From: Squalus acanthias
Lineage: Eukaryota
Length of the DNA stretch: 64,000 bases
NCBI GenBank assembly: GCA_030390025.1
Contig: CM059432.1
Coordinates: 26,600,001-26,664,000, forward strand
Direction: 5' to 3'
The notes beneath the pieces were generated by a model. That model was given only the letters and a program-made list of their open reading frames with translations, had not been told where the DNA came from and did no database searches. Of this stretch, positions 1-64,000 are shown piece by piece (within the stretch, counting starts at the first letter, position 1; each line of letters begins with the position of its first letter). The position numbers and the translations under genes were made by a program.

Positions 1-812
1 TCTAACTGTAATTTTCAGACATGAATTGGCACTTTGTGGAGCTGTGTAAATTGTGATTTTTAACGTACAATGCAATGCAACAACTTGGCTCAGATGCAAT
101 AAGATTTACTGGAGCGTGTTAAGGCAGTGGTTCAACCAAAGAAAAAATGAAGTTTGTTGATTTTCATGGATATGATATAATCAAGAGATGGGTTTTATCA
201 TATTTCACAACTTTTTCTAAAATAGTTTACCCACAGTGCTGCATCTTATTGAATTTCCAGAGATATTGCTGATGCAACTAGTCTGAATCTGATACATCAT
301 GGGAGAGGATAGGATTGGATAGGCTATAAGCATTAAGGAAGGACCATCCCAAAAATGTCAACAGCAGAAGGTAGTAGGAAGTCCCTGACATATTATTCAT
401 AAATTCAGGAGTAGAAGATCACGAAAGGTTTGGTTATCTTCCATTTGGCCAGGTTCCTGCAAAGATTTTATGACTCATGTGATCTTCCAATATCCTTGAG
501 ATTCCAACAATAAAAATGAGCTCTTTCCCGTTCTAGATCTGTACGTGGCTCACTAGGGATCTTGTTAGCCGTCTGCATCTCTCGCAGATGTGTACTCAAG
601 TAATGAGTCATCTCTCTTAATCTGAGGATCCTTGAGGCGTACTTTTATCCCTTTCCTTTGGGATCAAGACCCATACCACAAATGCTCCACTTGGTAGACA
701 AGTGCTGGCAATTGATTGCATTGAAACTGGAGAATATCAAACAATGACCCTTATAATCCCATCATTCAGGGTGGATTGATGATAGGCTAGTGCCTGCTAG
801 TCGAGATAGCAC

Positions 813-1790
813 TATGGAATATTTTACATCCACCTGAGAGAGCAGACAAGGCCTCGGTTTAACATCTCATCCGAAAGACGATGGCCCAGAAATTCGGCCG
901 AATACGGGAGAGTACGCACTGTGTACTCACCCGTATTCGGTCCCGAAGTGCTGGTTTTCTGCATGCACTGCGCATGCGCGGGAAACCGGCACTTCCGATA
1001 TTGCGAAGGGGGCGGTTCCTAAGTGAACCGCGTGCGCACTACAGGCTGTGCGCACGCAGCACACTTAGGTTTTTTTTCAGGTTTGAACGCGAGGGTAAGT
1101 ATGGAAGATTTTACACATGAAAAAAGGAGGCGTAAGACCCCCTTTTAACAAGGTAAGTAGTTAATTAAGTATTATTTTAATTTTTTTTCAACAGGTTTAT
1201 CTTTTTTAGAGACTTTAAAGAAAGGTAAGTTTATTTTTATAACTTTTAAAAAGAATTTAAATTTTTGCAAGAATTAAAATTTTTGTTTAAAGTGGTTAAT
1301 TTATTTAACTATAGTTATTTTATTAATGTGATGGTTTTTTTGAAATTTAATTGAGGTTTAGCTGTTCTTTTGGGGGCAATTTGTATTCATAGTTTTGACA
1401 GTTCTCCTGTCAAAACTATGAATGAAAGATGGTGTGCTGCCATTGGCTCTCCATGACCCACGTGATCCCAAAGGTCGCATCGAACTAACTGCGCCTCTGG
1501 GACACGCACACACTGCCCGCCGGCACCAGGGAGAGGCCCGGGACCCGAAGTTCGTGTGGGCCCAAAATAGAACGGCAGGCGCGGTAGGTAAGATCACGCG
1601 CGATCCTTACCCCCGCGGCAAGCCGGAGAGGCCAATTTCTGGGCTGATATGTCCAACAGTGCAGCACTCTCTCAGTGCAGCACTGGAGTGTCAGCCGAGA
1701 TTATGTGCTCAAGTGTCTGAAATGGCACTTGAACTCATAACTTCCTGACTCAGAAGAGAGAGTGCTACTTACTGAGCCACAGCTGATACT
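813..1790 (-). mobile_element. Deu-domain tRNA-derived SINE fragment, split by the MITE at 883-1645
   Basis: 813-882 and 1646-1790 are collinear with the complete SINE copies at 22843-23313 and 51684-52150 (ttttacatccacctgagagagcagac...ctcatccgaaagac | cagtgcagcact...tgagccacagctga). Confidence 0.75.
883..1645. mobile_element. Non-autonomous PIF/Harbinger-like MITE
   Basis: Termini GGCCCAGAAATT / AATTTCTGGGCT with a 3-bp TSD GAT on both sides; interrupts a SINE. Confidence 0.75.
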
Positions 1791-2040
1791 CCACCCACCC
1801 ATGCAGGCTAACCAGAAATAAAGCTGGAAATTGTGGCTTTTACATTTTTATCTGTTGTTGCTCATTGCTGTGGAATCTGCCCGCCCCCCACTGCCCACCC
1901 CACCACCCCCCCGCACACCCCCCCCGCACACCCCAAGTAAATGGGATGAATTCCACAGCACTAGGATTCCAAAATACTACAGAAAAACCTCTGTAGCTTT
2001 TAACTGAAATGCTTTGGCTCTTGTAGAAATTAAAGATTTG

Positions 2041-2619
2041 GGGGGGAAAATTTGGTTGATTTGCGCCTCCCGTTTGCGCTCTCGCCATGCGCAGCGCCCC
2101 GCTATGTCTGACAGGTTCTGGGGGACGTACGTGCGGCCGGGGCGGCGCAAATTAAAGGGGAGGTGCTGGACGGCCATTTTTGTTGCTGGCTGCCTGCCAG
2201 CACCTGTCCCCGTTGCTGTCCCCGGCTTCCTGTGCAGCCCCCCGCGGGGTGCCGGCTGCACAACGTGAGCCTGGCAGTCCTCTTGAGTGCTGGGCTCTTT
2301 TGCCGGCACTCTGATCCCTGGTGGCCCAGCTGGGCCCCGGGTCATGCTGCGCTAGGCCCCTCCCCTTTAATAAGGGGAGCAAGGCCTGCAGTACCGCGGC
2401 GCGATGTGCTGGAGCGCATGGCGCTGTGGCACATAGCACCGCGAAATTCACTCGCAGCGCTCCAAGAGGGAGGTGGGGCGCTTCCAGTAGCGCCCCATCT
2501 CCCTCTTGGGGCGCTACCAGTGAATTCCGGGCACGGGGGCGCTAACTTTTTCGGGGCGGTTCAAGTAGCGCCCCGGCGAAGTTAGCACCCCTAAGGGGGC
2601 GTGACCCAATTTTGCCCCC
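2041..2619. mobile_element. Non-autonomous PIF/Harbinger-like MITE
   Basis: Termini GGGGGGAAAATT / AATTTTGCCCCC, TSD TTG/TTG, repeated subterminal (T)AGCGCCCC motifs. Confidence 0.75.
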
Positions 2620-2639
2620 TTGGTGCCCTGATGGCTCAC

Positions 2640-3440
2640 AAGGGCATGATAGTGTAGTGGTTACATTACTGAACTAGTTAATCCAGAGAATGCGAGTTCA
2701 AATTCCACTGTGGTAGTTTGTGGATTTGAATTCAGTATTTTAAAAGCTGGTATCAGTAAAAGTGACCATGAAGCTGTCGGATTATCGTTAAAAACCCGGC
2801 TGGTTCATTAATTTCCTTTGAGGTTGGAAACCTGCTGTCCTGACTGAACTGGCCCATATAGTGGTTCGCCAACTCTGGTTGAGTGTATTCCTGGAGGTTT
2901 CATCACATGACTTCCTGCCTCCGACTGCTCCGCCCCCACGTTCCCGCCATTGGTTACCCGAGCCGTCCATCCTCACGGCCTTCCCTCGCCAATTGGAAAG
3001 CGAACAGACTCGGCATTCACCGATTGGATGATTCTTGACTGTCAGTCAAGCAGCCTTTATACCCATCTCCAATATTTTTTATAATTCATAAACAGAAGTG
3101 TTCAAAGCAAATGAAAAAAACACTTTTCTTTCACTGCCCCTATAATTTTCTCCAGGGTTGCTCGCAGCAGTGTCCTGGAGATTAATCTTCAATTCCTGGA
3201 GACTCCAAGCCAATCCTGGAGGGTCAGAAACCCTACCTATATGTGACTACAGTCCCACACCAATGTGGTTGACTCTTAAATGGCCTCCAAAGTGGCCTAG
3301 CAAGCCACTCAGTTGTATCAAACTGTTACAAAGAATAAGACTGCAGTGGTTCAAGAAGGAGGCCCACCACCACCTGCTCAGGGCAACTAGGGATGTACAG
3401 TAGATGTTGGCCTTGCCAGCAATGTCCACATCTGAATTTT
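2640..3440 (+). mobile_element. tRNA-headed bipartite SINE (5' and 3' ends match the single-ORF LINE at 16826-20048); interrupted at 2859-3235
   Basis: Box A-like TAGTGTAGTGG (~2650) and box B GAGTTCAAATTCC (~2694). The body matches 16826-17100 and the tail (agactgcagtggttcaagaagg...agggcaactagggatg...ggccttgccagc) matches 19929-20030. Confidence 0.8.
2859..3235. mobile_element. Non-autonomous hAT-like DNA transposon
   Basis: Degenerate TAGGGTTGCCAAC-type termini (tagtggttcgccaac ... gtcagaaacccta), repeated CCTGGAG motifs, flanks cccata/cctata; cleanly interrupts the SINE. Confidence 0.6.
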
Positions 3441-4546
3441 TAAAAATGGATTGTTCCAATTTGTTATGAGCCATACAGACTAGAAAGAGCCTATGTCCAT
3501 TCCCAGTCGCTACTAATCTCAGCCATGGCAGTGGTAGAATTGTAAAGACTGCAATTAGTCTCCATGCTACTGGGCTAGAGAGAGGAAAAGATATCATTTG
3601 GAATGTCTGTTCCTGATTTCCCTCCAAGTGACGTCTGCTGTAAATTGGGCCTGGGTGTATATCAAAATCAAGCTCAACTGTAATGCCCCTCTCCCCATGG
3701 TGGAATAACCCACAGGCACTCACTGTCTGGGCTCACACATGAAGAATGGCTACTTGAACAAGGTGTCAGAGAGCTACTGTGGTTTGGTACCCAGCGTGAG
3801 TCAGCACCTTCAGGAGAGGAGGGAGAAAATTGGACAGACAGAGAAATTGAGCTATTCAGCATGAATCCTTTCCACATCACTGCCAAGGGATGCAAAGCAT
3901 CAAAATTCAATCCTAACTGAAAATTAAATAATTCCGGATTTATTTATAGAATGAGCGCATTTTTCATTTATTATTGAAAAAGTCTGTCTGTTAAAACTGC
4001 TAGCTGCAGTTCATTTTTAGTTCTGATGCTTTCGGGCTAAAAGTCTGTTGTCTCTGCTCTGTCTGCTAATGACTCTCCGGCAGTCCCAGGATAATACTGT
4101 TCCTGGATTAGTCCAGGAGCTGTGCATTCTCTGCTCTCCGTTTAGTACATTAACATTGATTATTTGGAAATGCCGCAGTATCCCAGCGAGTTGCAGAGGA
4201 TCTGCTTAATGCATTCAGCAATAACACTGGGCTTGTTTAGACAGGAGGAGGTAAATTAATAGCGTACTTGCAGTGACAAAAAGCGCCACCTTCTATTGTT
4301 AATGTATTTATTATCGATGTGACGAGATAACACACGTATTCTCAGCTTTACTTAACACAAAACATTCATTCTCACAGGGTGCATAGATTTATGAGCTGTT
4401 TTGAGTCCAGAGGGGAAAGGATCTGGGTTAAACAGAAATAAAAGTGGGTCATTTGTATAATGTGGTCTGAGTTCCCTAACTTCAGCAAATGTCAATGTCT
4501 CATCTTGGTTTGTGTACTTAATTTACAGATATTTCATTAATAATCA

Positions 4547-4995
4547 GTATCAGCTGTGTCTCAGTGGGTAGCACACTCGCCTCTGAGTCAGTTGATTTTG
4601 GGTTCAAGTCCCACTCCAGGGATTCGAGCGCATAAATCTAGGCTGACACTCCAGTGCAGTGCTGAGGGAATGCTGCACTGTCAGCGGTGCCGTCTTTCAG
4701 ATGAGATGTTAAGCCGAGGCCTCTCAGGTGGACGTAAAAGATCCCAAGGGACTATTTCAAAGAAGAGTAGGGGAGTTATCCCTGGTGTCCTGGCCAATCC
4801 ACATAACAAAAACAGATTATCTGGTCATTATCACATTGCTGTTTGTGGGAGCTTGCTGTGCGCAAAATGGCTGCCACGTTTCCCACATTACAACAGTGAC
4901 TCCATTCCAAAAGTATTTCATTGGCTGTAAAGCGCTTTGAGATGTCTGGTGGTCCTGAAAGGCGCTATATAAATGTAAGTCATATTGTTTATTTT
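4547..4995 (+). mobile_element. Deu-domain tRNA-derived SINE (SacSINE1/AmnSINE-like)
   Basis: tRNA head (ctcagtgggtagcac...gggttcaagtccc), Deu-like core (gacgtaaaagatccca...gaagagtaggggagttatccctggtgtcctggcc), L2-type tail aaggcgctatataaatgtaag. Confidence 0.85.
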
Positions 4996-5231
4996 TATCT
5001 GACAAAGTTTCAATTAGACAAGCAGTTTAATGCAGCCAGAGGACTTAAGATGGAGTTCTGGTAGCAGAGGTTAAGCTGCTACATATTATGAAGATGAATT
5101 TTCGTTACAATTTCCAGTTTATCCGGGGTTTCCACCGACTTTGCGCCTAAGTTACAGTGGCCAATCAGGAACCCCTCCCCCCCACCCCCCTCCACACCGA
5201 GAAAATTCCAGTTATATATTCTTCACACCTA

Positions 5232-5858
5232 TGGGGCGCTAACCTCCCTAATTTTAACGCCCTGAAAAAGTTAGCGCCCCTACCCCGTAAATTCCCTACT
5301 GGAGGCGCTCCACCTCCTTCTTGGGACGTTACTACTCCATGTCGCGGCGCTATATGCATCCGTGCCATGCGCGGCTGCATGTAGAGCCACGTCATTGCAG
5401 GCCTCCTCCCCTGACTAAAGGGGAGGGGCCTAGCGCTGTGCGCACCGGGGCCCTGCCGGACCACCGGGGAGCAGGGTGCCGTGGAAACAGCCCGGCACTC
5501 AAGAGGAGTGCCGGGCTGGACGATCCCGGCCGGCACCCCGCATACAAAAGTAAAAGGGGGCCGGTGCTGGCAGTTGGCCAAAATAAAAATGACCGCCCGA
5601 CACCTGCCCTTTAAATTGCACCTCCGCCCGCTACGGCTGCTGCAATACCACTCCCTGATCCTGTCGCACATATCGCCTGGCGATAGGTCAGGGGGCGCAA
5701 GGGAAGTTTGCTGCCGGGGCGCAAATGGGGCGCTGCGCACGGCGATGACGTCATCATCGCCGGCGGAGCGGGCCGCTACCGGCTATCACCGGCGCTAACC
5801 TCCCACTTAATTTCACGGGGGATGTTAACGGCAGCACTCCCGGGCGCTAGGGCAATAT
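5232..5858. mobile_element. Harbinger-like MITE related to 2041-2619, opposite orientation
   Basis: Shares internal blocks (aaaatgaccgcccgacacctgccctttaaattgc) and GGCGCTAAC motifs with the reverse complement of 2041-2619. Termini are unclear. Confidence 0.6.
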
Positions 5859-5879
5859 ATCACACCTACAAATATATGC

Positions 5880-6145
5880 TGGATATCCGTAACATCGACG
5901 GTCTCTGCCCCTGCCTCAACCCATCTGCTACTGAAACCCTCATCCATGCTTTTCTTACCTCCAGACTTGACTATTCCAATGCTCTCCAGGCCAGACTCCC
6001 ACCTTCCATCCTCCATAAACTTCAGCTCATCCAAAACTCTGCTGCTCGTATCCAAACTCGCACCAAGTCCCGTTCACACATAACTCCTGCGCACGCTGAC
6101 CTACATTGGCTCCCGGTCCAGCAATGCCTCCAATTTAAAATTTAA
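5880..6145 (+). mobile_element. L2 LINE 3' coding fragment
   Basis: Translation ETLIHAFLTSRLDYSNAL...LQLIQNSAAR...HITP...LHWLPV is the typical L2 ORF2 C-terminus. Confidence 0.85.
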
Positions 6146-7298
6146 AATGATATATTTCTTCTGCAGTCCAGCCCCGGTAACACCTTTTTGCAGGATGAGT
6201 TTACGTAAAACATAGCCGACTGCAATAGTTTTGGACCCCTTTGCTTGGCTGTACTGCAGCATTCTCCCAGTCATCTGAATCTTTGCTCTAGGCTCCCAGT
6301 AGTGTGTTCGATCAAGACCCCGGTATTAGTGTGCACCTCATTATATCATTCATCTACTAAGTCCTTGGGTTCCTCAATGTGATGAGCAGCCATTGCTGCA
6401 GTGGATAACTTTGGCCCCTAATAGCCATCTATCCAGTCTTCCTGACTGTTTGAATAACGGAACCATGGATTTGCATGGAAATAGCCAGGGTAGCAGGAAT
6501 TAATGTGCATGAGTCAGTACCCGTGGGCACAGACCAGCTACACATTGTTGGAGCAAAGCCTCTTTCTGTTCATGAAAGAGTTAACGTTTAGTTTAGGAGG
6601 CTATAGGGCCACATAGGTGCCATCAATAACTTCCTGCACTTTGAGGAATCCAGCCAGATGGTAAAAGTGTAGGGCTCTCTCATGTTGCTGTGTGCAGGGA
6701 AATTGATGAATTGATAGGCCTGGACAAACAAGGCATCTGTGACCTGCATGATAAAAGGCAAGCATGGACCACAGACTGAACATCACAAAGCTTCATATCC
6801 AATAAAATACTGACCTACAAATTCAGTTCCGTAGCACCCGATTTTTCGGGTGCCATTTTGTGTCCATAATGGTGTCCCCTGCACACGCTCATACTTCTAG
6901 TGCAGGCTGCGTCAGACGCCATTTTGGTGAGGTCATTTGCGTCGGTGCAGGGAGAGTGTGCCGGAAGTATGAAGAGTACCCAGATCATGACGGCAATCAA
7001 CGTGCACCGTTGATTTGATGCCAGCGCTGCCATTTTCAACCTCAACGTTGGAGCTATCACCTGCTCTTAAACACGCACAGCTGAACATGCGTTCAGTAGC
7101 AGGAAGGATCCCCCACCAGAGCTATTTAAAGGGATCATCACCTGCTTTCAGGTTAGTTGCTGATTGATTTCTACTGGCTCTTGGTGAGTTTGTAGAGGTG
7201 TTTCTTGGTTTGGTGTCTTATTTGAAGTTGGTGAAGTGTCCAGGGAGTGGTGAGGCAGGTTACTTCAAGGCTTCTGCTCAGACCAGTTGCTCGCAGAC

Positions 7299-7825
7299 AT
7301 GGGTGCTGTAGTTTTTGTCCCCCTTGCCCTGCAGCATGATAGGGGGAATGAGCAGAGGCAACACAGAGGTCAAGCTGCTCAAAGAGGGAGGAGGGAAGAA
7401 GGGCTCTCAGTAGGAGGCCAGATGCACCCACGGTCTTCAGGGAGCAATTCTCCTATCTCAACCTCAGCGAGGAACAGTGTCTCCGCTTCACTAATGAGGT
7501 GCTCACTGAAATCTGCCACCTGTTGCAGGCAGACCTTTAGCCTCAGAGCAGGGTGAGGATGTCATTGCCAGTGGCTGTGAAGGTGAGCGTGGCCATAAAC
7601 TTTTATGCGTCGGGCTCCATCCAGGCTGGAGCAGGCGACATTTGCAACATCTCACAGTTCGCCATTCACCATTACATAAGGGAGGTCACTGAGGCTCTGT
7701 ATGCAAAGAGAGGTGAATACATTTCATTCTCCCTTGCCAGAGAAAAGCAGGCAGAGCGATCACGTGGCTTCGCTAGGATAGCAGGCTTCCCCATGGTGCA
7801 GGGTGCCATTGACTGCACACACATC
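7299..7825 (+). pseudogene. Harbinger DDE transposase, N-terminal half (disrupted)
   Basis: VAVKVSVAINFYASGSIQ...GDICNISQ...[20 protein letters not shown] is the HARBI1-type motif. Confidence 0.85.
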
Positions 7826-8420
7826 CTTTCCAGCATGGACATGGTGCACAGATCCATTAGCACACTTGTGGACCCAACCATGATGTAGCATCTGATGGCC
7901 GATGTCTAAGCTTCCATTGCAGCACAAGCAGAAGCCACCCAATGTCTGAGTGCTGCAGTGGAAACTCAGAATGAAGTCATGCAAGCTCAACTTGCTGCCA
8001 CGCAGGCACAGACTGCTGCCATCATGGCTGCGTTACCAGTGTTGAAAGGGGCTTGCAGGGTGTCACAGCAGTCCAGCAATCTGTCCTCCAACAGATTGCC
8101 AGGATTGCAGAGGCGCCTAGCCAGGGGAATGGTAGTGGCTCCGTGAAGCACAAATCTCAGGATGACAACATTCGTCCTCCCACCACTGCCTCTCTGTCAG
8201 TGCCCTTGCTGTTGCCTGTCAGCCAGCCAGCCCAGACTGCTGCCTCCCATGCTGAGGTGGTGCACTCTAAAGCCGGGCCTAATAGGCCCAGAGCTGCTTG
8301 AGGTCGGCCGGCAATGCCATCTGCAGTCTCCCCCGACTGAAGTTAGCAGCCATCCACCAGCCATGCTGCAGCTACTCGGGTTGCACTGCGTAACAGCACT
8401 ATGAGAGGCAAAGGCACACG
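7826..8420 (+). pseudogene. Harbinger Myb/SANT accessory protein, C-terminal remnant
   Basis: SQDDNIRPPTT...QPAQTAASHAEVVHS...RPRA aligns with the C-terminus of the 33598-34443 ORF. Confidence 0.7.
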
Positions 8421-8499
8421 CTGTGATGGTCTGTAACAGAAGGAAGGTAAGGTGTGGGACTGTGGCCGAATAGGGAAGTGGGGTTGTGTTCACTGGTAC

Positions 8500-8795
8500 T
8501 GCAGACGGAGCAGTTGATCACGGGCAGTCCGGCCAGAAAGGGGCTCTCTTAGTTGCCTCCTCCTTTCCTCCTCCTCAGCTCTTCGCCATAACCTGGTGAC
8601 AAGGGCTATACCCTCATGATGGCGAGGTTCTGCAGCATGCAGCAGACCACGACGAATCTTGAGATGTGCTCTTACGAGTACTGCAAAGCTCCGCCAGAGC
8701 GGTCCAGGCAGCAGAAATAGATCCCAATGGTCTGCTCGATCACATTCCATGTGGCAGCATGGCTTTCATTGGATGCATGCTGCCCAAGTGTGCTG
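8500..8795 (-). pseudogene. Harbinger transposase, C-terminal remnant
   Basis: The minus strand translates NESHAATWNVIEQTIG...CLDRSGGALQYS*EHISRFVVVCCMLQNLAI. Confidence 0.75.
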
Positions 8796-8799
8796 CTTA

Positions 8800-10980
8800 T
8801 TTAAAATTCGTTCCGGGATGTGGGCGTCGCTGGCAAAGCCAGCATTTATTGCCCATCCCTAGTTGCCTTGAGAAGGTGGTGGTGAGCCGCCTTCTTGAAC
8901 CGCTGCAGTCCGTGTGGTGAAGGTACTCCCACAGTGCTGTTAGGAAGGGAGTTCCAGGATTTTGACCCAGCGACGATGAAGGAACGGCGATATACTTCCA
9001 AGTCAGGATGGCCTGTGACTTGGAGGGGAACTTGGAGGTGGTGGTGTTCCCATGCGTCTGCTACTCTTGTCCTTCAAGGTGGAAGAGGTTGCGGGTTTGG
9101 GAGGTGCTGCCGTAGAAGTCTTGGCAGTTGCTGCAGTGCATCTTGTAGATGGTACACACTGCAGCCACGGTACACCTGTTGTGGAGGGAGTGAATGTTTA
9201 AGGTGGTGGATGGGGTGCGAATCAAGCGGGCTGCTTTGTCCTGGATGGTGTCAAGCTTCTTGAGTGTTGTTGAAGCTGCACTCATCCAGGCAAGTGGAGA
9301 GTATTCCAACACACTCCTTACTTGTGCCTTATAGATAGTGGAAAGACTTTGGGGAGTCAGGAGGTGAGACACTAGCCGCAGAATACCTAGCCTCTGACCT
9401 GCTCTTGTTGCCACAGTATTTATGTGGCTGGTCCAGTTAAGTTTCTGGTCAATGGTGACCCCCAGGATGTTGATGATGGAGTATTCAGCGATGGTAATGC
9501 CGTTGAATGTCAATGGGCGGTGGTTAGACTCTCGCTTGTTGGAGATAGTCATTGCCTGGCACTTGTGTGGCGTGAATGTTACCTGCCACTTATCAGCCCA
9601 AGCCTGAATGTCGTCCAGGTCTTGTTGCATGCGGGCATGGACTGCTTCATTATCTGAGGAGTTGTGAATGGCACTGAACACTGGGCAGTCATCAGCGAAC
9701 ATCCCCATTTCTGACCTTATGTTGGAGAGAAGGTCATTGATGAAGCAGCTGAAGATGGTTGGGCCTAGGATACTGCCCTGAGGAAGTCCTGTAGCGATAT
9801 CCTGGAGCTGTGATGATTGACCTCCAACCACCACAACCATCTTCCTTTGTTCTAGGTATGACTCCAGCCAGTGGAGAGTTTTCCCCCCAATTCCCATTGA
9901 CTTCAGTTTTACTAGGGCTCTTTGATGCCACACTCGGTCAAATGCTGCCTTGATGTCAAGGGCAGTCACTCTCACCTCACCTCTGGAATTCAGCTCCATA
10001 GTCCATGTTTGGACCAAGGCTGTAATGAGGGCGGGAGCCGAGTGATCCTGCCGGAACCCAAACTGGGCATCAGTGAGCAGGTTATTGGTGATTAAGTGCC
10101 GCTTGATAGCACTGTCGATGACACCTTCCATCACTTTGCTGATGATTGAGAGTAGACTGATGGGGAAGTAATTGGCCCGATTGGATTTGTCCTGCCTTTT
10201 GTGGACAGGACATACCTGGACAGTTTTCCACATTGTTGGATAGATGCCAGTGTTGGAGCACAAGTCTTCAGCACGACAGCCGGGATGTTGTTGGGGCCCA
10301 TAGCCTTTGCTCTATCCAGTGCCCTTAGCCGTTTCTTGATATCAGGTGGAGTGAATCGAATTGGCTGAAGTCTGGCTTCTGTGATAGTGGGGACCTCAGG
10401 AGGTGGCTGATATGGATCATCCACTCGGCACTTCTGGCTGAAGATGGTTACAAATGCTTCAGCCTTGTCTTTTGCACTGACGTGCTGTGCTCCACCATCA
10501 CTGAGATGGGATATTCATGAGCCTCCTCTCCCATTAGTTGTTTAATGGTCCACCACCATTCATGACTGGACTGCAGAGCTTTGATCTGATCCGTTGATTG
10601 TGGAATCTCTTAGCCCTGTCTATAGCATGCTGCTTCCTCTTTCTAGCATGCATGTAGTCCTGTGTTGCAGCTTCCCTAGGTTGGCTCCTCATTTTTAGGT
10701 ACGCCTGGTGCTGCTCCTGGCATGCTCTTCTATTGAACTAGGATTGCTCCCCTGGCTTGATGGTAATGGTAGAGTAAGTGATATGCCGGGCCATGAGTTA
10801 CAGATTGTGGTGGAATACAATTCTACTGCTGTTGATGGCCCACAGCGCCTCATGGATGCCCAGTTTTGAGCTGCTAGATCTGTTCTGAATCTATCCCATT
10901 TAGCATGGTGGTAGTGCGACACAACACGATGGAGGGTGTCCTCAGTGTGAAGACTGGACTTCGTCTCCACAATGACTGCT
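8800..10980 (-). mobile_element. 5'-truncated copy of the single-ORF CR1/L2-group LINE (RT domain)
   Basis: ORF 9061-10263 has RT motifs (LDIKAAFDRV, GLPQGSILGP, FADD); collinear with 17790-20040. Confidence 0.92.
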
Positions 10981-11299
10981 ACCAATGTTGTGCCTTCCTG
11001 TTTCCTTCCCAGGTCAAACTCACTCTGGAATGACTTCCAGCACTTGCTCTCATCATACTGCACCTCCCCTTTAAGAGGTGCAGGTTGGATTGAAGAAGTG
11101 CAGGCCAGCTTTAATTGGTGCTAGCTTTGCACGAACTTGGGCCCCTGCTAAGCATGCAACCACTCAGCAGTGCATTCAGTGCTGGGCTACAAGCTGCAAT
11201 CATGTAAATTAGCAGGCAGCTCAAAGTTTGTGTGCAGCCTGCATCGTGATCCTCGCACCCGTTTTCGGGCTTTATCCAATTTCTTGGCCACTTTTTGGC

Positions 11300-11665
11300 A
11301 AAATCAAATTACTGCGGATGCTGGAAATCTGAAATAAAAACAGAAAATGCTGGAAATACTCAACAGGTCGGGCAGCATCAGTGGAGATAGAAGCAGAGTT
11401 AGCATTTCAGATCGATGACCTTTCATCAGAACTTGAAAAAGTTAGGGATGTAACAGGTTTTCAGCAAGTACAGAGGCAGGGAAGGGGGGAGGGGAGGATA
11501 GGTCTGTGATAGGGTGGAAGGCAGGAGTGATTAAATGACTAAAGAGAGGCGAAAGGGAGTGGGACAAGAAAAGAAACAAAAGATGGGTCAAGAGGAACTG
11601 ACGATGACAAAAGCATTACCAGCACCTGCTGTCCACAAAAATGGGAGCAGTGGTTATGATCTGTT
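11300..11665 (-). mobile_element. Penelope-like element terminal fragment with a degenerate minimal hammerhead ribozyme (11397-11433)
   Basis: The minus strand reads agtt-CTGATGA-aaggtcatcgatct-GAAA-tgct-aact. The same family recurs as a fold-back at 12475-12577. Confidence 0.65.
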
Positions 11666-12083
11666 ACCAGCAACCAATTAGCACATAGCAGAGTCCTACA
11701 AACAGCAAAGGAGATGAATGACCAGTTAAACTGTTTTTAGTTGTGTAGGTCAAAGGACTAATGTTGGATATGTTTTATAATAATGATGTTGCTCTATGTA
11801 TGCATGTGGAACTACACTCATGTCCTGCTGTCACACTTACTTCCTATGTCACCATTTTGTCACACCCATGTCACGCTGTTGTCACACTTTCTCTGTCACA
11901 CCTGGATAATGCCTGGTCAGTTAAAAATCAATACTTACCATTACAATCACCTTTCAGCCCTCCTACTATAGGTTGCAAAGTTCCATCGCCAGTGTTTGGT
12001 CTTCTAAGTGGGTCTGTGACTTGGCTTTATTTATAACTTTAATTTTTACCTTAATTTTTCTGTTTCTAAATGTAAAATTTTAG

Positions 12084-14149
12084 GGGGGAGAAATTCCCTA
12101 CATTATCGTCACCTGTTAGCGCAGCGTAATGTGCAGAAAGCCAGCTGGTGGCGGATCCCACGGCGTCCTCCATTTTCGTAGTCCTGGTAGCACTGCCGGT
12201 AAGTAGCATCACCAGGACGATCTTCGACCCTAGCGCTGGGTCCTAAGCAAGCCAGGTAAACCCAGCGTGCAAGCACACTGACAGTGGCGCTGTCAGCACC
12301 TCTTAAAGGGATACGCACATCTTACAGGTAAATTTGCATTTAAGCTTTTGGACTGGGTTTTCTTTATTTTTCTGAAGTAGTGGCTCGCTGCAATACATGT
12401 TAAAAGTTTTTTAAGTATGTAGGGAGTGCTTCTGGAAGCTTGTAAGGGCTCGGATGGTAAAGGAAGGCCTCTGAGAAGACAGAAAATGCTGGAAATACTC
12501 AGCAGGTCAGGTAACATCTGTGGAGAGAGAAACAGAGTTCACGTCTCAGGTTGAGATGCTGCCTGACCTGCTGAGTCGTTCCAGAGGAGGAAGCAGAAGA
12601 GAAGGAAACAGAAAGAAGGATGCAACCCAGACAACCCCTTTGTGGCCGGGATATCCGGGATGGAATCATCCGCCTGCAGTACCAGTGACCACACCTCCAA
12701 TTCCCCTTTCAACATTAGTCCCACACCTTACCTTCCCTCTGCTACTGACCATCACAGCGCCCTCTTGGCCACGATGCTGAAATAAAAGCCACCACAAAGC
12801 AAGCTTTCCAATCCAACTTTATACATCTATCCATCCAATATGACATCAAGAAATCAACTCATCACCCTTATGCATTCTCAGTGACTGTCTTGTGTGTGCC
12901 TTTGCCTATCCTCGTGATGTCACGCAGTGCTACCCCAGTGGCTGCAGCATGGCTGGTGGAAGGCTGCTGTCTTTCATTGGGGGACACTTCAAATGGCCTT
13001 GCTGGTCAACTTTGAGGAGCTGGTGGCTAAGAGTGTCAAATCGAGTGACGGTGTTTCTTCTTCTTCACTCTCCTTCTTCTTGGCTAACCACTGGGTGGGC
13101 AGGCTACATTTCTTGGGTGTGTAAAATGAGGAAGGCACAATGCTGGAGTTGTGGTCACGGGAGGGTGGGAAAGCATGGGGTGCATGCCGGAAGGAGGAAA
13201 ATGTATGAGGATACCAGCATCTTTTATCCTTTCAGCCCTGCCACTGGCCAAGGGCTCAGCCATGCCCCTGCCAAGAATGGCCTGCACGTCTCCTCTAAGT
13301 GCGTGAGGTGAGGCTAGGAATGGGAGATGTGCCTCGTGATTGGTACAGACTGTTGGTAGGTGAGTGATTGGGGGTGGTGGGTGTTGGGGAGAATCATGCA
13401 TTGAGCAGTGTGTGAGGCTAGTGATTCAGTTGGTAGGAGACGGCTTTTGAAGATGCATTCACTGACCTTGACCAGTGGTCTGAGGTCATGAAGCTTCTTT
13501 GGGCACTGAAGCCAGGTGGTGGGGGGTGACACTACTGGCAGTGACAGCCACAGTGATGTAGTCCCACATCGTTCTTTCTGGAGGGCCTCCTGGCCCCTGT
13601 GGGTAGAGGACCTCTCCTGCAGTGTTGACCCCCTTCACAAAGCTGGAGTGCTGCTTGTGTGACCCTGGCTGCCCCTTCCCTGGCTTGCTGAGTCATTTGT
13701 GTTAGTGCTGAAGCACTTTTTTCCCATTTTTTGATGTTCGGAAGGGAATTCGGCTTTACGTGGGACTTCTTTTTAATGTTAATTATTTTTGAAAGGCAGT
13801 AAGGGCTTAAAAATGCATTTTTTCACTTGATTTTAATTTTTAATAGTTCTGAACACATTGCCCCTTTAATTCAGAGCCCTTTTAATTGCCCACAATTCAT
13901 TGCAAACGCCACAGCCTCGCTCCCAGAGGCTGTAAGAAGCTGCAACACCGCTCCAGGACGGGAACTTGGGGTCGGATGGCTCCACTAACGCCACCAAGAG
14001 GGCGTTACACTGTAAGTTAGCGCTGAGCTACAAATTTTTAGCCCCCAGCACGAATTTTTACTCGGTAGCGCCACAGCCATTTTCAGCGGCCGTAAACCCG
14101 AGGCCGCAGAGACATCGGCAGGTTTCTGTCGATGTCCAATTTCTAGGCC
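12084..14149. mobile_element. Non-autonomous Harbinger element with a Myb exon remnant (minus strand, ~13465-13700)
   Basis: Termini GGGGGAGAAATT / AATTTCTAGGCC, TSD TAG/TAG. The minus strand gives ...TTWLQCPKKLHDLRPLVK followed by a GTCAGT donor. Confidence 0.7.
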
Positions 14150-14699
14150 TAGGTTTTTTTCACCTTTTCTTCCTGGCCCCCCACCCCCCACCCCACCCCC
14201 TGCTGCCTCCTTTCCTGGCCCTGATGCCTCCTGAAAAGTTTTACGTCACTCTGCTAATCCCATCTGCTATATCCCTTTGCCTGCCCTGCCCTTCTCCCAT
14301 ACCCGCCACCTCCCAACCCCCATAGCCACTTCCTCCCTCTACCAGGCTGTCAGTTTGTTGCTTTCCACAGGACTGCACCTCATACCACCTCCCACCCACG
14401 TGGCGGAATGGAGAGAGAAGCAGGATGGGGGGGGTGGAGAGGGTAGAAAGTAAAAATTTAAGGTAAGATTAAAGGGGAATAAGGGGAAACATAGCAAAGC
14501 AAGACTGGAAGTTAGAAAGAAGAGGAGGAGACAGAGGAAAAGAGGAAACGATAAAGAGGAGCACGGGATATGATTGGGTGGGTGATCAGACACAACAGCA
14601 GTAAACCAAACAGGGACACAACCTCACATGTTGAGCAAGTTACTGTGAGGACATGGCATATTGTGTAGGTGGAGAGGAGTTGGTGCTGTACGAGCACCT

Positions 14700-15530
14700 A
14701 TCATAGAATCATAGAATGATAGAAATTTACAGCACAGAAGGAGGCCATTCAGCCCATCTTGTCCGTGCTGGCCAACAAAGAGCTATCCACCCTAATCCCA
14801 CTTTCCAGAGCTTGATCCGTAGCCTTGTAGGTTACGTCACTTCAAGTGCATATCCAAGTTCTTTTTAAATGTGATGAGGGTTTCTGCCTCCACCATGCTT
14901 TCAGGCAGTGAGTTCCAGACCTCCACCACCCTCTGGGTGAAAAGATTTCTCCTCAAATCCCCTCTAGACCTCCGACCAATTACTTTAAATCTATGCCCCC
15001 TGGTTATTGACCTTTCTGCTAAGGGAAATAGGTCCTTCCTATCCACTCTATCTAGGCCCCTCATAATTTTATACATCTCAATTAGGTCTCCCCTCAGCCT
15101 CCTCTGTTCCAAAGAAAATAACCCCAGCCTATCCAATCTTTCTTCATAGCTAAAATTCCCCAGCCTAGGCAACATCCTCGTAAATCTCCTCTGCACCCCC
15201 TCTAGTGCAATCACATCCTTCTTGTAATGTGGTGACAAGAACTGCACGCAGTATTCTAGCTGCGGCCTAACTAGTGTTTTATACAGTTCAAGCATAACCC
15301 CCCTGCTCTTATATTCTATGCCTCGGCTAATAAAGGCAAGTATCCCGTATGCCTTCTTAACCACCTTATCTACCTGTCCTGCTACCTTCAGGGATCTGTG
15401 GACATGCACTCCAAGGTCCCTCTGATCTTCTGCACTTCTCAGTGTCCTACCATTTATCGTGTATTCCCTTGCCTTGTTAGCCCTCCCCAAATGCATTACC
15501 TCACACTTCTCCGGATTGAACTCCATATCT
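14700..15530 (-). mobile_element. CR1 LINE 3' fragment
   Basis: ORF 14837-15535 (QRDLGVHV...LVRPQLEYCVQF...WNSLP) plus the (ATTCTATG)n tail, seen as atcatagaatcatagaat on the plus strand. Confidence 0.92.
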
Positions 15531-16825
15531 TGCAAGGAAGGTGGATTGTTACCTCTTTCGCGCTCCTTTCTGTTTTCACCCTGTGACCCTTCAGCCTACC
15601 ACCCAACAGTCAGCCTGTCCCCTCAGCACATCCCTCCACACTAAGCGCAATTCGTAACCTGCCTACATACCTATCTAAAGCCCTTCTCCAGCTCCCCATT
15701 TCTCCCACTGACAGAACCAAGAATAAATAGCGAGACAACACAAAAGTCACAGAAGTCAAAACGACAGAAGAAAGAGAGAAGAACAGAAAACTGAAAGGAA
15801 AGACAGAAAAAAGGGTACATTGAGAAACTAAACCAACAGCATGAGCACTACAGAAGCAGAAATACCGAGACCATGTCCTGCGATTTACCATGGACAGGGC
15901 CGCAGGAGAGCTGCTAATATGCATTATATTAATAGTATGTGATGTACATTTAAATGTGAACCAGGAGGGTGAACTAAATGAATAATCAGAGCGTTAATAT
16001 AGCAAGGATCTTGGCACTGCTGCAGCTGTGTCGTTCAGTATGTGAAATGTTTCAAGCAAGGAGTGATTCATTCAAACAGCCTACTTTGCCGTGAATTTAT
16101 AATTGACCCTGATGGTTAGTTACCCTTTATCAGATTCGTCATTTGTTTCATACTGTAAAATTGTCACCGTTATTCTGACGCTTCCTTACTCCCTGGCTTG
16201 ATAGCATTGCAGTAGCTACTAAGCATCGATTCCTCCTCTTAATCCTTGAAATATGGAAAATCTTTGCAGCTTTCAAAGCCAGTCACATCTTTTCTTTCAT
16301 TCACAGTAATCCAACCCCCCTCATCTGAAATCCAGACCCAGCAAACTGTCTTCTCCTCTAATTCTTGTAGATTTGTTAAGTATCCAGGCTGATGCCATCT
16401 CGGTCCAGCCACCTAATCACTGCCACTTTTTTCAAACCTGTAATTCAAAACCCTCCTTTACACCTACTGCATATCAATTACAAAAATAATGGATCTCTGA
16501 TTTCAAAGGTGCAATCTTATCAAAGGGTTCAGATGCACTCTAAAAATAAACCATCTGAACCTCTCAATGAGGTCGAATTTGAGTGGCCTCGCCTGACGTT
16601 AACAAAGTGGTAACACCCTCAAAATGGGATCGGTAGCCTTACCTGTTAACAGGCAGTTAAATGGCTGTAATCCCCTTCCCGCCTCCAGGAGGTGGGACCG
16701 GCGTGGGTAGGCTACCCGCCCCCTGGGAAGATGGCGCGGAGACGGGTTGGGGCCCCCAGTTTCTGCCATTTTCCCGGCAGACCCGTCTCCAAACCCGACT
16801 CCCCAGGGCTGCCAAGATCGCGCTC

Positions 16826-19800
16826 GTGAGTTCAAATCCCACCACGGCAGCTGGGGAATTTAAATTCAGTTAATTAAATAAATCTGGAATAAAAAGCTAG
16901 TATCAGTAATGGTAACCATGAAAGTATCGGATTGTCGTAAAAACCCATCTGGTTCACTAATGTCTTTTAGACAAGAAAATCTGCCATCCTTACCTGGTCT
17001 GGCCTATATGTGACTCCAGAGCCACAGCAATGTGGTTGACTCTTAACTGCCCTCCGAAATAGCCTAACAAGCCACTGAGTTGTAAAAAAATGCTGCGAAA
17101 AACAATAAGAATGAAACCTGACAGACCACCTGGCATCGACGTCGGCACCGGCTACAGACACGGCAACGGTACACCCAGCCCAGTCAATGCTGCAAACTCC
17201 TCCTCATCAACATCTGGGGACTTGTGCCAAAATTGGGAGAGCTGTCCCACAGACTAGTCAAGCAACAGCCTGACAGTCATACATTTCAGCCAATGTCTCA
17301 AACTCCTTCATCACCATCACCATCCTACCGGCAGGACAGACCCACCAGGGGTGGCGGCACAGTGGTATACAGTCGGGAAGGAGTGGCCCTGGGAGTTCTC
17401 AACATTGACTCCGGACCCCATGAAGTCTCATGGCTTCAGTTCAAGCATGGGCAAGGAAACCTCCGGCTGATTACCACCTACCGCCCTCCCTCAGCTGATG
17501 AATCAGTACTCCTCCATGTTGAACACCACTTGGAAGAAGCACTGAGGGTATCAAGGGCACAGAATGTACTCTGGGTGGGGGACTTCAATGTCCATCACCA
17601 AGAGTGGCTCAGTAGCACCACCACTGACCGAGCTGGCCAAGTCCTGAAGGACACAGCTGCCAGTCTGGGCCTGCGACAGGTGGTGAGAGAACCAACATGA
17701 GGAAAAAATCTACTTGACCTCGTCCTCACCAATCTACCTGTCGCAGATGCATCTGTCCATGACAGCATTGCTAGCAGTGACCACCGCACAGTCATTGTGG
17801 ATATCAAGTCCTGTCTTCACACTGAGGACACCCTCCATCGTGTTGTGTGGCACTGCCACCGTGCTAAATGGGATAGATTCAGAACAGATTTAGCAGCTCA
17901 AAACTGGGCATCCATGAGGCGCTGTGGGCCATCAGCAGCAGCAGAATTGTATTCCACCACAATCTGTAACCTCATGGCCCGGCATATCCCTCACTCTACC
18001 ATTACCATCAAGCCAGGGGACCAACCCTGGTTCAATAAGGAGTGTAGAAGAGTATGCCAGGAGCAGCACCAGGCGTACCTAAATATGCGGTGCCAACCTG
18101 GGGAAGCTGCAACACAGGACTACATGCATGCTAAAAAGCAGAAGCAGCATGCTATAGACAGGGCTACGCAATCCCACAATCAACGGATCAGATCAAAGCT
18201 CTGTAGTCCTGCCACAACCAGTCGTGAATGGTGGTGGACCATTAAACAACTAACGGGAGGAGGAGGCTCCATGAATATCCCCATCCTCAATGATGGTGGA
18301 GCCCAGCACGTGAGTGCAAAAGACAAGACTGAAGCGTTGCAACCATCTTCAGCCAGAAGTGCCGAGTGGATGATCCATATCGGCCTCCTCCTGAGGTCCC
18401 CACCACCGCAGAAGCCAGTCATTAGCCAATTCGATTCACTCCATGTGATATCAAGAAACGGCTGAGTGCACTGGATACAACAAAGGCTGTGGGCCCCGAC
18501 AACATCCCGGCTGTCGTGCTGAAGACTTGTGCTCCAGAACTATCCGCACCCCTAGCCAAGCTGTTCCAGTACAGCTATAACACTGGCATCTATCCAACAA
18601 TGTGGAAACCTGCCCAGGTATGCCATGTCCACAAAAAGCAGGACAAATCCAATCCGGCCAATTACCGCCCCATCAGTCTACTCTCAATCATCAGCAAAGT
18701 GATGGAAGGTGTCGTCAACAGTGCTATCTCCAGCACTTACTCACCAATAACCTGCTCACTGATGCCCAGTTTGGGTTCCGATAGGACCACTCGGCTCCAG
18801 ACCTCATTGCAGCTTTGGTCCAAACATGGACAAAAGAGCTGAATTCCAGAGGTGAGGTGAGAGTGACTGCTCTTGACATCAAGGCAGCATTTCACCGAGT
18901 GTGACATCAAGGAGCCCTAGTAAAACTGAAGTCAATGGGAATCGGGGGGGAAACTCTCCACTGGCTGGAGTCATATCTAGCACAAAGGAAGATGGTTGTG
19001 ATGGTTGGAGGTCAAACAGCACAGCCCCAGGACATTGCTGCTGGAGTTCCTCAGGGCAGTGTCCTAAGCCCAACTATCTTCAGCTGCTTCATCAATTACC
19101 TTCCCTCCATCATAAGTTCAGAAGTGGGGATGTTCGCTGATGACTGCACAGTGTTCAGTGCCATTCGCAACTCCTCAGATAATGAAGCAGTCCATGCCCG
19201 CATGCAGGAAGACCTGGATGACATTCAGGCTTGGGCTGATAAGTGGCAAGTAACATTCGCACCACACAAGTGCCAGGCGATGACTATCTCCAACAAGCGA
19301 GCGTCTAGCCATCGCCCCTTGACATTCAATGGCATTATCATCGCTGAATCCTCCACCATCAATATCCTGGGGGTCACCATTGACCAGAAACTTAACTGGA
19401 CCAGCCACATAAATACTGTGGCAACAAGAGCAGGTCAAAGGCTGGAAACTCTGCGGCGAGTGTCTCACCTCCTGACCCCCCAAAGCCTTTCCACCATCTA
19501 CAAGTCACAAGGCACAAGTAAGGAATGTGATGGAATACTCTCCACTTGCCTGCATGAGTGCAGTTCCAACAACACTCAAGAAGTTCGACACCATCCAAGA
19601 CAAAGCAGCCCGCTTGATTGGCACCCCATCCACCACCTTAAATATTCACTCCCTCCAGCACCGGCGTACCGTGGCTGCAGTGTGTACCATATACAAGATG
19701 CACTGCAGCATCTCGCCAAGGCTTCTTCAGCAGCACCTCGCAAACCCGCAACCTCTACCACCTAGAAGGACAAGGGCAGCAGGCGCATGGGAACACCACC

Positions 19801-20048
19801 ACCTCCAAGTTCCCCTCCAAGTCACACAACATCCTGACTTGGAAGTATATCGCCATTCCTTCATCGTCGCTGGGTCAAAATCCTGGAACTCCCTCCCTAA
19901 CAGCACTGTGGGAGTACCTTCACCACACAGACTGCAGCAGCTCAAGAAGGTGGCTTACCACCACCTTCTCAAGGGCAACTAGGGATGGGCAATAAATGCT
20001 GGCCTTGCCAGCGACGCCCACATCCCATGAACGAATAAAACAAAAAAA
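16826..20048 (+). mobile_element. Near full-length single-ORF LINE (APE endonuclease + RT; CR1/L2 group) with a tRNA/SINE-like 5' head; frameshifted pseudogene
   Basis: Endonuclease motifs (NIWGL, DRPTRGGG, YRPP, GDFN, LDLV, SDH), RT motifs (PQGSVL, FADD) and an A-rich tail. No ORF1: the endonuclease begins ~370 nt from the 5' end. Confidence 0.92.
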
Positions 20049-20422
20049 CTTTGGATAGCTCTGTCAAAGAGCCGACACAGGCACAATGTGCTGGATGGGC
20101 CTCCTTCTACACGGTAAGATTCTATAATTCACAAAAGTCGCTGCCAAGTCAATGGAAAGGATATCGGTCGGGGCATATAACGGGTGGCCAATCCACTACC
20201 ACCTGTTTTGCACCCCTACCGAAGTTGAATTTTACCCCCCAGGTCTCTTATGTTTTTAACTACTCCAGACAGAGGGTGAATGAAGTGATGAGTCCTACTG
20301 AATATCTTTGGCATGGGTTAGGCCCACATAACTCTCCTGCTTCAAATTTCAGAATTGCCTATTTCTTGTCCCTTCTCTCCCAACTCTACACATGGTTAGA
20401 ACTCTGCCAGGTGAGACTCTAT

Positions 20423-22206
20423 GGGCTGGATTTTCCCTGTAGAGGCAGGATGGCGGCGGGATAGCTGGTTGGCGGCTTCTGATCTTGCTCCCGTCTGCAG
20501 CCACTCTCTCAAAAAGATTTTTCATAGATTGGCCTTGTTAAGCCCGCCCTGCGGGGCTCCTGGTCAATTAAAAGGCAGCGGGTCTGATGAAGCCATTTGA
20601 TGATGCGTCATCAGCCGGTTTCCTTAAAGGGACCACGGCCACATTGATTTTGACAGTTGTGCTGTCAGTGTTCTGCAGCATTGAGGTGCTGCAAACACTG
20701 ACAAGCACTGCACAAAGGTGCACATCTGCACCCAGGCTCACGCATGACTCCCTCCATATGCTTATGGAGGGAGTCACAGCACGCAGGGAGATTCTCTTCC
20801 CTTCCCATGGGCGGAAGAGACCTCCTCAGGAGATCAATGCAGTCTGGTTGCACATTGCACAGGAGGACACAAGCAGGGATATCGTCAGGAGTGCCTGGCT
20901 GCAGTGGCGCCAACCTTTCAATGATCTCAGTAGATCACGAAACGTTACTGCAATGCCACAGTCAAACTCACCCTGCTGTGCCACTCATCGCATCCCCATC
21001 ACTCTGCCTTCCATACCCTACTCCTGCACATCCTTACTCACACCAACTTACCTTGCACATCCACCCATCCCTCTCTGTCTACATTATCAATTCCCCATCT
21101 CCCTAGCCACTCCTCACACTCACCCTCATCCTACTGCAAGCATGCCAACTAACAACACACAAGGGTAGGCACTTGAGAGGTTTAGCCAATGTTCATGTGA
21201 AGTTTCTGGTAATGTGTTGTCATACAGTGAAATCTATAGTTTCATCACTTCAGCTTATTGAACAGATCTGAGCGCACCTTGAGAAGTATCTTACTGAGTT
21301 CCAGTGAATGTTGAGACATAACTTCCCCACCACCCCCCCTATAGTGATGAGTGTGCATGGAATGGCTTGGACATTATAGGGATGCTTTACGGTGCTGGTG
21401 TGGGATGGTGTCAACCTGGCGCATCATGTGGCAGCCAGGGTTTACAGCGTCAAGTGAAGTAAATGTGGCCATGGTGATGTCATCGCTGGCCTCCCGGGCT
21501 GCAATGTGTCCTGTGCAGCATCAGGTGATGGCGGAGAAGGTTGGTGATGTTGTTGTTGGTGATGTTGGTGATGTTGGTGTGCCTGGTGATGTTGGTGTTG
21601 GTGCTGATCATGGAAGGATTCAGAGGACCAAGGTGTGATTTTTCCAATGGCACCGATGTTGCTGGAATAGATGGCAGCTGCAGGTGAGATGACAGAAGCG
21701 ATCTGTCACTGGTGAGAGAGGTTCTCCCAATGAGGTGGCACTGGACATACAGTTGGCTCTAAACACTTGCAAGCTAAAGAAATCTCTATATGTCTTACAA
21801 ATGCAGTAACCAACAGTTTCTGAACTCTGAAACTGAATATCTGCAACATGGCATCCTTTACACCACTTCTGCAGCTGTCAGCTTATCAGATACATCGAAG
21901 CAGACTCAACTCACGACAGAATGAGCTGGCGTGTTCCCCGAGCAGCGGGTAACCCGTGGGGGAGCACGTAAAATTGCAAGGTAGGCTCAAAATAGCATTA
22001 AATTGGCTGTTAACAAGCCATTTAATTAAATAAATTGTCTCCCCCGCCGCTTGGTGTCGGGTCAGTTCTGCGCAGACAGACCTGACACCTGGGAGACTCG
22101 AGTGGAGGTGGGTTGACAGCGGGTTTCCTACCCGCTGTCAATCTTTGCTATTTTGACAGCGGACCCACTCCAAACCCACACTCTGAGCACTGGCAAAATC
22201 CAGCCC
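20423..22206 (+). mobile_element. Non-autonomous Harbinger element retaining a Myb/SANT exon (~20690-20945)
   Basis: TIRs GGGCTGGATTTT / AAAATCCAGCCC, flanks TAT/TCT. APRLTHDSLHMLMEGVTARREILF...WLHIA...WRQPFNDL is Myb/SANT-like. Confidence 0.8.
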
Positions 22207-22842
22207 TCTGTTACTCTACAAAGCTTGCAACTGTTTTTCTCCAGGGTACCGTGATATATACAACCAAAATGTTGTAAAGATTTCTCAAACAGAGCTCTGG
22301 CTTTAATCAGCAGGAGCTGTCGATGTCCATCTGTCACATCACAATGTGTAAAAGAGATCTTCATATTCGATGTTAGGGCATCCTGAAACTGTCCTTCCTA
22401 GTGAAAACTAATCGGATTGATCCAGGATTTTAAAAGAATGTGTCAAGATAGTATCTACTTGACAGGCTGCATGCACAGTTCAGGGTTAAATGATGAAACA
22501 AGACTCTCTGTACCTTAGAGTGTCCTACTCAGCATGCTTTTAATAAAGCAACTTTATGTGCATAGTTTCATGTTTAATATACAGAGAAAGGTCTAAAGTT
22601 TTTTTTATGTCTTCAGCCAAACCATTCCCAATGATCTGAGATGCACTTAAATTAGTTTGTCCTGTTGCCTGAGCCTTTAATCATTTATTAAAGGAAATCT
22701 CAGGGAATGGAAACCACAAAGCACATTAAGGGACTTTACTTCCTGTCATCCTCAGTGTGAAACAAAAGCCCCGATATTTACGGGGTGGCGCGTTCGGAGC
22801 GGAAGATACGGGTTTCCCGGACGTCCTGTAGATATTAAGGGG

Positions 22843-23313
22843 AAAAAAAGACTTGCATTTATATAGCGCCTTTCACGACCACTGGACGTCCCAAAGCGCT
22901 TTACAGCCAATGAAGCAATTTTGAAGTGTAGTCACTGTTGTAATATGGGGAACGCGGCAGCCAATTTGCGCTCAGCAAGCTCCCACAAACAGCAATGTGA
23001 TAATGACCAGATAATCTGTTTTTTTAGTGATGTTGATTGAGAGATAAATATTGGCCCAGGACACCGGGAATAACTCCCCTGCTCTTCTTCGAAATAGTGC
23101 CATGGGATCTTTTACGTCCACCTGCGAGAGCAGACAGGGGCCTCAGTTTCAGGTCTCATCAGAAAGACGGCACCTCTGACAGTGCAGCGCACCCTCAGCA
23201 CTACACTGAGATTATCAGCCTAGGTTTTTGTGCTCAAGTCCCTGGAGTGGGACTGTGAACACACAACCTTCTGACTAGGCGAGAGTGCTACCCACTGAGC
23301 CACTGGCTGACAC
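22843..23313 (-). mobile_element. Deu-domain tRNA-derived SINE
   Basis: Reverse-complement match to 4547-4995; TSD GATATTAAGG at 22831-22840 and 23315-23324. Confidence 0.9.
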
Positions 23314-23559
23314 GGATATTAAGGAATTAAAGGGGACAAGGAAAGCACCATTGCCAGCGGTGCAGAGGCCCGATCTTCGAGGCTTCTTCTCTATTAGGTG
23401 CCCACAGCTCACCGGTTCGAGATGATAGTAAGGCCCGAAGTCCAATATTAGGTGCACCTCGGGCCTATCCATTCAGGCACAGCGATTGATCCCCTTTGTT
23501 CCTACTAGATTTAGAAGCAGCCTATCTCTCCTGTACCAACCCTCTTTGTTCTGAAATGG

Positions 23560-23950
23560 TCCCAGTTATTCATGAAGGTAGCATTATTGTTTTCACATCA
23601 TGCTGCCAGCCACTCTTTAAATCCTCAGTTTTCTTGGTGAACTCCCTTCCTTTCCCAAACACCAAAAGTATACCAGACAATATTACTTTGCATCAGTATC
23701 TTTGAGTTTAAAGGCAGTCCTCATGTAAATGACTATTGCGGCCGTTATATTATTTCTCCCTTTGTTGTTTACTTCTATGTAGACTGCCATCACTACAGCC
23801 CTCCTTATGCCCTTCAGTACCCCTTCTAACCTTTCCTCAATAGGTATTGTTCTGGCTCCAGTTAGACAACTCATCATCCTGCTGCCATTGTCTTTATAAC
23901 ATGCACACTCCTGAGCGAAGAATCCTCTACAACTACAATCTCTCTGTGAC
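23560..23950 (-). pseudogene. Old, degenerate CR1 ORF1 (SGNH esterase) fragment
   Basis: SCLTGART...LEGVLKG...VVMAVYIEVNN...KLK...VILSGIL aligns with ORF1 at 59824-60771. Confidence 0.55.
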
Positions 23951-25179
23951 TTGAAACTGCATTTTAATCCAAAATATGGGGGAGGGATGAGACTTTTGTC
24001 TGTGATCCCGCCTGAAATCGGGCTGTCTTAAAATTATATCTGGGCCATTCAGGAGGGAAATCACAAAGTAGGGTGGTGGAAATCTTAAACTCTGCCTCAA
24101 AAGGCTGTGGATGCTAGTTCAACTGAAATTTTCAAGACTGAGATAGATAGATTTTTGTTAGGTAAGTGTAGCAAGCGATAGGGAGCAACGGTAAATGGAG
24201 TTACAGATCAACCACGAGCTAATAGAATGACAGAAAAGGCTCAAGGAGCTGAATGGACTACTCCTGTTCCCATGTTCTTACGCATCGTGATGGACATGGT
24301 GGGAAAATGTGGGAGGCCTATGTCGTGATTTCACTCACCCTGCTCCAGTCGGGGCTGCTGCTACCAACATCTTCCCTGCCCGCCGCTTGTAAATGATGAC
24401 AGAATAATGCGGGCCAAGTCCCAGCAGATTTTCCTTCTTTCCGCCCGCATTACTGCCACTTCCCAGGGCCATCCTTAGGAACGTGGCGGTGGGCCTGGGG
24501 ATGTGGGTGTTTGGCTGTGATGTTCTTGCAGTTAAATAACCGGCCCCGAATATCCATAGACAGTGGCCCTAACAGAATTTGCAGGGTCAGCAAGAGGGAA
24601 CCTAGATTTGAATGGAGCCAGCAGACGCCTGCCCCACTATTGGTGCATCTCCTGTGCCCACCTGCTCCATGTGTCCTGAAATCAGGGGGCCAGTCCCCAG
24701 GTCCACCCCTCTCTGAGATCCCATACATTCACATTTCTTTGGGAGTTCAGGCTGTTCCCTTCACCTGGACGCCACCCCCCCCCCCCCCCCCCCCACACCT
24801 GGTGGGAGCCCACTTGCGCTCCTCTGGAGGCTGGTATGCCTCTACTCCCTCTTGGTGTACCAGCCTTCAGTAATGCAACATGGAAGTAGTAACACACAGT
24901 GTACGTAATCCCTGCCTCTGGCTCTACTCTGGCTTGGCGTCCTCGGTGTCATTGGCCTGATAAGGGAAAGGCAAAGGTTCAACCATTTACAAGGCCAACT
25001 GGGAACTACCAGAGTTGACAGGGACCTGGTATATCAAGTAGATACACCGGAGTTGACAGGGACCTCAAGTAGATTTGTGGCTTCATTGTCCAGCCTCACA
25101 CATGAAGAAAATATACTGTGCTGAGGTATTAATGGTTGACTGAAAGAAAAAGAAATAGAGATAAATCTTTGCCTGCCAT

Positions 25180-28100
25180 GTTAAGTGGCAAACATTTAAA
25201 GAAATAATCCAAAATTCTCAACGAATATACATTTCATTGAGAAATAAAAACTCCATGGGAAAAGTGATCCATCCGTGGCTAACTAAAGAAGTTAAGGATA
25301 GGATTAGATTAAAAGAAGAGGCTTATAAGGTTGTGAAGAATAGTAGTAAGCCTGAGGATTGGAAGAACTTTAGAAACCAGCAAGGGATGACCAAAAAATT
25401 GATACAAAGGGAGAAAATAGAATATGAGAGTAAACTAGCAAGAAATATAAAAACAGATTGTAAGAGCTTCTACAAGTATGTAACAAGCAAGAGAGTAGCA
25501 AAAGTAAGTGTTGGTCCCTTAGAGGCTGAGACAGGAGAAATTATAATGGGGAATAAGGAAACGGCAGAGACTTTAAACAAATATTTTTTATCTGTCTTCA
25601 CAGTAGAAGACACAGAAAGCATACTAAAAATAGTGGGGGACCAAGGGGCTAATAAGAGTGAGGAACTTAAAGTAATTAATATCAGTAGAGAAAAAGTACT
25701 TGAGAAACTAATGAGACTAAAAGCTGACAAATCCCCTGGACTCGATGGCCTACATCCTAGGGTTCTAAAACAGGTGGCTACAGAGATAGTGGATGCATTG
25801 GTTGTGATCTTCCAAAATTCCATAGATTCTATAATGGTCCCAGTGGATTGGAAGGTAGCAAATGTAACCCCACTATTCAAGAAAGGAAGGAGAGAGAAAA
25901 AAGGGAACTACAGGCCAGTTAGCCTGACATCAGTCATCGGAAAATGCTGGAATCCATTATTAAGGAAGTGGTAACAGGGCACTTAGGAAATCATAACATG
26001 ATTAGGCAGAGTCAACATAGTTTTATGAAAGGGAAATCGTGTTTAACAAATTTATTAGAGCTTTTTGAGGATGTAACTAATAGGGTAGATAAAGGGGAAC
26101 CAGTGGATGTAGTATATTTGAATTTCCAAAAGGCATTCTATAAGGTGCCACATATAAGGTTGCTACACAAGATAAAGGCTCATGAGGTTGGGGGTAATAT
26201 ATTAGCATGGATAGATGATTGGTTAACGGACAGAAAACAGAGAGTAGGGATAAACAGGTAATTTTTCAGTTGGCAGGCTGTAACAAGTCGGGTGCGTCAA
26301 TGATCAGTGCTTGGGTCTCAGCTATTTACAATCTATATTAATGACTTAGATGAAGGGATTGAGTAGAGTGTATCCAAGTTTGCTGACGATACAAAGCTAG
26401 GTGGGAAAGTAAGCTGTGAGGACACAAAGAGCCTGCAAAGGGATATAGACAGGTTCAGTGAGTGGGCAATAACGTGGCAGATGGAGTATAATGTGGGGAA
26501 ATGTGAGGTTATTCACTTTGGTAAGAAGAATAGAATAACAGAAAAACAGAATATTTTTAAATGGTGAGAAACTATTAAATGTTTGTGTTCAGAGAGGAAG
26601 GACAGGAAGCTAGGAAAAGGTGGACAGGTGGCTCTGTTAATTAATGATGGTATTAGCACAATAGGAAGGGATGACCTAAGTTCAGGAAACCAGGATGTAG
26701 AAGCTGTTTGGGTAGAGATGAGAAATGATAAAGGGAAGAAGTCACTTGTGGGAGTGGTGTACAGGCCCCCTAACAGTAACCACACGGTAGGATGGAGTAT
26801 AAAGGAAGAAATAATGGGAGCTTGTCAGAAAGGTATGGCAATAATCATGGGGGATTTTAATCTACTATAGACTGGAAAAATCAGATGGGCAAAGGTAGCC
26901 TAGATGAGGAGTTCATAGAATGTTTTCGGGATAGTTTCTTAGAACAGCACGCTCTGGAGCCAACCAGAGAGCAGGCTATACTAGACCTGGTATTGTGCAA
27001 CGAGATAGGATTAATTAATGACCTCATAGTGAAGGCGCCCCATGGTAGCAGCGATCATAATATGATTGAATTTTACATTCAGTTTGAGGGAGAGAAGAGT
27101 GGGTCCAAGACTAGTATTTTAAACTTAAATAAGGGCAATTATGAGGGCATGAAAGCAGAGCCAGCTAAAGTGAACTGGCAATTTAGGTTAAGGGATAGGT
27201 CAATAGAGTTGCAGTGGCAGACATTTAAGGGGATATTTCAGAATACACAGAATATATACATTCCAACGAGAAAGAAAAATTCCAAGGGGAGGACCCACCA
27301 TCCATGGTTAACTAAAAAAAGTTAAAGATAGTATCAAACTTAAAGAAAAAACATATAATTGCACAAAGATGGGTGGCAGGTCAGAAGATTGGACAGAATA
27401 TAAAAAAAAGCAAAGAATGACGAAAAGATTAATAAGGAGAGAAACATTAGAGTACGAGAGAAAGCTAGCTAGAAATATAAAAACTGATAGTAAGTTTCTA
27501 TAGATATTTTAAAAAGAAAAGAGTTAACAAAGTGAGCGTTGGTCCTATAGAAAGTGAGTCTGGGGAATTAATAATGGAAAATAAGGAGATGGCAGTTGAA
27601 TCGAACAGGTATTTTGCATCGGTCTTCACTATAGAGGATACAAGTAACATCCCAGAAATAGCTGTAAATCAGGAAATGGAAGGGAGGGAGGAACTCAAGA
27701 AAATTACAATCACCAGGGAAGTGGTACTGAGCAAATTGTTGGAGCTGCGGGCTGACAAGTCCTCGGGTCCTGATGGACTTCATCCTAGGGTCTTAAAAGA
27801 AGTGGCTGGTGAGATAGTTGATGCGTTGATTTTAATTTTCCAAAATTTCCTAGATTCGGAGAAGGTTCCATTAGATTGAAAAATAGCGAATGTAACTCCT
27901 TTATTCAAAAAGGGAGACAGAAAGCAGGAAACTACAGGCCAGTTAGCTTAACATCTGTCATAGGAAAGATGTTAGAAGCTATTATTAAAGACGTTATAGC
28001 AGGGCATTTAGAAAAGTTCAAGGTAATCAGGCAGAGTCAACGTGGTTTTGTGAAAGGGAAATTATGTTTAACAAATTTATTGGGAGTCCTTTGAGGAAGT

Positions 28101-30045
28101 AACATGTGCTGTGGATAAAAGGGAACCGGTGGATGTACTGTACTTAGATTTCCAGAAGGCATTTGAAAAGGTGCCACATCAAAGGTTATTGCGGAAAATA
28201 AAAGCTCATGGTGTAGGGGGTAACATATTGGCATGGAATAGAAGATTGGCTAGCTAACAGGAAACAGAGAGTAGGCATAAATGGGTCATTTTCTGGTTGG
28301 CAAGATGTAACAAGTGGTGTGCCACAGGGATCAGTGCTGGGGCCTCAACTTTTTACAATTTATATAAATGACTTGGATGAAGGGACTGAAGGTATGGTTG
28401 CTAAATTTGCTGATGATACAAAGATAGGTAGGAAAGTAAATTGTGAAGAGGACACAAGGAGGCTACAAAGTAATATAGATAGGTTAAGTGAGTGGGCAAA
28501 GATCTGGCAAATGGAGTATAATGTGGGAAAATGTGAAATTGTCCATTTAGGCAGGAAAAATAAAAAAGAAGCATATTATTTAAATGGTGAGAGATTGCAG
28601 AGCTCTGAGATGCAGAGGGATCTGGGTGTCCTAGTGCACGAATCACAAAAGGTTAGTATGCAGGCACAGCAAGTAATTAGGAAAGCTAATAGAATGTTAT
28701 CATTTATTGCAAGGGGAATTAAATACAAAAGTAGGGAGGTTATGCTTCAGTTATACAGGGCATTGGTGAGACCACATCTGGAGTACTGTGTACAGTATTG
28801 GTCTGCTTATGTAAGGAAGGATGTAAATGCGTTGGAAGCAGTTCAGAGAAGGTTTACTAGACTAATACCTGGAATGGGCGGGTTGTCTTATGAGGAAAGG
28901 TTGGATAAGCTAGGCTTGTATCCGCTGGAGTTTAGAAGAGTAAGAGGTGACTTGATTGAAACATATAAGATCCTGAGGGATTTTGACAGGGTGGATGTGG
29001 AGAGGACGTTTCCTCTTGTAGGAGAATCTAGAACTAGGGGTCACTGTTTAAAAATAAGGGGTCGCCCATTTAAGACAGAGATGAGGGGAAATTTTTTCTC
29101 ACAGAGGGTCATGAGTCTTTGGAACTCTCTTCCTCAGAGGACGGTGGAAGCAGAGTCTTTGAATATTTTTAAGGCAGAGGTAGATAGATTCTTGATAAGC
29201 AAGGGGGTGAAAGGTTATCGGGGGTAGGCGGGAATGTGGAGTAATCGGATCAGCCATGATCTTATTGAATGGCGGAGCAGGCTCGAGGGGCCGAGTGGCC
29301 TACTCCTGCTCCTAATTCGTATGTTCGTATTTAGGTGTACTGGTACAGGAAACACAGAAAGTTAGCATGCAGGTACAGGAAGCAATTAGGAAGGCAAATG
29401 GCCTGTTGGCCTTTATTGCAAGGGGGTTGGAGTACAAGAGTAAGGAAGTTTACTATAATTGTACAGGGCTTTGGTGAGACCACACCTGTAGTACAGCACA
29501 CAGTTTTAGTCTCCTTAGCTGAGGAAGGACATATTTGCCTTAGAGGTGGTGCAATGAAGATTCACTAGACTGATTCCTGGGATGAGAGGATTGTCCTATG
29601 AGGAGAGATTGAGTAGATTGGGTCTATACACTCTGGAGTTTAGAAGAACGAGATGTGATCTCATTGAAACATATAAGATTTTGAGGGGGATTGACAGGGT
29701 AGATGCTGAAAGGTTGTTTCCCCTGGCTGGAGAGACTAGAACAAGGGCGCATAGTTTCAGGATAAGTGTTCGGCCATTTAAGACTGAAATGAGGAGGAAT
29801 TTCTTCACTCAGAGGGTTGTGAATCTTTGGAATTCTCTACCCCAAAGGGCTGTGGATGCTGAATCGTTGTGTATATTCAAGGCTGAGATAGATAGATTTT
29901 TGGACTCTAGGGGAATCAAGGGATATGGAGATCAGGCAGGAAAGTGGCGTTGAGGTCAAAGATCAGCCATGATCTTATTGAATGGCAGAGGAGGCTCGAG
30001 GGACCGTGTGGCCTACTCCTGCTTCTAATTCTTATTATCTTATGT
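25180..30045 (+). mobile_element. CR1 LINE 'A' (5'-truncated), interrupted by CR1 'B' at 26597-29328
   Basis: RT fragments on both sides; joining 26596 to 29329 restores VQRDLGVLV; CR1 3'UTR at 29955-30045. Confidence 0.9.
26597..29328 (+). mobile_element. CR1 LINE 'B' (endonuclease to 3' end; frameshifted)
   Basis: Endonuclease motifs (YRPP, GDFN, SDHN), RT ORF 28319-29227, (TTCGTATG)n tail. Confidence 0.92.
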
Positions 30046-30699
30046 TTTCAAGGATGGTAGGAAGACAAGCCATAACCAGAGAGCCTGAACCTACACACAC
30101 CAACGTACTCTTCTTCGGAACCTCAAAACTTCTTCTATCCCACTTTGTTCCTTCCTATCCTGTACAACCTTTAAAAAAAAACTTGACATTATTCAATCAC
30201 TACTTCCAGATTGATCTTATTTTCTCTTTTCAACCTTATTTTAGCCCTTCATCTTGATTTCTCAACCAAAGTATGCTCTCACACACTTGTTGTCAGCCAA
30301 TAGTGCGAGAAGAATGGGAGTGGAGAATGGTCCACACCTAGAAAATTTATGGAGCGCAAATTATTAACTGCATATTGGGCAAAAAAAATCCAGAGAAGAT
30401 CGTGCAAGCAATGGTCATAATGAAGAGTTAAAGAAGAGTGAATTCAGCTGTAGACTGAACTGATCAAGACAAATTGACCTCTTTGTGCCCATTCTTGGGT
30501 CGATTTTGTCCATGGAAAATTGAATCCTGTTCAAATCAGGTCCAGATAAGAGAGAAATCTTTTGTTACAGCAGCTTTCTTGGAGTAGGAGTAATTCAATG
30601 AACCAGGTTTGATCAATGTTATGGCAGGAAGAAATACAAAGGAGTGTACAAGCATAGCAATACTATCAGCTATCCTACATTGAGCGATGTACAGTTTGT

Positions 30700-30995
30700 G
30701 GAGGAGTCCAAAGCTAGATGTCATAAATATAAAATAGTCACTAATAAATCCAATAAGGAATTCAGGAACTCCTTCTTTATCAGAGAGTGGTTCGAATGTG
30801 GAAATCACTATCACATGGAGCCGTAGAGGCGAATAGCATAGATGCATTTAAGGGGAATCTAAATAAGTACATGAGGGAGAAAGGAATAGATGGATATGCT
30901 GACAGGATTAGATGAAGTAGGGACGAGGCTCATAGGGGGCATAAACATAGACCAGTTGGGCCAAATGGCCTGTTCTGTGCTGTAAATACTATACA
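30700..30995 (+). mobile_element. Old CR1 3' fragment
   Basis: RCHKYKIV...FRNSFFIREW plus a CR1-type 3'UTR (gggccaaatggcctgttctgtgctgtaa). Confidence 0.65.
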
Positions 30996-31181
30996 ATTCA
31001 GTGTAATACTATCAAAAGTTGTCAGCTCTTTTAAAGATCTTTAATCAATGGTTTTTCTGTGCAACATTTAAAGATAGCTGGCTCTGCAGAAACCCATTGC
31101 CCTTTCATCTAAACAATCACTCACCCAAATCTCTCTGGTAAGGCCTGGTTTACATATTTCATGCTCTAACAGAAATAAACA

Positions 31182-31398
31182 GTGAGAAGTCGCACAACAC
31201 CAGGTTATAGTCCAACAGTTTTATTTGAAATCACAAGCTTTCGAAGCGCTGCTCCTTCATCAGGTGACGAAGGAGCAGCGCTTCGAAAGCTTGTGATTTC
31301 AAATAAAACTGTTGGACTATAACCTGGTGTTGTGCGACTTCTCACATTTGTCCACCCCAGTCCAACACCGGCATCTCCACATCATGGCTATCATCAGT
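31182..31398. mobile_element. Penelope-like element fragment: 164-bp palindrome plus tail
   Basis: 31182-31262 is the reverse complement of 31265-31345 with 1 mismatch; flanked by AATAAACA(G) at 31174 and 31399. Confidence 0.75.
31231..31267 (-). ncRNA. Minimal type I hammerhead ribozyme motif
   Basis: tcac-CTGATGA-a-ggag-cagcg-cttc-GAAA-GC-TT-gtga: intact core, 4-bp stems I and II, palindromic AAGCTT in place of stem III. Confidence 0.75.
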
Positions 31399-31759
31399 AA
31401 TAAACAGCACACTATAAGACAAATTTTGACCAATTATTATCAGAAACTAATCAGCAATAATATTTACCAGAATGTATAAATAAGGGAATTTGTTGTCGCA
31501 AATGTTTTAGTGCTCAGTTTTTTCAAAACTGCATTTTAATCTAGCGCAGAAAATCTTCTCACTCTGCGAGTTGTATTGGTCTTCTGTGAAATTTGTATGT
31601 GCCAGTCTCAATCCAGTGTTTCATGGTTGTGCATCGATTAAACTTCCCCTCTTTTGGCATTATTTGGCATTCACTTGGAAGTCTCACTCAGAAAGGCTGC
31701 ATTGACAGTTCATTTTGGAAATAAAACTTCTGTAGCAAGGCATGGACTTCTGACAAAAA

Positions 31760-32180
31760 GAACAATTTGTATTTAAATAGCACCTTCAGCAGAAAAATGT
31801 CCTAAGGCACTTCAAAGAAGCAAAAGGAAAAATGGACGCCAAGCCAAAGAAGAATAAGAGAGGTGACCAAAAGTTTGGTCAAAACCATAGGTATGAAAGA
31901 TGGTGTTAAAGTAAGAGAGGGAGTGGGAGGCAGAGGGATTTAGGGAAGGAATTCTAGAGCAGAGGACCGAGGAGGCTGATTGCACAGCTGCCAATTGTAA
32001 GGCAAAAGGAGGGTAGGATGCACAAGAGGCCAGAGTCAGAGGAACAGACAGGGGGCGGGTGGGGGTGGTGGGGGGGGGGGGTTAGTGTAGGGTTGGAAGG
32101 TGGGGCAAGGCTAAGAACGGATTTAAACATGAGGATGAGAATTTTAAGCTTGAAGTGTTAGGGTACTGGTTGTAAAATTA
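31760..32180 (-). mobile_element. L2 LINE 3' fragment
   Basis: L2-type 3'UTR (ggtgaccaaaagtttggtcaaa, gagggatttagggaaggaattctagagc); related to 49770-50055. Confidence 0.6.
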
Positions 32181-32613
32181 GGTCTTGGATTACTCTGGCA
32201 AACAGCGAACAAATACACAATGAACTAAATGGCCTCCTTATTATAAAATTCTGGGGAAGAAATTCGGTATCGTCCTGTTTGGGGCGCTATTATCGCTCGT
32301 GGGTCAAGTTTAGCGCCCGGCGCTAATTATCGCCTCCGACTGCAAACTTGGCTTCTATCGCCCCTGGAGGTGATTTGAGCACTAAATCAGGCGCTACACA
32401 CCTGTCTTAAGGTGCTAACGTCGAGGAGCGAGGCGCTACCTCAGAGCGTGGGCGACGCTCAGGTGATGTCAGTTAGCAATGGAACACAGACAGACTGGCG
32501 CCAGCCAGTTCTTAAAGGGGAGGGTCCATGTTGCTGTCCAGCCACAACATGCTCATTGCAGCCTTTAAACTCGGCTTGGAGAGACCTGTAAATCAATTGT
32601 GCTGGAACCACGA

Positions 32614-34443
32614 ATGGATAGGCCCAGGGAAAGAGCTCAGCGCTTCAGCGACTGGGCCTTGGTGGCTCTGGTTGGTGCTGTGGAGCAGTGACGGGCAGTG
32701 CTTTACCCACACAGTGGCAGGAGGCCATTGCCCCGTGAATACAGAAGAGTCTGGAGGGAGGTGGCTCAGCACGTCTCCTCCAGGAGCCTGGTGCCGAGGA
32801 CCCACATCCAATGCCGTAAGAAGTTCCATGACCTCACTTGGGTGGTCAGGGTGAGTGGCTGCTTTTCAATACCTCTACATCCCTCCATCTCAACTTCACT
32901 CTGTGCCCAGAGGGTTTAAAAACCCCAAATTCCCAACACTCATCCAAGACCTATGGTCATCTCATAAAACACACACGCACATTCCACACCTTGCATACAT
33001 TAAGGGCTATTCAAGTATTGGAGACACATCAGGCAAGCACATGGCTGCATACATTAAGGGCTATTCGACTATGGGAGGCACATCAGGCAAGCACATGGCT
33101 GCACATTCACTCAGATGCTGTCCTTTTTCTTGCAGGCCAAGCTATCTCATAACAGGCGGCAGCAGCAATGCATGGGAGGAGGACCGGCTGACCTACACAC
33201 CCTCACCGATTTGGAGGCGTGTGTGCACAGGATCATTGCCAGCCAGGTCATAGGTGCCATGGCCGCTGGAGAGGTCGACCCCCTTGGGGACAGCAATGGT
33301 ATGTTCATCAGCTTTCTCTCCTCTCTCATTCCACTTGCCCCTCACAACACCAGCCTTTTATACTTTCAATCCAACTTACTAAATGTCTCCAGTCCTTGCT
33401 CCCTTACTGCCCCCCTGTCCTGACACTAAAGCCACTCTTGTACCTCCCTGCTTTCAGATAGTGAACCACCAGCTGACCAGCCTGTCCCTCAACCTACCAG
33501 TGGCAGCGACAGCACAGGCGAGGAGGAAGAGGAAGCCGGAGCCTCACTGCCTGCATCACCCGAGGGAGCCCATTCTGACACTGGGACCACGCCTTCCTTG
33601 GAGGGGAGCAGGGGGGTAGAGTCTGATGAGGATGAAGCTCTGGGACCCAGCGGGCTGCAGCAATGCCATGGGGGTAGGGAAGCTCAGGGGCCAGCTCCCC
33701 GGAGGGCGAGTAGGCAAGCGAGTCCTGCTGCACAGGACTCAGAGGAGGACAGCGTCATTGCGGCCATGAATAGCCAGGCCCTGAGCATGCACACTGAGCT
33801 CATGGGTGCAATGGCAAGGATGCCCAAAAGCATGGATGGACTGGCTAGGAGTGTGGAGCTGTCTGCTGCAGCACAGACCGACGCAACACAATGGCTTAGT
33901 GCTGCAATTAAGTCATTGGCTGGTGCCATCCAGTCTCAGACTGCTCTCACGCAGTCTCAGATTGATGTCACGCAAGCATTGACTGCTGCATTCCTCGCTG
34001 GGTTGGCCACATTGCCCCAGGGCTCTCACAGTACCGCAGCAGGCCAGCAATCTGTGCTCGAGCAGATTGCTCTGGATGCTGAGGTACTGCCCCGTGGGAG
34101 TGCCAATGTGTCGGTTGAGCAGGAAGGTGCTGTCCTCTCTCAGGATGACAGCATTCCTGCTCCCACCACTGGCACTTTCCCATTGCACTTGCCACAGCCT
34201 GCAACACAGCCAGCCCAGACTGCTGCCGCCCATTCAGAGTTGGTGCAGTCTGCAGTCGGGGCCTCCAGGCCCAGAGCTGGTCGAGGGCGTCCTTCAAGGG
34301 CATCTGTAGTCTCAGGTTCTGACAATCAGCAGCCTTCCACCAGCCTTGCTGCAGCCACTGGGGCCACATTATGGAAGAGCAGTAGGGTGGGAAGGGGGGA
34401 AGTGCGCAAGGGATGGAGATCACCCTTGAAGGGCAAACAGTAG
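32614..34443 (+). pseudogene. Harbinger Myb/SANT-like DNA-binding protein; 3 exons (32614-32850, 33136-33298, 33458-34443), one nonsense codon in exon 1
   Basis: MDRPRERAQRFSDWALVALV...WREVAQHV...RTHIQCRKKFHDL. GTGAGT and GTATGT donors and pyrimidine-CAG acceptors keep the frame into ORF 33598-34443. Confidence 0.85.
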
Positions 34444-34755
34444 GAGGTCTAAATAAATGGTGGGCATGTTTGTAGTAAAGGTCGAGGTTCGTGTGATTAC
34501 ATTTGTTTACTGTTTTTCCGTTTATCTCCATCTTGTGAGAACCAGTTCTGTTAGTTCATGATTTGTTGTGTTTGTTTCTAATTGTTTGTCCTGAATAAAT
34601 GACACATACAGAGTTTGTTAAAGAAAAAAGTTTTTGTATTCAATATGTACATGTTTGGCCTTTGGAATCATTGCTGCCTTGGCTGGCTATAGGGGCTGCG
34701 GGTTGCTTTCCATGATGTTGTGCTCCATGCCAGAAGCCATCTCCTGAGTAGGGGC

Positions 34756-35464
34756 CTAGAAGCGGCTTCTTATCAGCCGTTCACGGACGGCCCTTGCACT
34801 GACAACATTGTGGGCCTCCCTCCCATGTTAGTGCTGCTGCTGATCCTCCTCCTCATCCTCCTCCTCCTCTTCCTCCTCCTCCTCCTCAGATGGTGCACCA
34901 GTCCCTAGTGGCATTGGCTGGGTCCTCAGGATTGGCAGGTTGTGAAGCATGCAGCACACAACTATGAACAGGGAGACTCGCTCAGGAGAGTACTTCAGGG
35001 CTCATCCTGAGTGGTCCAGAGAGCGGAACCGTTTCTTCAGCACGCCGATCGTCTGCTCAATTATGTTCCTGGTGGTGATATGGCTCTCATTATACCGCAG
35101 CTCGGCAGGGGTATTGGGGTTACGGAGCGGTGTCATCAGCCAGGTGCAGAGTGGATAACCCTTGTCCCCGAGGAGCCATCCACTTGGGTGATGCGGCGCC
35201 TGGAAAAGGTCTGGTGCACCAGTCTGGCGCAGGATGAAAGCATCGTGGCTGCTGCCAGGATAGCGGGCATTGACGGCGAGTATGAGCTTTGTGTGGTCAC
35301 AGACCAACTGCACATTTAAGGAGTGGAACCCCTTGCGGTTTCGGAATACCTCTGCATTTTCATGCGGTGCCCGCAATGCCACATGCGTGCAGTCAATGAC
35401 GCCCTGCACCATGGGGAAGCCCGCTATCCTAGCAAAGCCACATGCGCGTTCATGCTGTTTGGCC
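34756..35464 (-). pseudogene. Harbinger DDE transposase, C-terminal part
   Basis: GVIDCTHV...[15 protein letters not shown]...[10 protein letters not shown]...LLGDKGYP...[12 protein letters not shown]; one internal TGA at 35002. Confidence 0.92.
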
Positions 35465-37153
35465 TGTAAGGGGTTCTTGTCGTGCTTGTGTCACAGACGG
35501 TGCTGGTGCGAGGTTAGGCCTTCGTTGCCTAATACTATTGCTTGCTCTGGTCTCCGGCCAGCCTTGTTGCAATAAGCACCTGTGAGTGGTTCGACCCACT
35601 CGCCCTTACGGTTCTAACACTGGACTTAGGTGCGAGAGCAGTAATGCAGAGAAAAACTCAAATAGACCCGGTTGAATAGTACGAAATGGAAAATCTTTAT
35701 TACATAGCGTCCAAGATCATGAAGTACATGTCATAGGCGCAAATTAACGAGAGTACAAGTATGCATACATTCATAAAGCTTGGTCTATGGTAATGAAGAA
35801 CGCACGGCACATCGTAAAAAACATTATACTTTATCCTTAATAAAACCATCCTCCCCTATCAATACCTACACTACATCTAGATTTGTAGGATCGGGAAACA
35901 TGCTCACCACTCGTGATACTTCGGAGAATTTTAAAGTGAGGCACTCGGCTCGTTCGCTGCAGCGCCTGACTGTCACGTGTTTGGAGGGGTCTCTGTACCC
36001 CACTTGTTTATCTTCGCTGCTGCGACAAGCAGGCCGGGCTCCCCGTTGTCATGAAGAACTCGACATAACTCGGGCCCTGTTGTAGAACTCAAAGAAAAGT
36101 CTTCCTGTACTGACACCAGTTGTCGGTAGAATTCAATGAAGAGTCTTCCTATGGTGATGAAGTCGATGGACCTAAACCGGTTCGTGCAATAACCCGTAGA
36201 ATTCAAGAAATGAGTTCTATGTTTTCGGGCGCGGTCGGGGTTTACTGAACGCGGCGGCACGTGGATTCTTCTTCTTTTCTTGTCATTTCGTCTTTTCTTG
36301 TTGGGCCTTCAGGTCCAGACATCGTTTACCGACTCTCGGGATGGTGCACCCGGTCACTTGCCCTTGTCGAGGCGGCTCGTTCCGTTTGAGCTCCACCCAA
36401 CATTCGAATAACCGACCAGTACGGCTAAAAGTCAAGAGTCAACAAAGTCCAGAGAAACACAGAAGGCTGCTCGTCCAGCAGAGCGATACCCGAGGATCAG
36501 AATAAGAGAATAAGAGAGCGATGGACATTTGTTCTCTATAGTTATAGTGCTGTGTCCCCTTATCTCCCGCTCAAATCTTAATGTTTGTCCTTTGTATAAT
36601 ATTGGCGCTCAAAACTCCCAGCTTGGGGTGATTCTTTCCTTAACGGGTTTCGGTAGCACCTGAAACTGGCCAACTACCCGTTAATGTTTTCCTCATTGTT
36701 GAACCGGCTAGGAGCCTCCCTGGCTGGGTTTTTGGGGGCCCCCGAATGCTTGCTTAATCACCCGTCGATGTCTCTCTCATTGTAGAGCCGTGGGGGTATT
36801 TGTGTATTGATGTGTCTGGATGGGCCTTCGATTGCCCAGTACAATGGTCCTTACTTGTGCATGGACAACGATTCCAGCACTTATATCTTTTGCTATTGTT
36901 TCGAATGCAAACAGGTTGCATCCTGTCTTTATCAGTGTTTATCGAGTATGATCCCGTCTTATATTGAAATGTTTATTCGAACGCCATCTTGTCTGCCCAC
37001 TGTGATTCTGGAAGCTTCTGCCACGATGCGCGGCAGCCATTTTACAGGGTTCTGTGTCCTTTATATCATGACAGCATTTTGTTTAATAAAACTGATCAAA
37101 CGAACCTGCTTCTATCTTGTTATTTTGAATCGCGATAATTGCGAAACTTTACA
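35465..37153 (-). repeat. 3' LTR (1689 bp)
   Basis: Direct repeat of 46483-48169; AATAAA on the minus strand at 35696-35701. Confidence 0.97.
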
Positions 37154-37166
37154 GTCCCTCCTGTTG
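37154..37166 (-). promoter_or_regulatory. Polypurine tract
   Basis: The minus strand reads AACAGGAGGGAC immediately before the TG of the 3' LTR. Confidence 0.75.
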
Positions 37167-37552
37167 ATGCGAATAACTCCGCTTATCGTATCAATTAAAA
37201 GTGGTGGTGAGCAAAATTATCCCGATTCTCCACATCCAAACACTCCCTTAACTTAAACTATCTATGGCCACCATGCAGTCCTCATTTCCCAGGGAAATTA
37301 CATTGTTTAAACTTGGACAAATCGTAGGCAGTATTGCCTTTAAACTTACATTGCGTATACGCCTTCCAGGTGCAGCAGGCCGATGCCTCTCGCACCACCT
37401 GTATATGCATTTTATTATACATGGAAAAATAATCAAAACAACTCTTTTAAAAATACAAAGTTCCAAAAACTTAGTTATACATACTCATAACTAAACAATC
37501 AATTACAAAAAAAACCACACATGGTAAAATGGAGCGGCGTCATCCTGGCTGT

Positions 37553-39904
37553 TTACGCGGTACTTTCTTCGTTCACGCGCACGTAACGTTCTCTCCACTC
37601 CCCTGTGTTCTCCTGCTTTGTGAGGCATCTGCCTCTCTTGCAGTGTACGACCAATAGGTACACTACAATTATAACTTGGCACACAACCAAAATGTGGGAG
37701 GCTATCCTGATCCATGAAGGAACTTCAATATTGGTGAACAGATCCCACCACGGTGGGATTACTATGTCCAAAATTTCTGTCCCTATCTCTACAGCCTTTT
37801 GTTCCACGGTGTAAAAATGTTTTTGTGATACCGCGACGGCTTTCAAAAGCTTGGTGAGGTGTTCAGGGAGAGGGGGAATGATGTATCCGAAATGCGCGAT
37901 GAATCGCTGCAAGTCTGTGAAATTCTCTTTTACTGTGAGGTGAACAGTGGATGGTTCGGGGATCGGGACAATTCGCTGCTGTGCCACTTGAACTTCAGCC
38001 CTGGGTTTAAAACAGAAACTGCTGTCACTCACCGGACACCGGCTGTGGTTTCCATGCTGGTAGTGTTGCGCTGCAGTGGTAACGCAATATGTTCCACCCC
38101 CTGTGTATGCCACCTGCGGAAGCACATGATCTTGTGTCATTGCTTCCATGGTGCAATTCATGGGCTTGGCACCAGCCGTTCTGAACCCGCACTGTGGTGT
38201 TAAAAAGGCATTCAAGTGCTGGGGACACAGTATGATGTGTGCTCCCCGGCTATGACAACCCGATAGGTCGGTACCTGTCATCGTTTGCTACCAGCGGATG
38301 ACGTAAGGTGGGACCGCTGCGTAGCGAATGTGGGCTCCCCCCTGAATGACACCAATGTTCTCCACCCGATACACCGGGGCGGGCTTTGCTGTGTCGCCCA
38401 ACACCAGCATACGCAGTACTATACCCATGATAGTAAGGTTTGACCGTCCGCAGTCCACGGGGACTGGGTATGCCTCTGAGGCTAGCCTGAGCTGGCACGG
38501 GCTTAATGCGTTCTGAAAAGGGTGGAGCGCCTGCAGGTGTTTGTTACTTATCCAGGACGGGACCAAACCTTGTTTTAAATCCTCCAAATTACTGCGGCCC
38601 TCGCCCAGTAACCACGCCCCGTATAGTACGCACACCTCGTTCTGTGCAGCTTGATCGGATGCATTCCGATCTTCCCTGATCAGGGCATTTACCGTTCTCG
38701 CATGCTTCTCCAGCTCTGCTATAATCTCTTTTAAGTGTAGTGTCATGGCCTGGTCCTCATGTAACTCAGACCCTACTACCTTGTTTTCGCTTGTAAGGAT
38801 GCTTTTTAATTGTGTTTTTAAACCATTGATCTGGGTCTGCAGCTCCACGTTGTCTAGAGCGTTGACCACAGATGTTCCTGTATTAAACGCAGTGAACATA
38901 TCGTTCACAATACCCCTTCTTTTTCTCCCCACCTGACCCAAAACTTCGTGTGGTGTGGTGTACAAGCTTGTTTTGTCAATCTCTGCAAAATAAAACTCGT
39001 AGAATTGCCTGAACATGTTTGTCAACAGTACCTGGTACAATTTTTCCATCTCTCTGGGGCACCACTCTGGTAAACGCACCTCGGTGAGATTTAGAATCAC
39101 CAAAGCCACCGCATAATGTACCCCTTGAAATAGTATCTGGTCTGTTGGGACCAGTACCAAACCATTCCCGGGCCCCTTAGTGGTTTTAGGGCACTCTTCC
39201 TCCTGAGCCAAAACCACCGGAATCGTGGGCGGAGACTTGCGTGGGCGTGTGATGAGTTCAGTGGCGTTTACCGGGATCGGGGAGAATGGAGCTCCGCACC
39301 CCTTTGTGCTGACATCCCACCTCATCCCTTTCCCGTTATCCTGCCACTGGTGTACGAAAAATATGGATATACCCTTGGGGCAAACGTACTTCGATCCCCA
39401 CATACAAACATATATTCCCTCATCCGGTTCCCACCATTTGTCCCAACAGACTTTCAATTGTCCGTTAGTCCCCGTAATTGTCCGATGGGTATTGTTACCC
39501 AATCGCTCCCACTCAACCGAGGAATTTCTCATATTCTTGCTTAATTTCTGTAACCACCACCATCGGCTCAATGGGACCTTCCCATTGCATGTCAAACAAA
39601 TCCTTTTGCCGACGGTGACGCTGATCCTGGGTGCAATGATCCTCACTCTGGGGCACAGTAAAGAAGTCTCTTTGTAGGCAAATCCGGATGCGCTGGAGTA
39701 TTCCGTTGAATTCGTTCCCAGCCATCCCGGCCACCTTCCCTTGTGGAAATAAGTGGCGGTCTCCTCAGCCTTTCGCTTCCCGGTCCCATCCGTCGCGATG
39801 GGGGCCGTGTCCCTGGAGCAACCAAACACAACGACATCATTGGTGAGGCCCCGATAGGCCAATCCATATCCGATCGTTGCAAGCACTATCAGAATCCGTT
39901 CCAT
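37553..39904 (-). CDS. env: Envelope / class I fusion glycoprotein (~783 codons), interrupted by one in-frame TAG at 38288-38290
   Basis: Signal peptide MERILIVLATIGYGLA; N-glycosylation sequons; furin site RKRR followed by a fusion peptide and heptad repeat; Cys-rich region; TM ILVVCQVIIVVYLLVV. The 538-aa and 242-aa ORFs share one frame (W*QTM). Confidence 0.9.
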
Positions 39905-40382
39905 CTTTCCTGGTTCCTGTGATCAGATAAAATGATGTAGCCAGCCTCCCAAGAGTCTCTGGCTTTTGTCAAGGGTGAGCGGGTCCCTTGACCTCGTCTC
40001 ACGTAAAAAGACATGTATGCTGGATAGACTTTAACTATTCCTATCTCTAACTCCCATCATTTTACCATTTACTTAAAATTAAACTACAATCTTACCAAAC
40101 TTATACACTATAAACTTAAACTTATCCTAAACTTAAACTGTACAGCGCCGCCCATTCCCAGGGCGGCCTACCTAAATTCTGCGAAGGCTGCCACGAGCTT
40201 TTCCCAGTGGCGGGGGGGGCACTGACCCCTTCCTTTGATCTGCCGCAGCCTGTCGCCGCTGCGCTGGGACTGGGATCTCCCTGGGCTGCCTTGACCTTGA
40301 ACTTACGCCTGGGGGTGCACGGGGGATTTGGCCACGACTTCCGGGGCTGGGGTGTCCGACTTGACCTACGGAGGGCTACTTT

Positions 40383-40708
40383 GGGCAAGATTTCCAGGGC
40401 CGACGGACCAGGAACCAAGACTTCCACCGTCACGGCCTGTGGTCCTACCACAGCCGCTGGCTCCGTCTCCCCTGGCTCCGCCCCCCTGAACTCGGGATTT
40501 GCAGTTTCTGGCTCCACCCTACTTGGCCCAGTATGTGGTCCTCCACTCACAATCCCTACCTCCCCCAAGGGCAAGACTTCCAGGGCCGACGGACCGGGTA
40601 CCGAGACTTCCACCGTCACGGCCTGTGGTCGTACCACAGCCGCTGGCTCCGTCTCCCCTAACTCCGCCCCCCTGGGCTCGGGATCTGCAGTTTCCGATTC
40701 CACCCTGT
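40383..40708. repeat. 186-bp-period tandem duplication in the pol-env spacer
   Basis: gggcaaga(t/c)ttccagggccgacggacc... occurs at 40383 and 40569; gives a 62-codon repeat in ORF 40122-40703. Confidence 0.9.
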
Positions 40709-40859
40709 GTGGAACTCCACTCGCAGCCCCTATCTCCCCTAAGCTTGATCGAGGACGAAACCTTCGTCCTCCGACCCCAGCACCTCTCCGACCGGGTCAC
40801 TACCTTGGTCGAGCTCCTCGAGCTCTTCCTCATCTGAATCCCAACCCCAAGAAAAGATC

Positions 40860-43800
40860 CTACACTTTTCCAGAATGTCCTCTCCCCTCAAGTAGGCTGC
40901 TCTGTGTGCCCTGCGGTCCTACCCGGGGCTGCGAGTCCCCACTCGCAGGTTTGGCCCCTGTGATTGGCCCCTGTGCACCCGGTTTATACAACTTGCACTG
41001 GTTAATGTGGAACCATTTCGTGCGCCGGGGTACCTTTACGGCGTACACCATGGGACTCGCCTTATCTACAATACTGTAGGGTCCCATATACAGTGGTTCC
41101 AAACTCCCTACTCTGGCATAGTTCCTAACCATGACCTGATCTCCGACTTCCCACTCCTGCTTCTTACGGGGTTCCAGCAACAGGCGATTGCACTGATGCT
41201 GTCTTCCCATGTTCCCAGCTGCCTGCTCGTAAACCTGCTTCAGGTGCTCCAAGAGGGTCTGGACAAACTTGTCCCTTTTCACCTCTTGGAGCTGATCCTC
41301 AGTGAACACCGGGGCTAGTACATGAGTGGGGGTTCGCATGATCCTACCAGTCATCACCTCGTACGGGGAATACCCCGTACTCTTCGACTGGCTGGCCCAG
41401 ATCCCCATGAGGACTAGAGGCAGAACCTCCGCCCATTTTTGGGGCGAGTTCATAGTCTCTTTCCTCAGCTTCTCCTTGAGGGTCCGGTTCATGCGTTCAA
41501 CAATCCCTGATGACTGGGGATTGTGCGCTACGTGCCACTTCCCTTCAATGCCCAAAAGCATGAGGGTGTTCTGCATCACCTGTCCGGTGAAATTACTCCC
41601 TTGGTCTGACTCCACAAAACGGGGGAGTCCCCACCGCGAGAACACTTCCTGGACCAAAATCTTGGCAGTACCCAGCGCCGTAGCTGTTCTACAGGGGAAG
41701 GCTTCTACCCATTTGGAAAACACATCCACCAAGACGAGGCAGTATTTGTAGCCTCCCTGGGTGGTGGGCAGGGGCCCTATGTAATCGATCTGTATCGACT
41801 GCCATGGTCCCTCCACCCTCCTGATGTGCCCCATGTGCACTTTCCTTTTCTGGGGGTCTGGGTTGTTTGCAGCGCACACAAGACAGCTTGCGCAGAACTC
41901 GCGGACCTGATCCCTGAGTCCCGGCCACCATCCCGCCTGCTCTACCCGTTGCCAGGTAACCTCCGGCCCGGGGTGCCCTGCCCCCGGCCCCTCATGAGCC
42001 AACTGGAGGAATTCCCTCCTGTGCTGCTGCAGCACAACCCACTGTTCCTCGCGGAACAGCATGCCTTCTTTAACGGAGAGGGTTGCTGTACTGTACGGGC
42101 CCTCTACCTGCTTGCCCTCAGTAATCGTTCTGAGAACTGCTTTTAGGGCGGGATCCTGGTTCTGGACGGTCTTAAGGTCTAGGGGCAGTGCTACCCTGGT
42201 GTTCCCGGGATTCCCTTCCCTGCCTTGGATCGCTGCCACGGGTCCGGGTCCATAGGGGTCCCAGAAAATGCCGTTATGGGCACCCTCCCTGGCTAGCGCA
42301 TCCGCCTGCTGGTTGCCCTCCCCGCGGGGCTCTGTGGAGGAGTGAGCCTTCACCTTATGGATGAAAATCTCCCCTTTCTCCCCTACTGCTGTTAGGATCT
42401 TTTCCAGCAAGGGCTTCACCGTTAAAGGTCGCCCGTCCGCGGAGGTGTATCCACGGCGGGACCAAATGGCCAGGTATTCCGTACACGAATTGCACGTAAA
42501 CATACTGTCCGAACAAATCGTGTATGGGGTTGGGAAGATCTCTGGGTGGGTCACTACATACGCCACCGCAGACAGCTCAGCCTGCTGCGCGCTCATGGTG
42601 CTGGGGAGTTTAATTGCCAGGGCAAGGTTTGCCGCAGGGTGATAAACTCCACACCCTGTGAGTCGTTCGCCAGCGGACACTGTGCTGGAACCATCAACAT
42701 AAATCTCGCGACCTGTGGGATGTATCCCGGCCCGCAAACCTATGTTGACCTCCCACACCCCTTCCACCGAATACTGGTGGGCTGTTCCGGGGTATACCAG
42801 GTTGGCCGCAAGCCTGGGCTCGCAAAGACCTTTAACCCTAAGATCCATCTGGGAAAGGAGAAGGGTCCAGCGCGCAATACGAGCGCTGCTTACGGTCCCA
42901 TCCTTAATCCTCCCATCTAGAAGCATCTTAGTTGGCGTGTGATGGGTGAGGAGAGTGATGGGAGAGAGCCCTGTGAAGATCGCTGATCTTTTCACAGCCC
43001 AATGCGTGGCTAAAAGATGCCTTTCGCAATTGGAGAAACTCCTCTCCACATCCGTTAACACCCTGGCCGAATAGACAACCGGCCTCAGCTTGCCGTGACG
43101 CTCTTGGAGCAGCACAGCGCTCAGGCTGTCCCCGCTGGCAGCTACCTCCAGGAAAAACTCCTTCCCCCCATCTATGGCCCCTAAAGCTGGCGCGGTCTGC
43201 AAACCCCTTTTTAACTTCTCGAATGCTGCCTGACAACCCTCGTCCCAAGACCACTCCACTTCCTTATGGAGGAGTCGGAGCAGCGGAGCTGCTGTGGCCG
43301 CATAGTCCTCGATGAAGTCTCTACAGTAACCGGTCAGTCCCAGAAAGGACCTCACACCCCTTATGTTGTTAGGAATTGGTAACTCTTGCACCGACTCCCT
43401 CCTAGCTTTATCTATGGCTCTTTCCCCAGCGCGAATGGTCAGACCCAGGAATTTTACTTCCCGCTGACCGATACATGCTTTCTTAGGGTTTACTTTAAAA
43501 CCCTTTCTCGCTAGCAGCTCCAATAACTCGGCCAGCAGTGGTCCATGCTCCTCCCTTGAGTCCGTGAACAGGAGCAAATCATCCACGTACTGCACTATCT
43601 GATTGGGCTGACTAAACTCCTTTAAACTTCCTGCCATACACTGATGGAAAATACTGGGGCTGTTGTGGAAACCCTGTGGCAGACAGTTCCATGTGTACTG
43701 TTGTCCTTTAAAAGTAAAGGCAAACTTGTACTGATCCTCTCGCCGCAGCGGGATGGACCAAAAACCGTTCGAGATATCCAGCACCGTGAACGTGGTCGCG

Positions 43801-44654
43801 GACGCTGAGATACTCCCTATTAGGTCAGCAACTGCTGCTACTGTGGGCGCGCAGGCGGGGATGTTACTGTTAAGGACTCTGTAGTCCACCGTGGCTCTCC
43901 ACGAATTATCCGGCTTCCTCACCGGCCATAATGGGGAGTTCACGTGTGTGGCTATCGGCCTCAACACGCCCTGCTGCACCAATGAGGACATTGCTGTCTC
44001 CATATCGGGTTCTGCTTCTTTGGGGAAGTTATACTGCTTTTGGGGCCGGGTCATGGGGTCCCCGTCTACGCTGACCTCAAACCCGGTAACACTCCCACAA
44101 TCGTGCTTGTGGGTTGCAAACGCGTGCATATTATCTGACACGTACGCTTGCATGTCCGTTGGGACATCCGCGACCATAAGCCCGAGGTCGTAGCCTCCGG
44201 ATAGCTTCATGGTACACAGGGCCCCTTTACCTTCCTTCTCCGGGATTACAACTACCTTGCCTTTCCCACTCTTGGCTCCCCAGAGACAGTGATTCCTAAG
44301 GTCCACGAGGATCCCGTGTTCCGCTAGGAGATCCGATCCGAGGATACCTCTGCCACCCCGCTCTTGCCATTTCATCAGTATGCACTTCCATGTGGTGTGG
44401 AGTGCTCCTAAATGAATGGAGAGCGGAATGGAGAACGCGCCAGCCTGCTCTTTTCCCGTGAACCCTGCTAATGTGAATGGGACCTTGGTAGACAGTGGTG
44501 AATCAAAGGGGCTATCCGTATGAATCACGATGCATGAAGCTCCCGTGTCCAACAAATAACTACCCTTCTGCTTCTCTACCTCCATCTCAACCAGGAGTCT
44601 TTTCCACGCATCATAGCTGAGCGGACACAGGTAGACGGGCTGCGCGGGCTCTAG
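40860..44654 (-). CDS. pol: Pol polyprotein: protease - RT - degenerate RNase H (tether) - RNase H - integrase; open frame starts directly after the gag stop
   Basis: LLDTGA; LDISNGF, LPQGF, YVDD; YVDGS...AQQAEL...SDS...KVKAH...GNQQAD; HHCC, IDY, SDQG, ERMN, GPY. Confidence 0.97.
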   Translation of the reverse strand, partial: LEPAQPVYLCPLSYDAWKRLLVEMEVEKQKGSYLLDTGASCIVIHTDSPFDSPLSTKVPFTLAGFTGKEQAGAFSIPLSIHLGALHTTWKCILMKWQERGGRGILGSDLLAEHGILVDLRNHCLWGAKSGKGKVVVIPEKEGKGALCTMKLSGGYDLGLMVADVPTDMQAYVSDNMHAFATHKHDCGSVTGFEVSVDGDPMTRPQKQYNFPKEAEPDMETAMSSLVQQGVLRPIATHVNSPLWPVRKPDNSWRATVDYRVLNSNIPACAPTVAAVADLIGSISASATTFTVLDISNGFWSIPLRREDQYKFAFTFKGQQYTWNCLPQGFHNSPSIFHQCMAGSLKEFSQPNQIVQYVDDLLLFTDSREEHGPLLAELLELLARKGFKVNPKKACIGQREVKFLGLTIRAGERAIDKARRESVQELPIPNNIRGVRSFLGLTGYCRDFIEDYAATAAPLLRLLHKEVEWSWDEGCQAAFEKLKRGLQTAPALGAIDGGKEFFLEVAASGDSLSAVLLQERHGKLRPVVYSARVLTDVERSFSNCERHLLATHWAVKRSAIFTGLSPITLLTHHTPTKMLLDGRIKDGTVSSARIARWTLLLSQMDLRVKGLCEPRLAANLVYPGTAHQYSVEGVWEVNIGLRAGIHPTGREIYVDGSSTVSAGERLTGCGVYHPAANLALAIKLPSTMSAQQAELSAVAYVVTHPEIFPTPYTICSDSMFTCNSCTEYLAIWSRRGYTSADGRPLTVKPLLEKILTAVGEKGEIFIHKVKAHSSTEPRGEGNQQADALAREGAHNGIFWDPYGPGPVAAIQGREGNPGNTRVALPLDLKTVQNQDPALKAVLRTITEGKQVEGPYSTATLSVKEGMLFREEQWVVLQQHRREFLQLAHEGPGAGHPGPEVTWQRVEQAGWWPGLRDQVREFCASCLVCAANNPDPQKRKVHMGHIRRVEGPWQSIQIDYIGPLPTTQGGYKYCLVLVDVFSKWVEAFPCRTATALGTAKILVQEVFSRWGLPRFVESDQGSNFTGQVMQNTLMLLGIEGKWHVAHNPQSSGIVERMNRTLKEKLRKETMNSPQKWAEVLPLVLMGIWASQSKSTGYSPYEVMTGRIMRTPTHVLAPVFTEDQLQEVKRDKFVQTLLEHLKQVYEQAAGNMGRQHQCNRLLLEPRKKQEWEVGDQVMVRNYARVGSLEPLYMGPYSIVDKASPMVYAVKVPRRTKWFHINQCKLYKPGAQGPITGAKPASGDSQPRVGPQGTQSSLLEGRGHSGKV

Positions 44655-46478
44655 TCATTGGGTACCGGTGGACGGGTTTGTGGCATCTGTGGGGCCGGTA
44701 GCGACTGCCACCCTTCCTTGCGAAATCATAAGGGACCGCATGGCTCCCAACATTGATTCTATCGCATCGGGATGGATAGGCACACCAGCTCCTCTCTCAG
44801 AGACAGGCGCTTGGGTTCGGGCTGCGGGATTTTTATCCCTGGGGTCCTTCCAGGGGTTCCTACAGTTCTTACGCCAGTGACCTGTCTTCCCGCACCCGTA
44901 GCAAGCACCACTGGCTTGTGGGGCGCGCTTTCCCTCCTGATGCCACTCCTTTTGAGCCGGGGCTGCGGGCCGTGCCTCATGCACCTTTCCCTTAAGGGGA
45001 CGCGCTCCCGTGCTCCTAGTGTTACGATACCCTATCGTGAGTCGATTTAGGACCGACTCCTCTGTTGTGGCGGGGTTAGTGGGATCAAACCATGCTTTGG
45101 CCTGCTCCCTGATGGATGGCAAGCTGTTGGCTATTAAACATCTGAGCCAATGAGCTAAACCGGCACCGTCCAGAAAAACGCGCCCTGGCGCACCTGGGCA
45201 GCTACGCTGGTATACTGGCCACAGCCTGTCGGCGAAAACCTTCGGGGGTTCTCCCTCCATCTGTAGGGTTTGACTCAATCTGACGAACGGACCTTCGTCA
45301 TCCGCCCCTAACACTTCTAGGACCTCGTCCCTTAACTCCTCATAGGTTTTATTTCCTTTCTTGCTCTCGTCTGAGAGACACTGGAGGATCGAGCTATCTA
45401 ACGAGAACAGCAACATTTTGGTCTTTTCCTCATCGTCGCAGCCATTAATTGCTGCGGTCTGTTCTACCTCTCTAAAGTGTACGGAAGGGTCGTCTGACTC
45501 GGACAGCTTCCGTACATGGCTAATCATTGCTCTCAGCTGGTGTGAGCTGTGAGGCAATAAAAGCTGGTTCAGGACATCCCCGTCATCCCCATTGTCCCCA
45601 TTCGGGCCTCTCTTGTGACCTCGGAGCGGACACATCGGTCCTGGTTTCGACTCTACCTCCGGGGATTGTCCCACCTCGGGAACCTCCTTTTCTATTTCCA
45701 CCACTTCCTCCCTTACCCAGGTTGCCGAATAGCTGGGTGGCGCGGAGGGCACAGTGGCAAATACCTCCTCTGCTTTGTCTGGTAGGGATTTTGGGAATTC
45801 CCTACTCACCTGTGGCTGGTTTGCTGACGGGCTGATGAGGCACACCATGCCGTTTGCCTTATTCAGGGCCTCTCTTAGGTTCCCTATCTCCTTTTGGCAA
45901 ACACTGTGGTCGGCTCCCTCATGCCTATCCTCGAGGGCCATCTTATATGCCGCCCTAACTCCCTTCAAGCTTTCTTCTTGGGCTTTTATCTGGTTCGCTA
46001 GGCGGGCACACCGTTCTCTAATCCTACCCTCGTTTAATTTCGCTTCCGTGACCTGACACTCTAGGTAATCAATTTTAGCCTCATGGTGGTTGGCTACTAT
46101 CTGGCGTTCCTGATGTAACGCATTCAAGGATGCAATGAGTTTCTGTCCTCCCGTGATCTTTTCCTCCATCTCAACTTCCAAATCCCTGATCTGAGCTGCC
46201 TGTGCCACAATGACCTGGTCCGATAGTTGGACTTGCTTCTTGTAGCACATCAGCCAGACCGCTTTCTCTACCGACTTCTTATGCTCTTTACTGCCTGTCC
46301 ATTTTATGGCGGCGTCTAGCGGACGCTTATCCATCAGCAGGTCACTTATCCACTTTTTGGTTAAGTTAACCTTCCCAAACACATAGTCAGCTACCCTCTC
46401 ATCCATCACATTTCGCCTATTCACACCAGGGTCTAAAACATTACTCTCTCGCTGCCAATGTCCTGCCGCGGTCGCCAT
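44655..46478 (-). CDS. gag: Gag polyprotein (607 aa): coiled coil, PSAPPSY late domains, capsid, single CCHC knuckle
   Basis: CYGCGKTGHWRKNC; MHR-like QMEGEPPKVFADRL; lies between the PBS and pol. Confidence 0.95.
   Translation of the reverse strand: MATAAGHWQRESNVLDPGVNRRNVMDERVADYVFGKVNLTKKWISDLLMDKRPLDAAIKWTGSKEHKKSVEKAVWLMCYKKQVQLSDQVIVAQAAQIRDLEVEMEEKITGGQKLIASLNALHQERQIVANHHEAKIDYLECQVTEAKLNEGRIRERCARLANQIKAQEESLKGVRAAYKMALEDRHEGADHSVCQKEIGNLREALNKANGMVCLISPSANQPQVSREFPKSLPDKAEEVFATVPSAPPSYSATWVREEVVEIEKEVPEVGQSPEVESKPGPMCPLRGHKRGPNGDNGDDGDVLNQLLLPHSSHQLRAMISHVRKLSESDDPSVHFREVEQTAAINGCDDEEKTKMLLFSLDSSILQCLSDESKKGNKTYEELRDEVLEVLGADDEGPFVRLSQTLQMEGEPPKVFADRLWPVYQRSCPGAPGRVFLDGAGLAHWLRCLIANSLPSIREQAKAWFDPTNPATTEESVLNRLTIGYRNTRSTGARPLKGKVHEARPAAPAQKEWHQEGKRAPQASGACYGCGKTGHWRKNCRNPWKDPRDKNPAARTQAPVSERGAGVPIHPDAIESMLGAMRSLMISQGRVAVATGPTDATNPSTGTQ
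46460..46477 (-). promoter_or_regulatory. Primer binding site, tRNA-Arg(UCG)-type
   Basis: The minus strand TGGCGACCGCGGCAGGAC complements the vertebrate tRNA-Arg(UCG) 3' end GTCCTGCCGCGGTCGCCA (tRNA sequence recalled from memory); 5 nt from the LTR. Confidence 0.85.
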
Positions 46479-46482
46479 TTTC

Positions 46483-48169
46483 TGTAAGGGGTTCTTGTCG
46501 TGCTTGTGTCACAGACGGTGCTGGTGCGAGGTTAGGCCTTCGTTGCCTAATACTATTGCTTGCTCTGGTCTCCGGCCAGCCTTGTTGCAATAAGCACCTG
46601 TGAGTGGTTCGACCCACTCGCCCTTACGGTTCTAACACTGGACATAGGTGCGAGAGCAGTAATGCAGAGAAAAACTCAAATAGACCTGGTTGAATAGTAT
46701 GAAATGGATAATCTTTATTGCATAGCATCCAAGATCATGAAGTACATGTCATAGGCGCAAATTAATGAGAGTACAAGTATACATACATTCATAAAGCTTG
46801 GTCTATGGTAATGAAGAACGCACGGCACATCGTAAAAAGGGGAACACATTATACTTTATCCTTAATAAAACCACCCTCCCCTATCAATATCTACACTACA
46901 TCTAGATTTGTAGGATCGCGAAACATGCTCACCATTCGTGATACTTCGGAGAATTTTAAAGTGAGACACTCGGCTCGTTTGCTGCAGCGCCTGACTGTCA
47001 CGTGTTTGGAGGGGTCTCCGTACCCCACTTGTTTATCTTCGCTGCTGCGGCAAGCAGGCCGGGCTCCCCGTTGTCATGAAGAACTCGACAGAACTCGGGC
47101 CCGGTTGTAGAACTCAAAGAAAAGTCTTCCTGTACTGACACCAGTTGTCGGTAGAATTCAATGAAGAGTCTTCCTATGGTGATGAAGTCGATGGACCTAA
47201 ACCGGTTCGTGCAATAACCCGTAGAATTCAAGAAATGAGTTCTATGTTTTCGGGCGCGGTCGGGGTTTACTGAACGCGGCGGCACGTGGATTCTTCTTCT
47301 TTTCTTGTCATTTCGTCTTGTCTTGTTGGGCCTTCGGGTCCAGACACCGTTTACCAACTCTCGGGATGGTGCACCCGGTCACTTGCCCTTGTCGAGGCGG
47401 CTCATTCCGTTTGAGCTCCACCCAACATTCGAATAACCGACCAGTACGGCTAAAAGTCAAGAGTCAACAAAGTCCAGAGAAACACAGAAGGCTGCTTGTC
47501 CAGCAGAGCGATACCCGAGGATCAGAATAAGAGAATAAGAGAGCGATGGACATTTGTTCTCTATAGTTATAGTGCTGTGTCCCCTTATCTCCCGCTCAAA
47601 TCTTAATGTTTGTCCTTTGTATAATATTGGCGCTCAAAACTCCCAGCATGGGGCGATTCTTTCCTTAACGGGTTTCGGTAGCACCTGAAACTGGCCAACT
47701 ACCCGTTAATGTTTTCCCCATTGTTGAACCGGCTAGGAGCTGGGTTTTTGGGGGCCCCCGAATGCTTGCTTAATCACCCGTCGATGTCTCTCTCATTGTA
47801 GAGCCGTGGGGGTATTTGTGTATTGATTTGTCTGGATGGGCCTTCGATTGCCCAGTACAATGGTCCTTACTTGTGCATGGACAACGATTACAGCACTTAT
47901 ATCTTTTGCTATTGTTTCGAATGCAAACAGGTTGCATCCTGTCTTTATCAGTGTTTATCGAGTATGATCCCGTCTTATATTGAAATGTTTATTCGAACGC
48001 CATCTTGTCTGCCCACTGTGATTCTGGAAGCTTCTGCCACGATGCGCGGCGACCATTTTACAGGCTTCTGTGTCCTTTATATCATGACAGCATTTCGTTT
48101 AATAAAACTGATCAAACGAACCTGCTTCTATCTTGTTATTTTGAATCGCGATAATTGCGAAACTTTACA
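46483..48169 (-). repeat. 5' LTR (1687 bp)
   Basis: About 35 substitutions and 2 indels (7 and 9 bp) versus the 3' LTR by manual count, roughly 2% divergence. Confidence 0.97.
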
Positions 48170-48560
48170 GGCCCGGGTCATGGGGAAAGAGATGTACTGG
48201 TGTCTCCTTTTATACAGGGCATTTGTCACCTCCCGGATACAACAATGGACCATGAACTGGGAGATATTGGCGATGTCCCCAGTAGAAGCTTAAAAGGAGC
48301 TGCTGGCATAAAAATTCAGAGCCACTGTGACCTTCGCTGCCACCGACAGAGACGTCCTGGTCCTCAGTAGAGGCTGCAGATCTGGTTGCAGCAGGTGGCA
48401 GAGTTCAGTGACCACCTCCTTGCTGAAGCACAGCCTGCGCAAACACTGCTCCTCAGACAAATGAAGGCATGAGAACTGCTCCCTCAATACCCTCGGAGGG
48501 TAAGGTCTCCTGTGCAGAGGCCTGTTGGCCCTTCTCCCTCTGGCCATGTTTGCCACTCTC
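48170..48560 (-). pseudogene. Harbinger transposase, N-terminal part
   Basis: RRPYPPRVLREQFSCLHLSEEQCLRRL...KVTVALNFYAS...; rejoins 35464 in frame ([15 protein letters not shown]). Confidence 0.9.
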
Positions 48561-49373
48561 TCTCTACGTCTCTGCTGCCTCCGATTCTGCAGGTGCAGGA
48601 CGACGCCCCGATTCAGTGCAGCCCCCAGAGTCTCTTCTAAATCGCTGCAATGAAGGTCAAATCAAAATGAACCTGCAAAGAGCTGCTCAGTAGCCAAAAC
48701 TCCTTCACACAGCATTGAATCTCTCCAGAAGTCTCTCTCCTTCTCAGAATGCGTGGTGCAAAAATGTCGCCGACAACAAAGGCAGGAAGCGGCCGCCTTT
48801 AAATAGCACTCCCCCAGCCCCTTCCTGACTGCAAAACGTTTCTCTCTACCTGTCGTTGCTAGCGGCAGGTGGAAAGGCAGGGGGCGCGACTCAATATCCA
48901 GTCCGGGGAGTTGCACGCGCGACTGACGTAACGATCTGCGGGCGCAGGAGATCGTTGCGGTAGTGTTTAACGCCGCCACAAAATGCCTGGTCAATTTCGC
49001 GAGCGCCGCAAACATCGCCGCGATTGGGCGCTAACTTACTAGCGCCCCGTTAGCGCCCCCTATGATTCTATGGTTCGAACATCATTCATTGCATTTTTCT
49101 ATACTTCTATTTTATGTTTCTCCACATAAAACTGGGGTGCTAAAACTGAAGTTAGCGATCGCCACCGCTATTTTTCGCCGGGCGCTAAATTTAGCGCCTA
49201 GGTAATATTAGCGACCCAAAATGGTTGCTAATGAATTTCTCCCCCTCAGTTTAAGAGTGTAGCATTTACACTCCAGTCCTTTGATACACTGCCCTTTTCT
49301 GAACTATTCGCTAAGCAGGATAACAAATGTGCTGTTCAATTTTGACAGTAAATGCACTGTTTTAAGATAAGTG

Positions 49374-49508
49374 GCAGTGTTCTCTGACTATATATGCTGT
49401 GCCTATATACATCACTTCACTTCACCTGACGAAGGAGCAGCGCTCCGATAGCTTGTGATTTCAAATAAAACTGTTGGACTATAACCTGGTGTTGTGCGAC
49501 TTCTCACA
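49374..49508 (+). mobile_element. Penelope-like fragment with a hammerhead motif (49422-49458; GAAA mutated to GATA)
   Basis: Same family as 31182-31398; 12-bp TSD TTAAGATAAGTG at 49362-49373 and 49509-49520. Confidence 0.75.
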
Positions 49509-49769
49509 TTAAGATAAGTGAGACAAGTGCTAGACAATTTAAAGAGACTAAAGACAAATAAATCCCAAGGGTGTGAGGGCATAGCCAGGAGTGTTGAGTG
49601 AGACCAGAAAGTGAGTACCAGTAAAAGTAATGGAAGCCATTCTAAGCAATAGGTTGGAGGACTACCTACATAGAAAAGACCTGATAAGAAATAGTCAACA
49701 TGGGTTTAGAGGTGGAAGTCCAGTACAGGTAAAGTAAATAGTGGTATACCTTTAATGTAGCAGAAATTT

Positions 49770-50055
49770 CCTCCAGTTAAATATTGGGAAGACGGAAGCC
49801 ATGGTCTTCGGTCCCCGCCACAGACTCCATTCCCTGACCACCTACTCCATTCCTCTCCCTGGCAACTGTCTGAGGCTGAACCAGACTGTTCGCAACCTTG
49901 GTGTCATATTTGACCCCGAGATGAGCCTGAAAACCTACCTCTTTGACCAAGCTTTTGATCATCTGCCCCAATATCTCCTTATGTGGCTCGGTATCAAATT
50001 TTGTTTTATAATGCTCCTGTGAAGTGCCTTGGGGCGTTTTAGTGTGTTAAAAACG
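49770..50055 (+). mobile_element. Internally deleted L2 LINE fragment
   Basis: LNIGKTEAMVFG...VRNLGVIFDPEMS joined to an L2 3'UTR. Confidence 0.75.
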
Positions 50056-51683
50056 CGATTGTGGCGGATCGCCACCTAAACGGGCATTATCCACTTTTCC
50101 GTCCGTGGACAATATATCGACGCACCTTCCCTTTAAGGCACCTTACCTTTAAGGCAGGAGTGGGCGGGGCCTCGGGATTTTTCCAGAGAATTCTGGGAGC
50201 AGTCTGTTCAGCCATTTTGTACCATGCAGTTGGATTAAAGAAGTCTCTTGTTTTCCCACACATGGATTCAGCCTTAATTCGTGTTTCGCGGCAGCCTCAA
50301 CACGATATAAATACAAGTTGTTGTTTACTTGCACTTTCAGAAAGCCTTTAATGAGGTTCTGTACAAAAGATTTCTAATTAAGCTAACATCCATGGAAAGC
50401 CTTGATAATACAATGTGGGACAGGATTAAAAGTTAGTTGAAGGATAGTAAGCAGAAAACAATAATGAGAGGTTTTTAATCGGACTGGGATAGGTGGTATG
50501 TGGAGCACTGCAGAGCTCAGTTTTAGGCCCACTCAGGACGATTTTAAGCCACCCCGCCAGGCGGGAATGAACCAGGTGCGGTGTTAAAATTGTTTCCGAT
50601 TACTTACAGTAACCCGAACCCTAAACCTAAACCTAAACCTATCCCTTCCTAGTGCTTTCCCGTGCGTCTCCATTCCCAGAAACAAGATCATAAGGTTCCC
50701 AGATAGCTGACATGACATTTTTATCCTATGACACTCAAATATCCTCCCAATAGTCGACCCTTCCAGGAACGTGACAGGATGGCTGCTGGGAAATAAGTAA
50801 TACCCCCAACATACATGGTTCATGACAGCCCTATGCACTTCCACCACACCTGAAAAATGCAGGTATAATCAGAGCCACGGCACCAGCAGGATCAAAATTG
50901 AGCACACAAACAAAGGTTTAGGTGTCTTTAGGTGACCTCGCCATACAGAGAGGCCTGCATTTTATTACGGATTATTTTGCTTATTGGAGAGGAAAGTGGA
51001 CGTGTGTAGGGCTTGTGCAGATAGTATTTTCCTCCTTGCTCTGACCTCCTCCACCAGGGCATCAGAAAACCTGGGAGAAGTCCTCTGACTCGTAACTGCT
51101 TTGAGAATTGTGTCTACAGTGTTGTCGGTTTAAACGGGCCTCATGTGGCCCACGGGAAATTGTGCCACGAAAATGGGTGCACTACCCCTATCCTGAGGCT
51201 ATCAGGTGGACAGCCTGTAAGTATTACATAAATGAGGCCCAGGAGTTAAAATCGCCCGGGTCTCACGCTGGCAGCGCCGAGCTGTTTGTCACTCGCCCCA
51301 CCCGCCCGATTCCCACTCCAGATAGAAATCTGTTTTATTGTTATGACTTGGATCCTGGGACCGATTGCAAGATGTCAACTTTGTAGTTGGCACTAGAAAC
51401 CAAGGAGCCCACTAACGATTTGCAGAAGGATTTTGAATCTATTATATAGCTGCGCAGACAGATGTTCGTTGAAATTTAACGCTGATAACACAGAATGTTG
51501 CACATAAGATGAAACAATGTGTGACAAATTAATGGAATATAATTAGCTCAGGCTGACTCAGAAAGGGATCTGGGAGAAAAGGAAAAGCAGTTAGGGGATG
51601 GACTGCAATTAATTATCAAATGGCTTAGATAAGGCAAGCTCAAGACATTCCCAGCATTGATTAAAGTACATTATAGAATCATA

Positions 51684-52150
51684 AAGAAAGACTTGCATTT
51701 ATATAGCGCCTTTCACGACCACCGGACGTCTTAAAGCGCTTTACAACCAATTAAGTACTTTTGGAGTGTAGTCATTGTTGTATTGTGGGAAATGCGGCAG
51801 CCAATTTGCACACAGCAAGCTCCCACAAACAGCAATGTGAAAATGACCAGATAATCTGTTTTAGTGATGTTGATTGAGGGATAAATATTGGCCAGGACAC
51901 CGGGGATAACTCCCCTGCTCTTCTTCGAAATAGTGCCATGGGATCTTTTACGTCCACCTGAGAGAGCAGACGGGGCCTTGGTTTAACGTCTCATCCAAAA
52001 GACGGCATCTCCGACAGTGCAGCACTCCCTCAGCACTGCACTGGAGTGTCAGCCTAGCTTTTTGTGCTCAAGTCCCTGGAGTAGGACTTGAACCCACAAC
52101 CTTCTGACTCAGGGGTGAGTGTGCTACCAACTGAGCCACAGCTGACACTG
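51684..52150 (-). mobile_element. Deu-domain tRNA-derived SINE, full length
   Basis: Collinear with 22843-23313; inserted into one copy of a small local duplication. Confidence 0.9.
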
Positions 52151-52865
52151 TAAGGAGGTAGTTTAACTCTGCTTGCCCAGCAGAAACCAGGCGGGCGGGC
52201 AGTTAAAATCGGCCCGACGGACTTAAGTGCTTGCTCTCCTCCCGCAGTCTTTGATTTTCTTCTTGTCACTGTCAATATCTAGACAGTGTGGTGAGGTGAA
52301 TACAAAGGCAAACAAAGTACAGCTAGAACATTGGAATACAAATTATACTAAGGTTAAGCTCAGGCTGTACAATACATTGGTTGGGCCCCCCTTGCAGTAC
52401 TATATACAGTCCCGCCTCCACAAAGGGAGTGTGCAAGCATTGAGAAGGGTACAGAGAGGAGCAACAAGAATAATTCCAACTGTAAGGAAGGGAATGACAC
52501 ATAAGGAAAATCTCAATCTATACAGGGAAAAGCAGCTAGGGGATGGACTGCAATGAACTATCAAATGGCTGAAATAAGGTAAGCACAGGACACTCCCAGC
52601 ATTGATTAAAGTACATTATAGAATCATAAGGAGGTAGTTTAACTTTGCTCACCCAGCTGAAACCAGGCGGGCGGGCGGGCAGTTAAAATCGACCCGAAGG
52701 ACTTAACTGCTTGCTCTCTTCCCGCAGTCTTTGATTTTCTTCTTCACCATTTTTGCTGGACAATACTTTTCAAAATTACCTTCGAGACCAGAGGTTTGCA
52801 GATAACAAAACATGAATAACTTTATTTACAGGCAAATAGTAAAGCAAAGTACAATATATGTATAA

Positions 52866-53090
52866 TGTCCTTGAGGGAAGGGAACCTGCCCTCCTAACCC
52901 AGTCCCACACTAATGTGGTTGACTCTTAACTGCCCTCTGAAGTAGCCTAGCAAGCCACTCAGTTATATCAAAGTGCTACCAAGAATACCACACAGACTGC
53001 AAGGTTCAAGAAGAAGGCCCATCATCACCTGCTCAAGGTAAGTATGGTCAATAAATGCCAATGAAGACCACATTCTGAGAGAGAATAATA
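52866..53090 (+). mobile_element. Fragment of the bipartite SINE family seen at 2640-3440
   Basis: aatgtggttgactcttaactgccctctgaa...caagccactcagtt joined to cacacagactgcaaggttcaagaagaaggccc. Confidence 0.75.
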
Positions 53091-56000
53091 AACAAAACTT
53101 TAAGGGGGTAAAATTGGCTCACGCCCCCTTTGGGGTGCTAACTTAGCTGGGGCACATGGCATCCTTTACACCACTTCTGCAGCTGTCAGCTTATCAGATA
53201 CATCGAAGCAGACTCAACTCACGACAGAATGAGCTGGCGTGTTCCCCGAGCAGCGGGTAACCCGTGGGGGAGCACGTAAAATTGCAAGGTAGGCTCAAAA
53301 TAGCATTAAATTGGCTGTTAACAAGCCATTTAATTAAATAAATTGTCTCCCCCGCCGCTTGGTGTCGGGTCAGTTCTGCGCAGACAGACCTGACACCTGG
53401 GAGACTCGAGTGGAGGTGGGTTGACAGCGGGTTTCCTACCCGCTGTCAATCTTTGCTATTTTGACAGCGGACCCACTCCAAACCCACACTCTGAGCACTG
53501 GCAAAATCCAGCCCTCTGTTACTCTACAAAGCTTGGAACTGTTTTTCTCCAGGGTACCGTGATATATACAACCAAAATGTTGTAAAGATTTCTCAAACAG
53601 AGCTCTGGCTTTAATCAGCAGGAGCTGTCGATGTCCATCTGTCACATCACAATGTGTAAAAGAGATCTTCATATTCGATGTTAGGGCATCCTGAAACTGT
53701 CCTTCCTAGTGAAAACTAATCGGATTGATCCAGGATTTTAAAAGAATGTGTCAAGATAGTATCTACTTGACAGGCTGCATGCACAGTTCAGGGTTAAATG
53801 ATGAAACAAGACTCTCTGTACCTTAGAGTGTCCTACTCAGCATGCTTTTAATAAAGCAACTTTATGTGCATAGTTTCATGTTTAATATACAGAGAAAGGT
53901 CTAAAGTTTTTTTTATGTCTTCAGCCAAACCATTCCCAATGATCTGAGATGCACTTAAATTAGTTTGTCCTGTTGCCTGAGCCTTTAATCATTTATTAAA
54001 GGAAATCTCAGGGAATGGAAACCACAAAGCACATTAAGGGACTTTACTTCCTGTCATCCTCAGTGTGAAACAAAAGCCCCGATATTTACGGGGTGGCGCG
54101 TTCGGAGCGGAAGATACGGGTTTCCCGGACGTCCTGTAGATATTAAGGGGAAAAAAAGACTTGCATTTATATAGCGCCTTTCACGACCACTGGACGTCCC
54201 AAAGCGCTTTACAGCCAATGAAGCAATTTTGAAGTGTAGTCACTGTTGTAATATGGGGAACGCGGCAGCCAATTTGCGCTCAGCAAGCTCCCACAAACAG
54301 CAATGTGATAATGACCAGATAATCTGTTTTTTTAGTGATGTTGATTGAGAGATAAATATTGGCCAGGACACCGGGAATAACTCCCCTGCTCTTCTTCGAA
54401 ATAGTGCCATGGGATCTTTTACGTCCACCTGCGAGAGCAGACAGGGCCTCAGTTTCAGGTCTCATCAGAAAGACGGCACCTCTAACAGTGCAGCGCACCC
54501 TCAGCACTACACTGAGATTATCAGCCTAGGTTTTTGTGCTCAAGTCCCTGGAGTGGGACTGTGAACACACAACCTTCTGACTGGCTGACACGGCAGATAT
54601 TAAGGAATTAAAGGGGACAAGGAAAGCACCATTGCCAGCGGTGCATAGGCCCGATCTTCGAGGCTTCTTCTCTATTAGGTGCCCACAGCTCACCGGTTCG
54701 AGATGATAGTAAGGCCCGAAGTCCAATATTAGGTGCGCCTCGGGCCTATCCATTCAGGCACAGCGATTGATCCCCTTTGTTCCTACTAGATTTAGAAGCA
54801 GCCTATCTCTCCTGTACCAACCCTCTTTGTTCTGAAATGGTCCCAGTTATTCATGAAGGTAGCATTATTGTTTTCACATCATGCTGCCAGCCACTCTTTA
54901 AATCCTCAGTTTTCTTGGTGAACTCCCTTCCTTTCCCAAACACCAAAAGTATACCAGACAATATTACTTTGCATCAGTATCTTTGAGTTTAAAGGCAGTC
55001 CTCATGTAAATGACTATTGCGGCCGTTATATTATTTCTCCCTTTGTTGTTTACTTCTATGTAGACTGCCATCACTACAGCCCTCCTTATGCCCTTCAGTA
55101 CCCCTTCTAACCTTTCCTCAATAGGTATTGTTCTGGCTCCAGTTAGACAACTCATCATCTTGCTGCCATTGTCTTTATAACATGCACACTCCTGAGCGAA
55201 GAATCCTCTACAACTACAATCTCTCTGTGACTTGAAACTGCATTTTAATCCAAAATATGGGGGAGGGATGAGACTTTTGTCTGTGATCCCGCCTGAAATC
55301 GGGCTGTGTCTTAAAATTATATCTGGGCCATTCAGGAGGGAAATCACAAAGTAGGGTGGTGGAAATCTTAAACTCTGCCTCAAAAGGCTGTGGATGCTAG
55401 TTCAACTGAAATTTTCAAGACTGAGATAGATAGATTTTTGTTAAGTAAGTGTAGCAAGCGATAGGGAGCAACGGTAAATGGAGTTACAGATCAACCACGA
55501 GCTAATAGAATGACAGAAAAGGCTCAAGGAGCTGAATGGACTACTCCTGTTCCCATGTTCTTACGCATCGTGATGGACATGGTGGGAAAATGTGGGAGGC
55601 CTATGTCGTGATTTCACTCACCCTGCTCCAGTCGGGGCTGTTGCTACCAACATCTTCCCTGCCTGCCGCTTGCAAATGATGACAGAATAATGCGGGCCAA
55701 GTCCCAGCAGATTTTCCTTCTTTCCGCCCGCATTACTGCCACTTCCCAGGGCCATCCTTAGGAACGTGGCGGTGGGCCTGGGGATGTGGGTGTTTGGCTG
55801 TGATGTCCTTGCAGTTAAATAACCGGCCCCGAATATCCATAGACAGTGGCCCTAACAGAATTTGCAGGGTCAGCGAGAGGGAACCTAGATTTGAATGGAG
55901 CCAGCAGACGCCCGCCCCACTATTGGTGCATCTCCTGTGCCCACCTGCTCCATGTGTCCTGAAATCAGGGGGCCAGTCCCCAGGTCCACCCCTCCCTGAG

Positions 56001-59000
56001 ATCCCATACATTCACATTTCTTTGGGAGTTCAGGCTGTTCCCTTCACCTGGAACCCCCCCCCCCCCACCACCTGGTGGGAGCCCACTTGCGCTCCTCTGG
56101 AGGCTGGTATGCCTCTACTCCCTCTTGGTGTACCAACCTTCAGTAATGCAACATGGAAGTAGTAACACACAGTGTACGTAATCCCTGCCTCTGGCTCTAC
56201 TCTGGCTTGGCATCCTCGGTGTCATTGGCCTGATAAGGGAAAGGCAAAGGTTCAACCATTTACAAGGCCAACTGGGAACTACCAGAGTTGACAGGGACCT
56301 GGTGTATCAAGTAGATACACCGGAGTTGACAGGGACCTCAAGTAGATTTGTGGCTTCATTGTCCAGCCTCACACATGAAGAAAAGATACTGTGCTGAGGT
56401 ATTAATGGTTGACTGAAAGAAAAAGAAATGGAGATAAATCTTTGCCTGCCATGTTAAGTGGCAAACATTTAAAGAAATAATCCAAAATTCTCAACGAATA
56501 TACATTTCATTGAGAAATAAAAACTCCATGGGAAAAGTGATCCATCCGTGGCTAACTAAAGAAGTTAAGGATAGGATTAGATTAAAAGAAGAGGCTTATA
56601 AGGTTGTGAAGAATAGTAGTAAGCCTGAGGATTGGAAGAACTTTAGAAACCAGCAAAGGATGACCAAAAAATTGATACAAAGGGAGAAAATAGAATATGA
56701 GAGTAAACTAGCAAGAAATATAAAAACAGATTGTAAGAGCTTCTACAAGTATGTAACAAGCAAGAGAGTAGCAAAAGTAAGTGTTGGTCCCTTAGAGGCT
56801 GAGACAGGAGAAATTATAATGGGGAATAAGGAAACGGCAGAGACTTTAAACAAATATTTTTTATCTATCTTCACAGTAGAAGACACAGAAAGCATACTAA
56901 AAATAGTGGGGGACCAAGGGGCTAATAAGAGTGAGGAACTTAAAGTAATTAATATCAGTAGAGAAAAAGTACTTGAGAAACTAATGAGACTAAAAGCTGA
57001 CAAATCCCCTGGACTCGATGGCCTACATCCTAGGGTTCTAAAACAGGTGGCTACAGAGATAGTGGATGCATTGGTTGTGATCTTCCAAAATTCCATAGAT
57101 TCTATAATGGTCCCAGTGGATTGGAAGGTAGCAAATGTAACCCCACTATTCAAGAAAGGAAGGAGAGAGAAAAAAGGGAACTACAGGCCAGTTAGCCTGA
57201 CATCAGTCATCGGAAAATGCTGGAATCCATTATTAAGGAAGTGGTAACAGGGCACTTAGAAAATCATAACATGATTAGGCAGAGTCAACATAGTTTTATG
57301 AAAGGGAAATCGTGTTTAACAAATTTATTAGAGCTTTTTGAGGATGTAACTAGTAGGGTAGATAAAGGGGAACCAGTGGATGTAGTATATTTGAATTTCC
57401 AAAAGGCATTCTATAAGGTGCCACATATAAGGTTGCTACACAAGATAAAGGCTCATGAGGTTGGGGGTAATATATTAGCATGGATAGATGATTGGTTAAC
57501 GGACAGAAAACAGAGAGTAGGGATAAACAGGTAATTTTTCAGTTGGCAGGCTGTAACAAGTCGGGTGCGTCAATGATCAGTGCTTGGGTCTCAGCTATTT
57601 ACAATCTATATTAATGACTTAGATGAAGGGATTGAGTAGAGTGTATCCAAGTTTGCTGACGATACAAAGCTAGGTGGGAAAGTAAGCTGTGAGGACACAA
57701 AGAGCCTGCAAAGGGATATAGACAGGTTCAGTGAGTGGGCAATAACGTGGCAGATGGAGTATAATGTGGGGAAATGTGAGGTTATTCACTTTGGTAGGAA
57801 GAATAGAATAACAGAAAAACAGAATATTTTTAAATGGTGAGAAACTATTAAATGTTTGTGTTCAGAGAGGAAGGACAGGAAGCTAGGAAAAGGTGGACAG
57901 GTGGCTCTGTTAATTAATGATGGTATTAGCACAATAGAGAGGGATGACCTAAGTTCAGGAAACCAGGATGTAGAAGCTGTTTGGGTAGAGATGAGAAATG
58001 ATAAAGGGAAGAAGTCACTTGTGGGAGTGGTGTACAGGTCCCCTAACAGTAACCACACGGTAGGATGGAGTATAAAGGAAGAAATAATGGGAGCTTGTCA
58101 GAAAGGTATGGCAATAATCATGGGGGATTTTAATCTACTATAGACTGGAAAAATCAGATGGGCAAAGGTAGCCTAGATGAGGAGTTCATAGAATGTTTTC
58201 GGGATAGTTTCTTAGAACAGCACGCTCTGGAGCCAACCAGAGAGCAGGCTATACTAGACCTGGTATTGTGCAACGAGATAGGATTAATTAATGACCTCAT
58301 AGTGAAGGCGCCCCATGGTAGCAGCGATCATAATATGATTGAATTTTACATTCAGTTTGAGAGAGAAGAGTGGGTCCAAGACTAGTATTTTAAACTTAAA
58401 TAAGGGCAATTATGAGGGCATGAAAGCAGAGCCAGCTAAAGTGAACTGGCAAATTAGGTTAAGGGATAGGTCAATAGAGTTGCAGTGGCAGACATTTAAG
58501 GGGATATTTCAGAATACACAGAATATATACATTCCAACGAGAAAGAAAAATTCCAAGGGGAGGACCCACCATCCGTGGTTAACTAAAAAAAGTTAAAGAT
58601 AGTATCAAACTTAAAGAAAAAACATATAATTGCACAAAGATGGGTGGCAGGTCAGAAGATTGGACAGAATATAAAAAACAGCAAAGAATGACGAAAAGAT
58701 TAATAAGGAGAGAAACATTAGAGTACGAGAGAAAGCTAGCTAGAAATATAAAAACTGATAGTAAGAGTTTCTATAGATATTTTAAAAAGAAAAGAGTTAA
58801 CAAAGTGAGCGTTGGTCCTATAGAAAGTGAGTCTGGGGAATTAATAATGGAAAATAAGGAGATGGCAGTTGAATCGAACAGGTATTTTGCATCGGTCTTC
58901 ACTATAGAGGATACAAGTAACAAGCCAGAAATAGCTGTAAATCAGGAAATGGAAGGGAGGGAGGAACTCAAGAAAATTACAATCACCAGGGAAGTGGTAC

Positions 59001-59064
59001 TGAGCAAATTGTTGGAGCTGCGGGCTGACAAGTCCCCGGGTCCTGATGGACTTCATCCTAGGGT

Positions 59065-59370
59065 CAGTGTCGGGAGCGGAGAGAGCAGCAGCACAGTGAG
59101 TATTTAAACTCACTTTCGCGGGCTTTTTTGCAGAGGCCAGTGTCGGGAGCGGAGAGAGCAGCAGCACAGTGAGTATTTAAACTCACTTTCGCGGGCTTTT
59201 TTGCAGAGGCCAGTGTCGGGAGCGGAGAGAGCAGCAGCACAGTGAGTATTTAAACTCACTTTCGCGGGCTTTTCTTTCACAGGCTGTTGTCGGGAGCGGA
59301 GAGAGCAGCAGCACAGTGAGTATTTAAACTCACTTTCGCGGGCTTTTCTTTCACAGGCTGTTGTCGGGAG
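59065..59370 (+). repeat. Four-plus tandem 73-74-bp monomers in the CR1 5'UTR
   Basis: tgtcgggagcggagagagcagcagcacagtgagtatttaaactcactttcgcgggctttt... at 59068, 59141, 59214 and 59288, partial at 59362. Confidence 0.95.
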
Positions 59371-59823
59371 AGACGAGACCGGAAGCGGACCAGGTGGGAA
59401 GCACCCAGGTGAACAGCATTTAAGGAGGGTGGTGGCTTAAACCCGAGTTCCTACAGAGTAGGAACCCCCACCCGCCCTCCTCCTCTAACCTACTAGTCTT
59501 TTAGCAGTCTAAAAACAGAGGTCACAAATTTTTTGGTCTCAGTTTCTTTTCAGCAGGGCAGGAACCGGGAGGAGCGGGAAGTCGGCGTAGGACCAAGGGG
59601 ACACAAGACCGGGAAGTCAGCGAAAGACCAGGGAGGTAAGACTAACTGGTAAGTACTTTCCTCAAACCTTCCTAGAAAGTAAAACTAAAACTAGTGGGAT
59701 TTGGTTAGTTTAAAAAGGAATAAGAGGAGTACAGTATACATTGGTCTAAGTAAGCTTCGGGAAAACAAAAGTCAATAAATAAACTAAAACTAGAAAATTA
59801 AAAAGTAATATAAGGGTTAAGTC

Positions 59824-60771
59824 ATGGCAGTAGAGCTCGGACCTGTGTCATGCTCCTCCTGTAACATGTGGGAAATCAGGGACGCTTCCTGTGTCCCTGA
59901 CAACCATGTGTGCGGGAAGTGTGTCCAGCTGCAGCTCATGTGGGACCGCATGACGGCCCTTGAGCTGCGGATGGACTCACTTTGGAGCATCCACGATTCT
60001 GAGAGGGTTGTGGATAGCACATTTAGTGAGTTGGTCACACCGCAGGTTAAGGCCAGCGTAGATAGTACATGGGTGACCAAAAGGCAGAGCAAGGGCAGGA
60101 AGGTAGTGCAGAAATCCCCTGGGGTTGTCTCCCTTAGCAACAGGTTCACCGCCTTAGGTGCTGTTGTCGGGGGGGATGACTCATCGGGGGAAGGCACCAG
60201 CAGCCAGGCTCATGGCACCATGACTGGCTCTGTTGCAAAGAAGGGAGGGAAAAAGAGTGGCAGGGCTATAGTAATAGGGGATTCGATTGTAAGGGGAATA
60301 GATAGGGGTTTCTGTGGTCGCGACCGAGATTCCAGGATGGTATGTTGCCTCCCTGGTGCAAGGGTCAAGGATGTCTCGGCGCGGGTGCAGAACATTCTGG
60401 AGGGGGAGGGGGAACAGCCAGTTGTCGTGATACATGTTGGTACCAACGACGTAGCTAAAAAAAGGGAAGAGGTCCTACAAGTAGAATTTAGGGAGTTAGG
60501 AGCCAAGCTAAAAAGTAGGACCTCGAAGGTAGTAATCTCTGGATTACTACCAGTGCCACGTGCTAGTAAGAGTACAGAGAACAGGATAGTTAGGCTAAAT
60601 ACGTGGCTTGAGCAGTGGTGTAAGAGGGAGGGTTTTAAATTTTTGAGGCATTGGAACCAGTTTTGTGGTAGGTGTGACCTATACAAAAGGGACGGTCTAC
60701 ACCTGTGCAAAGATGGAACTGATGTTCTCGGGGTAATTTTTGATAAAGCAGTTCGGGAGCATTTAAACTAG
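59824..60771 (+). CDS. CR1 ORF1 (zinc-finger/leucine zipper + SGNH esterase), 315 aa
   Basis: CSSC...CGKC; VIGDSIVR, HVGTND and DGLHL motifs. Confidence 0.93.
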   Translation: MAVELGPVSCSSCNMWEIRDASCVPDNHVCGKCVQLQLMWDRMTALELRMDSLWSIHDSERVVDSTFSELVTPQVKASVDSTWVTKRQSKGRKVVQKSPGVVSLSNRFTALGAVVGGDDSSGEGTSSQAHGTMTGSVAKKGGKKSGRAIVIGDSIVRGIDRGFCGRDRDSRMVCCLPGARVKDVSARVQNILEGEGEQPVVVIHVGTNDVAKKREEVLQVEFRELGAKLKSRTSKVVISGLLPVPRASKSTENRIVRLNTWLEQWCKREGFKFLRHWNQFCGRCDLYKRDGLHLCKDGTDVLGVIFDKAVREHLN

Positions 60772-63713
60772 TATGGCAGGGGGCTAGAAACCTATGTAGT
60801 GAAATAGAGGAAAGTGAAAGGCAGACAGAAATAAATGGTAAAAGGGTGAGGAACAAAAAACAAAGGGCCAAACTAATTCATAAAAAATGTGAGCATAAAA
60901 AAAGCCTGAGGGTTTTATACCTTAATGCGAGAAGCATCAGGAACAAGGTAGATGAATTAGCTGTGGAAATAGAGGTTAATAATTATGATCTAATTGGGAT
61001 TACGGAAACATGGTTGCAGGGTGAGCAGGGCTGGGAGCTTAACATACAGGGGTATTCAGTATTTAGGAAGGATCGACAAAAAAGAAAGGGAGGAGGGGTA
61101 GCATTGCTGGTAAAAGAAGGGATAAATGCAATTGAAAGGAAGGATATTAACTCAGTTAATACAGAATCTATATGGGTGGAGCTAAGAAATAGCGAGGGGC
61201 GAAAAACATTAATAGGAGTGGTATATAGGCCTCCAAATAGTAAAATAGAGGTTGGGGAGGGCATCACGAGGGAAATTAGAGAAGCGTGCAATAAGAGCAC
61301 AGCTGTCATCATAGGTGACTTTAACTTACATATAGATTGGAATAGCCTAATCAGTAAAAATAATGAGGAGGAGGAATTCCTTGAGTGTTTAAGGGATGGT
61401 TATCTGGATCAATATGTCGAGGAACCAACTCGGGAACAGGCTATATTGGACTGGGTACTGTGCAATGAGAAGGGACTAATTAGTAATCTTGTTGTACGGG
61501 GACCCTTGGGTCAGAGCGATCATAACATGATCGATTTCTCACTCGAAATGGAGAGCGAAGAAATTGACTCAGATACTAAGGTCCTGAATTTAAACAAGGG
61601 GAATTATGATGCCATTAGACGGGTAATGAGTAGGTCTGATTGGACAACGTTCCTGGGAGGACTGGAGGTAGATAAACAATGGCAAGCATTTAAAGATAGA
61701 ATGACAAAATTGCAAAAATTGTTTATAACAATCTGGCATAAAAGGAAATCTAAAAAGGTGACTCAACCGTGGATAACAGGGGAAATTAGAGACAGCATAA
61801 AATCCAAAGATAGGGCGTATAAAATAGCCAAAAAAAGCGCCAGAGCGGAAGATTGGGAACAGTTTAAGATAGAGCAAAGGAGGACAAAGGGCTTAATCAA
61901 GAGGGGCAAAATAGCTTACGAAAGCAAGCTGGCGGAAAATATAAAAACTAACTCCAAAAGCTTTTATAAGTATATCAAGAGGAAAAGACTGGTGAAAACC
62001 AAAGTTGGCCCATTGCAGTCAGATACGGGGGAATATATAATGGGAAATAAGGAAATGGCAGACCAACTAAATGCATACTTTGGGTCAGTCTTTACGAAGG
62101 AAGACACAAAAAACCTCCCTGGGATATCGGGAAAAATAGGGACATTGGCAAAGGAGGAACTGACGCAAATCAATATCTCTAAGGATATGGTGTTAAGGAA
62201 GCTAAAGGGATTGAAGGCGGACAAATCCCCAGGGCCTGATAACATGCATCCTAGGGTACTGAAGGAGGTGGCCCTAGAGATAGCGGATGCACTAAGTATG
62301 ATTTTTCAGAATTCATTAGACTCGGGAACAGTGCCCATGGATTGGAGGGTAGCTAACGTTACCCCACTATTCAAAAAGGGGGGTAGGGAAAAAGCAGGTA
62401 ATTACAGACCTGTAAGCCTTACATCAGTTGTGGGCAAAATGCTGGAGTCCATCATTAAGGATGAAATAGCGGAGCACTTAGCAAATGGGGACAGGATAGG
62501 ACAGAGTCAACATGGATTTACAAAGGGTAAATCGTGCTTGACTAATCTATTGGAATTTTTTGAGGGAGTAACTGGTAAAATAGATGGGGGAGAGCCAGTA
62601 GATGTGGTGTACCTGGACTTCCAAAAGGCCTTCGACAAGGTCCCACATAAAAGATTAGCATGGAAAATTGAAGCTCATGGGATAAAGGGGAAAGTATTGA
62701 CGTGGATAGAGAACTGGCTGTCAGATAGAAAACAGAGAGTTGGAATAAACGGCTCATTTTCTGAATGGCAGGCAGTAACAAGTGGGGTACCGCAGGGATC
62801 TGTCCTGGGTCCCCAGCTGTTCACAATTTACATTAATGACCTGGATCAGGGAGTCGGATGCAGCATTTCCAAATTTGCAGACGACACTAAACTAGGAGGG
62901 GGGGTGGGCTCAGAGGAGGAGACCAGGAAGCTCCAGAGCGATTTGGACAGACTGGGTGATTGGGCGGATAAATGGCAGATGCACTATAATGTGGACAAGT
63001 GCGAAGTTATCCACCTTGGGTGCAGGAACGGGAGGGCAAATTATTATTTAAATGGCAATAAATTGGGAGAGGGGGAAGTACAGAGAGACCTGGGTGTTCT
63101 TGTACACCAGTCACTGAAGGCGAGCATGCAGGTGCAACAGGCGGTCAAGAAGGCAAACGGTATGCTGGCCTTCATAGCAAAAGGGTTGGAATACAGGAAC
63201 AGGGATACCTTGCTGCAGCTGTACAGGGCACTGGTGAGACCACACCTCGAGTACTGTGTACAGTTTTGGTCGCCTCATCTGAGGAAAGATGCTCTTGCCA
63301 TGGAGGGGGTGCAGCGGCGATTCACCAGGCTGATACCAGGAATGGCGGGATTGACCTATGAGGAGAGACTATGTAGTTTAGGGATGTACACACTGGAGTT
63401 TAGAAGATTGAGAGGGGACCTCATAGAAGTGTATAAAATTCTGACAGGTCTAGACAGACTAGATGCAGAAGGAATGTTTCCCTTGGCGGGTGAGAACAGA
63501 ACTAGAGGACATAATTTAAGGATAAGGGCTAAACCATTTAGGACAGAAATGAGGGGGAATTTCTTCACTCAGAGGGTGGTGAACCTGTGGAACTCATTGC
63601 CACAGAGGGCAGTGTACGCCAGCTCATTAAATATATTTAAGAGGGAATTAGATATATTTCTACAGGCAAAAGGGGTTAAGGGTTACGGAGAGAAGGCGGG
63701 GACGGGATACTGA
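60762..63713 (+). CDS. CR1 ORF2 (APE endonuclease + reverse transcriptase), uninterrupted; no ATG before the end of the endonuclease domain
   Basis: YLNARS, ITETW, YRPP, GDFN, SDH; YLDFQKAFD, GVPQGSVLGP, FADD. The frame is open from 60747. Confidence 0.95.
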   Translation, partial: FKLVWQGARNLCSEIEESERQTEINGKRVRNKKQRAKLIHKKCEHKKSLRVLYLNARSIRNKVDELAVEIEVNNYDLIGITETWLQGEQGWELNIQGYSVFRKDRQKRKGGGVALLVKEGINAIERKDINSVNTESIWVELRNSEGRKTLIGVVYRPPNSKIEVGEGITREIREACNKSTAVIIGDFNLHIDWNSLISKNNEEEEFLECLRDGYLDQYVEEPTREQAILDWVLCNEKGLISNLVVRGPLGQSDHNMIDFSLEMESEEIDSDTKVLNLNKGNYDAIRRVMSRSDWTTFLGGLEVDKQWQAFKDRMTKLQKLFITIWHKRKSKKVTQPWITGEIRDSIKSKDRAYKIAKKSARAEDWEQFKIEQRRTKGLIKRGKIAYESKLAENIKTNSKSFYKYIKRKRLVKTKVGPLQSDTGEYIMGNKEMADQLNAYFGSVFTKEDTKNLPGISGKIGTLAKEELTQINISKDMVLRKLKGLKADKSPGPDNMHPRVLKEVALEIADALSMIFQNSLDSGTVPMDWRVANVTPLFKKGGREKAGNYRPVSLTSVVGKMLESIIKDEIAEHLANGDRIGQSQHGFTKGKSCLTNLLEFFEGVTGKIDGGEPVDVVYLDFQKAFDKVPHKRLAWKIEAHGIKGKVLTWIENWLSDRKQRVGINGSFSEWQAVTSGVPQGSVLGPQLFTIYINDLDQGVGCSISKFADDTKLGGGVGSEEETRKLQSDLDRLGDWADKWQMHYNVDKCEVIHLGCRNGRANYYLNGNKLGEGEVQRDLGVLVHQSLKASMQVQQAVKKANGMLAFIAKGLEYRNRDTLLQLYRALVRPHLEYCVQFWSPHLRKDALAMEGVQRRFTRLIPGMAGLTYEERLCSLGMYTLEFRRLRGDLIEVYKILTGLDRLDAEGMFPLAGENRTRGHNLRIRAKPFRTEMRGNFFTQRVVNLWNSLPQRAVYASSLNIFKRELDIFLQAKGVKGYGEKAGTGY

Positions 63714-64000
63714 ATTGGAGGATCAGCCATGATCTCATTAAATGGCGGAGCAGGCTCGAAGGGCCGGATGGCCTACTCCTGCTCCTATCTTCTATGTATC
63801 TATGTATCTATGTCTTAAAAGAAGTGGCTGGTGAGATAGTTGATGCGTTGATTTTAATTTTCCAAAATTTCATAGATTCGGAGAAGGTTCCATTAGATTG
63901 AAAAATAGCGAATGTAACTCCTTTATTCAAAAAGGGAGACAGAAAGCAGGAAACTACAGGCCAGTTAGCTTAACATCTGTCATAGGAAAGATGTTAGAAG

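Follow-up and report, generated by a model that had tools for sequence, protein, structure and literature searches.

The Zenon-type LINE family treated here avoids T runs on its coding strand, opens with a tRNA-derived head that has a fixed first base, and is accompanied by SINEs made from the same head and tail. The element at 16825-20048 of the window (the whole analysed stretch of 64,000 nt from Squalus acanthias) is a decayed copy of this abundant 3.3-kb shark LINE of the CR1 group. Judged from the sequence, the family is, on balance, probably an autonomous LINE that RNA polymerase III (Pol III) would transcribe over its entire 3.3 kb and that would be translated from a non-AUG start; an earlier note on this DNA, which had proposed a Pol III-driven and cap-independently translated retroelement, is partly supported.

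According to the prevailing division, LINEs are Pol II units and SINEs are short non-coding Pol III units, Pol III processivity being the cited reason for the shortness of SINEs. In these terms, passages of Kojima 2024 (PMC10886601) describe LINEs as Pol II units and state that weak Pol III processivity caps length at ~1.3 kb or less. If the Pol III reading holds, this division would no longer stand, given a coding LINE that thrives under a tRNA promoter, a natural long Pol III mRNA would be translated without cap or AUG and offer a directly testable model of how such RNA gets to ribosomes, and the exchange between LINEs and SINEs would also run from SINE to LINE. The architecture itself is real and extends throughout a recently named LINE family. 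Among the literature searched (titles and abstract openings, exclusive of Repbase reports and most subscription papers), no Pol III-transcribed coding LINE is described, and no report was found that brings Zenon, shark, tRNA and SINE together.

The Element and Its Family

Table 1. Features of the Zenon-type copies and of a related SINE fragment in the window.
Feature	Position	Strand	Remark
Zenon-type LINE copy	16825..20048	+	majority nt 69-3306 aligns to 16825-20038; 94% identity to family majority
Box B (T-loop) of tRNA-derived head, GAGTTCAAATCC	16828-16839	+	from sequence
SINE-type body acting as 5' UTR	16840..17082	+	several upstream ATGs inside; common to short elements
TAA closing the main frame, then A-rich tract and Arg-rich stretch in the ORF frame	17083..17193	+	putative non-AUG start region
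Out-of-frame ATG opening a 48-codon overlapping frame	17111..17113	+	ATA in a large subfamily
Single APE endonuclease and reverse transcriptase ORF	17194..19982	+	in pieces in the window copy
3' stem-loop with AATAAA (19991-19996)	19982..20027	+	common to SINE derivatives
A-rich tail	20036..20048	+	from sequence
Second Zenon copy, 5'-truncated (majority nt 1062-3304)	8803..10978	-	T4 only at the very 3' end
Older fragment of a tRNA SINE, boxes A and B both present	2640..2859	+	~190 nt at 73% identity to the LINE head

The family majority of ~3,305 nt, built from 50 copies (of 60 loci, 2 were dropped as duplicates and 8 as either rearranged or duplicated), consists of head, SINE-type body, A-rich tract, APE-RT frame, 3' stem-loop with AATAAA and A tail. 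Its APE-RT frame, with domains assigned from Pfam, comprises 936 aa counted from the first endonuclease strand; the frame of the window copy is broken by private stops and frameshifts. Individual copies diverge 3-8% from the majority. Variants shared by at least 8 of 97 copies are synonymous in 42 and non-synonymous in 31 cases and include no stop, while private variants of the 97 copies number 477 synonymous and 1,529 non-synonymous. Because shared variants favour synonymous changes and private ones non-synonymous changes, the Zenon source lineages were coding, and the APE-RT ORF is under purifying selection in the lineages that multiplied. In about four of ten aligned copies, the endonuclease frame is broken by the loss of 14 nt between short direct repeats (family nt ~520-535, window ~17277); such copies may stem from microhomology deletion on repeated occasions or from a subfamily that is non-autonomous. 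Among 21 copies with both ends, no target-site duplication of at least 7 nt was found, and there were three 6-nt matches.

Assignment to Zenon is based on a 40-nt stretch of the window that recurs exactly in SquAca_Zenon-1 and -2 (supplement of PMC13343379) and on the likeness, by eye, of the first 400 letters to the published elasmobranch Zenon consensus. The element shows the traits of Zenon, namely a single APE+RT ORF, no ORF1 and a poly-A tail; the lack of ORF1 and the poly-A tail are given for elasmobranch Zenon in passages of PMC13343379. Thus, the absence of ORF1, correctly pointed out in the earlier note for what proves to be a single APE+RT frame in both window copy and family, carries no weight for the Pol III reading, as it is general to Zenon. 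The traits of canonical CR1 (esterase ORF1 and microsatellite tail) are present in the CR1 at 59821-63713 of the same window and absent from the element. As for a tRNA SINE, there is a 5' head with boxes A and B, but the element is neither short nor non-coding (3.3 kb, 936-aa ORF). Its closest protein relatives come from a sevengill shark and a ray (77-88%), others being at 25-39%, and a scan of a metagenome with the single protein gave no matches. A reverse transcriptase tree of 33 rows, none of them a named Zenon, sets the element apart from the window CR1 (100/100). The main text of PMC13343379 makes no mention of tRNA, polymerase III or promoter; head, T-run depletion and AUG-less frame are accordingly not described there.

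A tRNA-Derived Head Fused to the Coding Region

Box B had been noticed at 16828 and is indeed found there (16828-16839). The SINE at 2640, said to show box A, carries both boxes, and its match to the head of the LINE is genuine, although it extends over ~190 nt (SINE 2681-2859) at 73% identity instead of the ~270 nt claimed. The missing box A, put forward as a caveat, is in fact lacking in the window copy, but only because this copy is 5'-clipped: it is without the first 68 nt of the family, i.e., start base and box A, and the family does possess box A. All 40 scored matches in the own genome are near full length for a query of head plus ORF. In 29 related copies, fetched with a query that started at box B, the first base is identical in 19 and lies within 3 nt in 23, and boxes A and B are present with at most one mismatch in 26 and 25 copies, respectively; the common first base of the family lies 8 nt before box A. 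As this first query began at box B, 40 further copies were picked by the downstream junction alone, and 25 of them extend to within 7 nt of the family start. The junction of body and leader, which joins head to ORF, has 3,047 exact matches (reversed control: 0).

The same fusion recurs in other species. All seven rows of elasmobranch Zenon, from five species, open with a box A/box B head (by eye, first 400 letters), with box B being one base short in the published consensus of one shark or ray species. By eye, the stretch between the two boxes diverges among sharks and rays, whereas the boxes themselves are conserved. Six 10-mers of box B match only six rows in a table of 1,004 rows (first 400 letters), all of which are elasmobranch Zenon, and in three rows of hagfish and coelacanth Zenon the first 400 letters are, by eye, headless and contain T runs. 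The head is hence consistently fused to the ORF in five shark and ray species, and a one-off juxtaposition of SINE and LINE, named in the earlier note as a possible refutation, is not what is found.

The intact heads of two other copies reach 26.3 bits with the Rfam tRNA model, the gathering score being 29. Neither for the window nor for 60 of the 80 related metagenomic loci scanned (see below) did ARAGORN predict a tRNA, which is no evidence, since the program is too strict for SINE heads. In head nt 28-70 (e.g., copy L018, 2365-2444, minus strand), the anticodon loop reads AGT (Thr), like reported MetaSINE heads. A hairpin is retained in the long variable arm of the head, its two sides changing places from one species to another (by eye). 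Global RNA structure gave no signal in the 5' 550 nt (z 0.34) or in two heads (z 0.57 and 0.22).

Depletion of T Runs on the Coding Strand

In vertebrates, transcription by Pol III ends at T4 and also at T runs that are interrupted. The sense strand of 16969-20048 had been reported to be free of T4 with about six TTT, and counting bears this out (0 T4 and 6 TTT versus 14 A4, 11 C4 and 8 G4); on the plus strand of the window, no other stretch without T4 is as long. The T4 at 16965 is a private mutation at a site where the family has TTT. For the second copy, the claimed absence of T4 is right for 8810-10980, although a single T4 is located exactly at its 3' end (8806-8803). The CR1s of the window are rich in T4 or longer runs as stated, with 6, 14, 3 and 3 runs in the four stretches tested.

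Dinucleotide shuffles of the two single Zenon copies yield P values of 0.19 and 0.17 for the absence of T4 and of 0.046 and 0.03 for TTT. The absence of T4 in single copies is thus not significant, and the signal is stronger in the family majority: over the whole element, the majority of 50 copies holds no T4 and 7 TTT. A consensus with T4 at the expected rate, which the earlier note had named as refuting, is not what is found. The majorities of the ATA-class and ATG-class subfamilies are both free of T4 and of stops, and individual copies contain 34 T4 in 132 kb. With codon use fixed, 1.9-2.0 T4 are expected in the ORF (P 0.09-0.12 for zero), and the absence of T4 by itself is weak evidence and not significant. 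In part, the scarcity is explained by an ORF that is poor in T and Phe (19% T, 1.9% Phe, TTT:TTC 3:15 in the majority).

Synonymous-codon shuffles of the ORF give a clearer result, with 5 TTT observed and 11.2 expected (P 0.004), 1 versus 7.9 motifs with T in four of five positions (P 0.007) and 74 versus 90 TT (P<0.001), all for the ORF of this genome alone. Runs of A, C and G are at expectation in these shuffles, and A3 is somewhat low under a codon-order shuffle (P 0.011). The comparison with codon-shuffled controls suggested in the earlier note therefore upholds a depletion of TTT and of 4-of-5-T motifs, while the absence of T4 remains at P ~0.1. The intact CR1 at 60750, used as a control, is not depleted of T runs; it stands for its family, since its rounded identity to each of 40 scored copies is 100%. 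Related LINEs show no comparable depletion either: among 80 related metagenomic loci, 72 have an ORF of at least 400 aa, none of these is T4-free, and their lowest ratio of observed to expected TTT is 0.77 versus 0.45 in the ORF of the present family. Six related ORFs with at most 24% T still hold 3-11 T4. The pattern of boxes A and B was found upstream of 0 of the 72 ORFs, only 18 of which had the ORF start and 150 nt before it.

The 3' End and Short Derivatives

The 3' stem-loop is predicted at -23.7 kcal/mol (z -3.7), with 0 of 200 shuffles being as stable, and AATAAA lies 40 nt ahead of the A tail. In short elements, family nt 1-325 are joined to the last 67 nt (377 exact junction matches), and such head/tail joints occur in contigs of two of four other organisms. 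Within the window, SINE-type pieces that join Zenon body to Zenon tail are seen at 3236-3432 and 52899-53058 (plus strand).

Before the A tail, a single T is found in 10,027, T2 in 2,289, T3 in 1,285, T4 in 913 and T5 or longer in 1,438 cases (the last by subtraction; LINE and SINE tails pooled). T4 or longer thus precedes 2,351 of ~15,950 tails, including that of the second copy, and TTT occurs in 0 of 338 internal T-A junctions. Passages of PMC9599045 report polyadenylation of Pol III-made SINE RNAs that carry AATAAA plus a terminator, and also that 3' T runs lengthen after insertion as tails shorten. In view of this lengthening and of the steady decay of the ladder of T lengths, the 3' T runs were rejected as proof of Pol III termination; they are compatible with Pol III only.

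Where Translation Starts

The ATG at 17111 is out of frame, as had been noted, and in the majority no in-frame Met follows the first endonuclease strand until residue 250, far inside the ORF. Eight ATGs lie before the ATG at 17111 in the family majority. The AUG-less opening is real, but as an argument it carries no weight, since the window CR1 is likewise without a Met before its endonuclease domain. A Met stands ahead of the first endonuclease motif in 18 of the 19 related ORFs in which this motif could be identified.

The main frame stays open back through the A-rich tract to a TAA without any AUG, and the stretch after the tract reads as a basic, Arg-rich N-terminus. Across the A tract, 82 of 85 copies with an anchor (92 of 97 had both flanks) show a spacing divisible by three, although the same is expected from slippage by threes, as the tract is (AAT)n-like. 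The main frame is free of stops in 80 of these 82 in-frame copies, whereas the other frames have stops in 9 and 82 of 82. Spacings determined by eye are 24, 24, 24 and 21 in four other species and 23 in SquAca_Zenon-1; the column majority is, like SquAca_Zenon-1, one base short in the A-rich tract, where copy-level data were used. A three-codon frame (start-Ala-stop; family nt 303-311, window ~17059-17067, mutated in the window copy) belongs to the main frame, precedes the TAA by ~20 nt and recurs in the published heads of five species; it could feed re-initiation or persist as part of a hairpin.

We clearly favour a non-AUG start over a frameshift from the ATG at 17111. The latter, which is unlikely though worth keeping in mind, concerns translation only and corresponds to what we propose for the window CR1: the ATG would open a short leader, and a -1 frameshift near an invariant stretch before the first endonuclease strand would lead into the ORF. 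In four other organisms the majority likewise has this ATG, the invariant stretch (copy L038, 1679-1700) has no listed difference, of four clear leader changes between species three are synonymous in the ATG frame and one in the main frame (by hand), base periodicity favours the ATG frame (3.2 versus -5.2 bits), and the CR1 of the window has T TTA AAC at its ORF1-ORF2 junction. However, the stretch in Zenon holds no X XXY YYZ heptamer, and 40 of 97 sampled copies (20 of them picked for it) have ATA instead of ATG, with a subfamily majority whose ORF is free of stops. Moreover, shared leader variants other than deaminations are synonymous in four of four cases in the main frame and in one of four in the ATG frame, and the frame is conserved upstream of the ATG.

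Transcription by Pol III and Alternative Readings

We lean towards Pol III transcription as the best single explanation of the head together with the T-specific depletion. The fuller scenario seems to us evenly poised: a coding vertebrate retrotransposon would have switched to Pol III before the split of sharks and rays, its uncapped 3.3-kb RNA, purged of U runs and AUG-less, serving as both mRNA and template and yielding SINEs by internal deletion. TFIIIC would bind boxes A and B, Pol III would start ~8 nt before box A, and selection would have removed terminator-like T runs, allowing for full-length RNA. This uncapped RNA may recruit ribosomes at the A-rich tract and start within a few codons after the TAA, with ACG (in most copies) as near-cognate candidate. 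The protein would then bind the 3' stem-loop and reverse-transcribe its own RNA, the promoter being regenerated in each full-length copy. The LINE probably acquired the head itself in the ancestor of sharks and rays, through template switching with a partner SINE.

Alternatively, though this is a minor possibility, a SINE may have been captured as 5' UTR, and an internal promoter situated in the head, the body or the CpG-rich leader would drive transcription by Pol II; the boxes would persist by exchange with the partner SINE or as RNA structure, and the poverty in T would stem from splice or decay signals or from a bias of the reverse transcriptase. Replacement of the 5' UTR is common in LINEs, which counts in favour of such a capture. 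An internal Pol II promoter would be compatible with the fixed 5' end as well, AATAAA (40 nt ahead of the tail) and the poly-A tail fit Pol II, CpG peaks at family nt 301-400, the absence of T4 alone has a P of ~0.1, and LINEs are considered Pol II units in passages of PMC10886601 and PMC5786205. Nevertheless, only T is depleted, only on the coding strand and only in this Zenon family, and neither the CR1 of the same genome nor the 72 related LINEs, under the same Pol II constraints, are depleted. In addition, the first base lies where a tRNA-type promoter would place the start, and the boxes outlast the diverging stretch between them across sharks and rays (by eye).

Less probable still is a split of labour, in which Pol III RNA is copied while the protein comes from capped Pol II read-through of copies that reside in genes or behind host promoters, the element being a giant SINE that also encodes its own enzyme. 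Head and T-run depletion would be explained equally well, no translation of uncapped RNA would be required, and the eight ATGs upstream of the frame in the majority would be accounted for; yet the purifying selection on the ORF is simplest if the translated RNA is the copied RNA, and a capped RNA would still require a non-AUG or frameshift start. A chance juxtaposition of a SINE with a low-T LINE, for which the single-copy P values of 0.17-0.19 might speak, has next to no probability and is ruled out by the family-wide junction (3,047 matches versus 0 in the reversed control) and the same head in five species.

Other Features of the Window

The CR1 at 59821-63713 (plus strand) is intact and very young (rounded identity of 100% for 40 of 40 scored copies), with an esterase ORF1 and a 988-codon ORF2. 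A canonical slippery heptamer, T TTA AAC, is located at 60762-60768 directly before the ORF1 stop, and the first Met of ORF2 is residue 260, which suggests that ORF2 may be expressed by -1 frameshifting; the literature search on such a junction frameshift in CR1 gave one general report only. An LTR retroelement at 38288-46508 (minus strand) has long open gag-like and pol-like frames and an env-like frame (labelled by reading the translations), with repeats beside it at ~35777-37256 and 46769-48293. Near-identical sets of ORFs at 23683-27879 and 54964-59107, ~31.3 kb apart, point to a local segmental duplication. The fragments at 7541-7888 and 35002-35490 may derive from Harbinger/PIF transposases, and 4544-4930 (plus strand) may be a Deu-domain SINE such as SacSINE1.

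Comparison with Known Systems

The elasmobranch Zenon elements named in PMC13343379 (SquAca_Zenon-1/-2/-3 and Zenon-1 of CarCar, ScyCan, RhiTyp and HypSab) are the same family, with ~3.3 kb, APE+RT and poly-A. Lepidopteran Zenon and its internally deleted partner Persaeus, in passages of PMC6740152, are alike in pairing an ORF1-less poly-A LINE with a short element that shares both of its ends, whereas Persaeus is described there as being without tRNA homology and without a Pol III promoter. Hagfish and coelacanth Zenon differ in being headless within their first 400 letters. LINEs headed by HDV-like ribozymes (R2, RTE, Ingi) carry a self-cleaving ribozyme in the 5' UTR, and four Zenon copies gave no match to a self-cleaving ribozyme family at E up to 5, a divergent ribozyme being possible.

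MetaSINEs have a 66-bp Meta-domain behind a tRNA-Thr-like head, to be compared with the anticodon loop AGT of the Zenon head; searches of the supplements for MetaSINE motifs returned nothing relevant, the Meta-domain sequence itself being given only in a figure. T+ SINEs (Can, B2; PMC9599045) and TRIMp3 (Cassandra, Helenus; PMC10886601) are alike in carrying Pol III promoters on retroelements and in having AATAAA, a T run and an A tail at the 3' end, but are, in the passages concerned, all non-coding and at most ~1.3 kb long. Further context is provided by parts of PMC4824008, PMC11481361, PMC5499810 and PMC4494074. A possible precedent is RTE-1_DAn with its relatives, LINEs reported with tRNA-like sequence in PMC5786205; it differs in belonging to the RTE clade, and the passage is without position, promoter role or T-run data. 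Finally, bipartite tRNA SINEs (Bov-tA, SINE2-1_ACar, CoeSINE4; passages of PMC5786205 and PMC4494074) resemble the short derivatives in combining a tRNA head, a 5' part shared with a LINE and the 3' tail of a LINE. In those systems, as described in these passages, the head sits on the non-coding SINE alone, whereas here it is found on the autonomous coding element.
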